A DNA stretch of 64,000 nt, from the IMG/VR virus record IMGVR_UViG_3300045988_145635, one strand, 5' to 3'. Position 1 is the first letter of the stretch; every line of letters begins with the position of its first letter. This DNA comes from a virus (taxonomy: Duplodnaviria; Heunggongvirae; Uroviricota; Caudoviricetes). The notes under the pieces were generated by a model, which ran no database searches, was not told the origin of the DNA, and saw nothing but the letters and a program-made list of their open reading frames with translations. Positions 1 through 64,000 of this stretch are shown here, piece after piece. The position numbers were made by a program, and so were the translations under genes.

Positions 1-2
1 TT

Positions 3-644
3 ATCAGCGATCTGAAAGCATTACGTAAGAGCGTAGAAGGTGATAACCATGACGTTGTTATCCATACATCCATTAACAAAGCCATTCCAACAATGCCTGA
101 CGTCGGTATCGATGCGCAGGAGTTAAAGGATATCGGCTTTCGTCTCGTGCTTAGTGGGCATTACCACAACCACAAAGAGGTCATTCCTGGAGTTATCAGT
201 GTCGGTGCGCTGACCCATCAAAATTGGGGAGATGTTGGATCTCTGGCTGGTTACATGATCGTAAACCCGGACGGCAGTTTCAGTCACTACGAAACCAGTG
301 CGCCTAAATTCATTAACCTGGAAGATTATGTTGCCGATGACCAAATTCGCGGCAACTACGTGCGTTTCCGCGCCGTAATCGAGAACGATGAAGAAGGCAT
401 TAAGTACCAGAACATCCTTAAAACAATGGGTGCAAAAGGTGTTGTGTGCAACTTCATCCGTAAGTCATCAATGATGGAAGGGACAGCAAGCACAACGGAA
501 ACCAGCAAAATCGATAGCCTGGGAGAGTCGGTATCTGCTTATTGCAAGATTGTCCACGATACTGACGGCGGATTTGATCTGAGCAAGTTGGATATTTTGT
601 GTCAGGAAATCCTCACCGAAGCGGAGAGTTCGGAGGCTGTGTGA
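3..644 (+). CDS. SbcD/Mre11-like nuclease, C-terminal part (5' end lies outside the window)
   Basis: Frame is open from the window start to the stop at 644; metallophosphoesterase-type motifs GDNHD and SGHYHNH; lies directly upstream of an SbcC-like gene. Confidence 0.55.
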   Translation: MSDLKALRKSVEGDNHDVVIHTSINKAIPTMPDVGIDAQELKDIGFRLVLSGHYHNHKEVIPGVISVGALTHQNWGDVGSLAGYMIVNPDGSFSHYETSAPKFINLEDYVADDQIRGNYVRFRAVIENDEEGIKYQNILKTMGAKGVVCNFIRKSSMMEGTASTTETSKIDSLGESVSAYCKIVHDTDGGFDLSKLDILCQEILTEAESSEAV

Positions 645-873
645 GGCAAAGTCGTTATGGGAGCTTTCGAGACTTTGCCATCACGATGAAAAGACTTGAA
701 CGAGGCCAGACGGTGATGTTTCACAAGCCCTACCCGCCACAAGGAAATCCCGTAGCGTTTTATCTTGGAAGGTTAACAAGAAAAGGCGTATTGAGGCGCA
801 GATCCTTCCCGGCGCATACGGAGTTCAGATTGAAAGAAGGCCAAAAGCTAACACACGGTATCAGAGGTGTTAT

Positions 874-2790
874 ATGAAGTTTTTAAAGCTCCAGGTTGAG
901 AATTTTATGGCTATCGCCAGCGCGGAGGTCGAGTTAGATCAGCGTGGTTTAGTGCTCATTCAGGGTGTTAATAGTGATGATAGTTCCGCATCAAGTAATG
1001 GCTCTGGAAAGTCAACGCTAATGAATAGCCTGATGTGGTGTCTTTATGGCGAAACAGCTCATGGTGTGAAGGGTGACGATGTGTTGTCTACCGACCATGA
1101 AAAGAACTGTCGTGTTGCAGTAACCATCGAGGATGAAGGCAAGAGATATGCGATCATTCGTCACCGTAAACACAAAGAGTTCAAAAATCGGCTTATCGTT
1201 CGTGGTGAAGACGGCGATATGACGAAAGGCAAAGATGCGCTGACGCAAGAGTTCGTCGAGCGTCTGATCGGTGCATCTAAAGAGGTTTTCATGGCTTCCA
1301 TCTATGCGAGCCAAGAAGCTATGCCAGATTTACCTGGAATGTCCGACAAAAACCTCAAAACCATCGTAGAAGAAGCCGCTGGCGTTGACAGACTGACACG
1401 CGCCTACGCTATTGCTCGTGAGCGAGCTAATGCAGCTGCCGCACGTATGGATGTGGTTAAAACCAAATTGGAGTCGACAATCTCGACCATTGAGGCAACA
1501 CAGTCAGAAATTGAGTCAGCGAAAGCCTCCTCTGAATCATGGGAGCAAGAGCGTTCTAAACGTTATGACGATGCCCTGGCTGGGCTGGCCAGTGCCGAAG
1601 TTGAGTTAACGGAAGTTGAACTTGAGATCCGCACTCTTCCCGAACAGATCCGTGATACCGAGAAGGCAATCGAAAGTGAGCGCAAAAAGTTAGCCTCAAA
1701 AGAAGAACATGACGCCAAGTTGCTCAAAGTTCGTGGTGCGATAACTGATATTCGGGCAAGCATCAAAGCTACAGAAAATAGTCAGGCTGATGCAATGAAC
1801 CGCGCGCGTAATTTTAAGACCAAAGCAGAAGAGGTTGGTACTAAAGTGGGATCACCATGCCCTACTTGTGGCAAAGCCTACTGCGAAGAAGATCTATCAA
1901 CGGTGAAGGAGAATTTCATTGAACAAGCACGTCAGGAAATTGGTCAGGCGAAGACACTTGCAGAGGCAATGGCTAAACACAAAACGAATCTTGAGAAAGC
2001 GTTAAGCATTGAGTCTGCCCTTGTTAAAACGACACCTGATGTAACGGCTATCATTGCCCGGATTGAAGAGCTTACGAAACAACTCTCATCTTTGCGTCAT
2101 CGTGAGAAGGAGGTTGTTGCTATTGAGTCTCTTGTGACTCGTGCTCGTACTGAGGTCGATCGTATATCAAAAGAGATTAATCCGTTTATTGCTCTTATCG
2201 CCAGACACGAAGATAACCTGGTATCCAGTAAGTCTACCTTCAAGTCCTTAAAAGATGAGTTGAAGGCTATTCAGGAACAAACGTTGCTATTGGAAAAAGC
2301 TCGTCAGGTCTACTCTCCTGCCGGGGTGCGTTCTCATATTTTGACGTCTGTTACGCCTTTCCTGAATACACGCACTGCCGAGTATCTCAATACGTTGTCT
2401 GACGGGAATATTACTGCTGAGTGGTCGACGATGGATGTCACTAAAAAAGGTGAGTATCGCGACAAATTCAACATTAGTGTGCAGAAGAAAGGTTCAAGTA
2501 AGTCGTTCCAGACCCTCTCTGGTGGTGAGAAGCGGAAGGTTCGCATTGCGTGTTCTTTGGCATTGCAGGATCTGGTTAGTAACCGGGCGAGTAAAAACAT
2601 CGATTTGTTTATCGGCGACGAAATTGACGATGCACTCGATACAGCCGGTCTTGAACGCCTCATGGGTATTCTGGAGTCCAAAGCTCGCGAGCGAGGTACT
2701 GTGCTGATTATCTCCCATAAAGAGATGAAGTCATGGTTCCGGGAAACTATTACGCTGGAAGTTAAAGAGGGGCGCAGCTATGTCGTTTAA
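874..2790 (+). CDS. SbcC/Rad50-like recombination ATPase
   Basis: N-terminal Walker A GSGKST, long coiled-coil with a CPTCG zinc-hook-like motif, C-terminal ABC signature LSGGEKRK and Walker B DEIDD. Confidence 0.85.
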   Translation: MKFLKLQVENFMAIASAEVELDQRGLVLIQGVNSDDSSASSNGSGKSTLMNSLMWCLYGETAHGVKGDDVLSTDHEKNCRVAVTIEDEGKRYAIIRHRKHKEFKNRLIVRGEDGDMTKGKDALTQEFVERLIGASKEVFMASIYASQEAMPDLPGMSDKNLKTIVEEAAGVDRLTRAYAIARERANAAAARMDVVKTKLESTISTIEATQSEIESAKASSESWEQERSKRYDDALAGLASAEVELTEVELEIRTLPEQIRDTEKAIESERKKLASKEEHDAKLLKVRGAITDIRASIKATENSQADAMNRARNFKTKAEEVGTKVGSPCPTCGKAYCEEDLSTVKENFIEQARQEIGQAKTLAEAMAKHKTNLEKALSIESALVKTTPDVTAIIARIEELTKQLSSLRHREKEVVAIESLVTRARTEVDRISKEINPFIALIARHEDNLVSSKSTFKSLKDELKAIQEQTLLLEKARQVYSPAGVRSHILTSVTPFLNTRTAEYLNTLSDGNITAEWSTMDVTKKGEYRDKFNISVQKKGSSKSFQTLSGGEKRKVRIACSLALQDLVSNRASKNIDLFIGDEIDDALDTAGLERLMGILESKARERGTVLIISHKEMKSWFRETITLEVKEGRSYVV

Positions 2791-3538
2791 ATTAAGCCGC
2801 TCGCAGTTTTTGCAGGTATTTGCAGTGATGCAGTCGATAAAACTGATCAATGGGCATACTTCCAATGGTGCGGCTCCACGTATTCTGTGGGGCAGCAACA
2901 ATATTGACGGAGTACAATTCGCCGCGTTGCTTGGTCTAATATCCGAGACGCCATTGATGCAAAGTTTGAAATCACTACCACCTGGATGTATTGCGCCGAT
3001 CCTGATTAATCCTTTTGTTGAGGGGGGATATCTTCCCAACGTCGGGCCTGGGTTTATTGCATCCCATGAAACTGAAGATCTTAACATTAATAGCGAAGGG
3101 TTCTTTGGGGGAATGGGTGCGCATCACTGTATGGCTTTCACGAACCTTATTCGACTTGCCAATAAGCGGGTGGATAGTTTGGCATCGCCAGGTGATGCTT
3201 TTACTGGTTTCCTTATCCAAAGGAGGGATAAAAAGTACAGTGCGGACAAACTACAGTTTGTTGGTAAGTATGGAGAAATGGTAGAAATCGAACTTCAGCT
3301 CCCTCATGTTTTAGCAAACGATAGTGCAGACAGTCGGAGGCTGTTGGGCATCATGCGTCATTTCATAGCAAGTGGTGTAAAACATGCCGCAGATAAACAT
3401 GCCGCAGATAAACGTGTCACGCAGGAAAATGAGTATTCAGACTTTGCAAACTATCCCCAACCAACGTTGCAAACGGCAATAGTAGCCAATTCGTTGGAGG
3501 CGAGATTATTGGAAAACCCTATATGGGGAACATGGTAA
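2780..3538 (+). CDS. hypothetical protein
   Basis: 252-aa ORF co-directional with neighbours; contains a tandem 15-bp duplication (KHAADKHAADK); no recognisable motif. Confidence 0.4.
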   Translation: MSFKLSRSQFLQVFAVMQSIKLINGHTSNGAAPRILWGSNNIDGVQFAALLGLISETPLMQSLKSLPPGCIAPILINPFVEGGYLPNVGPGFIASHETEDLNINSEGFFGGMGAHHCMAFTNLIRLANKRVDSLASPGDAFTGFLIQRRDKKYSADKLQFVGKYGEMVEIELQLPHVLANDSADSRRLLGIMRHFIASGVKHAADKHAADKRVTQENEYSDFANYPQPTLQTAIVANSLEARLLENPIWGTW

Positions 3539-3547
3539 GGAGACTAT

Positions 3548-4117
3548 ATGAGTAAAAAAATCAGCGTAGTTGGTGTTGATCCCTCAATGAGCAACTTTGG
3601 GCTTGCTGTGGGCACTTTAGACCTTGAGACGGACGAACTTGAGATTCACGGCCTTACTCTTGTTGAGACTAAAGCGGGGAGTAACAAAAAGACCGTTCGT
3701 GTGAACAGTGACGATCTGCGCCGAGCCAGTGAAATATGGCGTGTTGCGAAGCCAATCATTGATAAGGCAAATATGGTTTTTTGTGAGCTACCGGTTGGGA
3801 GCCAAAACTCTCGTTCGCAGACGTCTTACGGTATTTGTATCGGTGTACTTGCGTGTGTGGATAAGCCATTGATCCAGGTTACTCCAAACGAAATCAAGCA
3901 TTTTGTCGGCAATAAACTTACTACATCGAAAGAAGAGATTATCCAGTGGGCTACGAAAAAACACCCTAAAGCACCGTGGCTGCGTCGTAAGCAATCTGGA
4001 CAGGATGTTCTCGTGAACAAAAACGAACATTTGGCTGATGCGGTGGCTGCCATCCATACCGGTATGCAAACAGATCAGTTCCGCCAGGTGCGCGATGTTC
4101 TTAAGTCTCTCATTTGA
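3548..4117 (+). CDS. putative RuvC-like Holliday junction resolvase
   Basis: N-terminal VVGVDPS motif and acidic residues spaced as in the RuvC/YqgF fold (CELP, ADAVAAIH); sits between SbcC and nrdA. Confidence 0.45.
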   Translation: MSKKISVVGVDPSMSNFGLAVGTLDLETDELEIHGLTLVETKAGSNKKTVRVNSDDLRRASEIWRVAKPIIDKANMVFCELPVGSQNSRSQTSYGICIGVLACVDKPLIQVTPNEIKHFVGNKLTTSKEEIIQWATKKHPKAPWLRRKQSGQDVLVNKNEHLADAVAAIHTGMQTDQFRQVRDVLKSLI

Positions 4118-4190
4118 TTTCATTGATAGGTAAGTGCTTATCTATTAACATGGGCCACTATATTTAGTGGCCCTCTTTATTTGGTGATAC

Positions 4191-6506
4191 ATGATAAGCA
4201 TCGTAAAACGTAACGGCCAAACAGAGCCGTTATCCGAAGAAAAATACAACCGCGTCGTAATGTATGGCGTAGAAGGCATTCGTGGTGTAAGCGCATCCGC
4301 TGTAGCAATGGGAGCTGCGGCCAGCATTTTTGATGGGATGACCACCAGCCAGTTGCATGAGGCTTTGGTTAAATCTGCCGCTGATTTGATCTCACCAGAA
4401 GCACCAAATTACTCACAGGTGGCTGCCCGCCTGAACATTTTTAAAATCCGCAAAGATGCCTTCGGTCGTTACGACTATCCGAACTTCTACCAACACATTG
4501 TCAAGAACGTTAACAAGGGCGTTTATGACAAGGATTTGCTGACACATTATTCGTTTGAAGAGATCGAAGAACTCGGCAATTACATTAAGCCGAAACGTGA
4601 CGATCTTTTTGGCTATGCAGCTACGGTGCAGTTGCAAAGCAAATACCTCGTTCAAAACCGTGTTACTGGTGAGATTCATGAGGGACCGCAACATATCTAT
4701 ATGCTGGTAGGCATGTGTCTGTTCCAGAATTGGGAAGACGACTGCGCTGGCAAAACACGTATGGAGATGGTCAAAGGTTTCTATGACGTTACAAGTACGT
4801 TCAAACTGTCTCTGCCCACACCAATCATGGCCGGCGTCCGTACTCCAACCCGTCAGTTCTCCAGTTGTGTGCTGATTGAGTCTGGCGATAGTCTGAAAGG
4901 GATTAGTGCAGCTTCAGCCGCAATTATCGACTACGTTTCACGTCGTGCTGGAATTGGTATTGGTTTTGGCCGTATCCGTGCGCTGGGCAGCGAGATCCGC
5001 AATGGTGAAGCCACCCATACTGGAGTTATTCCATTCCTGAAGCATTTCCAGACGGCTGTTAAATCTTGTTCGCAAGGTGGTGTTCGTGGTGGCGCAGCAA
5101 CAGCGTTTTACCCGATCTGGCATCTTGAAGTTGAAAGTCTGCTGGTGGTGAAAAATAACCGTGGTATTGATGAAAACCGCGTTCGCCATCTTGATTACGG
5201 CGTCATGAGTAACCGTCTAATGTACCGTCGACTCGTCAGAAGCGAGAACATCACTCTGTTCAGCCCGCATGATGTGCCTGATATGTACGAAGCCTTCTTC
5301 ACAGACCAGGAGCTGTTTGAAAAGCTGTACCATAAATACGAAGCCGATGATTCAATTCGCAAGAAGTCAGTACCTGCCATTGAGCTGTTCTCATCTCTGA
5401 TGCAGGAACGAGCGTCCACGGGCCGAATTTATATTGCGAACGTCGATCATATTAATGAGCATGGCGCTTTCATTCCTGCTCTTGCACCTGTTCGCCAGTC
5501 AAACCTGTGTATGGAGATCACCCTACCCACCCGTCCACTGGCATTTACCGACGACCCGAACGGTGAGATCGCGCTATGCACTTTATCCGCTTTTAACCTC
5601 GGAGCCATCCGTTCACTGGAGTCTCTTAAAGAGGTGGCGTTCTATGCCGTTGCTGCACTGGATTCGTTACTGGATTATCAAGACTATCCGATGGAGGCAG
5701 CCGAAGTGCCTGCCAAAGCTCGTCGTAGCTTGGGAATTGGTGTAACCAACTTTGCTTATTACCTGGCAAAGAATGGCGTTCGTTATTCTGATACCGCTGG
5801 CAATAAACTGGTGCATGAAACGTTCGAAGCTATCCAGTATTACCTTCTTGATGCCAGCTGCCGACTTGCTGAAGCAAAAGGTGAGTGTGACTGGTTTGAG
5901 CAGACCAAATACGCAATTGGTCAGTTGCCGATCGACCATTACCGTTCTTCATTAGACGAAAGTGGCGAAACCAACTTTGAGTTAAAGATGCCGTGGGAAG
6001 AACTGCGTGAACGTATTGCAAAATACGGCCTTCGCAACTCCACACTGACGGCACAAATGCCATGCGAGACTTCCAGCCAGATCACTAATTCCACCAACGG
6101 CATCGAACCGCCTCGTGGCCCGGTGTCAGTGAAATCTTCTAAGGACGGCATCGTCAAGATGGTCGTGCCTGAGTTTGAAAAACTGAAGGAACAGTATGAA
6201 TACCTGTGGGATATGCCGGACAACCGCGGCTATCTGACAAAGGTGGCGATCATCCAGAAGTTCTTTGACCAGGCTATTTCAGCCAATACCAACTATGACC
6301 CTTCTCGCTTTGAAGGCGATAAAGTCCCAATGATGACGCTACTGTCAGATTTGCTTCTCGCCTACAAGATGGGAGTTAAAACGCTTTACTACCACAACAC
6401 CAGAGATGGGGCAGGAAAGCGTGATGACGACGAACCGCAGAATCCACTGACGCAAGCTGTAGCCGTCGAGCCAGAAGATGAGTGCGACGGAGCCTGCAAA
6501 ATCTGA
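4191..6506 (+). CDS. nrdA: ribonucleoside-diphosphate reductase alpha subunit (class Ia)
   Basis: 771-aa protein collinear with recalled E. coli NrdA, including YLVQNRVTGEI, PTPIMAGVRTPTRQFSSCVLIE and VRQSNLCMEI blocks and the C-terminal CxxC tail. Confidence 0.95.
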   Translation: MISIVKRNGQTEPLSEEKYNRVVMYGVEGIRGVSASAVAMGAAASIFDGMTTSQLHEALVKSAADLISPEAPNYSQVAARLNIFKIRKDAFGRYDYPNFYQHIVKNVNKGVYDKDLLTHYSFEEIEELGNYIKPKRDDLFGYAATVQLQSKYLVQNRVTGEIHEGPQHIYMLVGMCLFQNWEDDCAGKTRMEMVKGFYDVTSTFKLSLPTPIMAGVRTPTRQFSSCVLIESGDSLKGISAASAAIIDYVSRRAGIGIGFGRIRALGSEIRNGEATHTGVIPFLKHFQTAVKSCSQGGVRGGAATAFYPIWHLEVESLLVVKNNRGIDENRVRHLDYGVMSNRLMYRRLVRSENITLFSPHDVPDMYEAFFTDQELFEKLYHKYEADDSIRKKSVPAIELFSSLMQERASTGRIYIANVDHINEHGAFIPALAPVRQSNLCMEITLPTRPLAFTDDPNGEIALCTLSAFNLGAIRSLESLKEVAFYAVAALDSLLDYQDYPMEAAEVPAKARRSLGIGVTNFAYYLAKNGVRYSDTAGNKLVHETFEAIQYYLLDASCRLAEAKGECDWFEQTKYAIGQLPIDHYRSSLDESGETNFELKMPWEELRERIAKYGLRNSTLTAQMPCETSSQITNSTNGIEPPRGPVSVKSSKDGIVKMVVPEFEKLKEQYEYLWDMPDNRGYLTKVAIIQKFFDQAISANTNYDPSRFEGDKVPMMTLLSDLLLAYKMGVKTLYYHNTRDGAGKRDDDEPQNPLTQAVAVEPEDECDGACKI

Positions 6507-6613
6507 CATATGGTGGGGGATATCCCCACCTTCTCTTTGATTTGTAAGCCTTGTTTAAACACATAAGATAACAACTTGTTTAAACGCACCAAAAAAAGAA
6601 AAAGGAAAAACAC

Positions 6614-7756
6614 ATGTCATATTCAACGTTCCGTTTGGGTGCTAATGATGCAACCAAAGAGCCTATGTTCCTCGGACAATCTGTCAACGTGGCACGTTAC
6701 GATCAGCAAAAATACCGTGATTTTGAAAAGTTGATTGAACGTCAATTGTCTTTCTTCTGGCGGCCGGAAGAAGTTGATATTTCGAGCGATCGTATCGACT
6801 TCAACACGAAGCTGCGGGACCACGAACGTCACATTTTTCTGAGCAATCTCCGTTATCAAACGTTACTCGATTCAGTTCAGGGACGTAGCCCAAATGCAAC
6901 GCTGCTGCCGCTTATCTCTATTCCTGAACTGGAAACGTGGGTTGAAACGTGGTCTTTCTCTGAGACTATCCATAGCCGTAGCTACACCCACATTATTCGT
7001 GGCATGGTGGACGATCCGAGTATTGTTTTTGACGGTATTGTTACGGATGAAGAAATCATCAACCGAGCGATCAGTATCTCTGCTGAATATGACAGGCTTT
7101 ATGGGATGACATGCGAGCGCCAGTCGTTAGGTGAGAAGGAGTTTGAACGTCTGTACGTAAATGAATATGGCTGGGAGCCATACCCTTTGCATCGTCAGCT
7201 TTTCCGCACGTTGGTGTCCATTAATGCGCTTGAGGCGATCCGTTTCTATGTAAGTTTTGCATGTACGTTTGCCTTTGGCGAACGGAAGTTGCTTGAGGGT
7301 AACACCAAAATTATGCGCTTTATTGCCCGTGATGAAGCTCTGCATTGCGAAGGAACTGAACGCATGATCCGCTTCATGCGTACCGGTCGCGAAGGTTTAT
7401 TGTGGAAAGAGATTGCTGCTGATGAAGAAAACGTCATTTACGACACCATGAAATCAGTCGCCGAACAAGAAATGAACTGGGCAGACTATCTCTTCAAAGA
7501 CGGTTCGATGATTGGTTTAAACGCGGATATTCTGAAGACCTATGTAAAATACCGCACCAATCTGGCTATGAATCGTCTTGGCCTGAAGGCTTTATTTCCA
7601 GAAGTTACCACAGATCCGCTGGTCTGGATGAACAAGTGGTTGTTAACCGACACACTGCAAATTGCACCACAAGAGGCAGAGCAAAGCACATATCTGGTAG
7701 GTCAGATCGATTCTACCGTGGATAAGGCTTCTCTAAGCCAGTTTGCAGACCTGTAA
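6614..7756 (+). CDS. nrdB: ribonucleoside-diphosphate reductase beta subunit
   Basis: 380-aa protein with long blocks matching recalled NrdB ([38 protein letters not shown]); class A motif immediately upstream. Confidence 0.92.
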
Positions 7757-7833
7757 ACCGATACAAAGCATTATGTGGCCTGGCAACGCTGGGCCACAAT
7801 GGATCACAAGAATTAAGAAGGAACAAAACTAGC

Positions 7834-8703
7834 ATGAACTTTACCAAACTGACTGACCACCTGAAACTTGCCACCGATCGTCTCATTGGATTTAAGCCAG
7901 AACCATATGAGTTGCATGAAGGTCATGGTGTAGCTACTGAAAGTATTTACAAGATGGTCGATCAGTTTCATGAACTCTTCCAGCATCCGAGACGCGTTAT
8001 GCCGACACCAGAGCTGCTTCGTCTCCGTGCAAGCCTGATTCATGAAGAAGCTGTAGTGGAAGGTATTCCAGCCGCAATGAATGGGGATATTGAGCAACTG
8101 CTGGATGCAATGGCCGACTTTTTATACGTTGGTGTTGGTACGATGGTCGCCATCAAAGGTGGTATTTCTACCGGCATGACCTATTACACGCAGGAACAGA
8201 GCATTGATCGCTTTATGCAGACAATTTTTGTGCCCGGTAACACTGTTTTCGATGATATGGCAATGCCATTTCAGGAAGCTCGTGAGGCGTCATATATGCT
8301 CGAAGAGCTGGCAGATAAACTTGAGAACAAGACTGTTAAGGATTCTGAGCTGATTCAGGAACTGCGCCGTGTCATGAACAAAATCTATGTGGCGTGCATG
8401 ATGACCTATCGACTGGCTGATTTCCTCGGTATCAATGTAGTCGAGCTGGTTGGCGAAATTCATCGGTCTAACATGACAAAATTATGGCCTGCTGATGTCG
8501 AGGAACGTCGCCAGGCTGTGGCCAACTGCAAATACGACTCTTCAGACCTGGGATTTCGCCATGCTGATGGTACCGATAAGATGATCGGTTTTCGAATTTC
8601 CGATGGAAAGATTCTGAAGTCTCCAACCTATAGTGATGTCGATTTATCCTCCTTTGTTGAGCAAGCTAAAGCCTCAGCAATGTACGGAATGATCAAAAAA
8701 TAA
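7834..8703 (+). CDS. hypothetical protein, possibly MazG-like NTP pyrophosphohydrolase
   Basis: 289-aa ORF with two E/D-rich helical segments (LIHEEAVVEGIPAAMNGDIEQLLDAMADF; LIQELRRVMNKIYVA) resembling all-alpha NTP-PPases; assignment tentative. Confidence 0.4.
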   Translation: MNFTKLTDHLKLATDRLIGFKPEPYELHEGHGVATESIYKMVDQFHELFQHPRRVMPTPELLRLRASLIHEEAVVEGIPAAMNGDIEQLLDAMADFLYVGVGTMVAIKGGISTGMTYYTQEQSIDRFMQTIFVPGNTVFDDMAMPFQEAREASYMLEELADKLENKTVKDSELIQELRRVMNKIYVACMMTYRLADFLGINVVELVGEIHRSNMTKLWPADVEERRQAVANCKYDSSDLGFRHADGTDKMIGFRISDGKILKSPTYSDVDLSSFVEQAKASAMYGMIKK

Positions 8704-8846
8704 TTGTAGGTAGTTATCTATCTATGTATATTGTGTTAGCGCGTTAAATTCCTGAAACAACTATTCATTTTGGTGGCCTATGGCCACCATTTTTTTATCT
8801 ATCTGGCCTTGTTCCCTCAATAAATGTAAACTCACGTAATGAATAA

Positions 8847-9977
8847 GTGATTACTTATCTTTGTGAGGTTTTTGTGTCACTCCTTTTGAATCGTGAGCAT
8901 ACGAACGGTCAGGTAACAAACGCATCGTATGCAAAAGTTATTGAGACGGTGCTTAAAAGCGGCGTGCAGGCTGATGATCGCACAGGCACTGGTACTTTAA
9001 GCACCTGCTACGTTCCCTCTTACTACATGCTTACTGGTGGGACTGTGCCGCTTATTTCTGGAAAGGCGGTAAATCTTAAGCCACTGCTTGTCGAACTTGA
9101 GTGGTATCTGAAAGGCACGGGCAACATCCAATTTCTCAAGGATAACGGCGTTAAGATTTGGGATGCATGGGCCGATGAGAATGGCGATTTGGGGCCAGTT
9201 TACGGTAAGCAGTGGCGTCGATGGGAAGATACCCGCATCGTGAGCCATAGTGAATATCTGAGCAAGATCGCTACTTTCCGTGAACGCGGGTACAAAGTCG
9301 AGGGATACCTAGGTATCAGTGAAGATCGCGTAGTGCTGTCCCGTGAAATCGATCAGCTACAGCGTATTGTCGATACACTGCGCACGAACCCTACCGATCG
9401 TCGCATCATGCTTAACGCATGGAACGTAGGCGAGCTTGAGGATATGAAACTGCCACCTTGCCACTTTGTCTTCTCTTTGTGGAGTCGTGAGCTTGATTTT
9501 GAAACCCGTTTAACGATGGCAACTGACATTGGTCTTCAACACAGTCGCCTCGGTTACGAGTCTATCTACACCAAGATGCTATACGATCTGGAGATGGACG
9601 GCAGTGTTACTGAAGCTGAACTGGATGAACTTGGAATCCCCAAACGCATCCTCAACTCCTGCCTCGTACAGCGTAGCGTAGACACTTTTGTTGGTATGCC
9701 ATTCAATATTGCTGGCTATGGCATTCTCACTCATTTTCTCGCGAAGATTACGGGTCACATGGCCGGTGCATTTGTGCATTTTGGCTTTGACGTGCATTTG
9801 TACAACAACCACATGGAAGGTGTGTGTGAGCTAATGAAACGACAGGCTCCAGAGCATTCAGATCCGGTCGTTATTTTCCCTCATGAATGGTCAGAGTTGG
9901 ATGATTTCAAATGGGACGAGGTTTTAATTCTTGGCTATGACCCTCTATCGTGGATCAAGGTTCCAGTGGCGGTGTGA
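8847..9977 (+). CDS. thyA: thymidylate synthase homologue with internal insertion
   Basis: DRTGTGT, IWDAWADENGDLGPVYGKQWRRW, active-site LPPCH and DTFVGMPFNIAGY blocks; about 45 extra residues between the PCH and PFNIA blocks; start codon uncertain (ATG 8847 or GTG 8874). Confidence 0.85.
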   Translation: MITYLCEVFVSLLLNREHTNGQVTNASYAKVIETVLKSGVQADDRTGTGTLSTCYVPSYYMLTGGTVPLISGKAVNLKPLLVELEWYLKGTGNIQFLKDNGVKIWDAWADENGDLGPVYGKQWRRWEDTRIVSHSEYLSKIATFRERGYKVEGYLGISEDRVVLSREIDQLQRIVDTLRTNPTDRRIMLNAWNVGELEDMKLPPCHFVFSLWSRELDFETRLTMATDIGLQHSRLGYESIYTKMLYDLEMDGSVTEAELDELGIPKRILNSCLVQRSVDTFVGMPFNIAGYGILTHFLAKITGHMAGAFVHFGFDVHLYNNHMEGVCELMKRQAPEHSDPVVIFPHEWSELDDFKWDEVLILGYDPLSWIKVPVAV

Positions 9978-9978
9978 T

Positions 9979-10392
9979 ATGGCAAGAGGTATGTATGTCT
10001 TATGCGAAATTGAAGGTGTGCTGGCAAATGCCAGCCATCGTAAATCAGTATCTGACGCGGATGCAGGCCAGCTCATTGCCGGTGATGAACTCATTTTCCC
10101 CACCAGCCGTATGTTGCGTGGTTTTGCTCGCTCAGGGGCTGAAGTGGTGCTTATCAGTAGCCGCTCTGAAACTCTTGAAGCGCCAACTAAACGATGGCTG
10201 AAAGATTTTGGCGTTGATTATGACTGGCTTCATCTCGTACCGAATGGCACCAGTTATGAGAAGCATATTAAGCGCACATTAGCGGAGCATAAAGGCGATC
10301 TGCTTATCGCTGCGCTGGTGCACGATCCTCGACTCCGTGCCGCTTTAGCCGACTCTCACCATCGACCGGTCATCTATGAGGTGAGCAAATGA
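9979..10392 (+). CDS. hypothetical protein
   Basis: ATG overlaps the thyA stop (TGATATG); 137 aa; no confident motif. Confidence 0.45.
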   Translation: MARGMYVLCEIEGVLANASHRKSVSDADAGQLIAGDELIFPTSRMLRGFARSGAEVVLISSRSETLEAPTKRWLKDFGVDYDWLHLVPNGTSYEKHIKRTLAEHKGDLLIAALVHDPRLRAALADSHHRPVIYEVSK

Positions 10393-10865
10393 AGATGATC
10401 GCTGCTGTTGGCCGTAACTATGAGATCGGCATAGCGAATGAACTCCCCTGGCGTTGTTCTACCGATCTGAAGCTATTTAAGAGACTCACCAAAAACGCCA
10501 CTGTCGTTATGGGGCGTAAAACGATGGAAAGTCTCAAACGCCCTCTTCCAGAGCGTCATAACCTCGTTTTGACGCGCTCTCATGGCTTTGTACCAAATGG
10601 ATTCTACCCTGCTGGTGTGGATGATGTGTTGCGATTACCAGAGCCTGTGTGGGTGATTGGCGGGGAACAAATTTACTCGCTATTCATGCCGCATGTTGAA
10701 GAGATTTGGCTCTCCCACATCGGCGTTGATGTGCCAAACGCCGATGCATTCTTCCCGGCAAGCATGATGCGTAATTTAGGCTTTGTGCCTGTTGAAACAG
10801 CTTATACCCAACGAGCCAGCGAGGAAGAGCCTGGCTTTTCGCAGATCGTATACAGAAGGTCGTAA
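10389..10865 (+). CDS. dihydrofolate reductase
   Basis: 158 aa; IAAVGRN, LPWRC, VVMGRKT and VIGGEQIY blocks typical of DHFR; translationally coupled to flanking genes. Confidence 0.85.
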   Translation: MKMIAAVGRNYEIGIANELPWRCSTDLKLFKRLTKNATVVMGRKTMESLKRPLPERHNLVLTRSHGFVPNGFYPAGVDDVLRLPEPVWVIGGEQIYSLFMPHVEEIWLSHIGVDVPNADAFFPASMMRNLGFVPVETAYTQRASEEEPGFSQIVYRRS

Positions 10866-11509
10866 TGGATTACCGGATTGGGATCACTGGTGCTCAGGGC
10901 AGTGGGAAAACAACCCTGGCTAAATATATCGACAAACATTACGGAATCCCTTACGTGGATGCTGGTGTCGGAAGTTTGATGAGCCGCCTCGGTGTTCGAG
11001 TAGGTGATTCTATGCCTCTATATGAGCGGCTTCAGATTCAAATGGAAATAGCAAAGCATATAGAGCTACTTACGCGTGGTGTTGAAGGCTTTGTTATCGA
11101 TCGCACACCTGCTGATGTTATGGCCTACACGTTGGATTTGGTCGGCCATACAAATGAAGATCGGTGTATTGAGTTAGCCCTCGATATCGAAAAGTTTTGC
11201 CACAAAACTGCTATTTCAAACTTTAACGCCATTGCTGGCCTACGCCCGGGGGTCGCTCTCTCAGAGCGAGATTACTTGCGGTCACAACGAGCATCATTAG
11301 ACCGTCTGTATGTCGCTCGTATTGATGCGTTGATGTGCGGGGAACTGACAAAAATTCACCTGCATCCGCAAAGGGGAGATCTGCAAACCTTCGTCGTTTC
11401 CAACCGGTATCGCACAGTTGAAGCAAGAGCCAGATCAGTGATGAGAATGCTAGATAACGCTGTAGAAAAGATAGAAAACCGGTTCTGTGGCCGAGTGACC
11501 GTTCATTAG
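10865..11509 (+). CDS. P-loop NTPase, putative (deoxy)nucleotide kinase
   Basis: N-terminal Walker A GAQGSGKTT within the first 20 residues; 214 aa; sits in the nucleotide-metabolism cluster. Confidence 0.5.
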   Translation: MDYRIGITGAQGSGKTTLAKYIDKHYGIPYVDAGVGSLMSRLGVRVGDSMPLYERLQIQMEIAKHIELLTRGVEGFVIDRTPADVMAYTLDLVGHTNEDRCIELALDIEKFCHKTAISNFNAIAGLRPGVALSERDYLRSQRASLDRLYVARIDALMCGELTKIHLHPQRGDLQTFVVSNRYRTVEARARSVMRMLDNAVEKIENRFCGRVTVH

Positions 11510-11570
11510 AAATTGTTCGCCTCTTCGACATTGCGACAATAAAACTCTCAAAATGGGTTAAGGATAAAAA

Positions 11571-11990
11571 ATGTTTAGTGAAATGTTGCTTGAAGATGAA
11601 CTGGATCGGAAAACAACAGAGGCTTTGATTCGTGTAGCGGACGAACATTCCCGGTCGCTTATGAGCGATCGAGAGGCTCGTCTGGCTATTCGTGCCATAT
11701 TCGAAACTGCGCAGGGGCTTGTTGGTACACAAGTGGGTGAAGCCATTAACATCGCCATGTCTCAGTTCAGTGAAGGCAGTAAAAAGCCTCTGTTTCCTAT
11801 GCATTTGATGCTGGCTGGTGGCACGGTGCTTTATATCTCTGTTTGTCTGGATAGCAACCAAATCAATATTCTCAACACTGTGTCAGGTAAGTGGAAAGAT
11901 CCGATTGTCTGTGAAACCAGTGAAGAAACTTTGAAAAAAGCGGCTCAATTTGTACGTAGCGCACTACTTAAGGGCGCTAAGAAGTTGTAA
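11571..11990 (+). CDS. hypothetical protein
   Basis: 139-aa ORF with plausible AAGGA ribosome-binding site upstream. Confidence 0.45.
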   Translation: MFSEMLLEDELDRKTTEALIRVADEHSRSLMSDREARLAIRAIFETAQGLVGTQVGEAINIAMSQFSEGSKKPLFPMHLMLAGGTVLYISVCLDSNQINILNTVSGKWKDPIVCETSEETLKKAAQFVRSALLKGAKKL

Positions 11991-11999
11991 GGAGTTCTG

Positions 12000-12557
12000 A
12001 TGACAACGATTGTTGCAGGCATCGATATCGAGTCTACGGGACTGGATTTCCTTGCTGGTCATAAAATTATTGAAATCGCAATTACCCGCTATGAACTGGA
12101 GACACAGAGACATATTGATAGTCTGGAGATGCGTTTTAACCCTCGCAGAAACATAGATCCGAAAGCTCAAGCCGTTCATGGCATTTCATTGGAACAGCTC
12201 GCAGCTGAACCTTTGTTGTCAAATCATGCCAGCGAAATTGGCGCTTATATGGGGGCATGTAGTGTGTGGGTTGCTCATAACGGCGAAGCATTTGATATAC
12301 CATTTATTCGACACGAGTTTTCAGGGTATGGAGTAAGACTGCCAGAAGTTCCTGTTATAGATACTATGTTATCGGGATTGTGGGCCACAGAAGACGGTAA
12401 ACGTCCCCGCCTTGAAGAGTTGGCCTTCTCTCTTGGCTTTATATACGATCATGCCAAAGCACATAGTGCCTTATATGACACAAACTTAATGATGCAATGC
12501 TTCTTTAAGGCACGTAATAAGTACGGATTTTTTAAATTACCCTCTGAAATTGTGTAA
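12000..12557 (+). CDS. DnaQ-like 3'-5' exonuclease (DEDDh family)
   Basis: Exo I GIDIESTG, Exo II VAHNGEAFDIPF, Exo III HSALYD motifs. Confidence 0.75.
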   Translation: MTTIVAGIDIESTGLDFLAGHKIIEIAITRYELETQRHIDSLEMRFNPRRNIDPKAQAVHGISLEQLAAEPLLSNHASEIGAYMGACSVWVAHNGEAFDIPFIRHEFSGYGVRLPEVPVIDTMLSGLWATEDGKRPRLEELAFSLGFIYDHAKAHSALYDTNLMMQCFFKARNKYGFFKLPSEIV

Positions 12558-12715
12558 AACAAAAGCCTACTTTAAAAAGTTTAAAGTAGGCTTTCTTTTA
12601 AAGAACAGTCGCCTTTCAATCATTTCCTGCCTGTATTTAATACTTTTCCGCCTGATAGGTTTAGTCAAAATGTAGCCATCGAAACGCAAATGTAACCAAA
12701 CAGAAGGAGACTTAC

Positions 12716-13525
12716 ATGAGTTCGGTTGAAAATGTAATGACAAATGATGATCTGGACGAGCTGGCAGCCATGTTGCAATCACTTGATGAACCAGTAAAAA
12801 AAGCTGCGCAGGTTGAAAATACTGATGATATTGACGATCTGCTGCTCGGCCTAGATGCTGGCGTAGCCATGAGTTCTGATGATGTTGCCGAAGAACTGTT
12901 CAATGAAGAAAAAGCAGGTGATTTCAGCTCAGCTTTAAATGAGTTGGAGTTAGCGCATGAGCCTATAAACGTAATTAACGCTGAAAGTGGTGAAGCTGCC
13001 GAAAACGAACCAGAACAGTTGGGGATCATCGAGGTTGAAGGGTGTGTTGAGATTAATGATGAATTAAAAGTTCAACAGTCAAATGATAGCAACACAAATA
13101 AAAAAGCGCGTACTGCAAGAGGTCCTCGTTTTGCTCTAAGTGATAAAGATGATGCGTTTTTCAATAAAGCGGGTTTAGAGAAAGATATTTTTTTAGACGC
13201 TTACGATAACGCGCCTGTCAAAGCAAAGGATAAGATATTAAACCTTCTTAATTGGTTTAGCGGAGGTCCAGATATTAGTGTTTACACGGTAATTTCCATG
13301 AGACACCTTCTCACAGAAAAGAAGGCTACAAGTAATAGTATTAAGATTGCTTTAATGAGCAATCCAGAAAAACCGTATCCGCTTAACACTGCGTCAACTC
13401 AGGCTGGGCAAATGATGGCTGTATTTCCAGCGACAGGAATTGCCGTTAGAGACGGTGGAAATCTAACATTGAACGAAGAATCACCGATCGTTAAGAAGTT
13501 TGTCGCGGAGTACACTATTGGATGA
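12716..13525 (+). CDS. hypothetical protein with highly acidic N-terminal half
   Basis: 269-aa ORF; first ~130 residues are strongly D/E-rich. Confidence 0.5.
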   Translation: MSSVENVMTNDDLDELAAMLQSLDEPVKKAAQVENTDDIDDLLLGLDAGVAMSSDDVAEELFNEEKAGDFSSALNELELAHEPINVINAESGEAAENEPEQLGIIEVEGCVEINDELKVQQSNDSNTNKKARTARGPRFALSDKDDAFFNKAGLEKDIFLDAYDNAPVKAKDKILNLLNWFSGGPDISVYTVISMRHLLTEKKATSNSIKIALMSNPEKPYPLNTASTQAGQMMAVFPATGIAVRDGGNLTLNEESPIVKKFVAEYTIG

Positions 13526-13708
13526 CGTTCCCCTACTGAAAATAAAGCCCATAGAGAGCTTTATAGTGCTGGGTAAGCCAATCACATACCCAGCACCACA
13601 AAAACGCGCCAGAGAGCTTCTCGTTTGCATTTCTGGCGCGTTTTATTTGATTGCCAGACATAAAATCAAATGCAAAAATAGGTATTTACTTACCTATCGA
13701 GAAAGAAG

Positions 13709-14302
13709 ATGATTGCAGCCGAAAAAATCAAACAGCGAAAGCGCGACAACTCTCTTCGTGACCTCTGGAGAACACCTGACTGGCTGTTTTCTGCCATTCA
13801 ACGTTATCTTGGAGTGACATTTGATGTTGACGTTGCCTGCAACAAGGACAATGCAAAGCTGCCTAATTTCATAGGCGTTGAGCGTGATGCTTTGAAATCT
13901 GAATGGGGACAGCCAGGTACAATTGCCTTCCTCAATCCACCCTACTCCAAAATCTCCCCCTGGATTGATGCGGCTATACGTGAGCAGGCTCGCGGAGTTA
14001 CAACAGTGATGCTAATTCCTCAATCCCTAGATACAAAGTGGTATGAGCGTGCAACAGAGTGTGCGAATGAGACGATTATTCTGTCTGGTGGCCGCGTAGC
14101 GTTTGTCGAGCCTGACGTCAATCTGGGTCAGGTAGAAGTAAACATCAACCCAGGTGGCAGTATGCTCGTTGTTTTTCGAGGATTCTGTCAGGACGCTGGG
14201 CACTCTATAAGCAAGATCCCTTTGGACGTCATGAAAAGTCTGGGAGGGTATGATCCTGCGAATGTGATCAGGAAAAAAAGACCATCAAAGAAGGCTGCTT
14301 AG
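13709..14302 (+). CDS. DNA N6-adenine methyltransferase (phage Dam-like)
   Basis: FLNPPYS catalytic motif in a ~190-aa protein typical of small phage adenine methyltransferases. Confidence 0.75.
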   Translation: MIAAEKIKQRKRDNSLRDLWRTPDWLFSAIQRYLGVTFDVDVACNKDNAKLPNFIGVERDALKSEWGQPGTIAFLNPPYSKISPWIDAAIREQARGVTTVMLIPQSLDTKWYERATECANETIILSGGRVAFVEPDVNLGQVEVNINPGGSMLVVFRGFCQDAGHSISKIPLDVMKSLGGYDPANVIRKKRPSKKAA

Positions 14303-14324
14303 TTTGTTCTGGCGTCTGTAATTA

Positions 14325-14381
14325 GCCTGCTTCTGTATATATAAATAACTACATATTAATTATTAATATACGGAAGCAGGC
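14325..14381. repeat. long AT-loop hairpin element, copy 1
   Basis: GCCTGCTTCTGTATATAT ... ATATACGGAAGCAGGC inverted repeat (about 16-bp stem) downstream of the Dam-like gene; near-identical copy at 45681-45736. Confidence 0.7.
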
Positions 14382-14487
14382 TGTTTTGTATCAGAGACTC
14401 CAGACCTGAACATCACTACAGAATCCACTAGAACCCCTTCCCAGACGCTTTAAAATCGATTTTATGAACCACTTTAAGGAAACCAAC

Positions 14488-14715
14488 ATGTCATACCCGA
14501 CTAATGTCGTTGCGCTCGTAGAGAGCGATTTTCTGGCCCAGGCTCGTGAAATGATGAAAGATCGTGAGCAGGCTTTCAACTTGTACGAATGGGCAATTAA
14601 GTGCTTGCATCTTGGCGAGCATCGCGAACTTGTTGAACAGCTTTTAGGTGAGTTGATCAATGAGGTGTTTGCCTTGAATGTTCAACTACATGGTAGAGAA
14701 AATAATCAATCATAA
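14488..14715 (+). CDS. hypothetical small protein
   Basis: AAGGAAA ribosome-binding site 8 nt before ATG 14488; 75 aa. Confidence 0.4.
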   Translation: MSYPTNVVALVESDFLAQAREMMKDREQAFNLYEWAIKCLHLGEHRELVEQLLGELINEVFALNVQLHGRENNQS

Positions 14716-15303
14716 TGATAGATAAGTACAAACTATTCATAAAGTGAATTGTAAGTGCTAAGATCTGATAGTTTCCAGTCGTAGACTGGAGACTCGACCT
14801 GATGGGTGGGGGTAAGCGTCACTGGCGTCAGGTTTAAAAAAAGCTCACTACCAGCGTAGAACTGGTGCCGTTTAGGTGTCGGGGAAGGGGGAACCAAAGT
14901 GAGCGGAGACAAGGGTCACTTTATGATTGTCGAGTCTGGGGTGTTTCGAGAGGTTGAATCCAGTACTCCCCTTCATAAAGTGTGGGAAGATCTCGGTTCT
15001 GGGGTGCTGTCATCCATAACTTCCCAAGTCTAAGCTGGCAGTAGACTTAGACCATAACTTTTCAGGTTATGAAACGACCAGGTTGGTGAGGGATTTTTAT
15101 ACTCACCTCCCTGGGAGAGTATTACCTGAAAAGACAACCTCTCACTTCGTTCGAGGTGAACTTCACTCACTTCGTTCGTTCAGTTCAGGTTTATAAAAAC
15201 CTGTTCTGGGAAGTAATTTGTTTATTTTAATAATTATTAACACGCACGCGTGTGCGCACGCGCGAGGAAAAAAATCGGCGCGGCGCTTGATTCAGGAGTT
15301 TAT
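14716..15303 (+). other. ORF-free structured intergenic region (candidate ncRNA or regulatory region)
   Basis: ~590 bp with no ORF of 60 aa or more in any frame; G-tracts, repeated TCTGGGGTG and CACTTCGTTCG units, and a 25-bp alternating CG/CA tract at ~15240-15268. Confidence 0.3.
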
Positions 15304-15897
15304 ATGACGACGAAGACACCAGCCCGATCGCAAGAAAAAACTCGCAAAAAAGCCAAAAACAAAAATTCTCCCCGCACCAATTCCACAACGCCTGTCGTAG
15401 AGTTCAATCCCCAGCTTAAAACCGTGAAAATCTTCAGTGATGGCTCTTGCCTTAAAAATCCGGGTGGCCCGGGCGGTTACGGTATAGTTCTCCAGTATCG
15501 TGGTGAGGAACGCGAGTTCTCAGATGGTTTTCATAGCACCACCAATAACCGCATGGAGATGATGGGGGCACTTATCGGGCTGGAGCGTTTGAAATATCCA
15601 TGCAACGTTATTTTGCACTCTGATAGCCAGTATCTGAAAAACGGCATGACACAGTGGATGAAATGGTGGAAACGCAATGGATGGATGACTTCTGACAAAA
15701 AACCGGTAAAGAATGTTGATCTGTGGAAGCGTCTGGATGAGGCCGCAAGTCGACATAATGTTCGCTGGAAGTGGGTTAAAGGTCACGCCGGGCATCGTGA
15801 AAATGAAATATGTGATCGACTCGCGAAGATCGCAGCTTTTTCCGCAGCAGATATGCCTCACAAGAAAGATATTGGTTTTGTTTACAACAAGCAGTAA
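15304..15897 (+). CDS. rnhA: ribonuclease HI
   Basis: Strong collinear match to recalled E. coli RnhA ([62 protein letters not shown]); start placed at ATG 15304 after an AGGAG site. Confidence 0.9.
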
Positions 15898-16042
15898 GTA
15901 AGTGTTTACCTATCATTTTAAATCATGTATCTTATCGGCGTCAGGATGACAATGTGTCGGTAAGACACAGTTCCAGGATGGAACGAGAAAGGCGGCTGGC
16001 AATCGCCAGCCGCAACTCTTTCTGACACTGGATGGAGTCCAC

Positions 16043-16537
16043 ATGGCACGTCAAACCTATTTCACTTCTGCAACTAAACGTCCTCGTTCACTACGTCAAA
16101 TTTTGGCCGAATTATTTAGCGGTCGTGTTCTGTCACGTCTTGATGAACTAGAGACTGCCGTTCGGTTGCTGAATGAACGTTTAGATAAGCAAGCGTCAGT
16201 TGTTGCGAACGTGGGGGCGATTGTTACCTCTGGTTCTTCACGCGAAGCGAAAAGTACACGGCCTTTAGTGAAGGAGAAAAACAACAAGGACAGTTCGAAT
16301 GGAAAATTTTCAAAGAAAGAGGCTGAAACCAATGGCCTACGTTCTCATTATAGTTTCACTGGCGACGGTAGCCGTTCCAGCCGGCCAGAGCCTTTTGATG
16401 CCGGGTTCATCCATCACCACACCTCCGTCGACGACAATTACCACCACTCCAGTAGAGCGTCCTGTCACTCTGGATGGGATGACGGTGGATGCGATACCTC
16501 AAGTTCATCCAGTTACTCAGGATCATGCTGTGACTAA
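16043..16537 (+). CDS. hypothetical protein
   Basis: 164-aa ORF; N-terminal ~90 aa look protein-like, C-terminal part is Ser-rich and overlaps an alternative ORF. Confidence 0.35.
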   Translation: MARQTYFTSATKRPRSLRQILAELFSGRVLSRLDELETAVRLLNERLDKQASVVANVGAIVTSGSSREAKSTRPLVKEKNNKDSSNGKFSKKEAETNGLRSHYSFTGDGSRSSRPEPFDAGFIHHHTSVDDNYHHSSRASCHSGWDDGGCDTSSSSSYSGSCCD

Positions 16538-16550
16538 GGCGGTTGTATGA
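16332..16550 (+). CDS. alternative small membrane/secreted protein (overlaps previous ORF in another frame)
   Basis: AGAGG site 9 nt upstream of ATG; hydrophobic N-terminus MAYVLIIVSLATVAVPA followed by a Pro/Thr-rich segment; only one of the two overlapping models is likely real. Confidence 0.3.
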   Translation: MAYVLIIVSLATVAVPAGQSLLMPGSSITTPPSTTITTTPVERPVTLDGMTVDAIPQVHPVTQDHAVTKAVV

Positions 16551-16744
16551 ACTGGTTTTCAAATCACTTTGGAAAAACTTGGCTGGCGATTCTGGCTTTC
16601 ATAGCTCTCATGGCCGCCGGTTGGGTATCGAACATTGTAAAACTCGTTTGCTCTGGTGATCTCCAGTTTCAGGCTGGTATGACCTTGGCTCGTGTTGTTG
16701 GGATTTTTGTTTTTCCAGTCGGTTCGGTACTTGGTTATTTCTGA
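16547..16744 (+). CDS. small membrane protein
   Basis: 65 aa with two hydrophobic segments. Confidence 0.4.
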   Translation: MNWFSNHFGKTWLAILAFIALMAAGWVSNIVKLVCSGDLQFQAGMTLARVVGIFVFPVGSVLGYF

Positions 16745-16798
16745 CGGTTGTTAGTGCATATGCATTGACCGTCTTTTCGTAAGCAATTCATGTAACTA

Positions 16799-16817
16799 GA
16801 AAACAACTTGTTTTAAC
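16799..16817 (+). promoter_or_regulatory. class A palindromic motif (AAAACAA-C-TTGTTTT)
   Basis: GAAAACAACTTGTTTTAAC about 20 nt upstream of ATG 16838. Confidence 0.5.
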
Positions 16818-16837
16818 AAATAACAAAAGGAAAGCAC

Positions 16838-17263
16838 ATGTTAGGTTTATTCAAAAAGAAAACTCGTAAAGCTGTTATCGAGGTCAAAAAAATGGAGAAC
16901 CGAGATGCGGTTGAAGCCACCGTGTGGGGCGCGTACATGATCTCCTATGCCGATGGCACATGCGACGCAAAGGAAATTTCCATTCTTGAGAAAACAATTG
17001 CAGCTCTGCCTGCGTTTTCTCCGTTTGCTGGTGAGATTGCCCAAATGAGCGCCAATATCCGTGCTCAATACGAAGCCTCACCGCGCCGCGCTAATGCCCA
17101 GGCTTTACGTGAGCTGGCTGATGTGGCCGGGACTAATGATGCAGTAGATGTACTGTGTCTGTGCCTTGATATTGCCGACCAAGACGGTATTGGCGAACAA
17201 GAAGAGCTGGCCCTGAAAAAGATCGCACAGGCGCTTCAGTTGTCACTGGATGCTTATCTCTAA
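16838..17263 (+). CDS. hypothetical protein (possible TerB-like fold)
   Basis: 141-aa ORF directly after a class A motif; helical acidic protein, weak resemblance to TerB-type domains. Confidence 0.5.
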   Translation: MLGLFKKKTRKAVIEVKKMENRDAVEATVWGAYMISYADGTCDAKEISILEKTIAALPAFSPFAGEIAQMSANIRAQYEASPRRANAQALRELADVAGTNDAVDVLCLCLDIADQDGIGEQEELALKKIAQALQLSLDAYL

Positions 17264-17527
17264 TGCTTGAGAGATTCCGGCTTGTGACCGTCATTGCTCT
17301 TCTGGTGATGGCGGTGTTGGTGGATTTTACGGGAAAGATGATGTCTGTCATTTCTGATGGCGTCCTCATTGGTCTGGCGATCTACTTCGCTTATCCGCTA
17401 GTCCGTAAAGCAACGTGTTAATGACAAGGGCCAAATGGCCCTTGTGTTTCGTTGACCGAAATAGAGAGTTTGCACCTTTACGTTTAGCTTGCTCCCCTTT
17501 TATGCCACATCACAATAAAGCCAATAA

Positions 17528-17546
17528 GAAAACAACTTGTTTAAGC
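17528..17546 (+). promoter_or_regulatory. class A palindromic motif
   Basis: AGAAAACAACTTGTTTAAG about 15 nt upstream of ATG 17561. Confidence 0.5.
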
Positions 17547-17560
17547 ATTAGGAAAAACAC

Positions 17561-18130
17561 ATGTGCAAGAAATGCAAAGCGATAGCTGATGAACAAAACG
17601 CCTTATTCGAAGAAATGGATGCTAATGAACTGGTCAAAATGTTAGCCATTCTTCGAGGAATAGAAGACGTTTCCATATTTGAGAGAGTGGTTACAGCACT
17701 TAATTTTGAGTCCACCTTTGAAGAGCCAACTCAGGTTGTAGCTTTAGCACATCATTTCGGTGTTCATTATCTTGCTGAAAAAGAGCGCGCTGATAAGTTG
17801 CAGGCGACTTTGGATATGGTGAGCGAGACTCAACGAACTGATGACACTAACAAGAGTGAGGCGATTATTGCCAGCAAAGATCGTGAAATTGCTGGGCTTA
17901 AATCCTCTCTAACGATGTTGATGTCTGCGTTCAATCTTATGTCTTCTCAGGCGGGTTATAAAATGCCATCACTAAACAGCGATGATCCGATGGCCGTTCG
18001 TCAGCTTTTGGGAGCAATGGCCGACCAACTCGACGACACAAAGAGTCGGCTTGAAGACATGATGCGTGAGTTAAGCCATCGACATAACCTCGCAACACAG
18101 CCACACAAAGCCTTTCAAAGCTCTAATTGA
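17561..18130 (+). CDS. hypothetical protein
   Basis: 189-aa ORF after a class A motif. Confidence 0.5.
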   Translation: MCKKCKAIADEQNALFEEMDANELVKMLAILRGIEDVSIFERVVTALNFESTFEEPTQVVALAHHFGVHYLAEKERADKLQATLDMVSETQRTDDTNKSEAIIASKDREIAGLKSSLTMLMSAFNLMSSQAGYKMPSLNSDDPMAVRQLLGAMADQLDDTKSRLEDMMRELSHRHNLATQPHKAFQSSN

Positions 18131-18185
18131 TCTGATATGGCCGCATGATCGGCCATATTGTGTTGATAAAAAACAAGGATGAAAA

Positions 18186-18467
18186 ATGGCATACGGTACA
18201 GGGATTTACAACAATAAAGGAATTAACGTTACTGGCTTCCTTACTCCTATTTTTTTTCTTGATCGATTTACTGCGTCATCAGGCTCTAAGACGTACTCCA
18301 ATCCGCCACCGGGTAAATCGCTACATGCCGTGTGGTCATTGATGCCTCTTAACAACGACAACTACATTAATTTACCTGTTCCAACAGTTACTATTAATGG
18401 AAATACGGTTAGTTGGTCAAATTTATATACGGGGCTTGGTTCTTACATATACACATACTGGGGATAA
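18186..18467 (+). CDS. hypothetical protein
   Basis: 93-aa ORF; stop overlaps the next start (TAATTATG). Confidence 0.3.
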   Translation: MAYGTGIYNNKGINVTGFLTPIFFLDRFTASSGSKTYSNPPPGKSLHAVWSLMPLNNDNYINLPVPTVTINGNTVSWSNLYTGLGSYIYTYWG

Positions 18468-18469
18468 TT

Positions 18470-19084
18470 ATGTTCGGGATGTCAATTACTCAATCAGATG
18501 GAAGTTTGTGGATGAGTCCAGAATTTACTCCGCAAAATCTGATTAATAAAGGGACAATGTCTACATCTAAAGGTTCTGTTTTTCAAACATCAATCCCATC
18601 AAACAAATCATGCTTTTTCTTCATAAAAAGCAGTAATAAGGCGAACATGATGTTTATTCATGAGCATAGTAACGGATACAATGCTCTCAGATTGCATCAG
18701 GTAAATGGTAGCCCCGGAACAATAACAGTTTATGCTTTTTCTGATATGGTGTTACCACATTCTGGCTATGGCATTGCCATGTATAACAGCGCAGGCGCAA
18801 TGGTGTATCACGGTGAGATGATGCCCCTTGATGCGAAACTTATCACTATTTCGGACCCTCAATTTACCATAGATGTGGGGTATCCGTGTGCGGTAATGCC
18901 TGCTATGGTTGGGGTTTATAACTATAGACGAACCGATTACGACAGACCTGTCTATGTAACTATGACCGGTGCAACTGGAAACCAAGTATATAACGGTCAA
19001 TGGTATTCCGGTAATGTCACATGGGATATTAAGAAGATTTATACAAACAAAATCCTGGTTATAAATACCTCAAAGTATGATTAG
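18470..19084 (+). CDS. hypothetical protein
   Basis: ORF-track entry 18413-19084 trimmed to the internal ATG 18470 that follows the upstream stop. Confidence 0.45.
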   Translation: MFGMSITQSDGSLWMSPEFTPQNLINKGTMSTSKGSVFQTSIPSNKSCFFFIKSSNKANMMFIHEHSNGYNALRLHQVNGSPGTITVYAFSDMVLPHSGYGIAMYNSAGAMVYHGEMMPLDAKLITISDPQFTIDVGYPCAVMPAMVGVYNYRRTDYDRPVYVTMTGATGNQVYNGQWYSGNVTWDIKKIYTNKILVINTSKYD

Positions 19085-19187
19085 CAAATACCTTTATTTA
19101 AAGGATTGCCTGTTAATTTCTATTTAGCACCTTTTCATTTTTGAAATAATTGCACCATTAAACAAATCTTTTCTTAATGGTGCAATT

Positions 19188-20873
19188 ATGAATACAGCTC
19201 TTTCCATCATCGACGATGCCAACTCAAACACTGCTATCGATTATCGTCAGGAAATGAACGTCATCCACGAAATTGTGGCCGAGTGCGAGAAGGAGATCGC
19301 CTTCATGTATCAGGTTCACGACTTCGTTTATGGAGACGAACGCCACAACATGATTAATCGCCTGCTGCAACTGAACCACCGACCAGATGAAGAACGCTCA
19401 CGTTTGAATCGAGCTTGGCTGGATAAAGTCGATCTGGAATGGGTGAAACAGAATATTTGGGCCGAGTACTGGAGGAAGGTCACGGATATGACTAACGTTC
19501 TGCTGATCATGCCAGCTTCCCGTCGCGACGAGTGGCGTGAGCAGTTTATCGAGGGTAAGCAGGAAGTCATCAAAACTGACAGAACCGGCTATCAGATGAA
19601 GGTAAAAGAGTTCGTTGGTGTACCGGAGTTCAAAGCAGAAACGGTCATACCCACGATGCTTAATTTGCTGAATGACAGGCACAAATATCTCTCTGAGCGC
19701 GTGTATGGCTTGTTTAAGGCGCTGAGTCCTGCGCACAAGACAAATAAGACAAACGGTTTCAGCGAACGTCTGATAATCGCTGACTGCATTTCTGATTTCT
19801 GGCGGGACAGCGTTAGTGTGAACTATCGCAAAGAGGACTATATCGACGATCTGCGTGTCTTGCTTCATTTCTTCGCGCACAAAGAATTTATTACCATCAA
19901 CCGCACTGCTGAGGTGCTATCAGCTGCGTATCGGGCAAACGACTGCCAGACCGGTGACTGGATGAACGTCGATGGAAATCTGATGCGCGTGAAGATGTTC
20001 AAGAACGGCAACGTTCACTTTGAAATACATCCTGACGTGGCCTGGAAGTTGAATGAGGTGCTGGCTTACAGTATGCCTGCTGCAATCCCCGCGCCATGTC
20101 GCACCGCGCCAAAAACACGGGCACCAAAGCAGTTCGGGTTAATCCAGAAGACGATCTCCGTGCCGGTTCGCACTGCGCTTCGTGACGGGCGATTGAGCAA
20201 AGACAAAGGCGTATGGTACTTCTCTGATTCAGCTCTCCAGAAGTCGCAGGTGGAAGAGCTTGAGCGCACACTGAGCTTCATTGGCGGCGTGCAGGAGAAA
20301 AAGCACTGGCAGTTCCCGTATGACATCGTCCATACGCTAAATACGATTGTGGCTACCGGTTTAATACCGGATACAAAATCACACCAGTTCTACCCTACCC
20401 CACGCTTGATTGCTGAGTACGTTGCCAGAGCCACTGAATTGAAGCCTGGTGAGAAGCTGCTGGAGCCTCAAGCCGGACGTGGGGATCTTCTGGCCTATAT
20501 TAACGCCGATCTGGAAGATGTTACCTGCATAGAAATCGCACCTCTCTTCGCTGATATCCTGCGTGGAAAAGGGTATACGAACACGATTTGCTGCGACTTC
20601 ATAAAGTGGTCTGAGGACAACGTAGGTTATCAGTTCGACAAAATCGTTATGAACCCGCCGTATTCGCTTGGTCGTCATAGAGAGCACACGCTGGCTGCGC
20701 TGGGGCATCTGAAAGTCGGCGGGCGTCTTGTAGCAGTATTGCCGGGCACTGCGCCAATACTGGACTGGATGACGATGGATAATTACGTTTATGCCAGAGG
20801 GAAGTCGTTTACCAACGAGTTTGAAGACACAGGGATCACAGTCAGCGTATACGTTTTCAAACGCGTTAAATGA
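19188..20873 (+). CDS. DNA N6-adenine methyltransferase with large N-terminal domain of unknown function
   Basis: C-terminal region has motif I LLEPQAGRGDL and motif IV VMNPPYS (gamma-type order); N-terminal ~400 aa unassigned. Confidence 0.65.
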   Translation: MNTALSIIDDANSNTAIDYRQEMNVIHEIVAECEKEIAFMYQVHDFVYGDERHNMINRLLQLNHRPDEERSRLNRAWLDKVDLEWVKQNIWAEYWRKVTDMTNVLLIMPASRRDEWREQFIEGKQEVIKTDRTGYQMKVKEFVGVPEFKAETVIPTMLNLLNDRHKYLSERVYGLFKALSPAHKTNKTNGFSERLIIADCISDFWRDSVSVNYRKEDYIDDLRVLLHFFAHKEFITINRTAEVLSAAYRANDCQTGDWMNVDGNLMRVKMFKNGNVHFEIHPDVAWKLNEVLAYSMPAAIPAPCRTAPKTRAPKQFGLIQKTISVPVRTALRDGRLSKDKGVWYFSDSALQKSQVEELERTLSFIGGVQEKKHWQFPYDIVHTLNTIVATGLIPDTKSHQFYPTPRLIAEYVARATELKPGEKLLEPQAGRGDLLAYINADLEDVTCIEIAPLFADILRGKGYTNTICCDFIKWSEDNVGYQFDKIVMNPPYSLGRHREHTLAALGHLKVGGRLVAVLPGTAPILDWMTMDNYVYARGKSFTNEFEDTGITVSVYVFKRVK

Positions 20874-20934
20874 TAGGTAAATACTTACCTAATTTGTGTA
20901 AGAATGTAGTTACTAAACGATAAGAGAAAAACAC

Positions 20935-21639
20935 ATGAACAACCTCCAGTTAGAGCATTTTAACGTCACAGGCCATTCTGATTTTCCTTTCAAGTTTACA
21001 TTGAAAGGTTATGCAGAGGATGCGGTAGGCCAGATCATTATTGATAAAGGCATCGTTAAGTTTGAGGGGGATTTTGATGAATCCGCGAAAACATTCATAG
21101 ACTTCGTTGCCAAACGTTGGAGCGAGCAATGGAAAAACCTGGAAAAGCGCGCCAATGAGTTTGATCGGTTCATGGATGCAATGGATACAGCAAAAGAGGC
21201 TCTTGATGCCGGGACTCCGTTAGATCTGGAGTCACTTTTCAACGGCGAAGTGGCCTCTGCGATGTTTGCCACCATGTTCGCGGGTGAGTTCGTCCGCAGC
21301 GGTGCCAAAAACTACCTTGAGCTGGATTACAACGTCCCTGCAATTGGCGATTTCGTCGTTACCATCCAACGCAAAGAAGGTAAGACGCCAGGTGAACGCG
21401 TCGCAGAGCTTGAGGCCGTTGTGGATCAGCGTAACGGAGAGTGTGACCGTTTGATCAACGAGCTTCATGCACTTCGGGAAGAAAGAATATGCGCGGGTAG
21501 TAATACACGTAATGCAGCGGATATCTACTTCCAGTTAGTTGAGGAATGCCAGATTCCACCAGGTGGCTCTCTTGTCGATTACGTAAGACATTTAATGGCG
21601 GAAGTTAGCTCCAGCCATAAAGATGGTGAGGTGCGCTGA
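20935..21639 (+). CDS. hypothetical protein
   Basis: 234-aa ORF preceded by a class B palindrome and a purine-rich site. Confidence 0.5.
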   Translation: MNNLQLEHFNVTGHSDFPFKFTLKGYAEDAVGQIIIDKGIVKFEGDFDESAKTFIDFVAKRWSEQWKNLEKRANEFDRFMDAMDTAKEALDAGTPLDLESLFNGEVASAMFATMFAGEFVRSGAKNYLELDYNVPAIGDFVVTIQRKEGKTPGERVAELEAVVDQRNGECDRLINELHALREERICAGSNTRNAADIYFQLVEECQIPPGGSLVDYVRHLMAEVSSSHKDGEVR

Positions 21640-22019
21640 TGTTTGGCATTGACGCACAGCGTATAGCCGCTTTTGCAAAAAGCCCTCTTGATAATCCCTT
21701 GTCTCGTAGTGAGCAAATGGAGCTGGCAAGGCTTTTTCTTCACATTCAAAAACAGGCAGACATTTTCAATAACATGCCTAATCAACCTATTCTGGATGGT
21801 CACATCCAGATGGTCATTAACAGTCATGAGAAAGGCTGGGCTGCAATCGTCCCCAGCACAATTACATACAAGTTGGCGAAAGAGGTTCAAGAGTTTCGAA
21901 AAGCCAGTGTCGAATCTGAGTCTACCAAAGCCGCAATAAACACTCTTATTCGCATGGGATTCACATGGAACGGTGGAGCCTACTGGCAAGCACCTCACCC
22001 CATTTTATCCGGCAATTAG
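21639..22019 (+). CDS. hypothetical protein
   Basis: 126-aa ORF whose start overlaps the upstream stop. Confidence 0.45.
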   Translation: MFGIDAQRIAAFAKSPLDNPLSRSEQMELARLFLHIQKQADIFNNMPNQPILDGHIQMVINSHEKGWAAIVPSTITYKLAKEVQEFRKASVESESTKAAINTLIRMGFTWNGGAYWQAPHPILSGN

Positions 22020-22074
22020 ACGCTACAAATCCTTCTGCGTGAATAAATAAAGGCCATAAGTTGTGGCCTTAAAT

Positions 22075-22130
22075 AAATTGTTTTCTGCCTTTTCTTATTT
22101 GTGAAAATAACCACAACTAGAAAACAACGG
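22075..22130 (+). promoter_or_regulatory. class A extended module (AATTGTTTTCTGCC ... TTTGTGAAAAT ... AGAAAACAA)
   Basis: Conserved ~55-bp module also present at 30182-30247 and 34255-34305; ends about 10 nt before ATG 22139. Confidence 0.5.
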
Positions 22131-22138
22131 AGTTAAGA

Positions 22139-22780
22139 ATGTCTAGTATTTCCGAAGCACATATGTTCGCCGCTGGCGCTCATGGTGGCGTTGGTCAGAA
22201 AAGAAAATATACCGGCGAAAACTACATCAACCACCCGGTTGCTGTCCGAGAGATTGTTGCATTGCATGACGGAACCGTGGAGATGCAAATCGCGGCGCTT
22301 CTGCATGATGTGGTCGAAGACACCCATGTAACCATAGAGATGGTTCGTGATCACTTCGGTGAGCGCGTAGCTGAAATGGTTCAGGCTCTGACCAACATTG
22401 CAAGGCCAGAAGACGGCAATCGAATACAGCGTTTCATCATCAATGTCCGGGAGCTGGAGCAAAATCTCGACATGCAGACGCGCATGATCAAGCTGGCTGA
22501 CCTGCTCGACAATACCTCTTCTATCGTGAGTCGCGATCCTGAGTTTTCAGCTATCTACCTTGCAGAGAAAGAGCTGATGCTGGACGTACTTTTTAACGGG
22601 AAGGAGATTGGTGCCAACGCTGATGTTGTCGAGTACATGGAGAGGATAGGTATAGAACACCCGTTGTTATTAAGCGCAAAGGCGAAAGTCACTGAAGGTA
22701 TTGCGCTTCTGAAACCGGTACACATCAAACGTTATGAAAAACACAAATCGCTGATCTGGAGCGCGTGGGAGGCTGCATGA
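22139..22780 (+). CDS. HD-domain (p)ppGpp hydrolase-like protein (RelA/SpoT hydrolase domain only)
   Basis: HPVAVREIV ... AALLHDVVEDT block matching the SpoT/RelA HD hydrolase signature; 213 aa, no synthetase domain. Confidence 0.7.
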   Translation: MSSISEAHMFAAGAHGGVGQKRKYTGENYINHPVAVREIVALHDGTVEMQIAALLHDVVEDTHVTIEMVRDHFGERVAEMVQALTNIARPEDGNRIQRFIINVRELEQNLDMQTRMIKLADLLDNTSSIVSRDPEFSAIYLAEKELMLDVLFNGKEIGANADVVEYMERIGIEHPLLLSAKAKVTEGIALLKPVHIKRYEKHKSLIWSAWEAA

Positions 22781-23319
22781 AGGTCGAAAAAATAGATGTT
22801 CTTTCCTTTGTGCTGACGGATCTGGAACGCCTCGATCCGGTTCGAGTGATGATTGAAAACTACGAACCTGGTAAGGGAAGAATCACCATCACCTGCTACG
22901 GAAAAGCGTGGACTGCGGCTTGGTTTGCTATGGGCGGTGATGATGTGCAGACGTTCATTAAGCGAGTTAGCAACGATTATCTAATCGACAATTTCGACCC
23001 TCAACTGCTAAGCACGGTCGACGATGACAACGATGCAAATCTGCTTTTCGTAAAGTCAGAAATCATAAAGTTACGAAGAGAGAGAGAAATAGACGCCGTA
23101 CTGGCTCGCGAAATGTGGGACGAGGCGGAAAACGCCGATGACGTAAAAGAAAGCTGCTGTTGTTTCGGCGTCGGTAACAAACTGCTGAATCTCTTTGGTG
23201 ATGATCCGTGGTATGCCGACTGGCCAACGGTACCAAACCCGAAATACCAGTATCTGGAACGCATTGTGAACGCGGTACGTGAAGGGCTGAAAGAGTTAGA
23301 TAAGTTAGAGGCATCGTAA
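22777..23319 (+). CDS. hypothetical protein
   Basis: Start set to the ATG overlapping the upstream stop (ATGA). Confidence 0.5.
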   Translation: MKVEKIDVLSFVLTDLERLDPVRVMIENYEPGKGRITITCYGKAWTAAWFAMGGDDVQTFIKRVSNDYLIDNFDPQLLSTVDDDNDANLLFVKSEIIKLRREREIDAVLAREMWDEAENADDVKESCCCFGVGNKLLNLFGDDPWYADWPTVPNPKYQYLERIVNAVREGLKELDKLEAS

Positions 23320-23762
23320 TGAGAGAGAAAATCAAGAACCCGGTCGTCGTATTGTATAAACGGGAAACCAGCGATTCTTATGCGGTATCCATCACTGATG
23401 GAAGCCAGAACATGCACGATGGTCTGCTAATGGCCTCCGTATCTCCTGATGATTCTGACTACCCTTTCGCCACTTTCGCTATGGTTGGTTACTACATGGC
23501 TGCCGAAATTGAGAAGTTGCGTGTTGAGCTGGAGACCGTTAAACAGCGGGAAAAGGATCTGTTTATGGAAAATGTTCGACTTAAGTCAGGTATAGCAGGT
23601 CTGATACACCTCGGTATTCGATATGCGGATGTCGAAGTCATGAAAATAGCTGGAGATGCCCAGCTTTCTACTCCCTGTACTGACAGCATCATAAACAGTA
23701 TTGCATCAGGCGTTTTCACCAAAGAGGGTCAGCATGATGAGAACAGTAGAAGTTCGCGCTGA
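23319..23762 (+). CDS. hypothetical protein
   Basis: 147-aa ORF in the co-directional array. Confidence 0.5.
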   Translation: MREKIKNPVVVLYKRETSDSYAVSITDGSQNMHDGLLMASVSPDDSDYPFATFAMVGYYMAAEIEKLRVELETVKQREKDLFMENVRLKSGIAGLIHLGIRYADVEVMKIAGDAQLSTPCTDSIINSIASGVFTKEGQHDENSRSSR

Positions 23763-23922
23763 AGATGTAATCCCAGGTGATGTGGTCATAACATCTAAAG
23801 GCAAACGATGTGCGGTTAAATCTTTCTGGATGGAAGGTGACAAAGTGACTCTGTTCGGTACAGATGGTTCCGAAACGGATTATGACTACGACGAATTGCT
23901 TGTTGTTGAGAGAGCTATCTAA
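23734..23922 (+). CDS. hypothetical small protein
   Basis: AGAGGG site before ATG 23734; 62 aa. Confidence 0.35.
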   Translation: MMRTVEVRAEDVIPGDVVITSKGKRCAVKSFWMEGDKVTLFGTDGSETDYDYDELLVVERAI

Positions 23923-24575
23923 TGACCACCGTTAACAATAAGAAATGCTACCCAAGCGAGAAATATCTTAATGAGCTGATCACCAACATTGAGTTTGCTG
24001 CAAGGGCACCAGTTGAAGTCGTGAGAGCGATTGCAGCAGAGCTACAGAAGCACCGTAAGGCCTATGCCAATACAGCAGCAACTAAGGATGGTTGGATAAG
24101 CTGTAGTGAGCGAATGCCTGTAATTGGCGAGCTAAATTGGAGAACTAGTTTTCCTTTACTGGTTACGTGTGAGATCGGCGTTATACCTGCTTATTACGGC
24201 TTTGTGAGCGTTAATGGTGATAGGCATTATGGCTTTATGGAGAGTCTTAAATACGGAGACGATAACGGCAACCATCCTCAAACTAATGAATATGGTCTGA
24301 TTAGCAATGTCACACACTGGATGCCACTACCAGAACGCCGCAGGAGTCGAACAGTGAATAAAGCAGAGTTATTTCAGAAAATATCGGCTCTCGCGACTGA
24401 ATGCCACGCTATAGCATCTGAGCTTGATGTTGGCGATGAACGAACCGAGATGTTCGAAATATACAGTGTGCTGCGCAATCTCTGTCGGCGTGGCTACGCC
24501 ACTCAAGTAGGGCGAATGACTAACCCACTACTCTCATCCTGTGATGAGGATGACTCGGATGAGGATGACGAATGA
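23922..24575 (+). CDS. hypothetical protein
   Basis: 217-aa ORF with acidic C-terminal tail; start overlaps the upstream stop. Confidence 0.5.
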   Translation: MTTVNNKKCYPSEKYLNELITNIEFAARAPVEVVRAIAAELQKHRKAYANTAATKDGWISCSERMPVIGELNWRTSFPLLVTCEIGVIPAYYGFVSVNGDRHYGFMESLKYGDDNGNHPQTNEYGLISNVTHWMPLPERRRSRTVNKAELFQKISALATECHAIASELDVGDERTEMFEIYSVLRNLCRRGYATQVGRMTNPLLSSCDEDDSDEDDE

Positions 24576-24955
24576 TGCATAAATCAGTAGCCGGTGAGTT
24601 TCAGAAGGAAGTCGATAATACCACTGATCTATTGGACGATATTTTAAGCATTCTCGCGCTGCTTGAGGCTGGCGATTGGTCAGAACATTGCACTAAAACA
24701 GAGCTAGGCGGTCGGCTTGAAAGAGAGATTACACGACTGATTAGCGATGCCCAAAATGATTTGTCACCTGAGCATCTCCCCTGCGATGTAGTTCTTGTGC
24801 CAGGGATGAGGATACACGAAGGCGTCAGAACGAAAACATTATTAACCGCATTACAGAGAAGAGCCGAACTAAGCTCGCGGATAAAGTTGATGCCATCCAA
24901 AATATTTGATGTCGTCAAATTTATGCCATCGCAACATACTGAGAGAGATAAATGA
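24572..24955 (+). CDS. hypothetical protein
   Basis: 127-aa ORF, overlapping start/stop with neighbours. Confidence 0.5.
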   Translation: MMHKSVAGEFQKEVDNTTDLLDDILSILALLEAGDWSEHCTKTELGGRLEREITRLISDAQNDLSPEHLPCDVVLVPGMRIHEGVRTKTLLTALQRRAELSSRIKLMPSKIFDVVKFMPSQHTERDK

Positions 24956-25578
24956 GCACGGTAGCGAAAGATCTCACAGAAGATATTCTCAATGAAATTA
25001 TTGCTGGTGCAAATACCTCGCTTGAGCAACTTCTTGCGTTAGCACTGAGAGCCGAACGTCGAGACAGAAATCGTTTTTATGAGCGATTACCAGGGAAGCG
25101 ACCAGATAGATCGGATGAAGAAGGTTGCGATATAGACTACATGGAGCCTTCAGAGATTTATCAACTTGGTAAAGATGACGGCTGGAACGCTTATCACGAT
25201 GCTGTGATGAAGTTGGATGAAAAAGTTAAACCTCTTTCTCGACCGGTAGATCACGGTTTCCGCGATAACTGCGAATGCTCTAGTTGCCAGACCACGGCCC
25301 GTATTTGTTCCGAATTGACAGATAAGTCCAGCCTAATCTACGAAGTTAATGTAGGCGGTAATACATGGGTCGAATGCACAAGAGCTGCATACGTAAGAGC
25401 AAAAGACAAGGGTGAATTAACCAGAGTTGTTACCAATCACCCAAATAATGAGCTTAAAGATCACCAGATTCGAGAACTGGTGAACGAGTTGAGAGATATT
25501 GCGGTTCAGTACCACGGAACGCAGCAATTGCGGGAGAAGATTGCCAGAGCAGTGAACAACTCAGTCCGTAAAAAATAA
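24952..25578 (+). CDS. hypothetical protein
   Basis: 208-aa ORF, last gene of the + strand array before the non-coding gap. Confidence 0.5.
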   Translation: MSTVAKDLTEDILNEIIAGANTSLEQLLALALRAERRDRNRFYERLPGKRPDRSDEEGCDIDYMEPSEIYQLGKDDGWNAYHDAVMKLDEKVKPLSRPVDHGFRDNCECSSCQTTARICSELTDKSSLIYEVNVGGNTWVECTRAAYVRAKDKGELTRVVTNHPNNELKDHQIRELVNELRDIAVQYHGTQQLREKIARAVNNSVRKK

Positions 25579-25596
25579 GCAATAGTACGATAAAGA

Positions 25597-25621
25597 GGCC
25601 CCATGCTCTTGATGGGGCCTG
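25597..25621 (+). terminator. hairpin AGGCCCCAT-N7-ATGGGGCCT
   Basis: 9-bp perfect inverted repeat directly after the stop of the 24952-25578 gene; no clean T-run. Confidence 0.4.
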
Positions 25622-26016
25622 TAGCAACTAGCGTTATGGACGCTGGTTTACGTACTCAATGATCGCTTTGATAATCGCGAACATCGGCGGCACGATTTTG
25701 AACAGTAAGTTAACCATAACAGGCCTCACTTAGTTTTATCGCGCCTAGCTGCAAATACCTTTGGGCTTGCCTTTGCAGTTGCAATATCTGTAGTCGCCAG
25801 ATACTTACGGCACGATTTCGAGTTAAGGTAAGGTTTTAGAGTCACCAAAAACCTGGACTTAAATCTTCTTTGAGAACAACGATGTTTAGTAAATGGTCAT
25901 TATTACCTGGTATGACCACTCAACGTTTCTTGATGAATCCAGTACATTCGGTTAATCTTAATTCAGTCGCCAGATACTTATGGCTCAGGAACAGAGCCGC
26001 AAACTCTGTTTCCTTT

Positions 26017-26047
26017 TAAAAAGCCCAGCCTAGTCAACTGGGCTTTT
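26017..26047. terminator. bidirectional rho-independent terminator
   Basis: AAAAAGCCCAG-loop-CTGGGCTTTTT: GC stem flanked by an A-run and a T-run. Confidence 0.6.
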
Positions 26048-26343
26048 TAATGTCTATTTTTAACCCAATGAACCTTCAATACCGCAACATCAGTGTCTTG
26101 CGAATTAAGATAGTGTGTATAGGTTATGCATGCAAGTGCATAACTCTGTGGATAACTCAGGAAGGAAAAAGTAGCTTCCGCGCAATTTAGGCCAGACAAG
26201 GCTTTCGCAAAAGTCAACAGAGAGAAAAAATTTGTTAAAAATAACGTTTGTTGGAATTGTATATATTTATGCCTTTCAATAGTTAGCATCTTATTAACAT
26301 CTTTTTTAAGAGATAGAGTTCAAAAATATATAGCTTCAACATA

Positions 26344-26363
26344 TACTGTATGTGTATACAGTA
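26344..26363. promoter_or_regulatory. LexA (SOS) box
   Basis: TACTGTATGTGTATACAGTA fits CTGT-N8-ACAG with AT-rich centre; 16 nt upstream of the umuD'-like start, overlapping its promoter region. Confidence 0.75.
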
Positions 26364-26379
26364 TTAAGAGGCGAGTATT

Positions 26380-26769
26380 ATGGGCTTCCCTTCTCCTGCG
26401 GCGGATTATGCTGAGAGCCGTATTTCTCTTGATCAGCAGATAATTAGACATCCTTCAGCGACCTACTTCATGAGGGCAGCTGATAGTCATCATCGTGAGG
26501 GAATATTGCAGGGCGCATTGCTGGTGGTCGATTCCTCACTTACCCCGGTTGATGGTTCTCTGCTTGTATGCGCTCTGGATGGGGAATATCGCGTAAAAAG
26601 ATACCGGAAGTATCCACGTCAGCATCTGGAGGATTTAAGAACTGGTAAGAAGGAAGCATTGCCAAAGGATGACGATGGATGCACGGGCAGCAATGCCGTG
26701 TTTGGTGTGATCACTCACATTATCAACGACGCAAGAAGTGGCGAGTTTGATGATTGTCCTGTGATGTAG
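26380..26769 (+). CDS. UmuD'-like protein (UmuD homologue beginning at the position of the RecA-mediated cleavage site)
   Basis: Begins MGFPSPAADY ... HPSATYF, matching UmuD residues directly after the Cys24-Gly25 cleavage site; Ser and Lys retained in ADSH and VKRY; AAGAGG ribosome-binding site; LexA box upstream. Confidence 0.75.
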   Translation: MGFPSPAADYAESRISLDQQIIRHPSATYFMRAADSHHREGILQGALLVVDSSLTPVDGSLLVCALDGEYRVKRYRKYPRQHLEDLRTGKKEALPKDDDGCTGSNAVFGVITHIINDARSGEFDDCPVM

Positions 26770-26780
26770 GAGAACTGTTT

Positions 26781-26806
26781 AGGTGGTGCAATGCACCACC
26801 TTTTTA
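26781..26806 (+). terminator. rho-independent terminator
   Basis: Perfect 10-bp palindrome AGGTGGTGCA/TGCACCACCT followed by TTTTAT, between the convergent umuD'-like and mrp genes. Confidence 0.7.
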
Positions 26807-27907
26807 TCACACTGCGCGGAATGCGATTTCGCCAGGTATTACTTCACCTTGCCAATACATTTGGGCAGCAACGCGATCTGCGAGGTCACGATAAATAGCC
26901 GTAAATTCGCTATCTGGACGACTAATAACGGTTGGTGTTCCGTTATCCAGATCTTCACGAAGAGAGATATGAAGTGGCATTTGGCCTAACAACTGCGTGT
27001 TGTATTTCTCGGCCAGTTTCTGTGCGCCACCGGTGCCAAAAATTGGCTCGTGATGACCGCAGTTACTGCAAATATGCACACTCATGTTTTCGACGATACC
27101 CAGTACCGGCACTTCGACTTTTTCGAACATCACAATGCCTTTCTTCGCATCGATCAGCGCGATGTCTTGCGGCGTAGTTACCACAACCGCACCAGTTACA
27201 GGAATGTTCTGCGCCAGCGTCAACTGAATATCACCAGTGCCCGGCGGCATATCGAGAACGAGATAGTCCAGATCAGGCCATAGAGTTTCCTGCAACATCT
27301 GCATCAGCGCCTTGCTGGCCATCGGTCCACGCCACACCATTGCATTGTCGTCGGTGACCAGATAACCAATAGAGTTGGTTGCCAGGCCATGAGACATGAT
27401 AGGTGCCATGTGAGTACCGTCCGGTGAGGTTGGACGTTGGTTTTCCGCGCCCAGCATGGTTGGAATTGATGGACCATAGATATCGGCATCCAAAATACCA
27501 ACTTTCGCACCTTCAGCAGCCAACGCCAGTGCCAGATTTACCGCCGTGGAGGATTTACCTACGCCGCCCTTGCCTGAGCTGACGGCGATAATGTTCTTAA
27601 CGCCATTAATGCCTGGTTGGTTTTTGACGCGCTTAAGCGTGGCAATGTTGTACGACAGCTTCCAGTCAATAGCCTTTGCGCCAGTGATACGGAGCAGATC
27701 ACCACTACATTGCTCTTTCAGGTCTTCAAAAGGCTTATTCCACACGAAAGGCATGATTAGTTCGACATGCAGTGTGTCATCCATCAACGCAACATGGTGT
27801 AACGCTTTAAGCGTAGTCAGGTTGTGTTTCAGGGTTGGGTGCTGAAAATTAGCCAGCGTACCGGCTACCATTGCTCTCAGGGCATCCGGCGATTTGGACT
27901 CGCTCAT
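26807..27907 (-). CDS. apbC: Fe-S cluster carrier ATPase Mrp/ApbC (host-type)
   Basis: 366-aa protein that matches recalled enterobacterial Mrp almost throughout (SGKGGVGKSSTAVNLALAL, CSNCGHHEPIFG); divergent from metG as in enterobacterial chromosomes. Confidence 0.95.
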   Translation of the reverse strand: MSESKSPDALRAMVAGTLANFQHPTLKHNLTTLKALHHVALMDDTLHVELIMPFVWNKPFEDLKEQCSGDLLRITGAKAIDWKLSYNIATLKRVKNQPGINGVKNIIAVSSGKGGVGKSSTAVNLALALAAEGAKVGILDADIYGPSIPTMLGAENQRPTSPDGTHMAPIMSHGLATNSIGYLVTDDNAMVWRGPMASKALMQMLQETLWPDLDYLVLDMPPGTGDIQLTLAQNIPVTGAVVVTTPQDIALIDAKKGIVMFEKVEVPVLGIVENMSVHICSNCGHHEPIFGTGGAQKLAEKYNTQLLGQMPLHISLREDLDNGTPTVISRPDSEFTAIYRDLADRVAAQMYWQGEVIPGEIAFRAV

Positions 27908-28064
27908 CCCGTCTCCTTTATTTTAATTTGCGCAATTGTCGCCTTGTAGTGTACTCCAGCTACGACATTTAATCATTTATGAGAAATGCTGTTATCACAT
28001 GGCAGACATAAGGCCATTTTGTTACTATCAAGCCCCTTTTCACTACAAAGAAGTAATGCCTACT

Positions 28065-30098
28065 ATGACCCAAGTCGCGAAGAAAATTCTGGTGACGTGC
28101 GCGCTGCCGTACGCTAACGGCTCAATCCACCTCGGCCATATGCTGGAGCACATCCAGGCTGATGTCTGGGTTCGTTACCAGCGAATGCGCGGCCACGAGG
28201 TTAATTTCATCTGTGCCGACGATGCCCACGGTACGCCGATCATGCTGAAAGCGCAGCAGCTTGGTATCACACCGGAGCAGATGATTGGCGAAATGAGTCA
28301 GGAACACCAGACTGATTTCGCAGGCTTTAACATCAGCTATGACAACTATCACTCGACGCACAGCGAAGAGAACCGTCAGTTGTCTGAGCTTATCTATACT
28401 CGCCTGAAAGAGAACGGTTTTATTAAAAACCGCACTATCTCTCAGTTGTACGACCCGGAAAAAGGCATGTTCCTGCCGGATCGTTTTGTAAAAGGCACCT
28501 GCCCGAAATGTAAAGCGCCAGATCAATACGGCGATAACTGTGAAGTCTGCGGCGCAACATATAGCCCGACTGAATTGATCGAGCCGAAATCGGTGGTTTC
28601 TGGCGCTACCCCGGTAATGCGTGATTCCGAACACTTCTTCTTTGATCTGCCTTCTTTCAGCGAAATGTTGCAGGCATGGACCCGCAGCGGCGCGTTGCAG
28701 GAGCAGGTGGCGAACAAAATGCAGGAATGGTTTGAATCCGGCCTGCAACAGTGGGATATCTCCCGCGATGCGCCTTACTTCGGTTTTGAAATTCCGGACG
28801 CGCCGGGCAAATATTTCTACGTCTGGCTGGACGCGCCGATTGGCTACATGGGTTCCTTCAAGAATCTGTGCGACAAGCGCGGCGATACCACCAGCTTCGA
28901 TGAATACTGGAAGAAAGACTCCACCGCCGAGCTGTACCACTTCATCGGTAAAGATATTGTTTACTTCCACAGCCTGTTCTGGCCTGCCATGCTGGAAGGC
29001 AGCAACTTCCGCAAGCCGACCAACCTGTTTGTTCACGGCTATGTGACAGTGAACGGCGCGAAGATGTCCAAGTCTCGCGGTACCTTTATTAAAGCCAGCA
29101 CCTGGCTGAATCATTTTGACGCCGACAGCCTGCGTTACTACTACACTGCGAAACTCTCTTCGCGCATTGATGATATCGATCTCAACCTGGAGGATTTCGT
29201 TCAGCGCGTGAATGCCGATATCGTGAACAAAGTGGTTAACCTGGCCTCCCGTAATGCAGGCTTTATCAACAAGCGTTTTGACGGCGTGCTGGCAAGCGAA
29301 CTGGCTGACCCGCAACTGTACAAAACCTTTACTGATGCCGCTGAAGTGATTGGCGAAGCATGGGAAAGCCGCGAATTTGGTAAAGCTATCCGTGAAATCA
29401 TGGCATTGGCTGACCTGGCTAACCGCTATGTCGATGAACAGGCTCCGTGGGTGGTGGCGAAGCAGGAAGGGCGCGATGCCGATCTGCAGGCGATTTGCTC
29501 TATGGGCATTAACCTGTTCCGCGTGCTGATGACGTACCTGAAACCGGTACTGCCGAAACTGACTGAACGTGCAGAAGCATTCCTGAATACAGAACTGACC
29601 TGGGATGGTATCCAGCAACCGCTGCTGGGCCATAAAGTGAATCCGTTCAAGGCACTGTATAACCGTATCGATATGAAACAGGTGGAAGCACTGGTGGAAG
29701 CATCCAAAGAAGAAGTGAAAGCCACAGCCGCACCGGTAACTGGCCCACTGGCTGACGACCCGATTCAGGAAACCATCACCTTTGACGACTTCGCCAAAGT
29801 TGACCTGCGTGTGGCGCTGATTGAAAACGCGGAGTTTGTTGAAGGCTCTGACAAACTGCTGCGTCTGACACTGGATCTCGGTGGGGAAAAGCGTAATGTC
29901 TTCTCAGGCATCCGTTCTGCTTATCCCGACCCACAGGCATTGATTGGTCGTCACACCATTATGGTGGCTAACCTGGCTCCGCGTAAAATGCGCTTCGGTA
30001 TCTCCGAAGGCATGGTGATGGCTGCTGGCCCCGGCGGGAAAGATATCTTCCTGTTAAGCCCGGATGCTGGTGCTAAACCTGGCCACCAGGTTAAGTAA
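28065..30098 (+). CDS. metG: methionine--tRNA ligase (host-type)
   Basis: 677-aa protein from [25 protein letters not shown] to the C-terminal tRNA-binding domain; essentially identical to recalled E. coli MetG with a handful of substitutions; HIGH and KMSKS motifs present. Confidence 0.97.
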
Positions 30099-30117
30099 TT
30101 AAACAACCTCTGTTCGC

Positions 30118-30146
30118 AATGCCCGGCAACACGCTGGGCATTTTCA
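30118..30146 (+). terminator. metG terminator hairpin
   Basis: AATGCCCGG-loop-CTGGGCATTTT immediately after the metG stop. Confidence 0.55.
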
Positions 30147-30181
30147 TATAGACACAATCCCTTCTGATTTACGCATACCCT

Positions 30182-30247
30182 AAAACAATTTGTTTTCTGC
30201 CTTTTGTTAATTGAGATAATAAGCCACATAAGAAAACAAATTGTTTC
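30182..30247 (+). promoter_or_regulatory. class A extended module
   Basis: AAAACAATTTGTTTTCTGCC ... AGAAAACAAATTGTTT ending a few nt before ATG 30251; marks resumption of phage-type sequence after metG. Confidence 0.55.
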
Positions 30248-30250
30248 GGA

Positions 30251-30559
30251 GTGGTTGAAATGTTGAACATTACCCAAGCCTACCAGGTGGCATTGATCAG
30301 TTCATCTCATACATCAGAGGAAGATGCTCGTCGATTCATGATCGCAAGCAATGAGCTGGATTGGGTTTCGCAAATTGACGGCGGTTGTATTGTCCACGCC
30401 GGGTTACAGGATGATGTCTGGAAAGACGACTTGCGTCGATATGGTATATCCGAAGGCGCGATTGCTAACATTCAGAAAGTACTTGATGTAGGCTTTGACT
30501 CTGTACATTTTGATTGTGGTGCGCCGGTCGTTGAAGGGCTTGAGTGCTGGAACTGGTAA
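30251..30559 (+). CDS. hypothetical protein
   Basis: 102-aa ORF directly downstream of a class A module. Confidence 0.5.
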   Translation: MVEMLNITQAYQVALISSSHTSEEDARRFMIASNELDWVSQIDGGCIVHAGLQDDVWKDDLRRYGISEGAIANIQKVLDVGFDSVHFDCGAPVVEGLECWNW

Positions 30560-30604
30560 CAGATATTAAAGCATTGGTAGTTTGTTTTTAGGATTATCAA
30601 AGAA

Positions 30605-31339
30605 ATGAAAAAGTTGAAAAGTTTAGAAATCCCTGGGACTGGTTATAAATTCTTTATGGACAACGCGGAGTGTGCACCTAACGCGTTGGAAAAAATACAA
30701 AGTCTTATCAACAGCCTTACTGAAGAAGCGAAAGAACTGAAGAGCGAGGCGACAAAGGACAATACAGCTAAAATCCAATGCTTAAATCTCGTTTCTTATT
30801 GTTTATATCAAGTGTCCAAGACACTGATTAAAGGCAATATCTATTACGACGATGAAGACACCTCGACACCTGAAGAAAAAGATAGCGATGAAGAACTCTA
30901 TGAAGATATCTCTACTAGTGCGGGTCACGCTGCCTTCGATGCTATGGGTAAATCGTCAGGCATCAGATCATTTGTTGAACAGAACAATTCGACAATAATG
31001 ATTGAGTACTGTGAACAAACAAGCTCCAAGGCCATACATGTTCTTCACGATGTTGCTGCAGGGGTTCGCTGTGAGGCTGAAGCGGTCAGAAAAGATGTAT
31101 TTGGTGCAGACAGTAATACCGTGAAAGCGTTCATCAACAGTGCTCTGCTAAATTCTTACTCAAACCTTATCGTCAATGCGGCACTATGCGCAAATTCTGG
31201 TGAAGAACACATTGTCATAACCGAAACCAAATATGAGCATCAACAGTCACCAACCATAGAAGAGGTAACTGCATTGGCTATCAAACAGGCGAGTGAAATT
31301 AGTGATGAAATTCTCTCTCTGCTAAACAAAACTAAGTAA
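30605..31339 (+). CDS. hypothetical protein
   Basis: 244-aa ORF with plausible ribosome-binding site. Confidence 0.5.
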   Translation: MKKLKSLEIPGTGYKFFMDNAECAPNALEKIQSLINSLTEEAKELKSEATKDNTAKIQCLNLVSYCLYQVSKTLIKGNIYYDDEDTSTPEEKDSDEELYEDISTSAGHAAFDAMGKSSGIRSFVEQNNSTIMIEYCEQTSSKAIHVLHDVAAGVRCEAEAVRKDVFGADSNTVKAFINSALLNSYSNLIVNAALCANSGEEHIVITETKYEHQQSPTIEEVTALAIKQASEISDEILSLLNKTK

Positions 31340-31446
31340 AACATTGATAATGGCGGTCACAATTTGATTCTTTTCTATAAGAATCCGTTGATCGCCACTA
31401 CTCCCCTTCCATGCCTGGAATCACATCCTTAAATATCAATAGGTTA

Positions 31447-31482
31447 CAGTTGTTTATACCAATAAGAAAACAACTGAATAAC
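31447..31482 (+). promoter_or_regulatory. class A motif, split-palindrome variant
   Basis: CAGTTGTTT-N11-AAACAACTG inverted repeat including CCAATAAGAAAACAA, placed at the start of the AC-rich ORF-free tract. Confidence 0.4.
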
Positions 31483-32337
31483 AGATCAACGAAACATCAA
31501 CGCTTTCACCCGATTTGGTCTAAAAAATTGACGTTTTCACACATCACTGCTTATACCCGTAATTCTACGCAGCAGACAGCGCCACAGCGTCCAATTTTCA
31601 CCACAGACGACCCAACACACTACCAACAAAAACACACGCTCAAAATCGTTCCCGTTGCGTTACATAACCATATAAACAACTTATTTTCAGGAATAACAAA
31701 ACAACTAAATAACACATATGCCATTCCCAAAACAACCAACCTCTTTATGGCAGGCTACCGAAAAGACCCACCTCTTCTTCCCAGGCTACCGGACAACCAA
31801 CCTAACTTTCACAGGCAATCCGAAAACATTCATACGCGCGATACCCACGACACGCCATTACCCAAACAACGAAGAAACACCTGAACCACTGAAACCCCAA
31901 CGAAGCCTGTTACCGCAAGGATTCTCTCAATCCCAAAAGACACGAAACATAACAATCACGGGAAACGCCATTACCCAATACACGAATAACTACAAAAGCC
32001 CTTCACACACTCCAGACAAACAACTCAAACACAATAACGAAAGGAATCGCCCACCTGCCATTACTCCATACACGGAGAAGAACAATCACCAAAACGACGA
32101 GAACACCCCATAGAAGAACCACCGCAAAACGAACGAAACCACATACACCGACAGAGAGAACAACACACCCAATTCACCAACAGAAATAGTCGCCGTATAG
32201 AACGTTCTGGAAGGAGTGAGCATTAACGCCTATAGAGAGGTTGAAACAGATAAAACACGAAGAAAACACAACATGTATAGCGAAGAAGCCAGGTATGTAT
32301 AAGTGGGGAGGGAAGGAGGGGTGTCGCCTCCTTTTTC
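31483..32337 (+). ncRNA. candidate long A+C-rich non-coding transcript (hypothetical)
   Basis: ~850 bp with strong depletion of G and T on the + strand and no credible ORF; begins after a class A-like motif and ends at a GGAGG-loop-CCTCC-TTTTT hairpin (32314-32337). Confidence 0.2.
32314..32337 (+). terminator. rho-independent terminator-like hairpin
   Basis: AGGAGG-GGTGTCG-CCTCCT followed by TTTTT. Confidence 0.5.
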
Positions 32338-32399
32338 GTATTTATTCAACTCCTGATTTTATCCCCCGTAACACCCCTACGGTCAGCCTTCGGTCCATA

Positions 32400-32540
32400 C
32401 AGGGAAAAGGTTGCATCCCGCTACAGAAACGGCTGGGTTGCCTTCGGGGAACGGCTGGGGATTTTCAGGGAAACGGTCGAGTTGCCTGTGTGGATTTCGG
32501 GAAAAGGCTCGATGCCGGTTCAGGAACGGTGGCGTACCGG
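32400..32540 (+). repeat. degenerate tandem repeats, about 6 units of ~20-23 bp (CAGGGAAA-CGG-CTG type)
   Basis: Successive units CAGGGAAAAGGTTGCATCC, ACAGAAACGGCTGGGTTGCC, GGGGAACGGCTGGGGATTTT, CAGGGAAACGGTCGAGTTGCC, CGGGAAAAGGCTCGATGCC, CAGGAACGGTGGCGTACCGG. Confidence 0.6.
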
Positions 32541-32853
32541 TATAGCGTGAGGGAGAGTTGCGGCTGTCCACCTGTAATGTGCGGGAAGAAGAGAGGCGCT
32601 CACGTGCAGGCGAACTTACTTACCGTTGGACTCCCTCTGAATGCCCAGCTACAGCGTAATTGTGCCAGACAGTCAGCGGGTCACAATCGATTTCAGTAGG
32701 TTTTCGGGGAGAGGATTATTCTGCCCACCAGCCACCTTCGGCCACTAAATCAGAATAATGTAAAAAGTGTACTCGGTACTGAACCTGAAAACTCACTGCC
32801 AAAACCACATTCACCGGAATAAAATCCTTTTTCGCCTGTGCGTTATTGCGATA

Positions 32854-32885
32854 ATAACACCAACAAGAAAACATGTTGTTTAAGG
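32854..32885 (+). promoter_or_regulatory. class A palindromic motif
   Basis: TAACACCAACAAGAAAACATGTTGTTTAAGG; upstream half conserved with 35007-35036. Confidence 0.5.
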
Positions 32886-32893
32886 ATTGCTTT

Positions 32894-33223
32894 ATGTTTG
32901 CAAATATCGACATCAACCAAATCAAGAAATTAACTCAAAAAGAGTTTGATCAGTTTTATGAGTTAGAAGGTTGGTCTTCCACTCTGATCAATTCGCGGTG
33001 GGTGCTTGAGCTGATGACTCGTGATGACGCACCTGCTTTGATGATTTGCGACATGGGTGAAGATGCTGACTTTATGGATATGAGCGAATTTTGTGTGGAC
33101 ACATACAACCGCAGCCAGAAGTACTACTTCACATGCGATAGCGAAAATGACGTGATTTCTAAGGTCTATCTTCACCTCGTCCAGCATTGGGACGTTCAGG
33201 AGTTTCTTGAAGTATTCGAGTAA
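32894..33223 (+). CDS. hypothetical protein
   Basis: ORF-track start 32873 lies inside the class A motif; moved to ATG 32894 which follows an AAGGA site. Confidence 0.45.
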   Translation: MFANIDINQIKKLTQKEFDQFYELEGWSSTLINSRWVLELMTRDDAPALMICDMGEDADFMDMSEFCVDTYNRSQKYYFTCDSENDVISKVYLHLVQHWDVQEFLEVFE

Positions 33224-33349
33224 CCCCAACCAAAGCCAGCATTGCTGGCTTAACTTAATCTGTAGCCGCAGGGAAGAACCTGCATATCGCCCATGCACCT
33301 GATCAATATGCTTTGTAGCCGTTTTCTTACTGGTATTATTTACGCCATT

Positions 33350-33370
33350 GAGAAAACAAGTTGTTTACGG
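33350..33370 (+). promoter_or_regulatory. class A palindromic motif
   Basis: GAGAAAACAAGTTGTTTACGG ending 8 nt before ATG 33378. Confidence 0.5.
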
Positions 33371-33377
33371 AGTTGTG

Positions 33378-33689
33378 ATGAAAAAATCATTGGTTCTTGG
33401 TCTGGACAAAGACCAGAAGAGAAAAGAGAAGCCTGCGCTGGTTGCTCAATTAACTTTGCTGGACATCGTTGCCAATGGAACCTCTATTCGTCTGTTCCGT
33501 GAAACGGCGGTGTCTTTCGATAAAAACACCTTTACTCGTTATGTAATGAATGTTCGTCGCCAGCGTGGAAAAGGCTGGGTGGCATTTCAAAGAATGTGGC
33601 CGGAACATCAGCTCGAACTGGCTTTGATGGAAGTTAACCGCGTGGCCCAGCAAGAAATTCAGAGAGCATCAGTGATGGCAATAGCCTGA
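33378..33689 (+). CDS. hypothetical protein
   Basis: Start at ATG 33378 after ACGGAG; 103 aa. Confidence 0.45.
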   Translation: MKKSLVLGLDKDQKRKEKPALVAQLTLLDIVANGTSIRLFRETAVSFDKNTFTRYVMNVRRQRGKGWVAFQRMWPEHQLELALMEVNRVAQQEIQRASVMAIA

Positions 33690-33723
33690 TAATGTGCAAG
33701 TGGTAATTAGTCGACAGTACGAC

Positions 33724-33753
33724 AGCCCCGCCATCCTTACGGGGCTTTTTTTG
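33724..33753 (+). terminator. rho-independent terminator
   Basis: AGCCCCG-CCATCCTTA-CGGGGCT followed by TTTTTTT. Confidence 0.7.
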
Positions 33754-33816
33754 TATTGTAAGTACATACTTACGATCATAGAATATAAAAATAACCAAAA
33801 CACTACGGAGAGTGAA

Positions 33817-34212
33817 ATGACCGTTAAACGCGAAAAACTGACAGTTGATGTTTACTATGCCTCTGAAACCGCCGAAGGTAAGAATGTGGCAAAAATCACC
33901 GTTGTTACGTACAACACCGAAACTGGCGCCGAAGTCCAGGCCAGTACGATCGTGCGTAAAGGTGATGCCTCCGGCGGCGAGTACGAGACTCAATACCAGT
34001 CTATTTTCGATGCAACTGACCCGCTGCTGCTGAAAATCGAGAACTACTTCCGCCAGGTTGATGAAGAGGTGTTTGAAACCATGATGAATATGGTTAACAC
34101 CGTATTCGCCTCCAGCCTGAATACCAGCACCACCTGGATTGGCCAGTACGGTCTGCGCATTACCTCTGGCATTCCTGCCGACACCTTAATCCCTGAAAGC
34201 GTATTCGCTTAA
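33817..34212 (+). CDS. hypothetical protein
   Basis: ORF-track entry 33694-34212 trimmed: its 5' part contains the terminator; ATG 33817 follows a GGAGAG site. Confidence 0.45.
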   Translation: MTVKREKLTVDVYYASETAEGKNVAKITVVTYNTETGAEVQASTIVRKGDASGGEYETQYQSIFDATDPLLLKIENYFRQVDEEVFETMMNMVNTVFASSLNTSTTWIGQYGLRITSGIPADTLIPESVFA

Positions 34213-34220
34213 TCCTCTTT

Positions 34221-34246
34221 AAATGGCGCGTAAACCGCGCCATTTT
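34221..34246. terminator. bidirectional terminator hairpin
   Basis: Perfect 10-bp stem AAATGGCGCG/CGCGCCATTT with 5-nt loop, T-rich on the 3' side. Confidence 0.65.
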
Positions 34247-34254
34247 CTTATACC

Positions 34255-34305
34255 CGATAACAATTTGTTTTCTGCCTTATCTGATTTGTGAAAATGATTT
34301 CACTG
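34255..34305 (+). promoter_or_regulatory. class A extended module
   Basis: CGATAACAATTTGTTTTCTGCCTTATCTGATTTGTGAAAATGATTTCAC, same module as at 22075 and 30182. Confidence 0.5.
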
Positions 34306-34329
34306 AAGCAACTTAATAAGGAAACCATC

Positions 34330-34704
34330 ATGGGACTTGATATCTATATCGAGACACAGCCTAAAAACGATCTGAATAACGAGGCATCCAGAAAGCGGGT
34401 TGCTTACTTCTGTAAGTTCAATGCGCTCGTTGGGTGGATGGAGCGCAACGTAGGTGAAGTCGAAAATTGTGAGCTTTTAGAATTAACGATGAATGACATT
34501 TGTCTTCTGAAAGCTCATTTGATGCACATAAACGAAAGTAATTGCGAAGAGTACTTGCCTACTCGGGAAGGTTTTTTCTTCGGCAGTCAGGAGTACGATG
34601 AAGGTTACTGGCATGATGTGGGGGAGTTGAAAGAGCTTGTGGAAGATCTGATTAAGAACCACGACTTTCACAATAACAGACTGACCTTCTGCGCCTGGTG
34701 GTAA
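34330..34704 (+). CDS. hypothetical protein
   Basis: ORF-track start 34288 is a GTG inside the conserved module; ATG 34330 with AAGGA site preferred. Confidence 0.45.
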   Translation: MGLDIYIETQPKNDLNNEASRKRVAYFCKFNALVGWMERNVGEVENCELLELTMNDICLLKAHLMHINESNCEEYLPTREGFFFGSQEYDEGYWHDVGELKELVEDLIKNHDFHNNRLTFCAWW

Positions 34705-34706
34705 AT

Positions 34707-34850
34707 ATGGGCGATTTCAAGAAACGCCTGAAGGAAAGAGCCGAGATGGTCAGAAAGCAAAACGCCTCTTCTGTCATCAGATACGCAAGGCAGTTTAGTC
34801 GCAACAACAAATCAGTTGAGGAAAAGATCCTTAGCGTAATCGTGCGATAA
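34707..34850 (+). CDS. possible small protein (47 aa)
   Basis: ATG 2 nt after the upstream stop; basic peptide; below the ORF-track size cutoff; followed by a hairpin. Confidence 0.25.
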   Translation: MGDFKKRLKERAEMVRKQNASSVIRYARQFSRNNKSVEEKILSVIVR

Positions 34851-34855
34851 TTATT

Positions 34856-34879
34856 AAGGCCACCAGCATTGGTGGCCTT
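34856..34879. terminator. terminator-like hairpin
   Basis: Perfect 10-bp stem AAGGCCACCA/TGGTGGCCTT with GCAT loop; a related AAGGCCA...TGGCCTT hairpin occurs at 22049-22071. Confidence 0.5.
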
Positions 34880-35006
34880 AAATGACCATCCTGTTTCCCG
34901 CAGGCTAAAACACCAACCTCTTACCTCCAGGCAACCGACAAACCCACCTGTTCCCGTCCGGCTACCGCAACTTTCCACTTTGACGCCTTATTCGTACAAC
35001 GATAAT

Positions 35007-35036
35007 TAACACCAACAAGAAAACAATTTGTTATTT
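35007..35036 (+). promoter_or_regulatory. class A palindromic motif
   Basis: TTAACACCAACAAGAAAACAATTTGTTATTT about 20 nt upstream of ATG 35054. Confidence 0.5.
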
Positions 35037-35053
35037 ACGATAAGGAATTAATC

Positions 35054-35536
35054 ATGAATTTTATCGCTACTGTAAACGCACCCGCACATGGCAATATCGC
35101 TGTAACGTTCTCTGACATTGAAAAACGAGTACTTGGTGCATGGCGCGACAATGAGACGGTAGAACTGTCAGCACAAGAAAAATGCATTATTGCACGCGAC
35201 ATCATTGGCAATCGTCGTTACTCGCGGGTATTTGAGAAAGCGTATGTGGTAAATTCTGGATTCGGAACGTTCGTCTTTCCGGTGCGCTCCGGGCGATTCT
35301 GCCAGTCCAAGTTGATTGAGTTCGCTACGCAGATTTCTGTCTGGATTAAAACTCAATCGTCGTTCAAATTTTCCGACGATGAAGCAGTATCGCAGGGGAT
35401 GCGGATCGCCAACAATGCAATTAAATGCAAAAACATTACGTATACCGCTGGCGTTGATACATGGAAACTGTTTTGCGCTAACTTTATGCTGAATGTATAC
35501 GCAAGCAACCGCATCCACATCCTTGATGGCGTGTAA
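35054..35536 (+). CDS. hypothetical protein
   Basis: 160-aa ORF after a class A motif; followed by a terminator hairpin. Confidence 0.5.
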   Translation: MNFIATVNAPAHGNIAVTFSDIEKRVLGAWRDNETVELSAQEKCIIARDIIGNRRYSRVFEKAYVVNSGFGTFVFPVRSGRFCQSKLIEFATQISVWIKTQSSFKFSDDEAVSQGMRIANNAIKCKNITYTAGVDTWKLFCANFMLNVYASNRIHILDGV

Positions 35537-35544
35537 CTGAGAAG

Positions 35545-35568
35545 AGGGCCAGAAACGGCCCTTTCTCT
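35545..35568 (+). terminator. rho-independent terminator-like hairpin
   Basis: AGGGCC-AGAAAC-GGCCCT followed by TTCTCT. Confidence 0.5.
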
Positions 35569-35570
35569 AT

Positions 35571-35710
35571 AGCCACCAGCTGCCGCAGGGAAATTTTCAG
35601 AAACGGCAAGGAACGCATTCATGAGCCGACGGGAAACGGCCAGGATTTTTTCGGGAAACGGCTGCATTCGCCTTTGTGTAGAAAAAAACATCGGGAAGCT
35701 GGTGGAATCC
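35571..35710. repeat. GGGAAACGGC-type repeats enclosed by a 9-bp inverted repeat
   Basis: CCACCAGCT (35574-35582) and AGCTGGTGG (35697-35705) flank CAGGGAAATTTTCAGAAACGGC, CGGGAAACGGCC and CGGGAAACGGCTG units; same repeat family as 32400-32540. Confidence 0.55.
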
Positions 35711-36084
35711 AACCAGCGGTTGTCGGACAGGTGAGCGGGGAAAATTATGATGACTTTCGTCGCCTGAGACATCCAGATTTCTTTCGTAGCATAATCACAT
35801 ACGTGATTAAGTGGTGTGATTATGTGAAAAATCACGCGCACATAATACGCGAGCGGATACGGAACAAAACAAAATGCCGATCCGCGCCGACAAATAAACG
35901 CGGATCATAAAGCAAGACTAAAAGCCAATGATTAACCATACACCATAACGCAATATAACGCGTTTTAAGCGCGTTAATGCGCTAAGTAATGGGTATATAC
36001 TGGTAAGGATATAAAAGCTCGTCTGTGGCGTTATTTTGGCGCTTATTTTTATGTTGTTGGAGTGAGTCAAAGACAATAAAAAAA

Positions 36085-36148
36085 GCGCCATCATTGGCGC
36101 GTTATGGTGGAAGTATTGGAAACGAAAAAAGCGCCCATAGTGGGCGCT
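36085..36148. terminator. pair of bidirectional terminator hairpins closing the minus-strand island
   Basis: GCGCCA-TCAT-TGGCGC and AGCGCCCA-TAG-TGGGCGCT, both flanked by A-runs upstream and T-rich sequence downstream. Confidence 0.6.
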
Positions 36149-36153
36149 CGATT

Positions 36154-36390
36154 TTATTTATGTAAACTGATTTCAAATCCCATTTCTACAAACGCTTTTA
36201 ACATTAAAAATATATCAGCGTCATTCACGTCTGCTTTTTTTCGCTCCTGGTCGCTCAATAAGTCAATTTTGCGCGTCGTTTCATCTATAAGCTCGACTGC
36301 GCGCCCAGCGTAACCAGCGATCCCAGCGATGCGATTAACATAATATTCGTTATGGACGTTAACGCCAGCGATAAGAACAAACATGATCAA
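36154..36390 (-). CDS. hypothetical protein
   Basis: 78-aa ORF, last gene of the minus-strand array. Confidence 0.35.
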   Translation of the reverse strand: MIMFVLIAGVNVHNEYYVNRIAGIAGYAGRAVELIDETTRKIDLLSDQERKKADVNDADIFLMLKAFVEMGFEISLHK

Positions 36391-36404
36391 GCTCCTTAAA
36401 AAAA

Positions 36405-36608
36405 TTAAATAGAATTTTGAAGTTTTCCGATTAATGCGCTTAAACGTAAGTATTCACGTTTGCGCTTGCAATCTCGCTTGCTGTTAAGCAAATCAGAAAA
36501 CGTAAAATTTAATTGGTCGCGTTGCGCGATCAAATCATCGATTAATTCCAGTTTATAAGCGCGATACTTTGCGCGATATTCCGCGCGGATCTTGTCATAG
36601 CTGACCAT
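36405..36608 (-). CDS. hypothetical protein
   Basis: 67-aa basic ORF; AAGGAG site between the upstream hairpin and the ATG. Confidence 0.4.
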   Translation of the reverse strand: MVSYDKIRAEYRAKYRAYKLELIDDLIAQRDQLNFTFSDLLNSKRDCKRKREYLRLSALIGKLQNSI

Positions 36609-36624
36609 TTTAAAGCTCCTTTAA

Positions 36625-36643
36625 AGCGCCCATAGTGGGCGCT
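36625..36643. repeat. second copy of the perfect hairpin AGCGCCCATAGTGGGCGCT
   Basis: Identical 19-nt hairpin to 36130-36148, here placed between two minus-strand genes directly upstream of a ribosome-binding site. Confidence 0.6.
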
Positions 36644-36655
36644 TGATTCCATTAA

Positions 36656-37306
36656 TTACGCTTTGAAAGCATCAGCTAGATAATTGTAGAAATCATTCTT
36701 GATAAAGCGATATTGCTGCGTACCAGCTTTCGCGCTCCCAGCTCCTTTGACTTTTTCAACAAGTCCAAGACGTTCGCAAAGATTGATCAACTGGTTGGCT
36801 TGAGTATAGCCAGCGTCCAATTTAATCTCGCACGCTTTTTTCGCTTCATTCATTAAATCGAAAACAGCGCCATTGGTGAACGTGTCGATCTCGTCGTTAA
36901 TCATATCGATTAAAGCGAATACACGAGATCCTGACATATCAGCGACGGAATAAACACATTTACCAGCTTTAATGGATTTAACCAGATAAACCAGTTTTTC
37001 CAGTGAATAACTATTAGTCATTGCATCACGGAAAAATACTTCTGGCGCTTGTTTACTTGCTTTGATCGCATAGTAGAAAACAGAGCATAATTTTTCGTCT
37101 TCTACTGCGTTTACGACGTTGTTGATGAAGTAAGCAAGTTTAGTGGTAGCAGCTTGCATATTTGCTTTGTCTGCTTTGGTGTGCGTACCATTTTTATAAT
37201 GTTCATTATATGTTTGAGTTGCCAGATCTGCTTTTTCGCGCAGCTCGTCGGATACAATGGATGCAGCTTCAATGATGGATTTTTTAGAAATGATAATGTT
37301 AGCCAT
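36656..37306 (-). CDS. hypothetical protein
   Basis: 216-aa ORF in the AT-rich minus-strand island. Confidence 0.5.
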   Translation of the reverse strand: MANIIISKKSIIEAASIVSDELREKADLATQTYNEHYKNGTHTKADKANMQAATTKLAYFINNVVNAVEDEKLCSVFYYAIKASKQAPEVFFRDAMTNSYSLEKLVYLVKSIKAGKCVYSVADMSGSRVFALIDMINDEIDTFTNGAVFDLMNEAKKACEIKLDAGYTQANQLINLCERLGLVEKVKGAGSAKAGTQQYRFIKNDFYNYLADAFKA

Positions 37307-37587
37307 GATTTCAATCCTTAGTATAAAATTTAATTGTCGTTAGCGATTTCGCTTTCGATGAGTCCAATTATCGATATGAGAAAAAAGATTGCAAGCGTTT
37401 TTTAATTTTTTTTTGCAGGGCGAAAGTCCTAGAAATAAATACGAGATCGTCGAAGGTGTTCCCTAAATAAATAATCGATTCCGGCTTTAGACCTTATATA
37501 TTTATACGGGGTAGAATTGAAAGAGTATAAAATGAATGGCGTGTAAAATAATAACCGGACTTAGCCGGTTATTACCCTTATAGGAAT

Positions 37588-37887
37588 TTACATCTTTTTT
37601 GCATAGTTCCTGATTTCTTTTATTATATATTCCTGAAAACGCTCCGAGTTTTCGCATTTGTCTTTTGAAGACTCATCAAGTCCCAACTTGCATCCCGCAA
37701 CGATCAGTCCATCTTGATATGCAGCGCCTAAAGCCATGCTTAGGTCTAACATGCACAAATCGTAGTCTTCCGCCTTTGAACACAACTCTGTAGAGACACG
37801 TTGCACTCGTTCAATGCTATTTTCTTGAGAAAATGCGGAAGAGCTAAAAATGAAAGTTAAGAATGTGAATGCTGCTACAGTTTTCAT
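37588..37887 (-). CDS. small secreted Cys-containing protein (paralogue A)
   Basis: N-terminal signal peptide MKTVAAFTFLTFIFSSSAFS; four cysteines with spacing similar to the paralogue at 37963-38259. Confidence 0.5.
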   Translation of the reverse strand: MKTVAAFTFLTFIFSSSAFSQENSIERVQRVSTELCSKAEDYDLCMLDLSMALGAAYQDGLIVAGCKLGLDESSKDKCENSERFQEYIIKEIRNYAKKM

Positions 37888-37903
37888 ATCAATATCCTAA
37901 AAC

Positions 37904-37955
37904 GGTAAAATTCGGTCAACCAAATCGAAGAAAACAAGAATTTTTCTGCCGTCTT
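37904..37955. repeat. 52-bp direct repeat, copy 1 (second copy at 38270-38321)
   Basis: GGTAAAATTCGGTCAACCAAATCGAAGAAAACAAGAATTTTTCTGCCGTCTT, about 94% identical to the copy that encodes the C-terminus of the 38263-38826 ORF. Confidence 0.8.
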
Positions 37956-37962
37956 CATACAT

Positions 37963-38259
37963 TTATCGGACTGACTCTACAGCCTTACGATTGGTGTCAA
38001 AAAGCGCATCAACGAACAGCAATGAAGAGTTGTTCAATTCACATGGTTCATAATTTTCCACCTGTTCACATAGTTGAGCGGTCTTACCTATGTTTATCCC
38101 TAGTTTTACTGCTGCTGAAAGTTGAAACATGCAAACTGGAATATTCTGAGACGTTGAGCATACGTCATGCATCAGCGACTTAATAATTGCAATATCATCC
38201 TTTGCATTGGCTGAAATTGAGTAAACTAAAAATAATGATGTCAATAGTATCGATTTCAT
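37963..38259 (-). CDS. small secreted Cys-containing protein (paralogue B)
   Basis: Signal peptide MKSILLTSLFLVYSISANA; four cysteines. Confidence 0.5.
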   Translation of the reverse strand: MKSILLTSLFLVYSISANAKDDIAIIKSLMHDVCSTSQNIPVCMFQLSAAVKLGINIGKTAQLCEQVENYEPCELNNSSLLFVDALFDTNRKAVESVR

Positions 38260-38262
38260 AAC

Positions 38263-38826
38263 TCAAAAAGGTAAAATTCGTTCAACCCAATCGAAGAAAA
38301 CAAGAATTTTTCTGCCGTCTTTCAACTTAAGTGTGACTAGGCAGGCATCAACGCCATCTGACGTTCCCTCAATTTCGCGGCCGTCTGCCATGTAGACCCT
38401 TATAGATTGGCCGTTTTGATAAGCCTTGCGACATATCTTAAAAAAATCACGACGTGATGGCTGGTTGTCTACATAGTCAGGGTGTATTGTTAGTCTCCCT
38501 TTGAAATCGTAATCAATGCCATCAATTACGCCTGATTCAATTGTGCTAATGCGCTCAAGTGGGAGCCTTATACGATTTTCTTTGTCAAATGGAGTTGGAC
38601 AAAGGTCAACTTTGTTACGAGATGACATGAGACCATAAACGTACATGCAAAACACTTGGCCGTCTTCGAGAGTGACTCTTACAGGAAATTTAGCCCTCCG
38701 CCAGAAGAGCAAGGTGCGTTCAGCATGTTCGTAGTCTCGCGGCCATACTTCAGCCGGTATGCCGTAGGTGATATCTTTCGTCGTCATATCATTATAAAGT
38801 GGTTGGCAATATGTCCATTGTACCAT
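38263..38826 (-). CDS. hypothetical protein
   Basis: 187-aa ORF; alternative start at ATG 38787 would avoid overlap with the lipoprotein gene; its last 19 codons lie in the 52-bp repeat. Confidence 0.45.
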   Translation of the reverse strand: MVQWTYCQPLYNDMTTKDITYGIPAEVWPRDYEHAERTLLFWRRAKFPVRVTLEDGQVFCMYVYGLMSSRNKVDLCPTPFDKENRIRLPLERISTIESGVIDGIDYDFKGRLTIHPDYVDNQPSRRDFFKICRKAYQNGQSIRVYMADGREIEGTSDGVDACLVTLKLKDGRKILVFFDWVERILPF

Positions 38827-39211
38827 CCCAGGTAGTGAAAACCCGATATGTTTTCGAATCGCCCTGCTTTAGCTTTATTTCTCGTTCCATCCTGGAGGGG
38901 TTAAATGCGCAAAGACCTGAACTTTCAATTGATGTCCCAACGATCCACTCTCCTTCGTTAAGGTAGAAAGTTGCTTTTTCACCAGGTTCTAGCTTTGCAG
39001 CCGTTTCTCCATTGATGAAAATGGAAGCGTTACATGCAGAACCAACCAGCCCTTTGTCTCGAACTATTGTTAGACTAGACTCATGTGGTGTTTGATATTT
39101 AAATATTCTGCTTTGAGGTGCATCCTTTGCCTTTGAAATAGATATAGACGAAGACGAACACCCAATTAGTGACGTGGTTAGCATTAGAATCATTAAGTTT
39201 TTTGCTTTCAT
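38792..39211 (-). CDS. putative lipoprotein
   Basis: MKAKNLMILMLTTSLIGCSSSS: signal peptide with LIGC lipobox; 139 aa. Confidence 0.6.
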   Translation of the reverse strand: MKAKNLMILMLTTSLIGCSSSSISISKAKDAPQSRIFKYQTPHESSLTIVRDKGLVGSACNASIFINGETAAKLEPGEKATFYLNEGEWIVGTSIESSGLCAFNPSRMEREIKLKQGDSKTYRVFTTWDGTMDILPTTL

Positions 39212-39238
39212 ATTTGATTGACTATGATTAGTGAGTGG

Positions 39239-39787
39239 CTACATGCTATTCTGAGTTCTGTTGTAAATATCTTTTAAGAGGTCATCTCTTTTTATGTTTT
39301 TACAGACTTTGTCGAAACTTAATTCACCTGATGATATGCAGTTGTTGTATTTTTCGATAAAATTTTTTAATGCCAGATGATTTTTGAAAAGAAAAGAAAA
39401 ACCATAGGGTGACGTGCTATCTCTTATCCATTTCCGAGCACTGGGATAAGTGTATAAATTTGAATGCAACTCCAATTTTCCAGGGGCCACGCCATCACAG
39501 GAGTCCATAATAGCGAACATTTTTGATATATCAAAAGGATAAAAGACTACTCCGCAATTTGTCCTGGTGCCTTCAATATCTTTCACGTATATATAGTGTT
39601 CATAACGATCTTTACGTGAAGTCTTTAACCTGTATTGTATTAGTTTGTGCTCTTCTTTTTGAGAAGAAGTTAGGTGTCTAGGGTTTTCTAAGCAAGATTT
39701 CTGTTTATTTTTTTTATGATAAAAATCCACACAGTCCTTTATTTCCTTTGCACTTAAAAATCTCTTATCAAAAGGTAAGTGACCCAT
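39239..39787 (-). CDS. hypothetical protein
   Basis: GGAGG site 5 nt before the ATG; 182 aa; AT-rich codon usage. Confidence 0.5.
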   Translation of the reverse strand: MGHLPFDKRFLSAKEIKDCVDFYHKKNKQKSCLENPRHLTSSQKEEHKLIQYRLKTSRKDRYEHYIYVKDIEGTRTNCGVVFYPFDISKMFAIMDSCDGVAPGKLELHSNLYTYPSARKWIRDSTSPYGFSFLFKNHLALKNFIEKYNNCISSGELSFDKVCKNIKRDDLLKDIYNRTQNSM

Positions 39788-39927
39788 TCATGCCTCCGGT
39801 TCTAAACATAGGTAAGCCTACAAATATCGTTCAGCCAATCAAGATCTTTTTTCAGCCGGAGGTATATGTTTCAAAAAACGTGACGAATGTCACATGCAGG
39901 TGCTCTCATACACCTGCATGTAGACTA

Positions 39928-40494
39928 TTAATCATTCAATAATCTATATTTTCTTTTGATTAAATCTTCACCTTTTTTGGTGAACACAAAACCAAATTGC
40001 GATTTTTTGTTCAGCCTAAGGACTCTGTTATCCAACGCATCGGTTGATGGAATCAATGTTTGATCATCTATCCAATTTAGTAGCGTAAGAAAGTTCAGCA
40101 GCCTCAACGTTGTTGTGCGAAGCTCTTTCGATATATTTTCAATGCTGGCAATTCGTCTTTCTTTTTTCTCAGGTGGTACAGATAATTGTTCTTGAGGTTT
40201 CGTGGATAGATAATCAATTTCGTTTGCAGCATCGAATGATATATGTGGCGTAATTTTGCTAAAAAAGCCTTTCGCTGACTCACTTGATAATAAACCAGAC
40301 CTATTCATATCGTTTGTTATTCTGTACAGGAGTGGACTGTGTTTCATTTCAGGATAACGTTGATAAAAGTTAAGCAATTCAAAAGCAGCATTAGCGCCAA
40401 CAAGAAAATCAGAAGGATCGCTGACTTTCCAGAAAGAATGATTTTTCTTAGCGCCAGTGGTGTCAACAAATGATAATTCTTTTAACCAACTCAT
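39928..40494 (-). CDS. hypothetical protein
   Basis: ORF-track start 40527 trimmed to ATG 40494, which follows an AAGGAG site at 6-nt spacing. Confidence 0.5.
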   Translation of the reverse strand: MSWLKELSFVDTTGAKKNHSFWKVSDPSDFLVGANAAFELLNFYQRYPEMKHSPLLYRITNDMNRSGLLSSESAKGFFSKITPHISFDAANEIDYLSTKPQEQLSVPPEKKERRIASIENISKELRTTTLRLLNFLTLLNWIDDQTLIPSTDALDNRVLRLNKKSQFGFVFTKKGEDLIKRKYRLLND

Positions 40495-40559
40495 GATGTG
40501 CTCCTTTCTAACAAGTGAGCACATCATAGAATTAGTAGATAGGGGGTAAATATGAAATG

Positions 40560-40838
40560 TTACGGCAACCTGCTCAGTATTTCCTCTAAATCTTTTTTTG
40601 TCATATTGGAGTTTTCATAGATGCGCATGATTTTCTCACGCGTCTTAGCGGAAACCCCAACAGCAGATGTGACTTTGTCAAATTCAGCCATAGTCATCGT
40701 CTCCAGAATGGCATTGATAACTTCAGCCTTAGACATCTTAATTTTTTTCTCTTTGAGTTTTATTTGAAATTTTCCAAGTTTTTCATTGGCCTTATCAGAC
40801 AATGCCACTTGGCAATAAGTTGTTTTTTTTTCGCTCAT
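40560..40838 (-). CDS. hypothetical small protein
   Basis: 92-aa Lys-rich ORF immediately downstream of the helicase gene. Confidence 0.45.
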   Translation of the reverse strand: MSEKKTTYCQVALSDKANEKLGKFQIKLKEKKIKMSKAEVINAILETMTMAEFDKVTSAVGVSAKTREKIMRIYENSNMTKKDLEEILSRLP

Positions 40839-40840
40839 AA

Positions 40841-42400
40841 CTAATCTCGTTTCAGAATTCCAAAATCGAATGCGCCATCAATAGGCAATACACCTTCCGC
40901 AAAGCCAGGTGTGGTGTCGATGATGTGTTTTCGCTCATAAGAGTGAGACAACAGGTATTTGTTGCTAGTGTCAATGAAATCAGTGATAAAACACACGTTT
41001 GCCTGATTCTTCTTGGCTCGTAAGCCACGACCGACACGCTGTCTCATTTCAACTTCTGCTTTCCCACCACCAGCAAGAATGACCGCACCAACGCTTGGCA
41101 CATCAACACCAACATCCAGAATAGTCGAGCCTATTAAAACATCTATTTCACCAGACGCTAAACTGTTCAGCTTTGCTTGCCTTGTCGACTGGTTCGATTC
41201 CCCATAAATGAAGTCAACTCTAAGGCCGGACTCTTTCATCATTTCCATCAGGATTTGCCCGTGGCGTTTAAGACGAACCAGAGTCATACAATTGAGAGAA
41301 TGTTGCTTATAGAGCAATGCTTCGCGAACAATGGCCTCATTACGTCCCAAATTATACACGATCCCCAACTGATAAGCCTTTTGGTAGGCAGTGCTCATAC
41401 CTACTCTAAAATTGAGGTGTTTGTTGGCAAGTTCTGCCTTGATTCTGGCCTCGTCCGGCTTGTAGGCAACTTTATGATAAAGGAAGTATGGTTTTGCCAG
41501 AATGCCTCGATCAATCAGGTACTTTTCTGTGACTTTAATTTCAATTCGCCCGGCCACAGCCATCAGACGCATGTTGGCTTCTGTAGAATCCTTCATGAAC
41601 GGCGTGGCCGTAAGCGCCAGACGATAGTCTGCGTTCACACATAATCTGGCAATGTCATAGAAATTAGAGCCTGAAGACTCATGCGCTTCTTCCAGAATAA
41701 GCAGAGACACACTTGAAAGGAAGCGTTTCACTAGCTCCCGACGTTTGAGGTGGTAGCTCTTTTTATCTGGTGTTGCATCGCGTGGTGGTTCTTCAAGGAA
41801 ACTTGCCAGAGTTTGAACTGTAGCGACGTTGATATGTCGTGATACCTGGAACTCACCCGAGCCAATGACTCCAACCTTTTGGCCCTTTAACCACGGTTCG
41901 CCATTTTCGGCGCGGTAGTCGATGGATCTCTGGAAGTTTTCGGCCATTTGAAACATCAGAACAGAGCGGGTTGTTAAAAATAATGTCATTCGACCGATAC
42001 GTGCAGCTGCTTTGCAGGCAACATTAGATTTCCCGCCACCAGTAGCGATCTGCGCAATCATCATTCCCTCTCGAACCAGTGTTTCCACAGTCTGATCCTG
42101 ATACGCATAATCAGGATTGTATGGGAATGGGTTAACCGCCGGATTTGGTTTTCCAAGCGCCGGGGCTTTGTCTTTGCGGATATGAACACATTTGATGCCC
42201 GCCTTGTTCAAGTTCGCCGCTACAGGCTTGGCAAAGCCAGCAGGGAACGAGTTTTTACTCCAGTTGAACATCGTGCTTGTGCCCTTCCAGTCGCCAGTCT
42301 CGACTTCGTAGCTCAACATCTGTTGCACCAGTTGCTTTACCTTGTCATCTGCGCCAGAAATAAGCGCATTAACTGCGTTAGATACAATCCGAACAGTCAT
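40841..42400 (-). CDS. superfamily 2 helicase
   Basis: Motif I ATGGGKS, motif II LILEEAH (DEAH-type), motif III LTATP, motif VI QRVGRGLR; AAGAGG ribosome-binding site. Confidence 0.8.
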   Translation of the reverse strand: MTVRIVSNAVNALISGADDKVKQLVQQMLSYEVETGDWKGTSTMFNWSKNSFPAGFAKPVAANLNKAGIKCVHIRKDKAPALGKPNPAVNPFPYNPDYAYQDQTVETLVREGMMIAQIATGGGKSNVACKAAARIGRMTLFLTTRSVLMFQMAENFQRSIDYRAENGEPWLKGQKVGVIGSGEFQVSRHINVATVQTLASFLEEPPRDATPDKKSYHLKRRELVKRFLSSVSLLILEEAHESSGSNFYDIARLCVNADYRLALTATPFMKDSTEANMRLMAVAGRIEIKVTEKYLIDRGILAKPYFLYHKVAYKPDEARIKAELANKHLNFRVGMSTAYQKAYQLGIVYNLGRNEAIVREALLYKQHSLNCMTLVRLKRHGQILMEMMKESGLRVDFIYGESNQSTRQAKLNSLASGEIDVLIGSTILDVGVDVPSVGAVILAGGGKAEVEMRQRVGRGLRAKKNQANVCFITDFIDTSNKYLLSHSYERKHIIDTTPGFAEGVLPIDGAFDFGILKRD

Positions 42401-42445
42401 AAACCTCTTTCCTTAGTGCCTTTTGTATGTTATTTGGCTATTATA

Positions 42446-42466
42446 ATAAGTAAGTGATTACTTAGT
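42446..42466. promoter_or_regulatory. class B palindrome (AATAAGTAAGTGATTACTTAG) in a divergent promoter region
   Basis: Sits in the 65-bp gap between the divergently transcribed helicase and ParB-like genes. Confidence 0.45.
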
Positions 42467-42482
42467 GGATTGTAGCAATAAA

Positions 42483-43163
42483 ATGGATGTAAAAATCACG
42501 ATTTTGCAGGTTGATGTTGCCAACCTTCGCCCGAATACCTGGAACACCAATTCGGTTGGTGCGCAGAATTTTGAAAAACTGAAAGGTTCTATCGAAAAAT
42601 TGGGCTTTTTTAAGCCAATTTTGGCTCGTGAACTTGAAGATGGATTTTTTGAAATCCTCGGCGGCGAACATCGCTGGCGTGCCGCTATTGAGCAAGGAAT
42701 TTCAACGGTTCCAGTGCTTTCTGTGGGCAAAATTAGCGATGTCGTAGCTAAACAGATGTCACTGGTGGACAACGAGCGATACGGTGAAGACGACCAAATC
42801 GCATTGCAACGCTTCATTGAAGAAATTCAGTCAGAACTTGACTATCAACTGTCTGAAATCGCCCCGTATGACGACGAAATCTCGATGGTTTTAGCAAAAG
42901 AGGCGGCAATCGACCTTGAAGCACTGGAGGCGTTGTCTCGTGGTAGTGATGGGCCTGTCGATACCGACAAACGAGAGAAAACCGAACGTGTGGGGGCGGA
43001 ACATCAGACCATGCGCTTCAAAGTAACTTTCGATGCGTCAGATCGTGTTGCAGAAACCATAAAAAACATCATCAAAGAGCAGGCTATTAACACCGGTAAT
43101 GAAATGGAGAACGCTGGTGAGGCTCTGGTGTGGCTGGTCGACTACTACAAGGAGCGTATGTAA
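42483..43163 (+). CDS. ParB-like nuclease domain protein
   Basis: ILGGEHRWRAA motif of the ParB/sulfiredoxin fold; ORF-track start 42465 is GTG, ATG 42483 preferred. Confidence 0.65.
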   Translation: MDVKITILQVDVANLRPNTWNTNSVGAQNFEKLKGSIEKLGFFKPILARELEDGFFEILGGEHRWRAAIEQGISTVPVLSVGKISDVVAKQMSLVDNERYGEDDQIALQRFIEEIQSELDYQLSEIAPYDDEISMVLAKEAAIDLEALEALSRGSDGPVDTDKREKTERVGAEHQTMRFKVTFDASDRVAETIKNIIKEQAINTGNEMENAGEALVWLVDYYKERM

Positions 43164-43831
43164 TGACCAAAAAGTTTGAAATCGTATATCGCGACCCGGC
43201 AGATCTTATTCCCTATGAGATGAATGCCAAAAAGCATGATGAACAGCAGATCCGAGATCTGGCCGCAGCCATTAAAAAGCGCGGATTTGACCAGCCAATT
43301 ACGGTCGATAAGAACGACGTAATTATTACTGGCCACGGCCGCCGTGAGGCTGCAATTTTTGCTGGACTTGAGCGCGTGCCGGTTATTGTTCGCGATGATC
43401 TGAGTGATGACGAGGTACGTGCAAAGCGCCTTGAAGATAACCGACTTGCCAGCATTGATTACGATGCAATTAAGCTACAGAAAGAGCTTGAGTCGCTTGT
43501 TCTGGACGATATCGAGGTTTTCGGCTTCGAAGAGCGTGAGTTGAATGTTCTCGTTGGCAGTATGACAGAAGAAATGGACACCGACTCGCTAGTTATCGAT
43601 CTTGGCGAAGAAACTAAACGACAGAAGGATGAACACACCGAGATCAGTCGTGAAGTTGCAGCGGAAGAAGTACGTGTTGTCGACGTATTGGGCTTTAAAA
43701 CGCTCCCTGCTGGCTCTGCCATTGTTGTTGGTGATTTGCTTGCCCATATGGAAGAAATGACGGGAGAAAGCGGGGTAGACGCATTTGTGGCATATGCGGA
43801 GAAGATCTCTTCCGGGGAGATGGCTGCATGA
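43163..43831 (+). CDS. ParB-like nuclease domain protein (second copy)
   Basis: ITGHGRREAA motif; start set to the ATG overlapping the upstream stop (TAATG). Confidence 0.65.
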   Translation: MTKKFEIVYRDPADLIPYEMNAKKHDEQQIRDLAAAIKKRGFDQPITVDKNDVIITGHGRREAAIFAGLERVPVIVRDDLSDDEVRAKRLEDNRLASIDYDAIKLQKELESLVLDDIEVFGFEERELNVLVGSMTEEMDTDSLVIDLGEETKRQKDEHTEISREVAAEEVRVVDVLGFKTLPAGSAIVVGDLLAHMEEMTGESGVDAFVAYAEKISSGEMAA

Positions 43832-44493
43832 GCAAATACATCATCAACGTATCGTTTCAGACACGCGTAAATAAAACCACGCGCACGTTGGAAATCGCTG
43901 AGTCGTTCGGGCTTGGCCTGGACGAAAAAGAGTGGACGCTTTACGACAATCTGGAGCTGGAAGTGAAGCAGGGCGATGTGGTGTACATCACCGGCCAATC
44001 CGGTTCCGGCAAATCCGTTGTGCTGCGCGAGTTGCAACGACAGATGAAGGATGAAGGGCTGTCTGTAGCCTCCATCGATGATTTTACCTTCGATAATGAG
44101 GTTAACGTCATCGATCAGTTGGGCAAAACGACCAGCGATGCGCTTGGGTTGTTATCTATGGCTGGTCTGAACGATGCATATCTGTTTGTTCGCAAGCCTT
44201 CTGAAATGTCAGACGGCCAGAAATATCGTCTCAAGATTGCCAAACTGATTGAGTCAGGCGCTAAAGTGTGGGCTGCTGACGAGTTCGGCGCTGTTCTCGA
44301 CCGTGTAACCGCTCAGGTTGTGGCGTCTAACCTCCAGCGTGCCGCTCGAAAGGTTGGTGCGACGGTAATGGTGGCGACGACTCACGAAGACCTGAAGAAC
44401 GCGCTGCGCCCGGATATGCAGATCACCAAGCACTACAAAGAACGCGTGAAGGTGGAATATCACAATGGTAGTCATGATGAGGTTCATTTATGA
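43828..44493 (+). CDS. ABC-type ATPase-like protein (nucleotide-binding domain only)
   Basis: Walker A GQSGSGKS, signature-like SDGQKYRL, Walker B VWAADEFG, H-loop ATTHE; no transmembrane domain. Confidence 0.6.
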   Translation: MSKYIINVSFQTRVNKTTRTLEIAESFGLGLDEKEWTLYDNLELEVKQGDVVYITGQSGSGKSVVLRELQRQMKDEGLSVASIDDFTFDNEVNVIDQLGKTTSDALGLLSMAGLNDAYLFVRKPSEMSDGQKYRLKIAKLIESGAKVWAADEFGAVLDRVTAQVVASNLQRAARKVGATVMVATTHEDLKNALRPDMQITKHYKERVKVEYHNGSHDEVHL

Positions 44494-45380
44494 CGGACAT
44501 CATCATTAAACGCTACCGCCCTGAAGAGTTTCCGCGTCATCTGGATTTTCTGGAGCGAATGACTGTCACAAAGGGAACTGTAGAGGACTGGCACGCTCTT
44601 AAGTCGCTTCACTACAAAACAGACGGCAAACCTTTCGCGCCAACTTACTATCGCTGCGAACTTGATGACCGTCTGGTGGGCGTCGTGGTTATGGCTTACC
44701 CGAAACTACTGTTGGCACCTCGCCACCGCATGTTTCCTAAGTTGAAACCAACCACTAATACCACCGTGGCTAACCAGTACTGGGGTCGGTACGTGAATAA
44801 CAACTTTGCGGTGATCAGTCGCTCAGTTGTGGATACTCAGTATCGTGGCGTAGGCGTCTCTTATCGAATGATTAACCTGGTTAGCAGGATGCATGACCGG
44901 CCAATCATTGAGATCCAGTCCTCGATGAGCAAATACAATCCCTTCGCCATGAAAGCAGGGTTTAAGTTCATCCGCCCTGAGCGACCGAAGAGCTATGAAA
45001 GTGCACTGCGTGTATTCCAGCGCCATTTCCGTTCCGACCCGGGTGATAACGAGGCGATCGTCAAAGAGTTGTTCGCAATGAGCGAGTCTCGTCGTCGCCG
45101 TGCACTGCGTGATCTGGTGGCGGACTACCACAAGAACAGTTCCCTGGCAAAAGCTGGGCGGAATCGTGGCACGACGATTCAGGACATTGCCGACAGTCTG
45201 GTGGACGAGGCCAGCATTGTGAAGCTGCTCAAGGACATTCACAACCTGAGCTTTACGTCTCCGTTGTATGGTGTGTACCGAAACCCTGACTTTGGTCGTC
45301 GACTGCCTGACACGCTGCCACTGCTGGCATTCGACAAACAACCTTTGGATAAACCGTTAGAAATTGCTTTACCGGCATAA
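44490..45380 (+). CDS. hypothetical protein (possible GNAT-like fold)
   Basis: 296-aa ORF; QYRGVGVSYRMI segment resembles GNAT motif A; tentative. Confidence 0.4.
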   Translation: MTDIIIKRYRPEEFPRHLDFLERMTVTKGTVEDWHALKSLHYKTDGKPFAPTYYRCELDDRLVGVVVMAYPKLLLAPRHRMFPKLKPTTNTTVANQYWGRYVNNNFAVISRSVVDTQYRGVGVSYRMINLVSRMHDRPIIEIQSSMSKYNPFAMKAGFKFIRPERPKSYESALRVFQRHFRSDPGDNEAIVKELFAMSESRRRRALRDLVADYHKNSSLAKAGRNRGTTIQDIADSLVDEASIVKLLKDIHNLSFTSPLYGVYRNPDFGRRLPDTLPLLAFDKQPLDKPLEIALPA

Positions 45381-45389
45381 GGATTTGCC

Positions 45390-45656
45390 ATGACGTTAAC
45401 CGATAAACAAAAGGACATCATCAAAACGCTCAATCTCGGTTATGAGCGAGGTCATTTACTTGATCTGGACGAATTGCTTGAAGTTTTGCCGTACAAGACA
45501 ACCAAGCAAAGTATCCAGTTCTCAATTCGCGCTCTGATAAAAAAGGGGCTGGTGGAGAAAGGGCATACGCGCCAACGCAGTGACAATCGCTATCACCGCC
45601 GGACTCTTGGGTTAACCACTTTAGGTCGAGCCAAAGCGAAGTTACTGGTGATGTAA
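45390..45656 (+). CDS. small putative DNA-binding protein
   Basis: 88-aa basic protein with helix-turn-helix-like segment. Confidence 0.4.
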   Translation: MTLTDKQKDIIKTLNLGYERGHLLDLDELLEVLPYKTTKQSIQFSIRALIKKGLVEKGHTRQRSDNRYHRRTLGLTTLGRAKAKLLVM

Positions 45657-45680
45657 TCGGTCTGGGAGCTTATTTAAAGA

Positions 45681-45736
45681 CCTGCTTCTGTATATATAAA
45701 TAATAAGTAACTTATTAAATATATACGGAAGCAGGC
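45681..45736. repeat. long AT-loop hairpin element, copy 2
   Basis: CCTGCTTCTGTATATATAAATA ... ATATATACGGAAGCAGG, near-identical arms to 14325-14381. Confidence 0.7.
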
Positions 45737-45770
45737 TTAGTAAGACATGCCCAGACCTAATTAAACACCC

Positions 45771-45818
45771 CAGAAAACAAGTTGGTTAGCATATGCAGTA
45801 AACAAGTTGTTTTAGAGC
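45771..45818 (+). promoter_or_regulatory. class A motifs (two adjacent copies)
   Basis: CAGAAAACAAGTTGGTTAGC and GTAAACAAGTTGTTTTAGAGC upstream of the terminase small subunit gene. Confidence 0.5.
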
Positions 45819-45852
45819 GCATGGACGCGCTCTGTGTGTTTTAGAGGGATCT

Positions 45853-46485
45853 ATGACGGTCGAAAAAGACGAGGTAAAAACTCGCCTGACACCAGCGGAG
45901 TGGGCCGAAGCTGAAGCCAAATGGACGTCAGGCGAATATACACTCTCAAAGCTGGAGGAAGAGTACGGCATTCGTCGTGAAACACTCTCCAGACATTTCA
46001 AAAAGCGAGGATTAGAGAAAGGCGCGGACTCTGTTGGGAAGATGGTTCGTGAGTCTCTTAAATCTGACGCAGAGCTTCGCGCTAAAGCCCGTGCGGAAAA
46101 GATAGAAGAACGTCGTACACGTTATGACGGCTGGGCGTATGCGTTGGGGCAGATGGTGATGGTCGAAGTCACTACGGCCAAACGTGAGGGTAAGCCTTTA
46201 GGGGCGATTGAGGATTCTCTCAAGAGCTTACAGAGAGCCAGTAATACCCTTGCAAAATGCTTTGAAGTTTCGTCCAAAGCATTGGGCATGGATCATGCGG
46301 AAAATGACGAGGAAGAAATTCCGAACCTGGTATTTGGTGAGCTTACGCCTTCCCAGGTGGCGAAATTACGTCAGGAAGACGACGAGCCTGAAATCATCGA
46401 TGACGAATTGCTTGAGACGTTGGAAGAAGAAGCTCTAAGCGAATTTGATGCGACAGATGATGGAAGTGAAGGGGAGGACGAATAA
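45853..46485 (+). CDS. putative terminase small subunit
   Basis: Position immediately upstream of the large terminase; N-terminal helix-turn-helix-like region; acidic C-terminus. Confidence 0.55.
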   Translation: MTVEKDEVKTRLTPAEWAEAEAKWTSGEYTLSKLEEEYGIRRETLSRHFKKRGLEKGADSVGKMVRESLKSDAELRAKARAEKIEERRTRYDGWAYALGQMVMVEVTTAKREGKPLGAIEDSLKSLQRASNTLAKCFEVSSKALGMDHAENDEEEIPNLVFGELTPSQVAKLRQEDDEPEIIDDELLETLEEEALSEFDATDDGSEGEDE

Positions 46486-47741
46486 TGGCAATCCCGTCCT
46501 CGCTCAGTCTTGTGCAACTGCATTCTGGACAGATGAAAGTCTTCCAGTCTCCGCATCGATTTAAAGTTGTTTGTGCTGGTCGACGCTGGGGAAAATCCCG
46601 GTTGTCGATCTCCACTATTATTCGTGCGGCGGCAAAGGAAAAAAAGCAAAGGGTCTGGTATGTCGCTCCTACTTACCAGATGGCTCGTCAGATTTTGTGG
46701 GACGATCTACAGGAAGTTCTGCCCCGTAAGTGGGTTAGGAAAAAGAACGACACCACGATGACAATCGTGTTGAAGAACGGTTCGGAGATCGCCCTCAAAG
46801 GTGCTGATAAACCTGACACTCTGCGCGGCGTAGCGTTGCATTTTGTAGTGCTTGATGAATTTCAGGATATGAAGGCTGACACCTGGTACAAGGTGTTACG
46901 ACCTACTCTTTCATCGACACGCGGCGGTGCACTGATCATTGGTACGCCAAAAGGCTTCTCGGAATTTCACAAACTGTGGACTATAGGCCAGAACGTAGAG
47001 CTGCAAAGAAAGGGACAGTGGAAGAGCTGGCAGTTTGTAACTGCTGATTCGCCGTTTGTGCCTACGGCGGAAATTGAAGCTGCTAAGAACGATATGGACC
47101 CTAAATCGTTCGCTCAGGAGTACCTGGCCAGCTTTGAAAATATGTCCGGGCGCGTTTACTACCCGTTCGATCGAAACGTGCATGTTAAACCGCTTCAGTT
47201 CAACCCTCGGTTGCCTATATGGGTAGGACAGGACTTCAACATTGACCCGATGTCTTCCGTAATTTTGCAACCTCAGCCAAATGGTGAGCTATGGGCAATT
47301 GATGAATTGGTGCTCTTTTCCTCTAACACGGCAGAGGTTTGTGATGAGCTTGAGAGACGCTTCTGGCGCTGGAAATCACAGATAACGGTATTTCCAGATC
47401 CGGCAGGTGCTTATCGCCAACATGCTCGCGGGGAGTCTGACGTCGACATATTCAAAGAGAAGGGATTCTTACGTGTCGATTATTCGAAAAAGCACCCGCC
47501 AATTGCGGATCGTGTTAATGCTGTTAACCGAATGCTGATGACCGCATCTGGAGATATCCGGCTGTATATCGATCCGAAGTGCAAGCATTTGATTGATTCA
47601 TTGGAAAAAGTCATCTACAAGCCTGGAACACGAGATATGGATAAGACAGGTGGCATTGAGCATAGTGCAGACGCATTGGGCTATCCAGTACATCGTAGGT
47701 ATCCAGTCAAAAACCGTGTTATTCTTGGTGGCTCTCGATAG
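46485..47741 (+). CDS. terminase large subunit
   Basis: Walker A VCAGRRWGKS and Walker B FVVLDEFQ in the N-terminal ATPase domain; C-terminal nuclease-sized domain. Confidence 0.85.
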   Translation: MAIPSSLSLVQLHSGQMKVFQSPHRFKVVCAGRRWGKSRLSISTIIRAAAKEKKQRVWYVAPTYQMARQILWDDLQEVLPRKWVRKKNDTTMTIVLKNGSEIALKGADKPDTLRGVALHFVVLDEFQDMKADTWYKVLRPTLSSTRGGALIIGTPKGFSEFHKLWTIGQNVELQRKGQWKSWQFVTADSPFVPTAEIEAAKNDMDPKSFAQEYLASFENMSGRVYYPFDRNVHVKPLQFNPRLPIWVGQDFNIDPMSSVILQPQPNGELWAIDELVLFSSNTAEVCDELERRFWRWKSQITVFPDPAGAYRQHARGESDVDIFKEKGFLRVDYSKKHPPIADRVNAVNRMLMTASGDIRLYIDPKCKHLIDSLEKVIYKPGTRDMDKTGGIEHSADALGYPVHRRYPVKNRVILGGSR

Positions 47742-47759
47742 GTAAGTAATTATCTAAGG
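47737..47759. promoter_or_regulatory. class B palindrome (GATAGGTAAGTAATTATCTAAGG)
   Basis: Between terminase and portal genes. Confidence 0.4.
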
Positions 47760-47767
47760 TTATTCAA

Positions 47768-49342
47768 ATGGAATTGAACGACAAACAAATTAAGGATCTG
47801 GTGGTGCGACGCCACCCGGAATACGAAAAGAAAAAAGAACATTGGGACTTCCTCGCCAGCACTTACGCTGGCGGGCGTGGTTGGTTTACAGACAATATCT
47901 TTCGTTACTTTAAAGAGGGAGATCAGGAGTTTAAGGAGCGAGTTGAGCGTGCTTATCGCTTCAACCACACTCGTGAGGTGGTAAACCTCATCAACAAATA
48001 TCTCTTTAAAGAAGACATTCATAGAAATATCGAAGAGGCACCAGAGCAGATCCGCAATTTCTGGAAACGTGCGACTCGCCAGAATGCCTCTATTGACTCA
48101 TTTATGGCCGCTATTGATTTGCAGTCGTCTATTTACGGTCGCATATGGGTTGTTGTCGATAGCACGATGAGTGGTGATGTTGAGTCAGTAGCTGACGAGA
48201 AAAAGAAAGATGCTCGCGCCTACGCCTACTGGATTTCACCTCAGCAAATGCTGGATGTGGCATGGGACGACGACGGGAATATGTTATGGGCGTTAATTGT
48301 GGAAGTCGCTCGCGATGACGCAGATCCTTTTACTTCTACAGGTCAGGAATACCAACGTTATCGTCTGTGGACACAAAACGAGTGGTATCTGTTCCGTGAG
48401 GAAGTGAAGAAGGGGGCTGGTGGAGCAGGTCGTCGTCAGGCAAAAGTTATTTTAGAGGACAGCGGCGCGCATAATCTCGGCGTAGTTCCTGTGTTTCCTG
48501 TTGATTGTATTGGAGAAAGTGAATCACCGTATTTCAGCCCATCGTTGATCGATGATATCGCTTATCTTGATCGTGCGGTTGCAAACTATCTGTCAAACCT
48601 TGATGCCATTATTCAGGATCAGACATTTAGCCAGTTGGCTATACCGGTACAGTCGCTTTTACCTGGTGATGAAAACCACACTAAAGTGCTTGAAATGGGC
48701 ACAAAGCGAGTCTTCACCTACGATTCTGAAGGTGGAAACCAGCCGTTTTATCTGTCACCAGACCCGAAACAAGCTCAGATGATCATCACTACGATTAAGA
48801 CGGTGATTAACGAAATCTACCATTCAGTTGGTGTAGCTGGTGAGCGAACGAAGCAGGACAACGCACAGGGAATCGATAATTCATCTGGTGCCGCAAAAAT
48901 GTATGACTTCCAGCGTGTAAATAGCTTGCTTGTCACAAAAGCAGAGCGTCTGGAAAGGGCTGAACGCCAAATCATGCTACTGGTTGCGAAATGGATGGGG
49001 GTAGATCTGGACGAAGACCACTCTTTAATTGCGTATCCAGAAAGTTTCGATATTCGTGGCCTTACTGATGAATTTTCTGTTGCCGAGAAACTGTCATTAC
49101 TTCAGGCACCGGACTCTGTACGTCGTCACCAGATGGAAATGCTTATTGAGAAGATTTTCCCGAACATTACTGAGGCGATGAAAAAGGAATTTGATAAAGA
49201 TCTCTTGAATTTTCCTCCAAAAAATGATCTAAATACCCTTGAAAATAAGTCAGTACTTACTTATGATCGTGGTGCAGCCCAAGAAAGCGGGCAAGATCAA
49301 CCCCGAGGGAATGGGGACTCATCTACTCAAGAGAACGAGTGA
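47768..49342 (+). CDS. portal protein
   Basis: 524-aa protein immediately after the large terminase; acidic C-terminus; position and size typical of portal proteins. Confidence 0.75.
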   Translation: MELNDKQIKDLVVRRHPEYEKKKEHWDFLASTYAGGRGWFTDNIFRYFKEGDQEFKERVERAYRFNHTREVVNLINKYLFKEDIHRNIEEAPEQIRNFWKRATRQNASIDSFMAAIDLQSSIYGRIWVVVDSTMSGDVESVADEKKKDARAYAYWISPQQMLDVAWDDDGNMLWALIVEVARDDADPFTSTGQEYQRYRLWTQNEWYLFREEVKKGAGGAGRRQAKVILEDSGAHNLGVVPVFPVDCIGESESPYFSPSLIDDIAYLDRAVANYLSNLDAIIQDQTFSQLAIPVQSLLPGDENHTKVLEMGTKRVFTYDSEGGNQPFYLSPDPKQAQMIITTIKTVINEIYHSVGVAGERTKQDNAQGIDNSSGAAKMYDFQRVNSLLVTKAERLERAERQIMLLVAKWMGVDLDEDHSLIAYPESFDIRGLTDEFSVAEKLSLLQAPDSVRRHQMEMLIEKIFPNITEAMKKEFDKDLLNFPPKNDLNTLENKSVLTYDRGAAQESGQDQPRGNGDSSTQENE

Positions 49343-49363
49343 TAAGTAACAAAAGGAATTTTT

Positions 49364-50251
49364 ATGAATCTGTGGCAAATGCTTTTGGCCCGTCGTGGTC
49401 TGATGGATGTCGCTGAAGCGCATGAGCGTGGAGGCGCTGGCGGTGTAGCTGCTGATAATGAGCAGAGTACACAAGATCCTGACAAACAGGGTGAACAAAA
49501 AGAGCAGCCGAAGGGCGATGACGAATACGCTGGCATGACTCAGGAAGAGTTACTGGCCGAGCTTCGTAAAACCAAGAAAGCTGGTGCTGAACTGCTGAAG
49601 GAGAACATGAAGCGCAAAGAGAAAGAGCGCACATTGGCCGATCAGCTTGCTCAGTACGGTGATATCGATCCGGCTCGTGCTCGCCAGCTTTTAGAAGCTG
49701 AACAGGCCGCAGAAAACGCACGTCGTGAGGCGGAGCAAGCTGAACTGGAGCGTCGTGGTGAGTTCGATGCTGTTAAAAAACAGATGATCGAAGCACACCA
49801 GGCAGAGCTAGCACAGCGTGACGAACGTTATGCAGCACTGGAAAGTGAAAACGCATCACTGAAATCTCAATTAGTCGAGATGACCGTGGGCGCTTCCTTC
49901 AGTAACTCTCTCTTCCTACGTGACAAAGTTCTGATGACCCCGGCAAAAGCCCGCGTGATCTACGGTTCTCATTTTGAAGTGGGTGAAGACGGTAGCGTAG
50001 TGGGTTATGACAAACCGGCAGGTCACAAAGAACGAGCTGTTCTGGTTGACGGTGAAGGTAAGCCGTTGCCGTTTGAATCCGCGATTGAACGCATTGTGCG
50101 GGCAGATCCGGAAGCTGACGCATTGATGCGTAGCGAAGCCAAGCAGGGTGTAGGCTCACATTCCAAATCGACCTACACAATATCCCAACCGAAGAACAAG
50201 TCGACTATGGATAAGTTGGCCTCCGGTCTGGGGAAAATTGGACTTAAGTAA
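49364..50251 (+). CDS. putative head scaffolding protein
   Basis: Coiled-coil-rich (EQAAENARREAEQAELERR) 295-aa protein between portal and major capsid genes. Confidence 0.5.
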   Translation: MNLWQMLLARRGLMDVAEAHERGGAGGVAADNEQSTQDPDKQGEQKEQPKGDDEYAGMTQEELLAELRKTKKAGAELLKENMKRKEKERTLADQLAQYGDIDPARARQLLEAEQAAENARREAEQAELERRGEFDAVKKQMIEAHQAELAQRDERYAALESENASLKSQLVEMTVGASFSNSLFLRDKVLMTPAKARVIYGSHFEVGEDGSVVGYDKPAGHKERAVLVDGEGKPLPFESAIERIVRADPEADALMRSEAKQGVGSHSKSTYTISQPKNKSTMDKLASGLGKIGLK

Positions 50252-50276
50252 CATCTAAATCAAAGGGAATTGATAG

Positions 50277-51152
50277 ATGCCATTACTGCGTGAAGAAGCT
50301 GAAAAGCTGTCTAACAACGAACTTGAACAGGGTGTGATCGAAACTATCATCGATCGCGATGACCTGTTTGCCATCCTGCCTTTTATGAAAATTAATTCAA
50401 AGGCATATCTGTACAACCGTGAAAAAACGCTGAGTGAAGCTACCTTCATCGACGTTAACGACACCATCCCTGAAGGTGCAGCAACCTTCGAAGAATGCGT
50501 TGCGAAACTGCGTATTCTGGCTGGTGACGTAGACGTTGATAAATTCCTGGCGACCACTATGGCCGACACCAACAACCAGTTGGCTATTCAGGTTCGTCAG
50601 AAAGTTAAAGGTCTGGCTCGTGCGTTCCGTCGCAACCTGATTTTGGGTGACTCCAGCTCCAACAACAAGGCGTTTGACGGCATTCCACGCCTGATGCACG
50701 CAGATCAGAAGATCGATATCGCCGGTGCATCTATGACTTTCTCTATGTTCGACGAACTGGTCGATGCGGTGAAAGATCTTGGTGCTGACTGCATCATGAT
50801 GCGTTCAGAGCACCTGCGTGCTTACCGTGCGCTGCTGCGTACAGTAAACGTAGGTCCGTCTGAAATCATGATGGAGAACTTCGGTCGTCCGATGCTGTGT
50901 CATAACGGCGTTCCGTTCATCATCAACGACTTCATCCCGACCGATGCTGGCAAAGCAAGCATCTACTGCCTGCATCTGTCAGAAGAGAACGGCGTTACTG
51001 GTCTGTATGGCGGCGATAACGCAGGTATCGTTGTTGAAAACATTGGTACTGTACAGAACAAAGACGCAGTACGTACCCGTGTGAAGTGGTACTGCTCTCT
51101 GGCGAATAAGCACGATAAGGCTATCGCTGCACTGACCAATGTAAAAATTTAA
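50277..51152 (+). CDS. major capsid protein
   Basis: 291-aa protein following the scaffold; highly expressed-type codon usage; strong terminator downstream. Confidence 0.7.
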   Translation: MPLLREEAEKLSNNELEQGVIETIIDRDDLFAILPFMKINSKAYLYNREKTLSEATFIDVNDTIPEGAATFEECVAKLRILAGDVDVDKFLATTMADTNNQLAIQVRQKVKGLARAFRRNLILGDSSSNNKAFDGIPRLMHADQKIDIAGASMTFSMFDELVDAVKDLGADCIMMRSEHLRAYRALLRTVNVGPSEIMMENFGRPMLCHNGVPFIINDFIPTDAGKASIYCLHLSEENGVTGLYGGDNAGIVVENIGTVQNKDAVRTRVKWYCSLANKHDKAIAALTNVKI

Positions 51153-51186
51153 TCAGTGTGGTAGATAAGCAATTATCTATGTTTAA

Positions 51187-51215
51187 GGGTGGGCTATACG
51201 CCCACCCTTTTTGTA
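51187..51215 (+). terminator. rho-independent terminator
   Basis: AGGGTGGGC-TATAC-GCCCACCC followed by TTTTTG, directly after the capsid gene. Confidence 0.75.
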
Positions 51216-51225
51216 GGAGCGAGAA

Positions 51226-52146
51226 ATGCCAGAACAAAAGATGAAGATTACGGAAGAGGCATTTTCGGATTTTACGGGGCATATGTGCCGCGCCGGATTT
51301 ACCAATTCTATCTCCGATGAACCTTTAACCGAGCGGCAACAAAGTCAGCTATCTGCTTGTTTGCAGGCGGTTCCCCTCTCCCAATCCGTAAACATAACCC
51401 CGGCTTCACCGTCAGTTTTGGTTGGGAAAACTGTTCAACTTAGTGCAGGTATTAGTATGGGTAAGAGTGCCAGTTCATTCACCTGGAAGTCAGCGAATGA
51501 TCAAATTGCAACCGTTAACGGCACTGGATTAGTAACTGGTGTAGCACCAGGCAAAGTAAAAATTACTGCAACTGATCAGGAAACCCAGCTTTCCGCTTCA
51601 GTGGAAGTCACCGTAAATCCGGTAGCCGTTCAATCCGTAACGGTAACGCCAGACTCAACCTCTGTTGAGAAAGGGAAATCAGTCAGTCTGAAAGCGAATG
51701 TTCAGCCGTCAAATGCGACGAATAAGGCTGTTACCTGGTCTTCCAAAAATGAAGATAAGGCAACGGTAGACCAGAGCGGGAACGTTACTGGTGTAGAAGT
51801 TGGCACTGCGACGATTGAGATCGTTTCCCAAGATGGCAGCAAAAAGGCAACTGCAACGGTGGAAGTAACTGCGCCTGTTGTAGCTGTTACCGGCGTCGAA
51901 ATCGACCCAAATAGCACAACCGTTGAGGCAAACAAAACTGTTCAGCTGACCGCAAATGTCGAGCCGGCAGGAGCAACAAATAAAACCGTTACTTGGGAAT
52001 CCAAAAATACCGAGTTTGCAACGGTGGATAGCGAAACCGGTGTTGTAACTGGCGTTGCGGCTGGTACTGCCACAATCGAGGTTACTACCCAAGATGGTAG
52101 CCACAAAGCGACAGCGACCGTAGAAGTCACTGCTGCACAGGAATAA
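51226..52146 (+). CDS. Ig-like (Big_2-type) domain protein, probable head decoration protein
   Basis: Three tandem ~90-aa repeats of the pattern TATVDQSGNVTGVEVGTATIEI typical of bacterial Ig-like domains. Confidence 0.65.
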   Translation: MPEQKMKITEEAFSDFTGHMCRAGFTNSISDEPLTERQQSQLSACLQAVPLSQSVNITPASPSVLVGKTVQLSAGISMGKSASSFTWKSANDQIATVNGTGLVTGVAPGKVKITATDQETQLSASVEVTVNPVAVQSVTVTPDSTSVEKGKSVSLKANVQPSNATNKAVTWSSKNEDKATVDQSGNVTGVEVGTATIEIVSQDGSKKATATVEVTAPVVAVTGVEIDPNSTTVEANKTVQLTANVEPAGATNKTVTWESKNTEFATVDSETGVVTGVAAGTATIEVTTQDGSHKATATVEVTAAQE

Positions 52147-52190
52147 TCAATATTGGGCGGCGAAAGCCGCCCAAGTGGAGAGAAAGCGTT

Positions 52191-52625
52191 ATGAAACCAG
52201 CAAAAATTGTTTTATTAGAACCGCAATTTTCCGGTTATTCGGGAATGCTGTGTGGCGTTCAGTTCGAGAACGGGGTGTCCGTAGCGGAGTTGCCTTTTAT
52301 CGATCAGCAAAGGATTTGTGCCTCAATGCGAGCATCAACAGTCGAGGGCAAAAATGTTTCTCCGTCTGCCGCATACAGTGATCGTGGCGAGTTGACCGCA
52401 GACCTGATTACCGAGCCAGCAGCACCTGACATTGTGCCAATGAAACGTGGGACACCAGATGAACCGGCCAAACAGATCCAAACTTTCACACGAGAAGAGT
52501 TGGAGTCAATTGCAGACAATGAAGGCATTGCCGGTCTACGTGTGATTGGTAATCAGGTTGGTGTCAAAGCGAAAGGAATTGTCGAGATGATTGAAGGCAT
52601 CCTGAAAGCACAAGGCGGTGAGTAA
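52191..52625 (+). CDS. hypothetical structural protein
   Basis: 144-aa ORF in the head-tail connector region. Confidence 0.4.
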   Translation: MKPAKIVLLEPQFSGYSGMLCGVQFENGVSVAELPFIDQQRICASMRASTVEGKNVSPSAAYSDRGELTADLITEPAAPDIVPMKRGTPDEPAKQIQTFTREELESIADNEGIAGLRVIGNQVGVKAKGIVEMIEGILKAQGGE

Positions 52626-53458
52626 TGGCGCAGATCGACTCGTATCGTAGCGGTGAAGCTGTTTCCCTTTCATTTGCCTTCAACGTGCTGGATATCGAAT
52701 CTGCTACCTACACAGTAAAGGACAGCACCGGGGCTATTCTCGTTGATGGCGAGCCGCTAGAAATTACCAGCGGTCAAATGTCGATTCCGGTTGTCGTGTC
52801 GGCTGAATATAACCAGCTCTCTGAGAAAGAACGCGATCTGCGGTACGTCATTGTGAAGGCTGTTGCATCGGGTCTGACGCATGAAGAGCGGCAAATGTAT
52901 GTTCTGCTGAATAGTTTTGAACTGTCGATACCAGAACAGTCGTTTGCAACTGTCGCTGATGCTCAAATGCAGGCGATCGATATGCTGAATGGGGACACTT
53001 TGCTGTCGGATGGTGAAGGCTTAATGCGCAAGCGTCTCATTGAGGCTACCAGACGAATTAAAACTTTACCGTTCTCAATCCGCAAAATTCTACGTATCGA
53101 CTTTGACCGATACGATCGCCCTCAAAATATGCTGAATGTGTATGACATTCCGTGGGGAGCAGATGGAGCGTACCGGCATGATTTAGTCGATTGGGAAAAG
53201 ATGACGCAGGAGAAGTTTGAAGAGTTCCCTGACTACTTCAAAGAAGCGTTGATGCTTGCCGTTGTCAACGAAGCGTGTGAGATCGCAAATGGCAATGATG
53301 TTGCCGCAGCACGAGAGGATGGCATTTTGTCAGAGTCCATCGGTGAAACAACCAACATGTACCGTACCGGTAAAGCCGCAAGCGTGCATGTGGCTCGCAG
53401 TACCTGGCGCTTGCTGGTCAGTTACATCAACAACCGTATGATTGTTCGCCGTGCGTAA
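52625..53458 (+). CDS. hypothetical structural protein
   Basis: 277-aa ORF; start overlaps the upstream stop. Confidence 0.4.
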   Translation: MAQIDSYRSGEAVSLSFAFNVLDIESATYTVKDSTGAILVDGEPLEITSGQMSIPVVVSAEYNQLSEKERDLRYVIVKAVASGLTHEERQMYVLLNSFELSIPEQSFATVADAQMQAIDMLNGDTLLSDGEGLMRKRLIEATRRIKTLPFSIRKILRIDFDRYDRPQNMLNVYDIPWGADGAYRHDLVDWEKMTQEKFEEFPDYFKEALMLAVVNEACEIANGNDVAAAREDGILSESIGETTNMYRTGKAASVHVARSTWRLLVSYINNRMIVRRA

Positions 53459-53537
53459 CGCCAGTCGCATTATTTACTTTTGGTCTAAAGGGTTTTTGGC
53501 CAGTAATGAGAGCGACCGACAACAACAGGGAGAGAGC

Positions 53538-53882
53538 ATGAATATTTCATGGCAAACAGAAATTGCGATCTACCGCTTTGGCGCAAAGAACGTTTACGGT
53601 GAGGCGCAATTACAATTCGTCAGGAAGACGAATGTCGGCGTGGTTAAGTTCGAACAGAGTAATGAGAAATCGTCAGTTCGTGCTGATAGCTCTGGTAGTC
53701 GTGGTAAGGCGAGTCTGGAGCTGTTTGATGCTGTGTTAGTTGTCCCTTTAGAAGCGGCTGTACAACTTGATGATGTACTGATCCTTGAAGGTCAAAAATT
53801 AAAGGTGTCCAGTGTTCATCGCCGCTGGGGGCTACGAGGAAGACCTGGGCATCTTGAAGTAGGGGCGAATATATGGGTCTGA
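53538..53882 (+). CDS. hypothetical head-tail joining protein
   Basis: ORF-track start 53442 trimmed to ATG 53538, which follows a GGGAGAGAG site. Confidence 0.4.
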   Translation: MNISWQTEIAIYRFGAKNVYGEAQLQFVRKTNVGVVKFEQSNEKSSVRADSSGSRGKASLELFDAVLVVPLEAAVQLDDVLILEGQKLKVSSVHRRWGLRGRPGHLEVGANIWV

Positions 53883-54346
53883 AATACGATGCGCATCAGT
53901 TCAAACGTGCGGGGAATCGACTCAACAACAGCCAGAAAGCATTTAAGCGATATCTTATTCGGGACATGGAAAAGCTGGCGCGTTTGGTTGAGCGTCTCAG
54001 CCGTGCAATGGCCCCGCTGGAAACCGGATCTCTGGAGACAGCCATCTTTGCCAGGGTGATTAAAGAAGGTTATTCAGGGCTGCGTATTGAGCTTTCTGTG
54101 TCTGGAGCAAAACCACGTCAGGGGCATCCGGGCGTAGAAGTCGGTGACTATGCTAAGTACATGGAGCTGGGTAAATACCGACTCGGTTATCTTTCTCGAA
54201 TGAAGAGCGTGACAAACCCACCAATTGCCGGTGTTAAACCTCGTGTTGGGCCACACTTTCTGGAAAGAGCGGTGGAAATTAGCGAGAAGCAGTTCTCAGA
54301 AGCGATTCTTGAGGCTGCCAGAAAAGCCGGTTTTACGAGAGGTTAA
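53873..54346 (+). CDS. hypothetical tail completion-type protein
   Basis: 157-aa ORF with position and size typical of HK97 gp10-like proteins. Confidence 0.4.
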   Translation: MGLKYDAHQFKRAGNRLNNSQKAFKRYLIRDMEKLARLVERLSRAMAPLETGSLETAIFARVIKEGYSGLRIELSVSGAKPRQGHPGVEVGDYAKYMELGKYRLGYLSRMKSVTNPPIAGVKPRVGPHFLERAVEISEKQFSEAILEAARKAGFTRG

Positions 54347-54347
54347 T

Positions 54348-54731
54348 GTGTTTATTGAAGCGTTTGCAAGTTTGATGCAGAAGGCAAAGATTGGCACGGT
54401 CGGGACTGACATTTTCTGTCACTACTTGCCTGCCAATGTGAAATCTGGCGTCCTGCTTATTAACCCAAATACCGGTATCAGCATCGATCATGAGCTACAG
54501 GGCTTTTATCACGAATCATTCACAATCATTGTGCGTGGTTCGTCAATTACTACGACGGTTGAGAAAGCCAATAAAATCATTGAGATGTTTCCAGTAGAGG
54601 AAACGGAATCTGGTGGTGTTTATTTTCGACTGGTACGACCGATGGCGATGCCAATCATTTATCCCAAAAATGATGGGGCATTAATAGAAGCAGGCATTCC
54701 TGTTGAATTTGCTGGCTATTTATTGAATTAA
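54348..54731 (+). CDS. hypothetical tail protein
   Basis: GTG 54348 after a GAGAGG site, directly following the upstream stop; 127 aa. Confidence 0.4.
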   Translation: MFIEAFASLMQKAKIGTVGTDIFCHYLPANVKSGVLLINPNTGISIDHELQGFYHESFTIIVRGSSITTTVEKANKIIEMFPVEETESGGVYFRLVRPMAMPIIYPKNDGALIEAGIPVEFAGYLLN

Positions 54732-54734
54732 GTT

Positions 54735-54759
54735 AATCGGTAAGTATATACTTACTATT
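54735..54759. promoter_or_regulatory. class B palindrome with perfect GTAAGTATATACTTAC core
   Basis: Located upstream of the major tail protein gene. Confidence 0.45.
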
Positions 54760-54805
54760 AGCGCAATGAATGCGTAGAATTAACGGAAAAAGGAGTTTTC
54801 CATCA

Positions 54806-55552
54806 ATGTCTAATACCCATGTAAAAAACATCAAACTTGGTGCCTGTAAGGTGTCGTTTGGTGGTGTGGATTTGGGTTACACCAAAGGTGGTGTTCAGGT
54901 TGAAGTAGCCACTGAAACGCTGAAAGTCACCGTCGATCAGTTGGGGCAGACCGTAATTTCCGAATTAGTTCAGGGGCGCAACATTACCATCACCGCGCCT
55001 CTGGCTGAGTCTGTACTCCAAAACATGGTTGACCTGATGCCTGGTTCTACTCTGAGCGAAGATGACAACTCTGTCACGATCACATCTGCACAGGGCGTTA
55101 ACCTGATTGATGTGGCGAAGGAGCTGGTTCTGACTCCGCAGGACACCACCGACTATGTGTTGACCATCCCGAAAGCGGCAACCGCGGGCAACTTCACTAT
55201 GACCTACCAGTCTGATGATGTTCGTGTGTTCTCTGTTCAGTTCAGCGCATACCCGGATGATGAAGGCGTTCTGGGCAAAATGAGCGGCCCTAAACCGGTA
55301 AAAACTGTGTCGATCTCACCGGAATCTCCAACCGTAAAAGCTGGAGAAACTGTGCAACTGACAGCCGAAATCACTCCAGCTGATGCCGCAGACAAAACCG
55401 GTGTTTGGGAATCCGAAGACCAGGAAAAGGCCACGGTAGATCAAACGGGTCTGGTACGTGGTGTGGCGCAGGGTTCTACAAATATTTCCTTCACCAGCAA
55501 TAGCGGTGGTAAGAAGGCAACTAAGTCAGTAACGATTAACCCCGCAGATTAA
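54806..55552 (+). CDS. major tail protein with C-terminal Ig-like domain
   Basis: ATG 54806 after AAAAAGGAG; C-terminal 90 aa form a Big_2-like repeat similar to those in the decoration protein; position upstream of the chaperone and tape measure genes. Confidence 0.65.
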   Translation: MSNTHVKNIKLGACKVSFGGVDLGYTKGGVQVEVATETLKVTVDQLGQTVISELVQGRNITITAPLAESVLQNMVDLMPGSTLSEDDNSVTITSAQGVNLIDVAKELVLTPQDTTDYVLTIPKAATAGNFTMTYQSDDVRVFSVQFSAYPDDEGVLGKMSGPKPVKTVSISPESPTVKAGETVQLTAEITPADAADKTGVWESEDQEKATVDQTGLVRGVAQGSTNISFTSNSGGKKATKSVTINPAD

Positions 55553-55607
55553 TCAGTAATTAAGCAGAGGCTCAGGATGGGCCTCTCTTTTAAAAGGATT
55601 TTAACCA

Positions 55608-55925
55608 ATGACCAAATTACTCGATCTCGATTCCATTCTGCCTCCGAAGAAAAGCATCAAATTTGGCGGTCAGGAATATCCCATCGTTGAAATGACGGTA
55701 GGTCTGTTCGTTTCCATCAAGCAGATGGAAGGCAAAGATCTCATGAACATGTCTCCTGTTGAGCAAGTGACAGCTTATGCAGATCTGGTTCGTAAGGTTA
55801 TCCCTTCAGTACCTGACGAAGTTCTTGAAAAACTGACTGTTCCGCAACTCCAGCAGATCTTCACCTTCGCTATGGAAGTGATTGATGAAGAAAACGAAAA
55901 AGCGGCTGGCGAAGGGGCAAAGTAA
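55608..55925 (+). CDS. tail assembly chaperone (lambda G-like)
   Basis: 105-aa acidic protein directly upstream of the tape measure gene. Confidence 0.55.
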   Translation: MTKLLDLDSILPPKKSIKFGGQEYPIVEMTVGLFVSIKQMEGKDLMNMSPVEQVTAYADLVRKVIPSVPDEVLEKLTVPQLQQIFTFAMEVIDEENEKAAGEGAK

Positions 55926-56005
55926 TTTCCCGCGATGAATCCGGGACAAGGACCGTCTCAATAGATCTCGGATTCTATTTCAGTCGTGTAGTTGCTCACT
56001 ACGCC

Positions 56006-56275
56006 GTGTCGCCATTAGAGCTACTGAACGTTCCTCTCACGATGTTCTGGATGCTCAGTCGCAATATAGACCGTCTGCGTGCGGAAGAGGATGTCCGCAA
56101 CTTACAAGTCGCTCGTGCGTCCCAGGCGGATGGCGAGGCTGTGAAGGCGTTCATGGAGGGTTTGCAACTCAGGATTGGAAGACCAGTCGTAACAGATAAA
56201 GTCTACGATCCAAGCCAGGATAAGGCAGACCCTGACGCCAAAGAGCAACTGATGCAAATATTTGGCAGAGGATGA
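56006..56275 (+). CDS. tail assembly chaperone T-like segment (possibly made as a frameshift fusion)
   Basis: The -1 frame is open from 55889 through 56275 and overlaps the end of the G-like ORF; A-rich candidate slip region GAAAAAG at about 55896-55902. Confidence 0.35.
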   Translation: MSPLELLNVPLTMFWMLSRNIDRLRAEEDVRNLQVARASQADGEAVKAFMEGLQLRIGRPVVTDKVYDPSQDKADPDAKEQLMQIFGRG

Positions 56276-59200
56276 CAAGGGAATGTCACAAAACGTAGAG
56301 TTTATCCTGTCGCTGGAAGACAAACAGTTTACAGCGTCAATCGATCGTGCGGGGAAACTGCTTACTCGATTTGGTGAGCAGGTAACAAAGCCTGCTCAAA
56401 AAATCCAAACCTTTGAACGCTCTTTGGGTTCGGTCGCCCGTATCATTGGCGTTCTGGAAAGCAAGCTCGATTCTACGGCAGATAAACTACAGGATGTAGC
56501 TGCCGGTTTTGAGCTTGCTTCAGATGCTACGCGTAAAATGCGTGGCAACATCACCAGCCTCAATTCTGGTCTTAAAGCCCTGATTGAGCGCGTCGATACG
56601 ACAACTTCTTCAGTAGATAAACTCACCGCGTCATTACGTAAAGTGCAATCAGAGCTAAATGATTTCTCTGATTGGGCGACCTATGCAAGCAAAAGCGCAA
56701 GCCGCTTTGGTACGGAGGTCAAAGAAGCCTCTGTGTCCGTGAGTGGCATGAATACGCGCCTTAATACCACGACGAAGCGACTCAGTAATTGGGGTGTCAC
56801 AACGAGTCAGGCTGCCGAGGGACTGAAAAAGGTTCGTGAGCAGATGGACGAAGTTATCGGACGTCAGCAACTGATTAGCAAGCCGGTACGCGTTCGTACA
56901 TCTGGAAGTGGCGATGGTGGTAGCGGGCGGCGTAGCGGCGCTTCTGGCCATAGCGGTAAAAGTAACGAAGGAGGTATGTTCTCTGGCCTTCGTGGCAACA
57001 TTTTCCTGCTTGGCGAGATCGGAGATGCAGCCAGAACGGTTACTGACATCATGTTTGGGTGGCAGAAGCCTATTGTTGAAGCTGCGGCCGAAATGGAACG
57101 TATGCGGGTGATGCTTCGAGGGTTGAATAAGGAGAAGTCCAACCCGGGCCAGGCTGCCGCTGATGATATGAAGTACATCGTAGACATGGCTCAAAATGCG
57201 CCGTTCGCGATGCAGGCGTTAACAGACTCCTTCGTGAAGTTTCGTTCTGCTGGCTTAGATCCAACCGATGGTTCTCTGAAGGCGCTGGTGGACTCCGTTG
57301 CTCGTTTTGGTGGTGATAGTGAGCTGTTGAAACGTGCGGCTGTGGCCGTTCAGCAGATGTCCGGTAAGGGCGTTGTGTCAATGGAAGAGCTACGTCAGCA
57401 ATTAGGTGAAGCCGTTCCTAACGCGATGCAGGCAATGGCAGACGCCGCAGGCATCACTATGGGGGAACTGACTAAAGCCGTTGCCAGCGGTACGGTTGAG
57501 GCAAAACAGGCGTTGTCTCTGATGTTTGTTGGTCTGCGTGCGGAGAATGAGAACGCAGCGAAAGACATGATGCAAACCTACACAGGTGCGCTGGCGCAAC
57601 TTCAGACGTCATTCACGTTATTTGCTGATCGGGTTGGTCAGGCCGGATATCTGGATTCTCTATCGAAGGGGATGAAAGAACTGGCTTCAATCATGAATAG
57701 CGCCGAAGGGATTTCGTTTGCCAATTCTTTAGGTTCGGGGTTAACAACGGCAATCGATGGGTTGCGTCAGCTTGCTCAATGGTTAGCAAAGAACCAAGAG
57801 CTGGTAATTAATCTCGGTAAGGTCGTGGCCGCGATGGTTGCGTTCAAACTGATGCGAGCAGGGATCATGGGGGTAGTTGGCGCTGGGAGCCAGATGGTTA
57901 GCACCTTTGCCACTATGGCGACCGCCATACAGACTCCATTTAACCTCGGCGCTACAGCAGTAACTCGATTCAATCGTGCGGCACGTATGGGGCTGGCTCC
58001 GATCCCCTCTCTTATTTTCGCCATCCGTGGGGCGATTACGGGGCTTAAAGGCGCTTTTGCTGGCTTGACTGCGTTTATTGCGGCGAATCCGATAGGTTTT
58101 GTTTTCACTGCTGCAATGACCGCTGTTGCTGGCTTAATCACGTATATGACCATGCTTCGTAGCGAAACTTCAAAGGTCGTTGACGAGATTAGGAAAATAC
58201 CAGAAGCGATGACGGCGGCCAAACGTGCACAGATGGCGGAGTATAAAGCGCGTCTCGAGCAACAAATCACGCAAAAGGAACAACAGTTAAAATCTGGCGA
58301 AAAGGTGGTTTATGGGCCGGGTATGGCCGGAACCACAGTAAAGATTGATCAGGATGAACGGAAGCGAATAGAAACTGGGCTAAATGATCTTCGTAAGGAA
58401 CTCGATAAAACTACTGGGGCTATTGAACGTGGAGACACAGCTGTTGCAAAACGTCTTGCAAAAGATGCGGCAGAATCACAGATAGAGAAAATACTCGAAG
58501 AGAATAAAGACTTTGCGGCAACATTCGTTAAATCTCGTCAGGAGGCTCTGGAGAAGATTCAGAAAATCAAGGATGACGGTTCACTTTCAGATGACGAAAA
58601 GAACAAGCTATTGGCACCGTTACGTGAAACGGTAAACAAAAGCTATCTGAAACCAGCGCAAGAATTGGTTGATTCACTTTCTTCTCGTAAGAATGCTGTC
58701 GAGGGGCAAATAGCCACTCTTAATGATCAGCTTGAAAAAGCGAAAAAGGAAGGAAACACCGAGCAGATCAAGAAACTGCAAGGCAGTATTCGTGGTTATC
58801 AGGAGAATTTGGAAGTCGTCGCTCAGGAACTGACTCAGGCAGAGTTTAAGAGGGATAACGCGGCCAAAAGTGGTAATGGCTTAATGTCAGTCAATGGAGA
58901 TGTTCTTGGGTTAGGTACAACTGATAAAGCTGCTCAGAAGGCGCTGGCGCAATATATGCGAAACCAGATGGATTCTGCGACTTATCAACGTACTTTGCCT
59001 GACGGCACTCCGATGATGGACTTCGAAGGTAAGCCGATTATTGGGCCTAAACAACTCAAGACGCAGCTTAATTTGCAGAAAGCATCCAGTGCCAGCTCTC
59101 TGGAGAAAATGAGCGATGAAGAGCGTGCCGCAGCCATTGCCGCACTGACTAAAGCTCGTGAACAGGATGCAGCAGCAGCCGAGAAAGCAGCCCAACGATC

Positions 59201-60860
59201 AGCTAACGCCTCGCAGCGTGCGGCCAAGAAGGAACAGGCAGCGCAACAGAAACTGGCAGCCGGATACCAGAAGGCTCTGGACAAAGCCGATCAGCTTATG
59301 GGGCAAATGGGTGAAAGCTCTAAGGCTACGGTATCGTTTGATCAGTCTCTTCGCGATACAACGAAATCGCTGACAGATTTGGCTAATGCGGTTCCTAACG
59401 AGTTCATCACTCAAGAGATGATCGACAAGGCGAAAAAACGTCTTGAAGACCTCAAAAATGCGACACCTGAATATCGCGAGATGTTTAATCGCCGCAATGT
59501 TGAGCAGATGATCTCCACTTGGGCACCGGAGGCGGATTCCATTATTAGTGCTGGCTATACGCCGTCTCGCGAAGAGAAAGTTGCTGATTTCGAAGACACC
59601 TACAACCGCAATCTCAAAGCGTTGATAGAACTTCGTGATAAGGCGTCTGATCCTAAAGTCGTGGCGCTTTATACAAAGAAAATCAATCAACTTATTGCTG
59701 CTGGCAATACCGCGCTCATTAAAGAGACAGGGACTGCGACGCAGAAGTTGGCACTGGAATACGAAAACCTGGCAGAGCAGATCGAAAGCACCTGGACTGA
59801 TTTGTTTAGTGGCTTAACGGATGTCCTGACTGATTTCGTTATTAACGGGAAGATGAGCTTCTCCAGCCTGTCTCAGTCCATTTTGAAAGATATCACCAAT
59901 ATGGTCGTGAAGTCGCAGATCACGCTGCCTCTAATGAACATGTTGGGGATGGGAACCACCGCAGCTGGTAGTTCACAGAGTGGTAATTTGCTCACCGGGG
60001 TTGCTTCCGCCGTTGCCAATCAAGGGGTACGAATGGGCAACACTGTTAACGGCGACAAGTCGGTAGGAGAAGCCACGAAGGAGACGTCCAGTTCGGTAAC
60101 TGGATTGGGGCAAACGACACAGCAGACCACCAGCGCAATTGGCACAGCAACAAATGCGATTGGTAGCTGGGTATCAGGGCTATTTGATAGCACCGAAGCC
60201 AAAGATGCTGAGACAAAAGCAGTGAAGGATTCCATCTTCTCGATGCAGAACCTCAGCTCTGTTACCGGCGCTCTGTCTGCCGCGTTTGCAATGCTTGGAG
60301 CTAATGCTTCCGGCTCTGGTAATAAGTGGTTGAATTTCGGCGCGACAGTTGCATCTGGTTTGGTTTCAGTATGGGCTGGTGGTGGATTCGATGGATTGAT
60401 GTCCGGTTCTTCTGGCTCAACTTCCGGGTTCAACAATCTGACCAGTTCTGCTGCCGATGGCACGAATGGTATTCCTGCAATTCCGAAGTTTGCAAATGGT
60501 GGCATATTCGGAAAAGACGGCGTGATCCCGCTCCGGGCATACCAGAAAGGCGGTATCGCCAACTCACCTCAATTGGCGTTGTTTGGGGAAGGCGATATGA
60601 ATGAGGCGTATGTTCCATTGCCTGATGGTCGAACAATCCCTGTAACGCTCAGTACCGATGGTATGAGTGGAGGAGGAAATGTTCTTTCTCCTGTATCAAT
60701 TGAGATCAACGTCCATAGTGACGGTAGCACAACTGAATCCGGCGATACAGAAAGCATATGGAACAATGCCGCTCAACGGATGAAAGCAATCGCGCTTGAG
60801 ACTATCGCTCAAGAGAAACGCCCTGGCGGATCACTCAACCCAAACACTCAACGTAACTAA
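56262..60860 (+). CDS. tail tape measure protein
   Basis: 1532-aa protein with long coiled-coil regions, Gly/Ala-rich hydrophobic segments and its position in the tail module. Confidence 0.9.
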   Translation: MAEDDKGMSQNVEFILSLEDKQFTASIDRAGKLLTRFGEQVTKPAQKIQTFERSLGSVARIIGVLESKLDSTADKLQDVAAGFELASDATRKMRGNITSLNSGLKALIERVDTTTSSVDKLTASLRKVQSELNDFSDWATYASKSASRFGTEVKEASVSVSGMNTRLNTTTKRLSNWGVTTSQAAEGLKKVREQMDEVIGRQQLISKPVRVRTSGSGDGGSGRRSGASGHSGKSNEGGMFSGLRGNIFLLGEIGDAARTVTDIMFGWQKPIVEAAAEMERMRVMLRGLNKEKSNPGQAAADDMKYIVDMAQNAPFAMQALTDSFVKFRSAGLDPTDGSLKALVDSVARFGGDSELLKRAAVAVQQMSGKGVVSMEELRQQLGEAVPNAMQAMADAAGITMGELTKAVASGTVEAKQALSLMFVGLRAENENAAKDMMQTYTGALAQLQTSFTLFADRVGQAGYLDSLSKGMKELASIMNSAEGISFANSLGSGLTTAIDGLRQLAQWLAKNQELVINLGKVVAAMVAFKLMRAGIMGVVGAGSQMVSTFATMATAIQTPFNLGATAVTRFNRAARMGLAPIPSLIFAIRGAITGLKGAFAGLTAFIAANPIGFVFTAAMTAVAGLITYMTMLRSETSKVVDEIRKIPEAMTAAKRAQMAEYKARLEQQITQKEQQLKSGEKVVYGPGMAGTTVKIDQDERKRIETGLNDLRKELDKTTGAIERGDTAVAKRLAKDAAESQIEKILEENKDFAATFVKSRQEALEKIQKIKDDGSLSDDEKNKLLAPLRETVNKSYLKPAQELVDSLSSRKNAVEGQIATLNDQLEKAKKEGNTEQIKKLQGSIRGYQENLEVVAQELTQAEFKRDNAAKSGNGLMSVNGDVLGLGTTDKAAQKALAQYMRNQMDSATYQRTLPDGTPMMDFEGKPIIGPKQLKTQLNLQKASSASSLEKMSDEERAAAIAALTKAREQDAAAAEKAAQRSANASQRAAKKEQAAQQKLAAGYQKALDKADQLMGQMGESSKATVSFDQSLRDTTKSLTDLANAVPNEFITQEMIDKAKKRLEDLKNATPEYREMFNRRNVEQMISTWAPEADSIISAGYTPSREEKVADFEDTYNRNLKALIELRDKASDPKVVALYTKKINQLIAAGNTALIKETGTATQKLALEYENLAEQIESTWTDLFSGLTDVLTDFVINGKMSFSSLSQSILKDITNMVVKSQITLPLMNMLGMGTTAAGSSQSGNLLTGVASAVANQGVRMGNTVNGDKSVGEATKETSSSVTGLGQTTQQTTSAIGTATNAIGSWVSGLFDSTEAKDAETKAVKDSIFSMQNLSSVTGALSAAFAMLGANASGSGNKWLNFGATVASGLVSVWAGGGFDGLMSGSSGSTSGFNNLTSSAADGTNGIPAIPKFANGGIFGKDGVIPLRAYQKGGIANSPQLALFGEGDMNEAYVPLPDGRTIPVTLSTDGMSGGGNVLSPVSIEINVHSDGSTTESGDTESIWNNAAQRMKAIALETIAQEKRPGGSLNPNTQRN

Positions 60861-60902
60861 CTATCGACTGCCCCCGACGGGGCAGTCTTACAAGGATGTG
60901 AG

Positions 60903-61238
60903 ATGGAAAGACAGACGTTTAATTGGTATCCAGATTACGAATCTGAGAAAAGCGTAAAACCGAATGTAACGGTACTTAATTTTGGTGATGACTACGAGCA
61001 ACGACAGGCTCAAGGTCTTAATCGTATTAAAGAAGAATGGTCGCTAACCTTTACCAGACCATACAACGAAATTAATGCAATCGATGACTTCCTGACTGAG
61101 CGAGCAGGCGTTGAGTCGTTCTATTGGGTTAATCCAAGAGGAAAACGGATTGTAGTTGTATGTGACAGTCATACGGTCAAGCGATATCAGGGGTACTGTG
61201 TCTTAACTGCTACATTCAGACAAGTATTTGAGGCTTAA
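60903..61238 (+). CDS. minor tail protein (lambda M-like)
   Basis: 111-aa ORF immediately after the tape measure gene. Confidence 0.55.
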   Translation: MERQTFNWYPDYESEKSVKPNVTVLNFGDDYEQRQAQGLNRIKEEWSLTFTRPYNEINAIDDFLTERAGVESFYWVNPRGKRIVVVCDSHTVKRYQGYCVLTATFRQVFEA

Positions 61239-61244
61239 GTATCT

Positions 61245-61270
61245 GGATAAGTAAGTACTAATTTACTATC
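61245..61270. promoter_or_regulatory. class B palindrome-like motif
   Basis: GGATAAGTAAGTACTAATTTACTATC followed by a GGCGCT/AGCGCC hairpin. Confidence 0.35.
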
Positions 61271-61320
61271 ATTGTGGCGCTGACAGGATGTTAGCGCCTA
61301 CTTATTTCAAGGATGAAACA

Positions 61321-62019
61321 ATGGGAATTAAAGCTGATATTCAGAGCTTATCTCCCTCTGCACTCATTGAGTTGTTCGTACTGGATATGTCGAACACAAC
61401 TTCAGGGGGGAAGCTATTCTTCCACGCCGGAACAAACGAACTGATGCAACCGGTCGTCTGGCAAGGAGTGACATACGAGCCGTGGCCAATCAAAGCATCA
61501 GGCTTTGACAAAACTGGCCAGGGAACGTTGCCACGTCCAAAAATTCAGGTATCGAACTTTGCCGGAACTGTCTCTGCGGAAGTTCAGGCAAACGACGATC
61601 TTGTTGGCTGCCGCATTATTCGCAAGATGACACTGGCTCGCTTCCTCGATGCCGTTAATTTTAAAGACGGCAACCCAACAGCAGATCCAAACCAACATTT
61701 CCCGGATGAAATGTGGTTTATCGAACAGAAAACTCTCGAAACTCATCAGGTTGTCGAGTTTGAATTGTCCAGTGTGTTCGATTTGATGGGGGTGCAACTG
61801 CCGTATCGTCAGATCATTAAAAACACCTGCCCGTGGAAATACCGAGGGCCAGAATGCGGCTATACCGGTCCATATATCGACAAAAATAACCAGCAGACGT
61901 CTATGTCTGGTGCGGATTACTGCACAAAACGTTATGACGCCTGTAATGCGCGTCGGAATTATTTTGTCGACGGTGTGATCCATTTTGGCGGATTTATTGG
62001 AGCTACGCGGTATGGGTAA
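61321..62019 (+). CDS. minor tail protein (lambda L-like)
   Basis: RFLDAVNF ... NTCPWKYRGPECGYTGP block matching the recalled lambda gpL cysteine region; start set to ATG 61321 after AGGATGA. Confidence 0.8.
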   Translation: MGIKADIQSLSPSALIELFVLDMSNTTSGGKLFFHAGTNELMQPVVWQGVTYEPWPIKASGFDKTGQGTLPRPKIQVSNFAGTVSAEVQANDDLVGCRIIRKMTLARFLDAVNFKDGNPTADPNQHFPDEMWFIEQKTLETHQVVEFELSSVFDLMGVQLPYRQIIKNTCPWKYRGPECGYTGPYIDKNNQQTSMSGADYCTKRYDACNARRNYFVDGVIHFGGFIGATRYG

Positions 62020-62809
62020 TAAAGCAATCCCTGAGCTTGGCTCTGACGTTATGCAGCAAATCTATCTCTGCGCCATAAATCGCTACCCTAATGAAGCGTG
62101 TGGCTTTCTGGTTAGAACTAATGGCGACAAATATCGCTTTATGGAAGCGCGGAATGTTTCAGAGAACCCGCAGAACACTTTTGTAATGCACGTTGACGAC
62201 ATTATGGCGGCAGAGGATGCAGGTGACGTAATCGCAATCTGGCATTCACATACTGATGAATCAGCAGAAGCATCTGATGCCGATCGTGCAGGCTGTGAAG
62301 CGACGGAAGTTCCGTGGATGATTCTGGCTATTCGCAAGAATGTTGAGGGAGATGCCCCTTTCCATTTTAGCGAGATGAATGTGATCACACCTGATGGTTT
62401 CGAAATGCCATACCTGGGCAGACCGTATGTATTTGGCGTATTCGATTGCTGGATGTTGTGTCGGGACTATTTGAAGCGTGAGTTTAACGTCGAACTAAAC
62501 CCGAACGCACACCTGCATATTCCATCGTGGTACACCGGCGATAACGACATTCTCGACCAGAACTACCGAAACGAAGGATTGGTACGGCTTGCGCCCGGAA
62601 CAGAACCTCAACGTGGGGACGTCTTCTTTATCCAATACGGAAAAATGCCTGACCACTGTGCGGTTTATATCGGCGATGGAATGATTCTTCATCACCAGAT
62701 CGACCGTCTTAGTTGTCGTGCTTATTACGGCGGGATGTATCAGAAACATACGACGCATCACTTGCGTCACAGAGACTTGCTCAAGGGAGATGAGACGTGT
62801 CTGAGTTAG
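62012..62809 (+). CDS. tail assembly protein (lambda K-like, JAB/MPN plus NlpC/P60-type)
   Basis: HSHT-x8-SDAD metalloprotease-type motif followed by a Cys/His-containing C-terminal half; start overlaps the L-like stop. Confidence 0.7.
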   Translation: MGNKAIPELGSDVMQQIYLCAINRYPNEACGFLVRTNGDKYRFMEARNVSENPQNTFVMHVDDIMAAEDAGDVIAIWHSHTDESAEASDADRAGCEATEVPWMILAIRKNVEGDAPFHFSEMNVITPDGFEMPYLGRPYVFGVFDCWMLCRDYLKREFNVELNPNAHLHIPSWYTGDNDILDQNYRNEGLVRLAPGTEPQRGDVFFIQYGKMPDHCAVYIGDGMILHHQIDRLSCRAYYGGMYQKHTTHHLRHRDLLKGDETCLS

Positions 62810-63390
62810 TTCATGTGCAGCTTGGCGGCCCTATGGCCAAACATTTTGGCCGCCACTGGCATCTAAAGGTGCGCAATACAAAACAGGCTCTGGATTTAAT
62901 TGAGGCCAACAAGCCTGGGTTTAAAGCATGGATGAAGCGCAATATCAAAACCTATGACCGTTACCACATCCAGATCACCAATAAACAGGGCCACAAGTGG
63001 TCTGTGGACGAGAGTGAATATCAGATGATGGGGCAGTCTGACAACATTGCAAAAATCCGCATTACCCCTGTTCCGCGAGGGAGCGGCGGATCTGCTTTTG
63101 GGTGGTTTCAGACGGTAGTAGGCGCCGCTTTGTTGGTTGTATCGGCGGTAATGATGCCTGCTTTAGCACCTCTCGGTTTGTCACTGATGATGGGTGGTAT
63201 ATCACAAATCATATCGCCGCAAGCCACTAACGAAAGTGTGAGGCAAGCGGATAATTCGAACTCATATTATTTCGACGGCCCTCAAAATACAGAAAACCAG
63301 GGAAACCCAGTACAACTTATCTACGGCGAGGAAATTCTGGTTGGCTCACAGGTTGTGAGTTCTTCAATCACGATTGACCAGCTAATGTAA
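62797..63390 (+). CDS. tail assembly protein (lambda I-like)
   Basis: 197-aa protein with C-terminal hydrophobic stretch; position between the K-like and J-like genes. Confidence 0.55.
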   Translation: MSELVHVQLGGPMAKHFGRHWHLKVRNTKQALDLIEANKPGFKAWMKRNIKTYDRYHIQITNKQGHKWSVDESEYQMMGQSDNIAKIRITPVPRGSGGSAFGWFQTVVGAALLVVSAVMMPALAPLGLSLMMGGISQIISPQATNESVRQADNSNSYYFDGPQNTENQGNPVQLIYGEEILVGSQVVSSSITIDQLM

Positions 63391-63408
63391 ACAAGGATTT
63401 TTTTGAAC

Positions 63409-64000
63409 ATGGAACAGTTCAAGAAGAAAAAGTTACCGCTGTTTATTGCAGGTGCGGGTGGTAAAAAAAGCAGCAAAAGCTCCAGCCGTACACCGGTTGA
63501 AGCCGACGATACCGTAAATTCTCGTGCAATGGCCGCTATCCTCGATCTTCTTGGGGAAGGGGTAATTGGCGGCTTAGTAAATGGCGCAAGATCTATTTTT
63601 ATCGACGATCTGCCGATTGTAAATGAAGACGGTTCCTCCAACTTCAGCGGAATCACATGGGATTTTCGCGACGGTTCACAAGACCAGACTCCAATGTCTG
63701 GCTTTGATTTCGTTGAAACGCCTAAATCCGTCAATATCCAGTTAAAAAAAACACATTATGTAACGGTTTCAATCGATAACGATGAAGCTGATCGGGTTCG
63801 TGTCATCATGAAGTTTCCTTCTTTGCGAAGCATAGATAAAAAAACTGGTGACACGAACGGTACGACTGTTGAGTACAAGTTCCAGATAGCAAATGGCGAC
63901 TCAACATTTGTAGATGTGGTCGCTGAAGGTGAAAAAAGCGTTGGCATTAAGCTAACAGCAAAGAAGACCGGCGTTTATTACCGTAGCTATGAGCTGAAGC
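63409..64000 (+). CDS. host specificity / central tail fibre protein (lambda J-like), N-terminal part; continues past window end
   Basis: Open frame from ATG 63409 to the window end; N-terminal segment LDLLGEGVIGGLVNG ... GSQDQTPMSGFDF parallels the recalled lambda gpJ N-terminus. Confidence 0.75.
   Translation, partial: MEQFKKKKLPLFIAGAGGKKSSKSSSRTPVEADDTVNSRAMAAILDLLGEGVIGGLVNGARSIFIDDLPIVNEDGSSNFSGITWDFRDGSQDQTPMSGFDFVETPKSVNIQLKKTHYVTVSIDNDEADRVRVIMKFPSLRSIDKKTGDTNGTTVEYKFQIANGDSTFVDVVAEGEKSVGIKLTAKKTGVYYRSYELK

Follow-up and report, generated by a model that had tools for sequence, protein, structure and literature searches.

We identified two arrays of short direct repeats in the non-coding DNA of an SSU5-type phage-plasmid, and these arrays are real, conserved, and helically phased. 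Their units are probably protein-binding sites, a reading well supported by the same-strand direct repetition, the ~11-bp periodicity of the spacing, and the conservation across genera. We interpret the two arrays as docking sites on double-stranded DNA for a phage-plasmid protein, which would serve a second (vegetative) origin of replication or the locus controlling it, and we give this interpretation a probability of roughly 0.35. What we infer in this reading is that the protein recognizes DNA and not RNA, which protein binds, and that the arrays act at an origin.

The window (the whole stretch of 64,000 nucleotides that was analyzed) matches Escherichia phage Cyrano (pLF82) and CMS-2020a records with 97% identity. 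Its relatives include Salmonella phage SSU5, pHCM2 of S. Typhi, and plasmids of ~105-115 kb from Klebsiella, Enterobacter, Citrobacter, and Cronobacter. In lysogens, SSU5-type elements persist as plasmids of low copy number with a RepA (IncFIB) replicon; in addition, they encode a replication gene set of their own, comprising a DnaB-like helicase, a primase, a Pol III alpha subunit, a gp32-like SSB, and UvsW/UvsX/UvsY-like proteins. In the literature, we found no description of how SSU5-like lytic replication starts or of how the conserved small-gene block between the arrays is controlled, and the searchable literature held no published description of, or experimental data on, the arrays themselves.

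The earlier note on this DNA had claimed an array of about six units at 32400-32540. We read six units on the same strand, CAGGGAAAAGG, CAGAAACGG, CGGGGAACGG, CAGGGAAACGG, CGGGAAAAGG, and CAGGAACGG, in this order, ending at positions 32410, 32432, 32454, 32476, 32507, and 32529 (spacing of 22, 22, 22, 31, and 22 bp). The core has a fixed length and is mostly followed by C. A second cluster, claimed at 35577-35710, was likewise recovered, with three good units (CAGAAACGG at 35598-35606, CGGGAAACGG at 35630-35639, and CGGGAAACGG at 35652-35661; spacing of 33 and 22 bp) and the degenerate units CAGGGAAA at 35586-35593 and CGGGAAGC at 35692-35699. Both arrays lie on the + strand in non-coding DNA, have a GC content of 57%, and are directly 3' of intrinsic terminators. 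For array 1, the terminator at 32337, after which it had been said to follow, corresponds to a terminator-like hairpin. The coordinates of these and the surrounding features are collected in Table 1.

Table 1. The two repeat arrays and the features around them, in window coordinates.
Feature	Position	Strand	Basis or remark
G-depleted, A+C-rich non-coding tract, ~800 nt	31400-32200	+	Composition profile
Terminator-like hairpin, GGAGG...CCTCC then T5	32310-32337	+	Consensus scan; upstream of array 1
AT-rich 33-mer cctttttcgtatttattcaactcctgattttat	32330-32362		Direct reading; no other AT-rich stretch borders array 1
ATCCCCCGTAACACCCCTACGGTCAGCCTTCGG box, strongly conserved, immediately before array 1	32361-32399	+	Invariant alignment columns
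Array 1	32400-32529	+	Six direct copies of the 9-bp core SRGRAAMGG
Conserved non-coding segment 3' of array 1	32530-32870	+	Alignment
Small conserved genes between the arrays, function unassigned	32873-35536	+	ORFs, relatives' annotations, PHROG families
Intrinsic terminator of the 160-aa gene, GGGCC-AGAAAC-GGCCC then T-rich tail	35546-35568	+	Sequence; conserved in alignment
Chi, CCACCAGC on the + strand	35573-35580	-	Directly left of array 2
Array 2	35586-35661	+	Three good copies; two degenerate copies, including one at 35692-35699
AT-rich stretch tttgtgtagaaaaaaacat, 19 bp	35673-35691	+	Right of array 2
Chi, GCTGGTGG	35698-35705	+	Right of array 2
216-aa protein, candidate binder	36656-37306	-	N-terminal helical hairpin and C-terminal winged helix; ~1 kb right of array 2
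FljA-like protein, rival candidate binder	38263-38826	-	PF03614, Pfam E = 4e-80

The clustering and the phasing of the cores are far above chance. Six cores fell within 140 bp in the window, as compared with a mean of 2.35 and a maximum of 4 in 300 first-order Markov simulations of the window, and five successive pairs were 21-23 bp apart, as compared with a simulated mean of 0.20 and a maximum of 2. The statistical enrichment of the units, on which the earlier note had staked its claim, thus holds for clustering and phasing, but is weak for the 9-mer as such, since 17 matches to it with one mismatch allowed were present window-wide against 10.7 expected. Tandem Repeats Finder, a check of the kind that had been proposed, called neither array even with the score cutoff set to 30, and the conserved part is the 9-10 bp core alone. 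A simple tandem repeat of head-to-tail copies at least 70% alike was ruled out on this basis. Because the motif was defined post hoc, after inspection of the data, the decisive support for the arrays is their conservation.

Across six genera, more than 75 distinct related loci retain the core and its spacing (22, 31, 33/34, and 43/44 bp, each close to a multiple of 11), although the sequence between the cores has diverged. Comparing the units across relatives, we found few informative positions outside the core. Array 1 matched 712 plasmid records in PLSDB. Its spacing is kept in the Escherichia, Salmonella, Enterobacter, Cronobacter, and Citrobacter lineages and differs in Klebsiella (43, 22, 22, and 22 bp), and the 33/34 plus 22 bp spacing of array 2 is kept across genera. 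Among the E. coli, Salmonella, and Klebsiella elements, the non-coding segments bearing the arrays aligned with 67-78% identity, whereas the DNA flanking them showed little match at the DNA level. In the divergent relative L220, the core motif and the gene order persist, and the spacing drifts to 24, 10, 26 and 12, 24 bp.

A conserved non-coding region of ~1.5 kb, unannotated in most records, contains array 1. The G-depleted tract at its left end has a GC skew of -0.3 to -0.58, with G at 8-16% in the window's lineage, and the depletion is kept in all 10 of the 10 lineages examined. ORFs over the tract give low-complexity translations. Internal repeats (CGCCATTACCCAAnACACGA) occur at 31853, 31966, and 32056, and conservation of the 3' part in SSU5 and Klebsiella phages is 67-81%. 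The description of this region as AT/AC-rich and unwinding-prone was only half right. The tract is A+C-rich, but its GC content is ordinary (~33-53%, mostly 41-49%); being A+C-rich and G-depleted rather than AT-rich, it is not obviously unwinding-prone. The only AT-rich neighbor of array 1, the 33-mer cctttttcgtatttattcaactcctgattttat, is partly conserved in the alignment and is a possible candidate for an unwinding element. A hairpin is found at a similar position upstream of array 1 in the relatives. On the other side, the conserved segment 3' of array 1 contains a minus-strand Chi site at 32725-32732, and the first GAAAACAnnTTGTT box follows at 32867-32880. This palindrome belongs to a promoter/operator-like element (repeat family D1), a single shared form of which precedes each of the small genes between the arrays.

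To the left of array 2 is the terminator of the conserved 160-aa gene, whose stem-loop itself holds the CAGAAACGG core (35550-35558). Array 2 is located between convergent transcription units and their terminators, so it is not a promoter operator, and no recognizable promoter overlapping either array was predicted.

Chi sites (GCTGGTGG) are twelvefold enriched in the window (16 sites as compared with 1.3 expected), and two of them bracket array 2. In most of the 75 distinct loci, the minus-strand site lies ~-55 to -58 bp from the center of array 2. A plus-strand site is found at +66 to +114 bp in most relatives, at positions that are non-homologous between lineages. RecBCD recognizes Chi on approach from its 3' side, so both bracketing sites would act against an enzyme heading towards array 2 from outside. 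This polarity would be that expected around a point of diverging forks, and the reverse of that protecting ends cut at array 2. On a larger scale, summed over four lineages, Chi sites number 33 plus and 8 minus in the first ~50 kb clockwise of array 2, 27 plus and 19 minus from repA to array 2, and 0 plus and 20 minus in the ~20 kb before repA. The sharpest switch genome-wide is at repA, not at array 2. The orientations fit two initiation zones, and also a mainly one-directional replication from repA; because Chi sites in related genomes are homologous and not independent, the pattern is suggestive only.

The original proposal of an iteron-like origin or an array of regulator sites was partly supported: the iteron architecture holds, and it is conserved across genera. 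As the origin of the plasmid mode, or as RepA incompatibility repeats, the arrays are excluded. The repA gene lies outside the window in the window's lineage, and its iterons are of other sequence and ~30 kb away; in pJN2-26, ACCGCTGACAGCATA iterons spaced 21 bp apart flank the rep gene (annotated as RepB family). Nor was a DnaA box close by: TTWTNCACA is absent from both arrays, with the nearest match at 35823-35831, ~160 bp right of array 2, and the window contains four matches as compared with 7.5 expected. The AT-rich stretches beside the arrays are short (33 and 19 bp). GC skew follows gene orientation and has no inflection at the arrays, and is thus uninformative on an origin. Among the neighboring genes, Pfam, PHROG, HMM, and tblastn searches gave no family match to a Rep- or O-type initiator adjoining the arrays. 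PHROG and Pfam scans of the genes by the helicase and primase and around the arrays returned families of unknown function, and PDB sequence searches with three neighboring proteins gave no match.

If the arrays are docking sites, the presentation of the SRGRAAMGG core on one face of the helix at multiples of ~11 bp would allow several copies of a protein to bind side by side, and the bound arrays might wrap the DNA, as occurs at iteron origins. The arrays would then mark or control a vegetative origin that is separate from the RepA/oriR replicon of the plasmid prophage state and serves the element's own replisome. Circumstantial support for such an origin comes from the AT-rich 33-mer beside array 1, the polarity of the Chi pair around array 2, the conserved winged-helix protein nearby, and arrays with the same core and 22-bp phasing in the O-like initiator genes of lambdoid prophages, described below. 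As the binder, our preferred candidate is this highly conserved winged-helix protein of 216 aa, encoded 1 kb to the right of array 2; the Foldseek E-values for its model were all weak (at least 0.03). The protein is 82-86% identical across genera and 53% identical in L220. A rearranged Serratia locus has a homolog and no array within 7 kb, and we detected no covariation between protein and motif among the distant homologs. A more specific version, in which the 1.5-kb module (G-depleted tract, hairpin, AT-rich stretch, and array 1) together with array 2 would form an undescribed type of vegetative origin with the winged-helix protein wrapping the arrays, seems to us a long shot. In such a module, initiation might proceed through transcription or R-loops over the strand-asymmetric tract, or through recombination, given the UvsW/UvsX/UvsY/gp32-like genes, and the Chi bracket would protect the initiation zone.

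The same layout could be architectural or regulatory. Both arrays might be occupied and bridged by a DNA-binding protein such as the 216-aa winged-helix protein, which would loop or insulate the 3.2-kb small-gene block, with silencing or a boundary in lysogeny, or copy-number control by handcuffing, as the outcome. We consider this possible, if rather doubtful. The arrays bracket a conserved block whose genes share one promoter/operator element, both stand at the edges of the block directly after terminators, and this reading requires neither DnaA boxes nor a large unwinding element. Phased direct repeats near a winged-helix protein with a long helical hairpin fit looping as well as they fit an origin. 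Against it, neither array overlaps a recognizable promoter, array 2 lies between convergent units, the interaction between the arrays is putative, and a purely regulatory site would have no evident use for the conserved Chi bracket. A 51-kb Cronobacter deletion derivative retained both arrays and the repA region, and so does not discriminate between the hypotheses. Partition (centromere-like) or packaging (pac/cosB-like) sites, bound by the ParA partner, by the two ParB_N-domain proteins, or by the small terminase, would also take the form of short-repeat arrays, as type Ib and type II centromeres and the sites of terminase small subunits do. Two ParB_N-domain genes and the terminase are encoded 7-11 kb to the right, and the opposite strand of the core contains CGTTTCC, which we take to recall the R sites of lambda cosB. 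We nevertheless regard this option as quite improbable. A partition centromere of the parC, parH, or parS kind was rejected because parA is ~40 kb away and its upstream region is devoid of the motif. As for packaging, terS is 10-13 kb away from the arrays, the small terminase has no match to a Nu1-like family, and the Chi polarity at array 2 would be the wrong one for ends cut there.

The motif could instead act in RNA, where + strand transcripts with many GGRAAAC copies would bind the FljA-like protein, as a sponge or for recruitment that controls the flanking mRNAs. Every unit reads in the sense direction of the local + strand genes, and the FljA-like (PF03614) gene, 2.6 kb from array 2, is conserved in all relatives, including the Klebsiella elements, whose hosts, to our knowledge, lack flagella. 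Its structural model consists of two tandem Hfq/Sm-like domains (pLDDT 77.5; Foldseek probability 1.0 and target TM of 0.7-0.8 against Hfq), which would fit RNA binding. FljA-type regulators have been reported to block the translation of fliC mRNA (PMC2652032). The predicted fold fits this activity and the gene is conserved, which would make the FljA-like protein the obvious partner for a motif acting in RNA. Array 2 (GAGCCGACGGGAAAC) and the 5' UTR of E. coli fliC (GAGCCGACGGGTGGAAAC) share an 11-nt identity, which is confined to the E. coli lineage, with ~7 nt in other lineages, and is thus probably due to chance. Furthermore, both arrays are 3' of intrinsic terminators with no promoter predicted, and a spacing in multiples of ~11 has no rationale in RNA. 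A known RNA family or protein-sponge sRNA was rejected: Rfam gave no match on the arrays at permissive thresholds, the RNAalifold consensus (-12.8 kcal/mol) had a negligible covariation term of -0.17, the single-strand folding z-score was -0.7, and hairpins presenting the core in a loop were not enriched (84 observed as compared with 101 in shuffled-flank controls), leaving no conserved structure. On balance, we think action in RNA unlikely. The least probable is a decoy function, in which the arrays would mimic the O-like initiator iterons of co-resident lambdoid prophages and titrate or hijack the initiator of the competitor. In a pattern scan of IMG/VR, we found lambdoid prophages whose O-like initiator genes contain gCCGAATGGAAACGGC repeats followed by an AT- and GATC-rich tract; these initiators match PHROG families named 'replication initiation O-like'. 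The origins of these unrelated prophages are built from gCCGAATGGAAACGGC iterons at 22/44-bp phasing, so that the same core and 22-bp phasing do occur elsewhere in what is, by analogy, an origin-like setting of the lambda type. The array 2 unit AGCCGACGGGAAACGGCC is the best + strand match in the window to the lambdoid iteron profile, and the phage-plasmid encodes no detectable homolog of the DNA-binding domain of that initiator: HMM searches (best E ~1) and tblastn found no O-like N-terminal domain in Cyrano, pJN2-26, or SSU5. However, the shared core was selected by the search pattern, eight of nine units are at background outside it (flank-score percentiles of 0.2-0.77), and conservation of the arrays across genera is independent of the resident prophages. 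A lambda O-type origin was also rejected, as the arrays are non-coding, lack an O-like homolog, and have a dissimilar flank profile. With the core selected by the pattern, the flanks at background, and the O-like domain missing, the likeness is one of architecture and not of family.

Clinical isolates of Escherichia, Klebsiella, Salmonella, and Enterobacter commonly contain SSU5-like phage-plasmids, some of them with resistance genes; the replicon used in the plasmid state (RepA, IncFIB) is already known. If the arrays mark a second origin, they would explain the switch between low-copy plasmid and phage replication, and could offer a target for curing SSU5-like plasmids or for incompatibility typing. 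If their role is regulatory or lies at the RNA level, they would nonetheless be the sequence element recognized by an uncharacterized and very widespread regulator.

Among known systems, the sponge RNAs CsrB and RsmZ resemble the arrays in containing many copies of a short purine-rich motif with GGA; unlike these, the arrays have no Rfam match, hairpin presentation, or promoter, and are located downstream of terminators. The lambda OL and OR operators form two site clusters that can be joined by looping; within a cluster the sites are ~two helical turns apart, and the clusters lie 2-3 kb from each other. The arrays share with them the two clusters, the ~two-turn unit spacing, and the kb-scale separation, although the lambda operators are dyad-symmetric and overlap promoters, whereas the units described here are direct repeats outside recognizable promoters. 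With lambda-type origins, the likeness is that some lambdoid prophages have the GGAAACGG core at 22/44-bp spacing; there, the iterons are inside the initiator gene and have GCCG...CGGC dyad symmetry, in contrast to the non-coding arrays of the phage-plasmid. Phage P4 has its short direct repeats in two clusters, ori and crr, which are a few kb from each other and serve as binding sites of the alpha primase-helicase; the arrays resemble them in this arrangement but have an unrelated motif. Relative to the iterons of theta plasmids and plasmid prophages (P1 incC/incA, F oriS, RepFIB, R6K, and pSC101), the conserved unit is 9-10 bp instead of 17-22 bp, and neither a Rep gene between or beside the clusters nor a DnaA box is present, but the two sets have in common same-orientation direct repeats with ~22-bp phasing, two separated clusters, and an AT-rich stretch beside one of them.

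In the divergent relative L220, a K. quasipneumoniae contig, the genes keep their order and the GRAAACGG core persists. The spacing of its core copies (see table) indicates that strict 22-bp phasing is a trait of the main SSU5-like clade, and not of all relatives.

The non-coding tract before array 1 is depleted of G on the plus strand in all lineages and contains three or four copies of CGCCATTACCCAAnACACGA. Some records annotate ORFs there, which look spurious. Rightward transcription would make the tract an ideal Rho-loading site, and leftward transcription would make it prone to R-loops. Conserved inverted repeats, ATTGTG...CACAAT and ATTATTCTG...CAGAATAAT, lie downstream of array 1, and a cluster of CATAATCACA/TGTGATTATG repeats lies downstream of array 2; these elements could be additional operators or RNA structures. 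Directly upstream of the non-coding region are genes for a full-length methionyl-tRNA synthetase and a MinD/Mrp-like ATPase, which appear in the E. coli-lineage annotations of the region and are absent from the SSU5 and pJN2-26 annotations of the same region.

Allowing up to one mismatch, the palindrome GAAAACAnnTTGTT occurs 18 times, against 0.8 expected. Many start codons carry this box 10–50 nt upstream, and it precedes all of the small genes between the arrays, the small terminase gene, and, in Cyrano, parA. It resembles an operator for a regulator acting genome-wide, or else a common promoter or translation element.

Coordinates of features in and around the arrays and in compared sequences
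Feature	Sequence	Position	Strand	Remark
MinD/Mrp-like ATPase gene	window	26807–27907	−	annotation of close relatives
Methionyl-tRNA synthetase gene	window	27936–30098	+	annotation of close relatives
Non-coding tract	window	31400–32200		800 nt; G strongly depleted on + strand
Inverted repeats past array 1	window	32660–32765		
Chi beside array 2	window	35573–35580	−	
Chi beside array 2	window	35698–35705	+	
Array 2 stretch matching fliC	window	35622–35636		
CATAATCACA/TGTGATTATG cluster	window	35791–35835		
216-aa protein	window	36656–37306	−	family unknown
FljA-like protein	window	38263–38826	−	'repressor of phase-1 flagellin' (PF03614)
GAAAACAnnTTGTT box	window	6567, 16799, 17528, 30181/30232, 32867, 33352, 34256, 35019, 45773/45798		
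GAAAACAnnTTGTT box	L134	about 29250		
fliC 5′ UTR stretch matching array 2	L213 (E. coli K-12 fliC)	about 2160–2140	−	
GRAAACGG core copies	L220	12036–12096 (plus-strand coordinates)		spacing 24, 10, 26
GRAAACGG core copies	L220	8428–8464 (plus-strand coordinates)		spacing 12, 24

The model of the FljA-like protein consists of two tandem Hfq/Sm-like domains, which Foldseek matched to Hfq with a probability of 1.0 and a target TM of 0.7–0.8. Klebsiella lack flagella. The retention of the gene even among the phage-plasmids of these hosts suggests that the real target of the protein sits on the phage-plasmid itself. Array 2 shares an 11-nt identity, GAGCCGACGGG, with the E. coli K-12 fliC 5′ UTR, and both sequences run on with GGAAAC or GAAAC. 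Since only the E. coli lineage of the phage-plasmids has this match, it is probably a coincidence. The 216-aa protein is 82–86% identical between genera and is predicted to form a long helical hairpin followed by a C-terminal winged helix; its best Foldseek matches were Orc1/Cdc6 and ORC chains, with weak E-values.

Chi (GCTGGTGG) is twelvefold in excess across the whole window (16 sites versus 1.3 expected), and two of the sites are located beside array 2. The orientation pattern is conserved among four related genomes: the ~20 kb leading up to repA has minus-strand sites exclusively, the 50 kb past array 2 has mostly plus-strand sites, and the stretch in between has a mixture.

Among known systems, some enterobacterial lambdoid prophages have origins composed of gCCGAATGGAAACGGC iterons with 22/44-bp spacing, located within an O-like initiator gene. 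In the eight IMG/VR prophage contigs that provided these origins (L018, L034, L038, L044, L065, L071, L073, and L082), an AT-rich tract in which ACAGATC recurs comes after the iterons.

Follow-up and report, generated by a model that had tools for sequence, protein, structure and literature searches.

Conserved genes and variable cassettes in the leftward gene block of an SSU5-like phage-plasmid

Results

Location and composition of the block

The window, that is, the whole stretch of 64,000 nucleotides analysed here, matched E. coli phage-plasmids and phages in public DNA (CMS-2020a, PhiR41_1, Cyrano, and pSTEC388_1) at 95-98.5% DNA identity, and 787 plasmids matched the window element in the nucleotide comparison. 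The nearest public record was pSTEC388_1, with 98.5% identity across 96% of the region. Sequence similarity identifies the window as an SSU5-like phage-plasmid of E. coli, belonging to the widespread SSU5/pHCM2/pMT1 family; the SSU5 supergroup of phage-plasmids has been described previously (Pfeifer et al., 2021, PMC7969092). Eleven ORFs, the number given in an earlier note on this DNA, were seen on the minus strand at 36154-42400. Almost every other large ORF of the window is on the plus strand; apbC (26807-27907) is one exception. The literature search did not find a paper on this gene block. Its genes and associated features are listed below.

36129-36149, both strands: bidirectional intrinsic-terminator-like hairpin at the end of the block (terminator scan)
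36154-36390, minus strand: g11, small protein of 78 aa, one alternative terminal cassette (phrog_1585)
36405-36608, minus strand: g10, small protein of 67 aa, the other alternative terminal cassette (phrog_6145)
36625-36649, no strand assigned: AGCGCCCATAGTGGGCGCT, a copy of the terminator hairpin inside the block, directly after g9 (direct repeat D2, inverted repeat I1)
36656-37306, minus strand: g9, core protein of 216 aa, predicted N-terminal helical hairpin and C-terminal winged-helix-like domain
37588-37887, minus strand: g8, putative secreted 4-Cys protein of 99 aa, variable, slot 2 (phrog_27673)
37892-37955, minus strand: 64-nt copy of direct repeat D1 between g7 and g8 (other copy at 38258-38321)
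37963-38259, minus strand: g7, putative secreted 4-Cys protein of 98 aa, variable, slot 2 (phrog_9536), signal-peptide-like N-terminus ending in ANA
38263-38787, minus strand: g6, orphan FljA-family protein of 174 aa, core gene, start at Met14 of a 187-aa ORF
38792-39211, minus strand: g5, predicted lipoprotein of 139 aa, lipobox LIGC with Ser at +2 (phrog_890)
39239-39787, minus strand: g4, variable cassette gene of slot 1, 182 aa, ORFan family (protein clusters)
39928-40494, minus strand: g3, variable cassette gene of slot 1, 188 aa, or 199 aa if extended to 40527 (phrog_13473)
40560-40838, minus strand: g2, small conserved protein of 92 aa, 2 nt after the stop codon of g1 (phrog_1466)
40841-42400, minus strand: g1, SF2 DNA helicase of 519 aa, SSU5-family core gene (Pfam, phrog_16, motifs)
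42401-42482, no strand assigned: divergent intergenic region of 82 bp between helicase g1 and a ParB-like gene (sequence)

Slot 1 denotes the position between g2 and g6 (g3, g4, and g5), slot 2 that between g6 and g9 (g7 and g8), and the terminal slot that of g10 or g11.

The block had been described as an AT-rich island. This is true of 36154-40838, which has the lowest GC of any 4.7-kb stretch in the window (38.2% GC vs. 46.9% in the rest), but not of helicase g1, which has backbone composition (46.9% GC, z -0.1). The lowest GC content in the block was that of g4 (33.5%), g3 had 35.6% GC and a GC3 of 31% (z -3.0), and the GC3 values of the two genes were 31-33%. The promoter and terminator sites reported here are predictions from consensus matches. 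The hairpin at 36129-36149 has T-runs on either side and was matched by the scan on both strands, in agreement with the bidirectional terminators proposed at 36.1 kb, and more terminator-like sites were found at 36027-36100. At the other end, where a divergent promoter region had been proposed at 42.4 kb, the palindromic TATTATAATA at 42439-42448 provides a TATAAT hexamer on each strand; however, no site in 42401-42482 passed the promoter scan. Because the palindrome is the sole promoter-like feature there, divergent promoters for the helicase and ParB-like genes are plausible but only putative.

Conservation and synteny

Nineteen related loci from SSU5, pHCM2, pMT1, and Klebsiella and Enterobacter plasmids, chosen for diversity and not a random sample, were compared in a tblastn matrix. 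Genes g1, g6, and g9 were present in all 19 loci and g2 in 18, followed by the lipoprotein g5 (13), g11 (10), g10 (9), g3 (7), g7 (5), g4 (4-5), and g8 (3). The common order is helicase, 92-aa protein, slot, lipoprotein, FljA-like protein, slot, 216-aa protein, and 67/78-aa protein. SSU5 (SSU5_119-124), S. Typhi pHCM2, and Y. pestis pMT1/pMT share this order, the orientation, and the place beside two ParB-like genes and the terminase operon, with amino acid identities of 92-93% for the helicase, 84-85% for g9, 75-77% for g6, 57-58% for g2, and 55-59% for g5. The same layout was also observed in plasmids of Klebsiella, Enterobacter, Kluyvera, and Buttiauxella, and the gene order matches in annotated E. 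coli and E. albertii relatives. Even a Klebsiella element whose helicase is only 72% identical retains helicase, small gene, FljA (38%), small gene, and g9 (48%).

The dN/dS values of 0.018 (g1), 0.068 (g2), 0.081 (g9), 0.110 (g6), and 0.123 (g5) indicate purifying selection, those within Klebsiella being based on few substitutions. The earlier note had regarded the block as horizontally acquired cargo. For the block as a unit this view does not hold, since g1, g2, g6, and g9 form a syntenic core that is largely conserved in the same position (18-19 of 19 loci, dN/dS 0.02-0.11); it remains valid for g3, g4, g7, and g8, and partly for g5, g10, and g11.

Core genes g1, g2, and g9

Helicase g1 matched the Pfam families DEAD, ResIII, and Helicase_C (E about 1e-14) and phrog_16 "DNA helicase" (E 2e-93), and contains motifs I, II, III, and VI (GGGKS, EEAH, TATP, and QRVGRGLR). 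It is an SF2 helicase, as had been noted, but motif II reads EEAH and not DEAH. The closest solved structures were archaeal XPB (E 5e-13) and T4 UvsW (E 3e-8). All SF2 motifs of the XPB/Rad25 and UvsW helicases, which belong with phage family phrog_16, are found in g1, but the resemblance is distant and limited to the core of the helicase, and for its first ~95 residues g1 has no match. The most conserved gene of the block, g1 showed 72-99% amino acid identity in the relatives, with 90-99% in 18 of 19 loci and 72% in L017, the most divergent locus. Its neighbor g2 was 52-100% identical in the relatives and matched no Pfam family. For g9, winged-helix matches were found with the predicted model (pLDDT 72, medium confidence; 60-70 in the C-terminal domain), a fold that is small and common and draws many matches. 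A promoter-like site lies upstream at 37394-37367. The model suggests that g9 is probably a winged-helix DNA-binding regulator.

The FljA-family protein g6

Six proteins of the block had been said to have no recognisable motifs. This does not apply to g6, which the earlier reading had taken as the 187-aa ORF starting at 38826; it matched Pfam PF03614 FljA over its full length (E 4e-80, 268 bits). It is collinear with a flagellin-linked FljA at 35% identity, and has the same length (174 aa) as FljA of Salmonella fljBA, pBSSB1 fljA z66, and E. coli flk-type loci. The conserved stretches DI(T/S)YG..AE.WPR(D/E)Y, R(R/K)DFF.IC, and FDWV.RI are shared as well. In contrast to those loci, g6 has no adjacent flagellin gene or invertase and sits in a phage-plasmid operon. 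It was found on 835 plasmids, including 345 of Klebsiella and 62 of Yersinia, and the match spans at least 80% of the protein in 826. The dN/dS between Klebsiella-borne copies was about 0.1-0.16, on few substitutions. By its sequence, g6 belongs with FljA, the flagellin repressor of Salmonella, as a previously overlooked relative, and it is the most notable member of the block.

The predicted structure of g6 (pLDDT 76, medium confidence) contains two Sm-like domains in one chain, whereas Hfq and Sm/LSm proteins form homohexameric rings; the sequence identity to them is 15-25%, neither the Sm nor the Hfq families of Pfam matched, and the Sm fold is small and common and draws many matches. The model leads to the prediction that g6 represses translation by binding RNA through tandem Sm/Hfq-like domains.

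Variable cassettes and repeats

The variable cassettes are AT-rich and flanked by direct repeats, and they have their own predicted promoters and terminators. In slot 1, g3 lies between a promoter-like site (40550-40523) and a terminator-like hairpin (39895-39878), and its identity is just 40-43% in some relatives. The g4 family comprises only 3 clusters among 1.84 billion representative proteins. One relative of g4, P0192, which is located in slot 1 of loci L023-L025, carries a C-terminal HNH nuclease fusion (Pfam HNH 23.2 bits, cut-off 21.4). Its best PDB match was McrA (E 0.013), and PADLOC reported a weak mREase_IV match (E 0.002). P0192 has the two-part layout of McrA-type type IV restriction endonucleases (N-terminal reader and C-terminal HNH), but similarity between its N-terminal domain and the reader domain of McrA was not detected, and the g4 of the window, like two of the three g4-family clusters, has no HNH domain. 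This McrA-like domain is the sole defence lead for the cassettes. The lipoprotein g5 carries the LIGC lipobox that had been recognised earlier and matched phrog_890 "lipoprotein" (E 8e-51); a match to DUF2846 was sub-threshold (E 0.04). It is semi-conserved and fast-evolving (32-99% identity), and is inverted in Klebsiella.

In slot 2, as had been proposed, the N-termini of g7 and g8 resemble signal peptides, and each of the two proteins has four cysteines. Their description as paralogues is supported by similarity, but this is weak (27% identity over 60 aa, E 2e-5). The identity of g7 to its relatives is 46-100%, and g8 is 89-91% identical in Klebsiella elements; a promoter-like site at 37919-37891 precedes g8, and a hairpin follows it near 37572-37550. 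The D1 copy between the two genes duplicates the last ~19 codons of g6 (91% identical), so that the two copies flank g7, and relatives have either g6-g7 or g6-g8 adjacent. The copy at 37892-37955 marks the junction where the second cassette was stacked.

In the terminal slot, a 34-nt terminator repeat lies on both sides of g10 and g11, and the two genes share a ribosome-binding region (repeat D7). The start of g11 is probably the ATG at 36384, which gives 76 aa. For g10, the public label "MIT family metal ion transporter" is apparently a mis-annotation, as the protein has only 67 aa and matched no Pfam family at E<=0.01; DUF6899 was sub-threshold (E 0.023).

Discussion

Our results indicate that the block is probably a conserved leftward operon region of the SSU5/pHCM2/pMT1-family phage-plasmid, built as a two-layer mosaic with exchangeable cassettes and transcribed away from the ParB-like, terminase, and structural operon. 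The first layer would be an old syntenic scaffold for nucleic-acid handling (g1, g2, g6, and g9), in which the XPB/UvsW-like helicase, by family resemblance, probably serves phage-plasmid replication or recombination and g2 may be its partner protein. The second layer would consist of AT-rich cassettes in fixed slots, swapped through recombination between related elements. Compared with SSU5, pHCM2, and pMT, the window element adds g3 and g4 in slot 1, has both g7 and g8 in slot 2, and carries both g10 and g11 with duplicated junction sequences. As the 64-nt and 34-nt direct repeats show, alternative cassettes have been stacked in tandem; thus the block has 11 genes and not the 6 of SSU5, because g7+g8 and g10+g11 are stacked and slot 1 is filled.

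The cassettes are moron-like accessory content that includes envelope-targeted proteins. Like phage morons, they are small AT-rich genes in fixed slots of a temperate element, with a lipobox or signal peptides and, as predicted for g3 and g8, a promoter and terminator of their own. The lipoproteins Cor and Llp are phage or prophage envelope proteins that block receptors, and the envelope cassettes of the block may resemble them; the Pfam and PADLOC searches gave no match. These cassettes may be morons of the conversion or exclusion type.

The FljA proteins that have been characterised act on fliC mRNA at the post-transcriptional level, and a plasmid-borne FljA(z66) without functional fljB renders motile E. 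coli non-motile (PMC2652032). By analogy, g6 would bind mRNA leaders and block translation, and it may reduce flagellin in a flagellated E. coli host. The block itself has relatives in other hosts. Klebsiella and Y. pestis are non-flagellated, and g6 is kept in every sampled family member including theirs, which suggests that its selected target is at least partly a phage, plasmid, or other non-flagellin transcript. Frequent host switching by these elements could instead account for this conservation.

A possible but tentative alternative is lysogenic conversion, in which g6 chiefly silences host flagellin translation in lysogens and, together with the lipoprotein and the 4-Cys proteins, remodels the surface. 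This would lower flagellar cost, reduce TLR5 and antibody exposure, and protect against flagellotropic or other superinfecting phages. The full-length match of g6 to the FljA family, its collinearity with a flagellin-linked FljA, the flagellated E. coli host, and the predicted envelope targeting of g5, g7, and g8 are consistent with it. Moreover, every characterised FljA represses fliC post-transcriptionally, and an orphaned plasmid copy acts in trans across genera (PMC2652032). However, g6 is kept, mostly at full length, on the 345 Klebsiella and 62 Y. pestis plasmids, whose hosts are non-flagellated, with the dN/dS given above for the Klebsiella-borne copies, and it is a fixed core gene amid DNA- and RNA-handling genes, not a sporadic moron. 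Its identity of only 35% to a flagellin-linked FljA means that RNA specificity may differ. In addition, no fliC-leader-like sequence or other target clue was found in the window, and no report of a motility phenotype for SSU5-like elements was found in the literature.

Compared with the mosaic of scaffold and cassettes, a reading of slot 1 alone (g3-g4, perhaps with g5) as a small cassette for defence or anti-defence, in which g4 is the surviving reader domain of an McrA-like type IV restriction relative, is doubtful. The HNH fusion of a g4 homologue, the joint occurrence of g3-like and g4-like genes in slot 1 of L018 and L023-L025, and the most extreme AT content with its own promoter-like and terminator-like sites point in this direction, but the HNH matches are weak (E 0.002-0.013), most of the g4 family has no nuclease, g3 and g4 match no PADLOC defence model, and the fusion is equally compatible with a homing endonuclease.

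The earlier proposal of a horizontally acquired island, spanning the whole block and led by the helicase in defence or counter-defence, is already largely refuted and very improbable: it draws on the AT-rich composition, the strand opposite to the neighbors, the many unknown proteins, the McrA-like domain in slot 1, and weak PADLOC matches of g1 (PbeA, type IV restriction, and DpdF), but these matches cover only the generic helicase core, the other ten proteins gave none, no known defence system was detected in the block by PADLOC, no tRNA gene was found in the window, an integrase was not apparent on general inspection of the borders, and the g4 found here has no nuclease domain. With backbone composition and the highest conservation, at the same position, g1 does not lead a defence operon, and g2, g6, and g9 are as fixed as the helicase.

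Genomic context of the block

The architecture described here is that of a known and very common phage-plasmid family, and represents neither a new island nor a new defence system. Both S. Typhi pHCM2 and Y. pestis pMT1 belong to this family, described as the SSU5 supergroup of phage-plasmids (Pfeifer et al., 2021; PMC7969092). By nucleotide and protein similarity, and by a gene order like that of SSU5, pHCM2 and pMT1, the region is assigned to the backbone of this supergroup. It showed 95-98.5% DNA identity to E. coli SSU5-type phage-plasmids (phages CMS-2020a, PhiR41_1 and Cyrano, and plasmid pSTEC388_1) and about 80% identity to Salmonella phage SSU5. In PLSDB, 787 plasmids matched part of the region, from Klebsiella (312), Escherichia (229), Enterobacter (92), Yersinia (62), Salmonella (49) and other genera. 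The window sequence is essentially in public databases already, mostly annotated as hypothetical.

The window shares with SSU5, pHCM2 and pMT1 the same leftward block and its neighbours, namely the ParB-like, ABC-ATPase and terminase genes. The block keeps its position in the relatives, where it diverges from a pair of ParB-like genes, the gene for an ABC-type ATPase and the terminase operon. The ORFs at 46485-47741 and downstream correspond, by coordinates alone, to the terminase gene of annotated relatives. ParB-like genes were found in the window and the relatives were typed as IncFIB or rep_cluster_488; a plasmid replication gene was not located within the 64 kb. Across the divergent gap from the helicase gene, 42483-45380 holds two tandem ParB-like (ParB_N) genes, the ABC-type ATPase gene and a gene for a 296-aa protein, publicly labelled as an ABC ATPase or acetyltransferase fusion, and this set is kept upstream of the terminase in all relatives; candidate roles for it are partition, packaging or nuclease activity. 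In addition, the related locus L011 (JAEWTL010000044.1) and the proteins P0078 and P0182 are SSU5-type sequences (helicase 93% identical) whose records name a 'Bacillota bacterium' MAG, Gemella morbillorum and Finegoldia magna as their source. These labels are probably binning or contamination errors and not true hosts.

Layout, composition and boundaries

As an earlier note had observed, eleven consecutive minus-strand genes (g1-g11) occupy 36154-42400, and nearly all other large ORFs of the window lie on the plus strand, apbC (26807-27907) being an exception.

Genes of the leftward block, with the number of related SSU5-type loci, out of 19 picked for diversity, in which tblastn found a match
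40841-42400, minus strand: g1, 519 aa, helicase; 19/19
40560-40838, minus strand: g2, 92 aa; 18/19
39928-40494, minus strand: g3, 188 aa; 7/19
39239-39787, minus strand: g4, 182 aa; 4-5/19
38792-39211, minus strand: g5, 139 aa, predicted lipoprotein; 13/19
38263-38787, minus strand: g6, 174 aa, FljA-family protein; 19/19
37963-38259, minus strand: g7, 98 aa; 5/19
37588-37887, minus strand: g8, 99 aa; 3/19
36656-37306, minus strand: g9, 216 aa; 19/19
36405-36608, minus strand: g10, 67 aa; 9/19
36154-36390, minus strand: g11, 78 aa; 10/19

The AT-richness ascribed to the block holds for 36154-40838, the lowest-GC 4.7-kb stretch in the window (38.2% GC, compared with 46.9% in the rest), but not for the helicase gene g1 (46.9% GC, z -0.1). 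The most deviant composition was that of g3 and g4, with a GC3 of 31-33%. The proposed bidirectional terminator was recovered by a consensus scan as a G+C-rich hairpin at 36129-36149 with T-runs on both sides. At the other end, where a divergent promoter had been proposed at 42.4 kb, 82 bp separate the helicase gene from the first ParB-like gene; no site passed the promoter scan, and a palindromic TATTATAATA puts a TATAAT hexamer on each strand. Several signals were also predicted inside the block, suggesting that it comprises several transcription units and not a single operon. Rfam searches at permissive thresholds gave no credible match in 35000-43500.

Predicted signals inside the block (consensus scan)
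40550-40523: promoter-like site, g3
39895-39878: terminator-like hairpin, g3
37919-37891: promoter-like site, g8
near 37572-37550: hairpin, g8
37394-37367: promoter-like site ahead of g9

A fixed scaffold with exchangeable cassettes

Within the SSU5 family, this block forms the conserved leftward gene region. Its scaffold of g1, g2, g6 and g9 is fixed, while AT-rich cassettes are exchanged at fixed slots and, in the window element, stacked. Public annotations of SSU5, pMT, pHCM2 and plasmids of Klebsiella, E. coli, E. albertii and Enterobacter follow the order helicase, 92-aa protein, variable genes (slot 1), lipoprotein, FljA-like protein, variable genes (slot 2), 216-aa protein, and a 67- or 78-aa protein. 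Even a distant Klebsiella element, whose helicase is 72% identical, still carries a helicase, a small gene, an FljA-like gene (38%), a small gene and g9 (48%). Median pairwise dN/dS was 0.018 for g1, 0.068 for g2, 0.081 for g9, 0.110 for g6 and 0.123 for g5.

The stacking is marked by repeats. Between g7 and g8, the final ~19 codons of g6 occur a second time, as a 64-nt copy (91%). Since g6 adjoins either g7 or g8 in relatives, two alternative slot-2 cassettes were stacked here by recombination via the common g6 end. Similarly, a 34-nt repeat including the terminator hairpin occurs after g9 and again after g11, enclosing g10 and g11, which have a ribosome-binding region in common; many relatives carry just one of these two genes and a few carry both. 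This repeat-marked stacking explains why eleven genes are present here and six in SSU5. The repeats that mark it are new with respect to the literature searched. A map of fixed and exchangeable genes makes the entry points of new cargo visible.

The helicase g1 belongs to superfamily 2 by its Pfam domains (DEAD, ResIII and Helicase_C), and it matched phrog_16 'DNA helicase' with an E value of 2e-93. Among solved structures, archaeal XPB (E 5e-13) and T4 UvsW (E 3e-8) are the closest to it. Motifs I, II, III and VI are complete (GGGKS at 121, EEAH at 237, TATP at 264 and QRVGRGLR at 454) and two RecA-like domains are present (DEAD/ResIII plus Helicase_C). The earlier assignment to SF2 is thus correct, but motif II reads EEAH and not DEAH. 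Modelling suggests that g9 is probably a DNA-binding protein with a winged-helix-like C-terminal domain. The scaffold would then handle nucleic acids, with a replication/recombination helicase, this probable DNA-binding protein and, in g6, a putative tandem-Sm RNA-binding repressor, while the cassettes may be moron-like accessory genes, several of them envelope-targeted.

Slot 1 seems to favour envelope proteins. In three Klebsiella loci (L006, L019 and L020), this slot holds a g5 homologue, 32-33% identical, on the opposite strand. The Cyrano, E. albertii and Enterobacter elements carry a different plus-strand gene there, of ~266 aa, labelled 'membrane lipoprotein' in Cyrano.

Island and defence readings

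The earlier note was borne out as an observation with small corrections, and its interpretation held in part. It read the block as horizontally acquired cargo. The deviant composition (38.2% against 46.9% GC) and the sporadic occurrence of g3, g4, g7 and g8 agree with this, but g1, g2, g6 and g9 recur in 18-19 of the 19 relatives. These four are largely what the note had set against an acquired island, namely core genes with orthologues at the same position. No tRNA gene was found in the window, no integrase was noticed at the block borders in public annotations of relatives, and the direct repeats bracket single cassettes and not the whole block.

A helicase-led defence or counter-defence module is not supported, as matches to PADLOC-DB v2 were confined to the helicase core of g1 (PbeA with E 1e-22, type IV restriction, DpdF and others) and no neighbour protein matched; the remaining block genes gave one chance-level match (E 0.007). 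PADLOC recognised no known defence system among the eleven block proteins and the slot-1 proteins of one relative.

An orphan FljA-family protein

The value of the block lies mainly in a testable question about FljA, and not in the island or defence ideas. Six of its proteins had been described as having no recognisable motif, and g6 was missed there. This protein matches Pfam PF03614 'repressor of phase-1 flagellin' (FljA) with an E value of 4e-80 (268 bits, cut-off 24) over profile positions 1-170 of 170. Its true start is Met14 of the ORF, because homologues measure 172-176 aa. It is collinear with, and 35% identical to, an FljA whose gene immediately follows a flagellin gene on a linear Salmonella plasmid (L012). 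This plasmid copy served as the comparator; the back-translated patterns proved too specific, giving 5 loci, all of phage-plasmid type, and no chromosomal Salmonella fljA. Whereas fljA of the fljB-fljA type of operon lies immediately downstream of the flagellin gene, g6 has no linked flagellin gene; none was found in this block, and none across the 19 relatives.

No solved structure has sequence similarity to g6. An AlphaFold2 model built with 15 homologues (pLDDT 75.8, pTM 0.74) shows two tandem units, each with one helix and five strands. In this model, a strongly bent antiparallel sheet of five strands comes after an N-terminal helix, as in the Sm/Hfq fold. The C-terminal half also aligned to the Hfq Sm1 motif, with a z of 6.2. 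The modelled fold and this alignment are compatible with direct RNA binding by g6. In a Foldseek search of viral structures, the model matched single small-barrel domains alone and no full-length analogue. The tandem Sm fold thus offers a structural hypothesis for RNA binding by the FljA family.

Among phages, g6 occurs in SSU5-type elements alone. A total of 835 plasmids carry it, 345 of them from Klebsiella and 62 from Yersinia; in 826 the match covered at least 80% of the protein. K. pneumoniae and Y. pestis are not known to make flagella. Among Klebsiella-borne g6 copies, dN/dS was ~0.1-0.16, a value based on few substitutions.

Most probably, g6 binds mRNA leaders and blocks their translation. 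Its target may be at least partly encoded by the element. We regard this as somewhat more probable than host fliC as the main selected target, since g6 is present throughout and is kept by purifying selection in elements whose hosts presumably lack flagella. The alternative is that g6 silences host flagellin in lysogens, with host fliC as the main selected target. Those FljA proteins that have been characterised act post-transcriptionally to block fliC expression, and a pBSSB1 derivative with fljB disrupted and fljA(z66) intact turned motile E. coli non-motile (PMC2652032). We nevertheless consider fliC rather unlikely as the main selected target. When the window was searched for sequence copied from, or mimicking, the E. 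coli K-12 fliC promoter and 5' leader, which could serve as a phage-borne FljA target, only chance matches of 9-12 nt emerged. The two targets are compatible and not exclusive. We tentatively suggest that g6 is a tandem-Sm (Hfq-like) RNA-binding translational regulator whose conserved target is not, or not solely, host flagellin mRNA. It might act as a core switch controlling the phage-plasmid life cycle at the post-transcriptional level, with Salmonella FljA, a repressor in flagellar phase variation, as a domesticated relative (or the reverse), and flagellin might also be switched off on lysogeny in flagellated hosts.

Among the results listed by the literature search, no paper tied FljA to an Sm or Hfq fold. 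No solved structure or published fold assignment was found for the FljA family, and no paper tying SSU5-type elements to fljA, flagellin or motility. With respect to this literature, the orphan FljA homologue as a core gene of the SSU5 family and the FljA fold prediction are new. Clinical E. coli, Klebsiella, Enterobacter and Salmonella commonly carry SSU5-type phage-plasmids, to which the backbones of Y. pestis pMT1 and S. Typhi pHCM2 also belong, and almost nothing is known of the non-structural genes of these elements. The orphan homologue is directly testable for flagellin silencing or for self-regulation of the element. If g6 silences flagellin, major pathogens that carry these very common elements would be changed in motility, in H-antigen expression and in TLR5 signalling.

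Other small proteins and an HNH-fused relative of g4

For the proteins g2, g3, g5, g7, g8, g10 and g11, the only matches were to PHROG families that are labelled 'lipoprotein' or have no assigned function; no Pfam, NCBIfam or PADLOC family matched. With Pfam searched up to E 10, the small proteins returned sub-threshold noise alone (DUF2846 for g5, E 0.04). The lipoprotein with an LIGC lipobox named in the earlier note is g5. Its N-terminus, MKAKNLMILMLTTSLIGC, is a predicted signal peptide ending in a lipobox of the form [LVI][ASTVI][GAS]C, and the protein matched phrog_890 'lipoprotein'. The two proteins described as secreted paralogues, g7 and g8, do have signal-peptide-like N-termini and four Cys each, but their kinship is weak (27% over 60 aa, E 2e-5). 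A likeness of both to DUF1311/LprI-type lysozyme inhibitors, seen by eye in the Cys spacing, was supported by no search and was dropped. By eye, g2 has a candidate likeness to ribbon-helix-helix proteins. In SSU5 and PHROGs, homologues of g10, including SSU5_119, bear the label 'MIT family metal ion transporter (CorA)'. This label is likely a propagated mis-annotation, because g10 at 67 aa is far too short and has no Pfam family at E<=0.01 (DUF6899 was sub-threshold at E 0.023).

The g4 family is an ORFan family, with 3 clusters among 1.84 billion representative proteins in an exhaustive HMMER search. One member, P0192 (348 aa), has a g4-like N-terminal domain and an extra C-terminal HNH nuclease domain (Pfam 23.2 bits, cut-off 21.4), whereas g4 in the window is without the latter. 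P0192 is encoded at 6001-7047 in slot 1 of the related SSU5-type loci L023-L025, after a g3-like gene. The best matches of its HNH domain were E. coli McrA (E 0.013) and a PADLOC type IV restriction model (E 0.002), making P0192 a candidate type IV restriction or homing endonuclease. This HNH-fused relative is new compared with the literature searched. Because the family has just 3 clusters, our inference at the family level is confined to the HNH fusion.

Other genes in the window

Outside the block, two host-type housekeeping genes lie divergently at 26807-30098. One is apbC/mrp (366 aa, minus strand; Pfam ParA/NUBPL, E 2e-102), the other metG, which encodes a full-length methionyl-tRNA synthetase (720 aa; E 5e-166). 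The GC content of the pair is 51-52%, higher than that of the backbone. The two genes are adjacent and divergent on the E. coli chromosome too. The pair was found in 211 plasmids, almost all from Escherichia or Shigella, at 95-99% identity. Genes for nucleotide metabolism and DNA repair lie on the plus strand at 874-16000, and a gene for a DUF4942 protein follows.

Plus-strand genes elsewhere in the window
874-2790, plus strand: SbcC/SMC-like ATPase
4191-6506, plus strand: ribonucleotide reductase large subunit
6614-7756, plus strand: ribonucleotide reductase small subunit
8847-9977, plus strand: thymidylate synthase
15250-15897, plus strand: RNase H
19188-20873, plus strand: 561-aa protein with a DUF4942 domain (E 1e-20)

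Follow-up and report, generated by a model that had tools for sequence, protein, structure and literature searches.

The window, the whole stretch of 64,000 nucleotides of viral DNA that was analyzed, is, judging by its matches, part of an SSU5-like phage-plasmid of Escherichia coli. In the phage collection, the region examined matches Salmonella phage SSU5, the Escherichia phages CMS-2020a, PhiR41_1, and Cyrano, and Klebsiella phage pJN2-26. It also matches 593 plasmids of the PLSDB, nearly all non-mobilizable and approximately 105–115 kb in length, the nearest in E. coli being NZ_CP126951 (99.5% identity over the 1.9-kb query). The phage-plasmids of the SSU5 group have variable repertoires of plasmid-like genes (Pfeifer et al., PMC7969092).

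The relevant genes all lie on the minus strand, in the order lipoprotein gene, FljA-like gene, gene B, a 21-codon remnant, gene A, and terminator (Table 1). The FljA-like gene is, on profile evidence, a full-length member of the “repressor of phase-1 flagellin” family, in which the repression of a flagellin is a putative function. The Pfam profile PF03614 (Flag1_repress) is matched over positions 1–170 of 170, with an E value of 4e-80 and 268 bits (cut-off 24), and PHROG 1444 with an E value of 1e-97. The mechanical ORF reaches position 38826 and would encode 187 aa, compared with the 174 aa from the PGAP start. In its relatives, this gene carries the label “transcriptional regulator”, and no paper was found in the literature on the FljA homologue of the SSU5-like phage-plasmids or on its locus. 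The gaps between stop and start codons are short, with 3 nt between the TGA of fljA and the ATG of B, 0 nt between the TAA of B and the ATG of the mini-ORF, and 9 nt between the TAG of the mini-ORF and the ATG of A. A search for an internal terminator within the gene string found none. The hairpin at the end of the string (37550–37573) has a fold z-score of −2.7, and the terminator element can be aligned across the loci L001–L013.

Table 1. Features of the locus, in the order in which they are read on the minus strand.
Feature	Position	Strand	Description
Lipoprotein gene, 139 aa	38792..39211	-	First of the tightly packed string; PHROG 890 “lipoprotein” (E 8e-51); “putative lipoprotein” in SSU5
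FljA-like gene, 174 aa from PGAP start	38263..38787	-	PF03614, PHROG 1444
Repeat copy 1	38258..38321	-	True 3' end of the fljA-like gene: last 19 codons, stop TGA, 3-nt spacer, then the ATG of B
Gene B, 98 aa	37963..38259	-	Sec signal, 4 Cys; E. coli-associated allele; PHROG 9536 (E 3.5e-27)
ATGTAT	37957..37962	-	Presumed remains of the leader that once followed B in the fljA-B parent; source of the mini-ORF ATG; breakpoint 37956/37957
Mini-ORF	37962..37897	-	21 codons: 37957-37962, the 57-nt remnant, and the TAG stop
Repeat copy 2	37900..37956	-	57-nt (19-codon) fragment of the fljA-like gene, probably from an fljA-A parent; putative pseudogene remnant
Native fljA-to-A junction	37888..37899	-	TAG stop overlapping the Shine-Dalgarno-like AGGA, 9-nt spacer, ATG of A
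Gene A, 99 aa	37588..37887	-	Sec signal, 4 Cys; mainly Klebsiella-associated allele; PHROG 27673 (E 1e-61)
Terminator	37541..37587	-	Leader ATTCCTATAAGGG, hairpin 37550-37573, U-tract; after the last stop in all four layouts

A Sec-type signal peptide and four cysteines, arranged alike, are found in the products of both A and B, which are 27% identical in amino acids over 60 residues, while the global alignment of the two genes as DNA gives 61.7% identity, compared with 59.8 ± 1.5% in shuffled controls. Gene A is 95% identical between the Klebsiella and E. coli elements, and B is 75% identical to its variant, B'. In the PLSDB, A is found in 151 records (138 Klebsiella, 10 Escherichia, and 3 Cronobacter) and B or B' in 111, of which 108 are Escherichia. 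Given this division between host genera, A and B are old alternative alleles of one locus, which differ in their association with the host genus. A profile search of 1.84 billion representatives recovered five clusters of the A/B family at 50% identity, the other matches being spurious PKS-linker sequences. No Pfam domain of the local library matched A or B, and no BLAST link to the T4-like phages was found for the family. The AlphaFold model of the secreted protein (pLDDT 54) is too poor for use, and a weak “ValRS_modifier” label is the sole clue to what A and B do.

The repeat itself consists of the segments 37904–37955 and 38270–38321, which differ at 2 of 52 nt (96% identity), and no second match was found in any of 100 dinucleotide-preserving shuffles of the window. 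The repeat search lengthened the pair to 37892–37955 and 38258–38321, which share 91% identity over 64 nt and are spaced 366 nt apart. Read on the minus strand, the copy at 38270 encodes the final 19 residues (KDGRKILVFFDWVERILPF) of the ORF 38826..38263, while the copy at 37904 sits inside the mini-ORF (MYEDGRKILVFFDLVDRILPF), which begins where B ends. The remnant retains only the last 19 of the 174 codons of its source gene, and its breakpoint abuts 6 nt of terminator leader. From each copy to the start codon that follows, the distance is 3 nt (GTT) for B and 9 nt (GATATTGAT) for A.

An earlier note on this DNA had described a 52-bp repeat of about 94% identity, each copy placed just upstream of the start of a secreted paralogue, and far more strongly conserved than the paralogues themselves. 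This description holds, including its coordinates, translations, and adjacencies, and the 96% identity of the repeat stands against 27% between the two proteins and a DNA identity at the level of the shuffled controls. Of the two refutations that had been envisaged, chance similarity is ruled out by the shuffles, and a duplication introduced in sequencing by the recovery of the junction in eight complete plasmids that were assembled independently (from Korea, China, Thailand, the UK, Canada, and elsewhere, and from different hosts). An assembly or sequencing artefact is a general possibility, with nothing further in its favor, and its probability is negligible: the two copies are unlike at 2–6 positions, and the genes that flank them are not the same.

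A base-level reading of 16 related loci revealed four layouts. The first, fljA alone, is found in SSU5, PhiR41_1, and pCP53-113k, and the second, fljA-A, in Klebsiella pJN2-26 and in the E. coli elements NZ_CP133922, NZ_CP027369, and NZ_AP039430. The third, fljA-B, or its equivalent with B', is found in CMS-2020a, NZ_OP378623, NZ_CP034066, and NZ_CP019283, and the fourth, fljA-B-remnant-A, in the window and eight plasmids. The search for relatives with varying numbers of secreted genes, as proposed in the earlier note, has thus recovered elements with none, one, or two. In all four layouts, the leader AT(n)CTATAAGG and the hairpin come directly after the last stop codon, and the slot therefore lies exactly between the stop of fljA and the terminator. 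The junctions are allele-specific, that of the A type reading CCGTTTTAG GATATTGAT ATG and that of the B type CCTTTTTGA GTT ATG. The 3' segment of fljA is duplicated only in the fourth layout, and the single-cassette elements have no second copy.

The occupation of one exact place in all of the elements, from the fljA stop to the terminator leader, would suit a repeat that serves as the recognition or attachment site of a cassette-capture system, integron-like or otherwise site-specific, which places secreted genes behind fljA. The absence of a second copy of the segment from the single-cassette elements makes such a system extremely improbable, as do the unlike junctions of A and B, with spacers of 9 nt vs. 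3 nt and different stop codons. Neither inverted repeats nor an attC-like hairpin occur at the boundaries (the two copies of the repeat fold with z-scores of −1.26 and +1.06), no recombinase domain was found in the seven neighboring proteins scanned (approximately 4 kb), and the junction in the window lies inside a coding sequence, without a recognizable motif.

Extant plasmids carry the sequences found on either side of this junction. The fljA-B element NZ_CP019283 (L012) has TAAATGTATAAGGG and the terminator after B, and its B is 1 nt from that of the double-cassette group represented by L007, while the fljA-A elements NZ_CP027369 (L011) and L013 have a fljA 3' end that matches the remnant. 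After B, L012 reads ...GTCCGATAAATGTATAAGGGTAATAACCGG; L011 reads ...CTTAAGTTAGAAGACGGCAGAAAAATTCTTGTTTTCTTCGATTGGGTTGAACGAATTTTACCGTTTTAGGATATTGATATG, and the window ...GTCCGATAAATGTAT/GAAGACGGCAGAAAAATTCTTGTTTTCTTCGATTTGGTTGACCGAATTTTACCGTTTTAGGATATTGATATG, where the slash marks the joint. At the breakpoint itself, L012 has CGATAAATGTATAAGGG, L011 has TTAGAAGACGGCAG..., and the window CGATAAATGTATGAAGACGGCAG, and the leader stretch is CGATAAATGTATAAGGGTAATAACCGG in L012 vs. CGATAAATGTAT/GAAGACGG in the window. The junction of the window, TAAATGTAT/GAAGACGG, is located 19 codons ahead of the fljA stop, with at most 0–3 nt of microhomology at the joint. The window thus follows the fljA-B form up to the sixth nucleotide of the terminator leader, and from there the fljA-A form, beginning 19 codons ahead of its fljA stop. 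The ATG of the mini-ORF is already present in the leader TAAATGTAT, where it starts nothing in L012, and it is in frame with the fragment.

On the other side of the joint, the remnant is the 3' end of the L011 fljA through to the ATG of A, except for two substitutions, TGG>TTG (W>L), which is restricted to the subgroup of the window, and GAA>GAC (E>D), which is found in all of the double-cassette plasmids. The remnant carries the A-type junction, CCGTTTTAGGATATTGAT, and not the B-type junction, CCTTTTTGAGTT, of the window's own fljA, and the form CCGTTTTAGGATATTGAT(A/G)TG is also present in the fljA-A elements L004, L005, L011, and L013. It is closer to the extant fljA-A plasmid, with 1–2 nt differences in the 57 nt of the fljA 3' end, than to the neighboring fljA in L007. 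The divergence of gene A between the window and the fljA-A plasmids (3 differences in 300 nt) is comparable to that of the remnant, and given this low divergence of both, the identity of the repeat reflects the recency of the event, and selection is not needed to account for it. Over fljA and B together, L012 and L007 are 89% identical, and as L012 is inexact over the whole of fljA, the parents can be described only as L012-like and L011-like. Both of the remnant-specific substitutions fall at residues (W and E, in FDWVERILPF) that do not vary among the 17 intact FljA C-termini examined, the sources of which are E. coli, Shigella, Salmonella, and Klebsiella-type elements. This pattern may reflect a relaxed constraint on the peptide of the remnant, one or two substitutions being too few for a statistical test of much power.

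The double layout is rare. The junction was found in 8 of 72,556 plasmids of the PLSDB and in 7 of 5,426 complete E. coli genomes, where it is plasmid-borne every time, and the exact 29-nt junction pattern is absent from the IMG/VR viral contigs and the GTDB representative genomes. The eight plasmids form two subgroups, which have an identical junction and share the GAC change. Ahead of the repeat, in the 5' part of fljA, the subgroups diverge by approximately 15%, and in B by approximately 6%, but there is almost no difference between them over the stretch that runs from the junction to the terminator and includes A. An identical junction with divergence confined to the upstream portion indicates that the double layout originated once, in a single event, after which mosaic homologous recombination affected the upstream portion. 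In principle, the single-cassette forms could instead have arisen from the double form by deletion, given that homologous recombination between the 57-nt repeats would yield fljA-A and a deletion at the TAT/TAT microhomology would yield fljA-B.

The second copy of the repeat is most probably (with a probability of roughly 85%) a recombination scar, left by the stacking of two diverged alleles of sister phage-plasmids. In this family, the slot between the stop of the FljA-like gene and the common hairpin terminator holds nothing, A, or B, and in the lineage of the window one illegitimate crossover, either non-homologous or with minimal homology, would have united two sister elements. We infer the direction and the mechanism of this crossover from present-day sequences. 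The first partner would be an fljA-B element, broken 6 nt past the stop of B, in the terminator leader (TAAATGTAT/AAGGG), and the second an fljA-A element, broken 57 nt (19 codons) ahead of the fljA stop. The product would be the string fljA-B-[57-nt fljA fragment]-A-terminator, in which the second repeat copy would be a pseudogene fragment that owes its high identity to the recency of the event. The scar would have carried with it the native initiation region of A, with a UAG that overlaps the AGGA Shine-Dalgarno and a 9-nt spacer, so that A may still be expressed from the common transcript. The ATG of the mini-ORF would be an existing triplet of the leader, in frame by chance, and, more speculatively, the ribosomes that end at the UAA of B might reinitiate at the mini-ORF and relay the coupling to A.

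The reading of the earlier note, a cassette duplication with selection on this segment, survives in part, in that the 3' end of a gene is indeed duplicated ahead of two homologous secreted genes, the number of which varies. The duplication of a cassette and the selection are not supported, given that A and B cannot be aligned as DNA, the event is recent, and both parental single-cassette forms and the exact breakpoint can be recognized. In its full form, this model supposes the tandem duplication of a unit composed of the fljA 3' end and a secreted gene, with the genes then diverging to 27% identity while purifying selection or ongoing gene conversion kept 52–64 nt almost unchanged. The layout does resemble two 366-nt units in tandem, and the 3' end of fljA is 98% identical among the E. 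coli lineages, compared with 81–88% for the rest of the gene. This tandem duplication is nevertheless very unlikely, with the double layout restricted to eight close E. coli plasmids among approximately 590 members of the family, and the A-only and B-only forms spanning genera. The 3' ends of fljA in Klebsiella and SSU5 vary at many synonymous sites, and there is therefore no constraint at the nucleotide level across the family. The A-type junction of the remnant, and its better fit to an extant fljA-A plasmid than to its L007 neighbor, also run against the model, as do the changes particular to the remnant, which are non-synonymous and affect invariant residues, and the failure to find an RNA structure. 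A tandem array as such was rejected, with TRF showing no array of 366-nt period and the DNA identity of A and B no higher than in the shuffles.

The remnant was also considered as a functional element. The folding of the repeat as RNA, a check suggested in the earlier note, gave no significant structure in either copy on the minus strand (the z-scores being those cited above), and the covariance models of Rfam 15 had no match at E <= 1 on either strand of 37300–38900. An RNA element was rejected on these folds and the empty Rfam scan. A weak sigma-70-like sequence, TTGACC-17-GATATT (37919..37891, minus strand), lies in the remnant, but it was rejected as an internal promoter for A, because its −10 hexamer ends 3 nt before the ATG of A and promoter-like matches are no more frequent in the region than in shuffles.

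Another possibility is that the scar has been co-opted, with the mini-ORF being translated by termination-reinitiation at UAA-AUG and retained because the expression of A needs the remnant. The mini-ORF would end at the UAG that overlaps the Shine-Dalgarno of A, and would thus reproduce the native coupling of fljA to A. The in-frame ATG does adjoin the TAA of B, the mini-ORF is intact in all six of the double-cassette plasmids examined, and its stop and 9-nt spacer are identical to those of the native fljA-A junction, in a tightly packed string with gaps of 3 nt and 9 nt and no internal terminator detected. Retention of this kind is, however, doubtful. The ATG was already present in the terminator leader of the fljA-B parent, where it started nothing, and thus did not evolve for a role in reinitiation, while the close kinship of all the double-cassette plasmids means that an intact mini-ORF carries little weight. 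Both substitutions are non-conservative, at residues invariant in FljA, and coupling may be unneeded, in that A has its own AGGA Shine-Dalgarno 8–9 nt before its ATG and there is no significant structure that would have to be unfolded. The string fljA-B-miniORF-A would allow termination-reinitiation to be passed along, but an actual dependence of A on the translation of the mini-ORF appears unlikely. The remnant probably still supplies the native ribosome-binding region of A, in its last 20 nt or so. The string may be co-transcribed, and the remnant may have a role in the translation of A.

The fljA fragment might even act as a portable adapter, which relays the coupling through the 21-codon ORF and gives each cassette a homology arm. 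This is quite improbable, but if it were true, recombination with the 3' end of the resident fljA could add cassettes to the stack, exchange them, or remove them, and phage-plasmids would have, behind a flagellin-repressor gene, a simple cassette array driven by homology.

Considered as a recombination scar, the feature is ordinary, a further example of a familiar type of event, with no new mechanism. The mini-ORF would be a gene fragment, and should not be annotated as a gene. The locus shows that the SSU5-like phage-plasmids have, behind their FljA-like gene, an accessory slot that is polymorphic, with two old alleles that are now and then stacked, and suggests that illegitimate recombination between co-resident sister elements may build gene arrays. 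Given the direct repeat of 57–64 nt, B is predicted to be unstable, and liable to a 366-bp deletion by homologous recombination. The more interesting matter is the role in the host of the secreted four-cysteine proteins and of the FljA homologue of the phage-plasmids.

Among the closest parallels are the partial-gene duplicates that arise from unequal or illegitimate crossover between alleles, as gene-fragment pseudogenes where tandem paralogues meet. As in these duplicates, the truncated 3' end of an upstream gene lies between two stacked downstream genes, the breakpoint is non-homologous, both parental configurations are extant, and changes are accruing at otherwise invariant residues. The difference is that the partners here would be A and B, distinct alleles at one polymorphic accessory locus on sister phage-plasmids, so that the event is one of stacking rather than the duplication of one gene.

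A second comparison is with the orphan toxin-tip/immunity modules of the CDI (cdiA-CT/cdiI) and Rhs systems, in which the displaced downstream modules are still preceded by part of the conserved coding sequence from upstream. These fragments provide homology for later recombination, and alternative small genes accumulate behind one conserved gene. Unlike these systems, the present locus has no indication of a toxin or immunity function, only one remnant, and an FljA-like regulator as its upstream gene, and there is no sign that the remnant serves switching.

The slot also resembles the “morons” and accessory slots of phages, and phage-plasmids, where small host-interaction genes are present or absent at a fixed position, with conserved genes on one side and a terminator on the other, in otherwise syntenic elements. 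Classical morons have their own promoter and terminator, whereas A and B would depend on the transcript of the upstream operon and on the terminator already in place, and lie directly against the stop codon ahead of them. The source gene of the remnant, in turn, belongs, at full length, to the same family (PF03614) as the FljA of the Salmonella fljBA operon. Unlike fljBA, it is located in a phage-plasmid, and the region examined has neither a flagellin gene nor a hin invertase next to it.

The fljA-like gene is strongly mosaic. Across its 5' 500 nt, elements share anything from 77% to 100% identity, with the differences arranged in dense blocks, whereas several Escherichia coli lineages show 98% identity over the last 57 nt. 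This near-uniform end, set against the mosaic 5' part, suggests that recombination breakpoints cluster near the 3' end of the gene. The slot upstream of fljA is also variable, as seen in the related loci L002, L005, L007, and L011. It is occupied by a lipoprotein gene on the minus strand in the window, SSU5, and several other elements, and by an 801-nt gene in the opposite orientation, with no assigned function, in PhiR41_1, NZ_CP133922, CP099126, and NZ_CP027369.

When PLSDB was queried with the fljA 3' end, the number of places matched exceeded the number of records by 11, and eight of these surplus places are accounted for by the double-cassette plasmids, in which the order is fljA, gene B, fljA remnant, and gene A. 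The other three may represent dimers, cointegrates, or further stacking events, as may six of the 14 surplus places recovered in the PLSDB search with the window region.

Gene A, one of the two small genes behind fljA, is broken in some plasmids. In NZ_CP027369, a nonsense change (GGA>TGA) leaves a product of 59 aa, and in NZ_CP041426, a 1-nt insertion close to the 3' end gives a 128-aa product that reads into the terminator. This damage suggests that some E. coli hosts can do without gene A. Gene B has no PGAP annotation in the RefSeq double-cassette plasmids, where the interval between the fljA-like gene and gene A is left blank; its relative B' (75% identity) does carry an annotation elsewhere, in plasmids outside this set.

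Further downstream, a 34-nt direct repeat (88% identity) flanks small genes that follow a 216-aa gene. It contains the palindrome AAAGCGCCCATAGTGGGCGCT, followed by T-rich sequence, and looks like a repeated terminator-type hairpin.

Positions of the features discussed (P0014 genes are numbered within their own loci)
Feature	Locus	Positions	Strand
Repeat, first copy	window	36128-36161	
Repeat, second copy	window	36623-36656	
Gene A	window	37588-37887	minus
Gene B	window	37963-38259	minus
fljA-like gene, near-uniform 3' end	window	38266-38322	minus
fljA-like gene, mosaic 5' part	window	38322-38826	minus
Variable upstream slot	window	38792-39211	
P0014 gene	L017	1040-1345	
P0014 gene	L018	909-1214	

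A third member of the A/B family, the protein P0014, is 45% identical to A. Its surroundings are not those of a phage-plasmid, with no fljA upstream in either locus, and its neighbors are holE-like (DNA_pol3_theta), DUF2913, hha, and dcuC genes.

The A family, including P0014, carries the precomputed Pfam label PF26829, "ValRS_modifier". A search for a BLAST link between this family and the T4-like phages found none, and the match to PHROG 1256, "valyl tRNA synthetase modifier", is weak (E 4e-5) and includes the signal peptide. Both A and B look like exported four-cysteine proteins, which is at odds with the "ValRS_modifier" label; this label may be misleading, or the biology of the A family may be due for re-examination.
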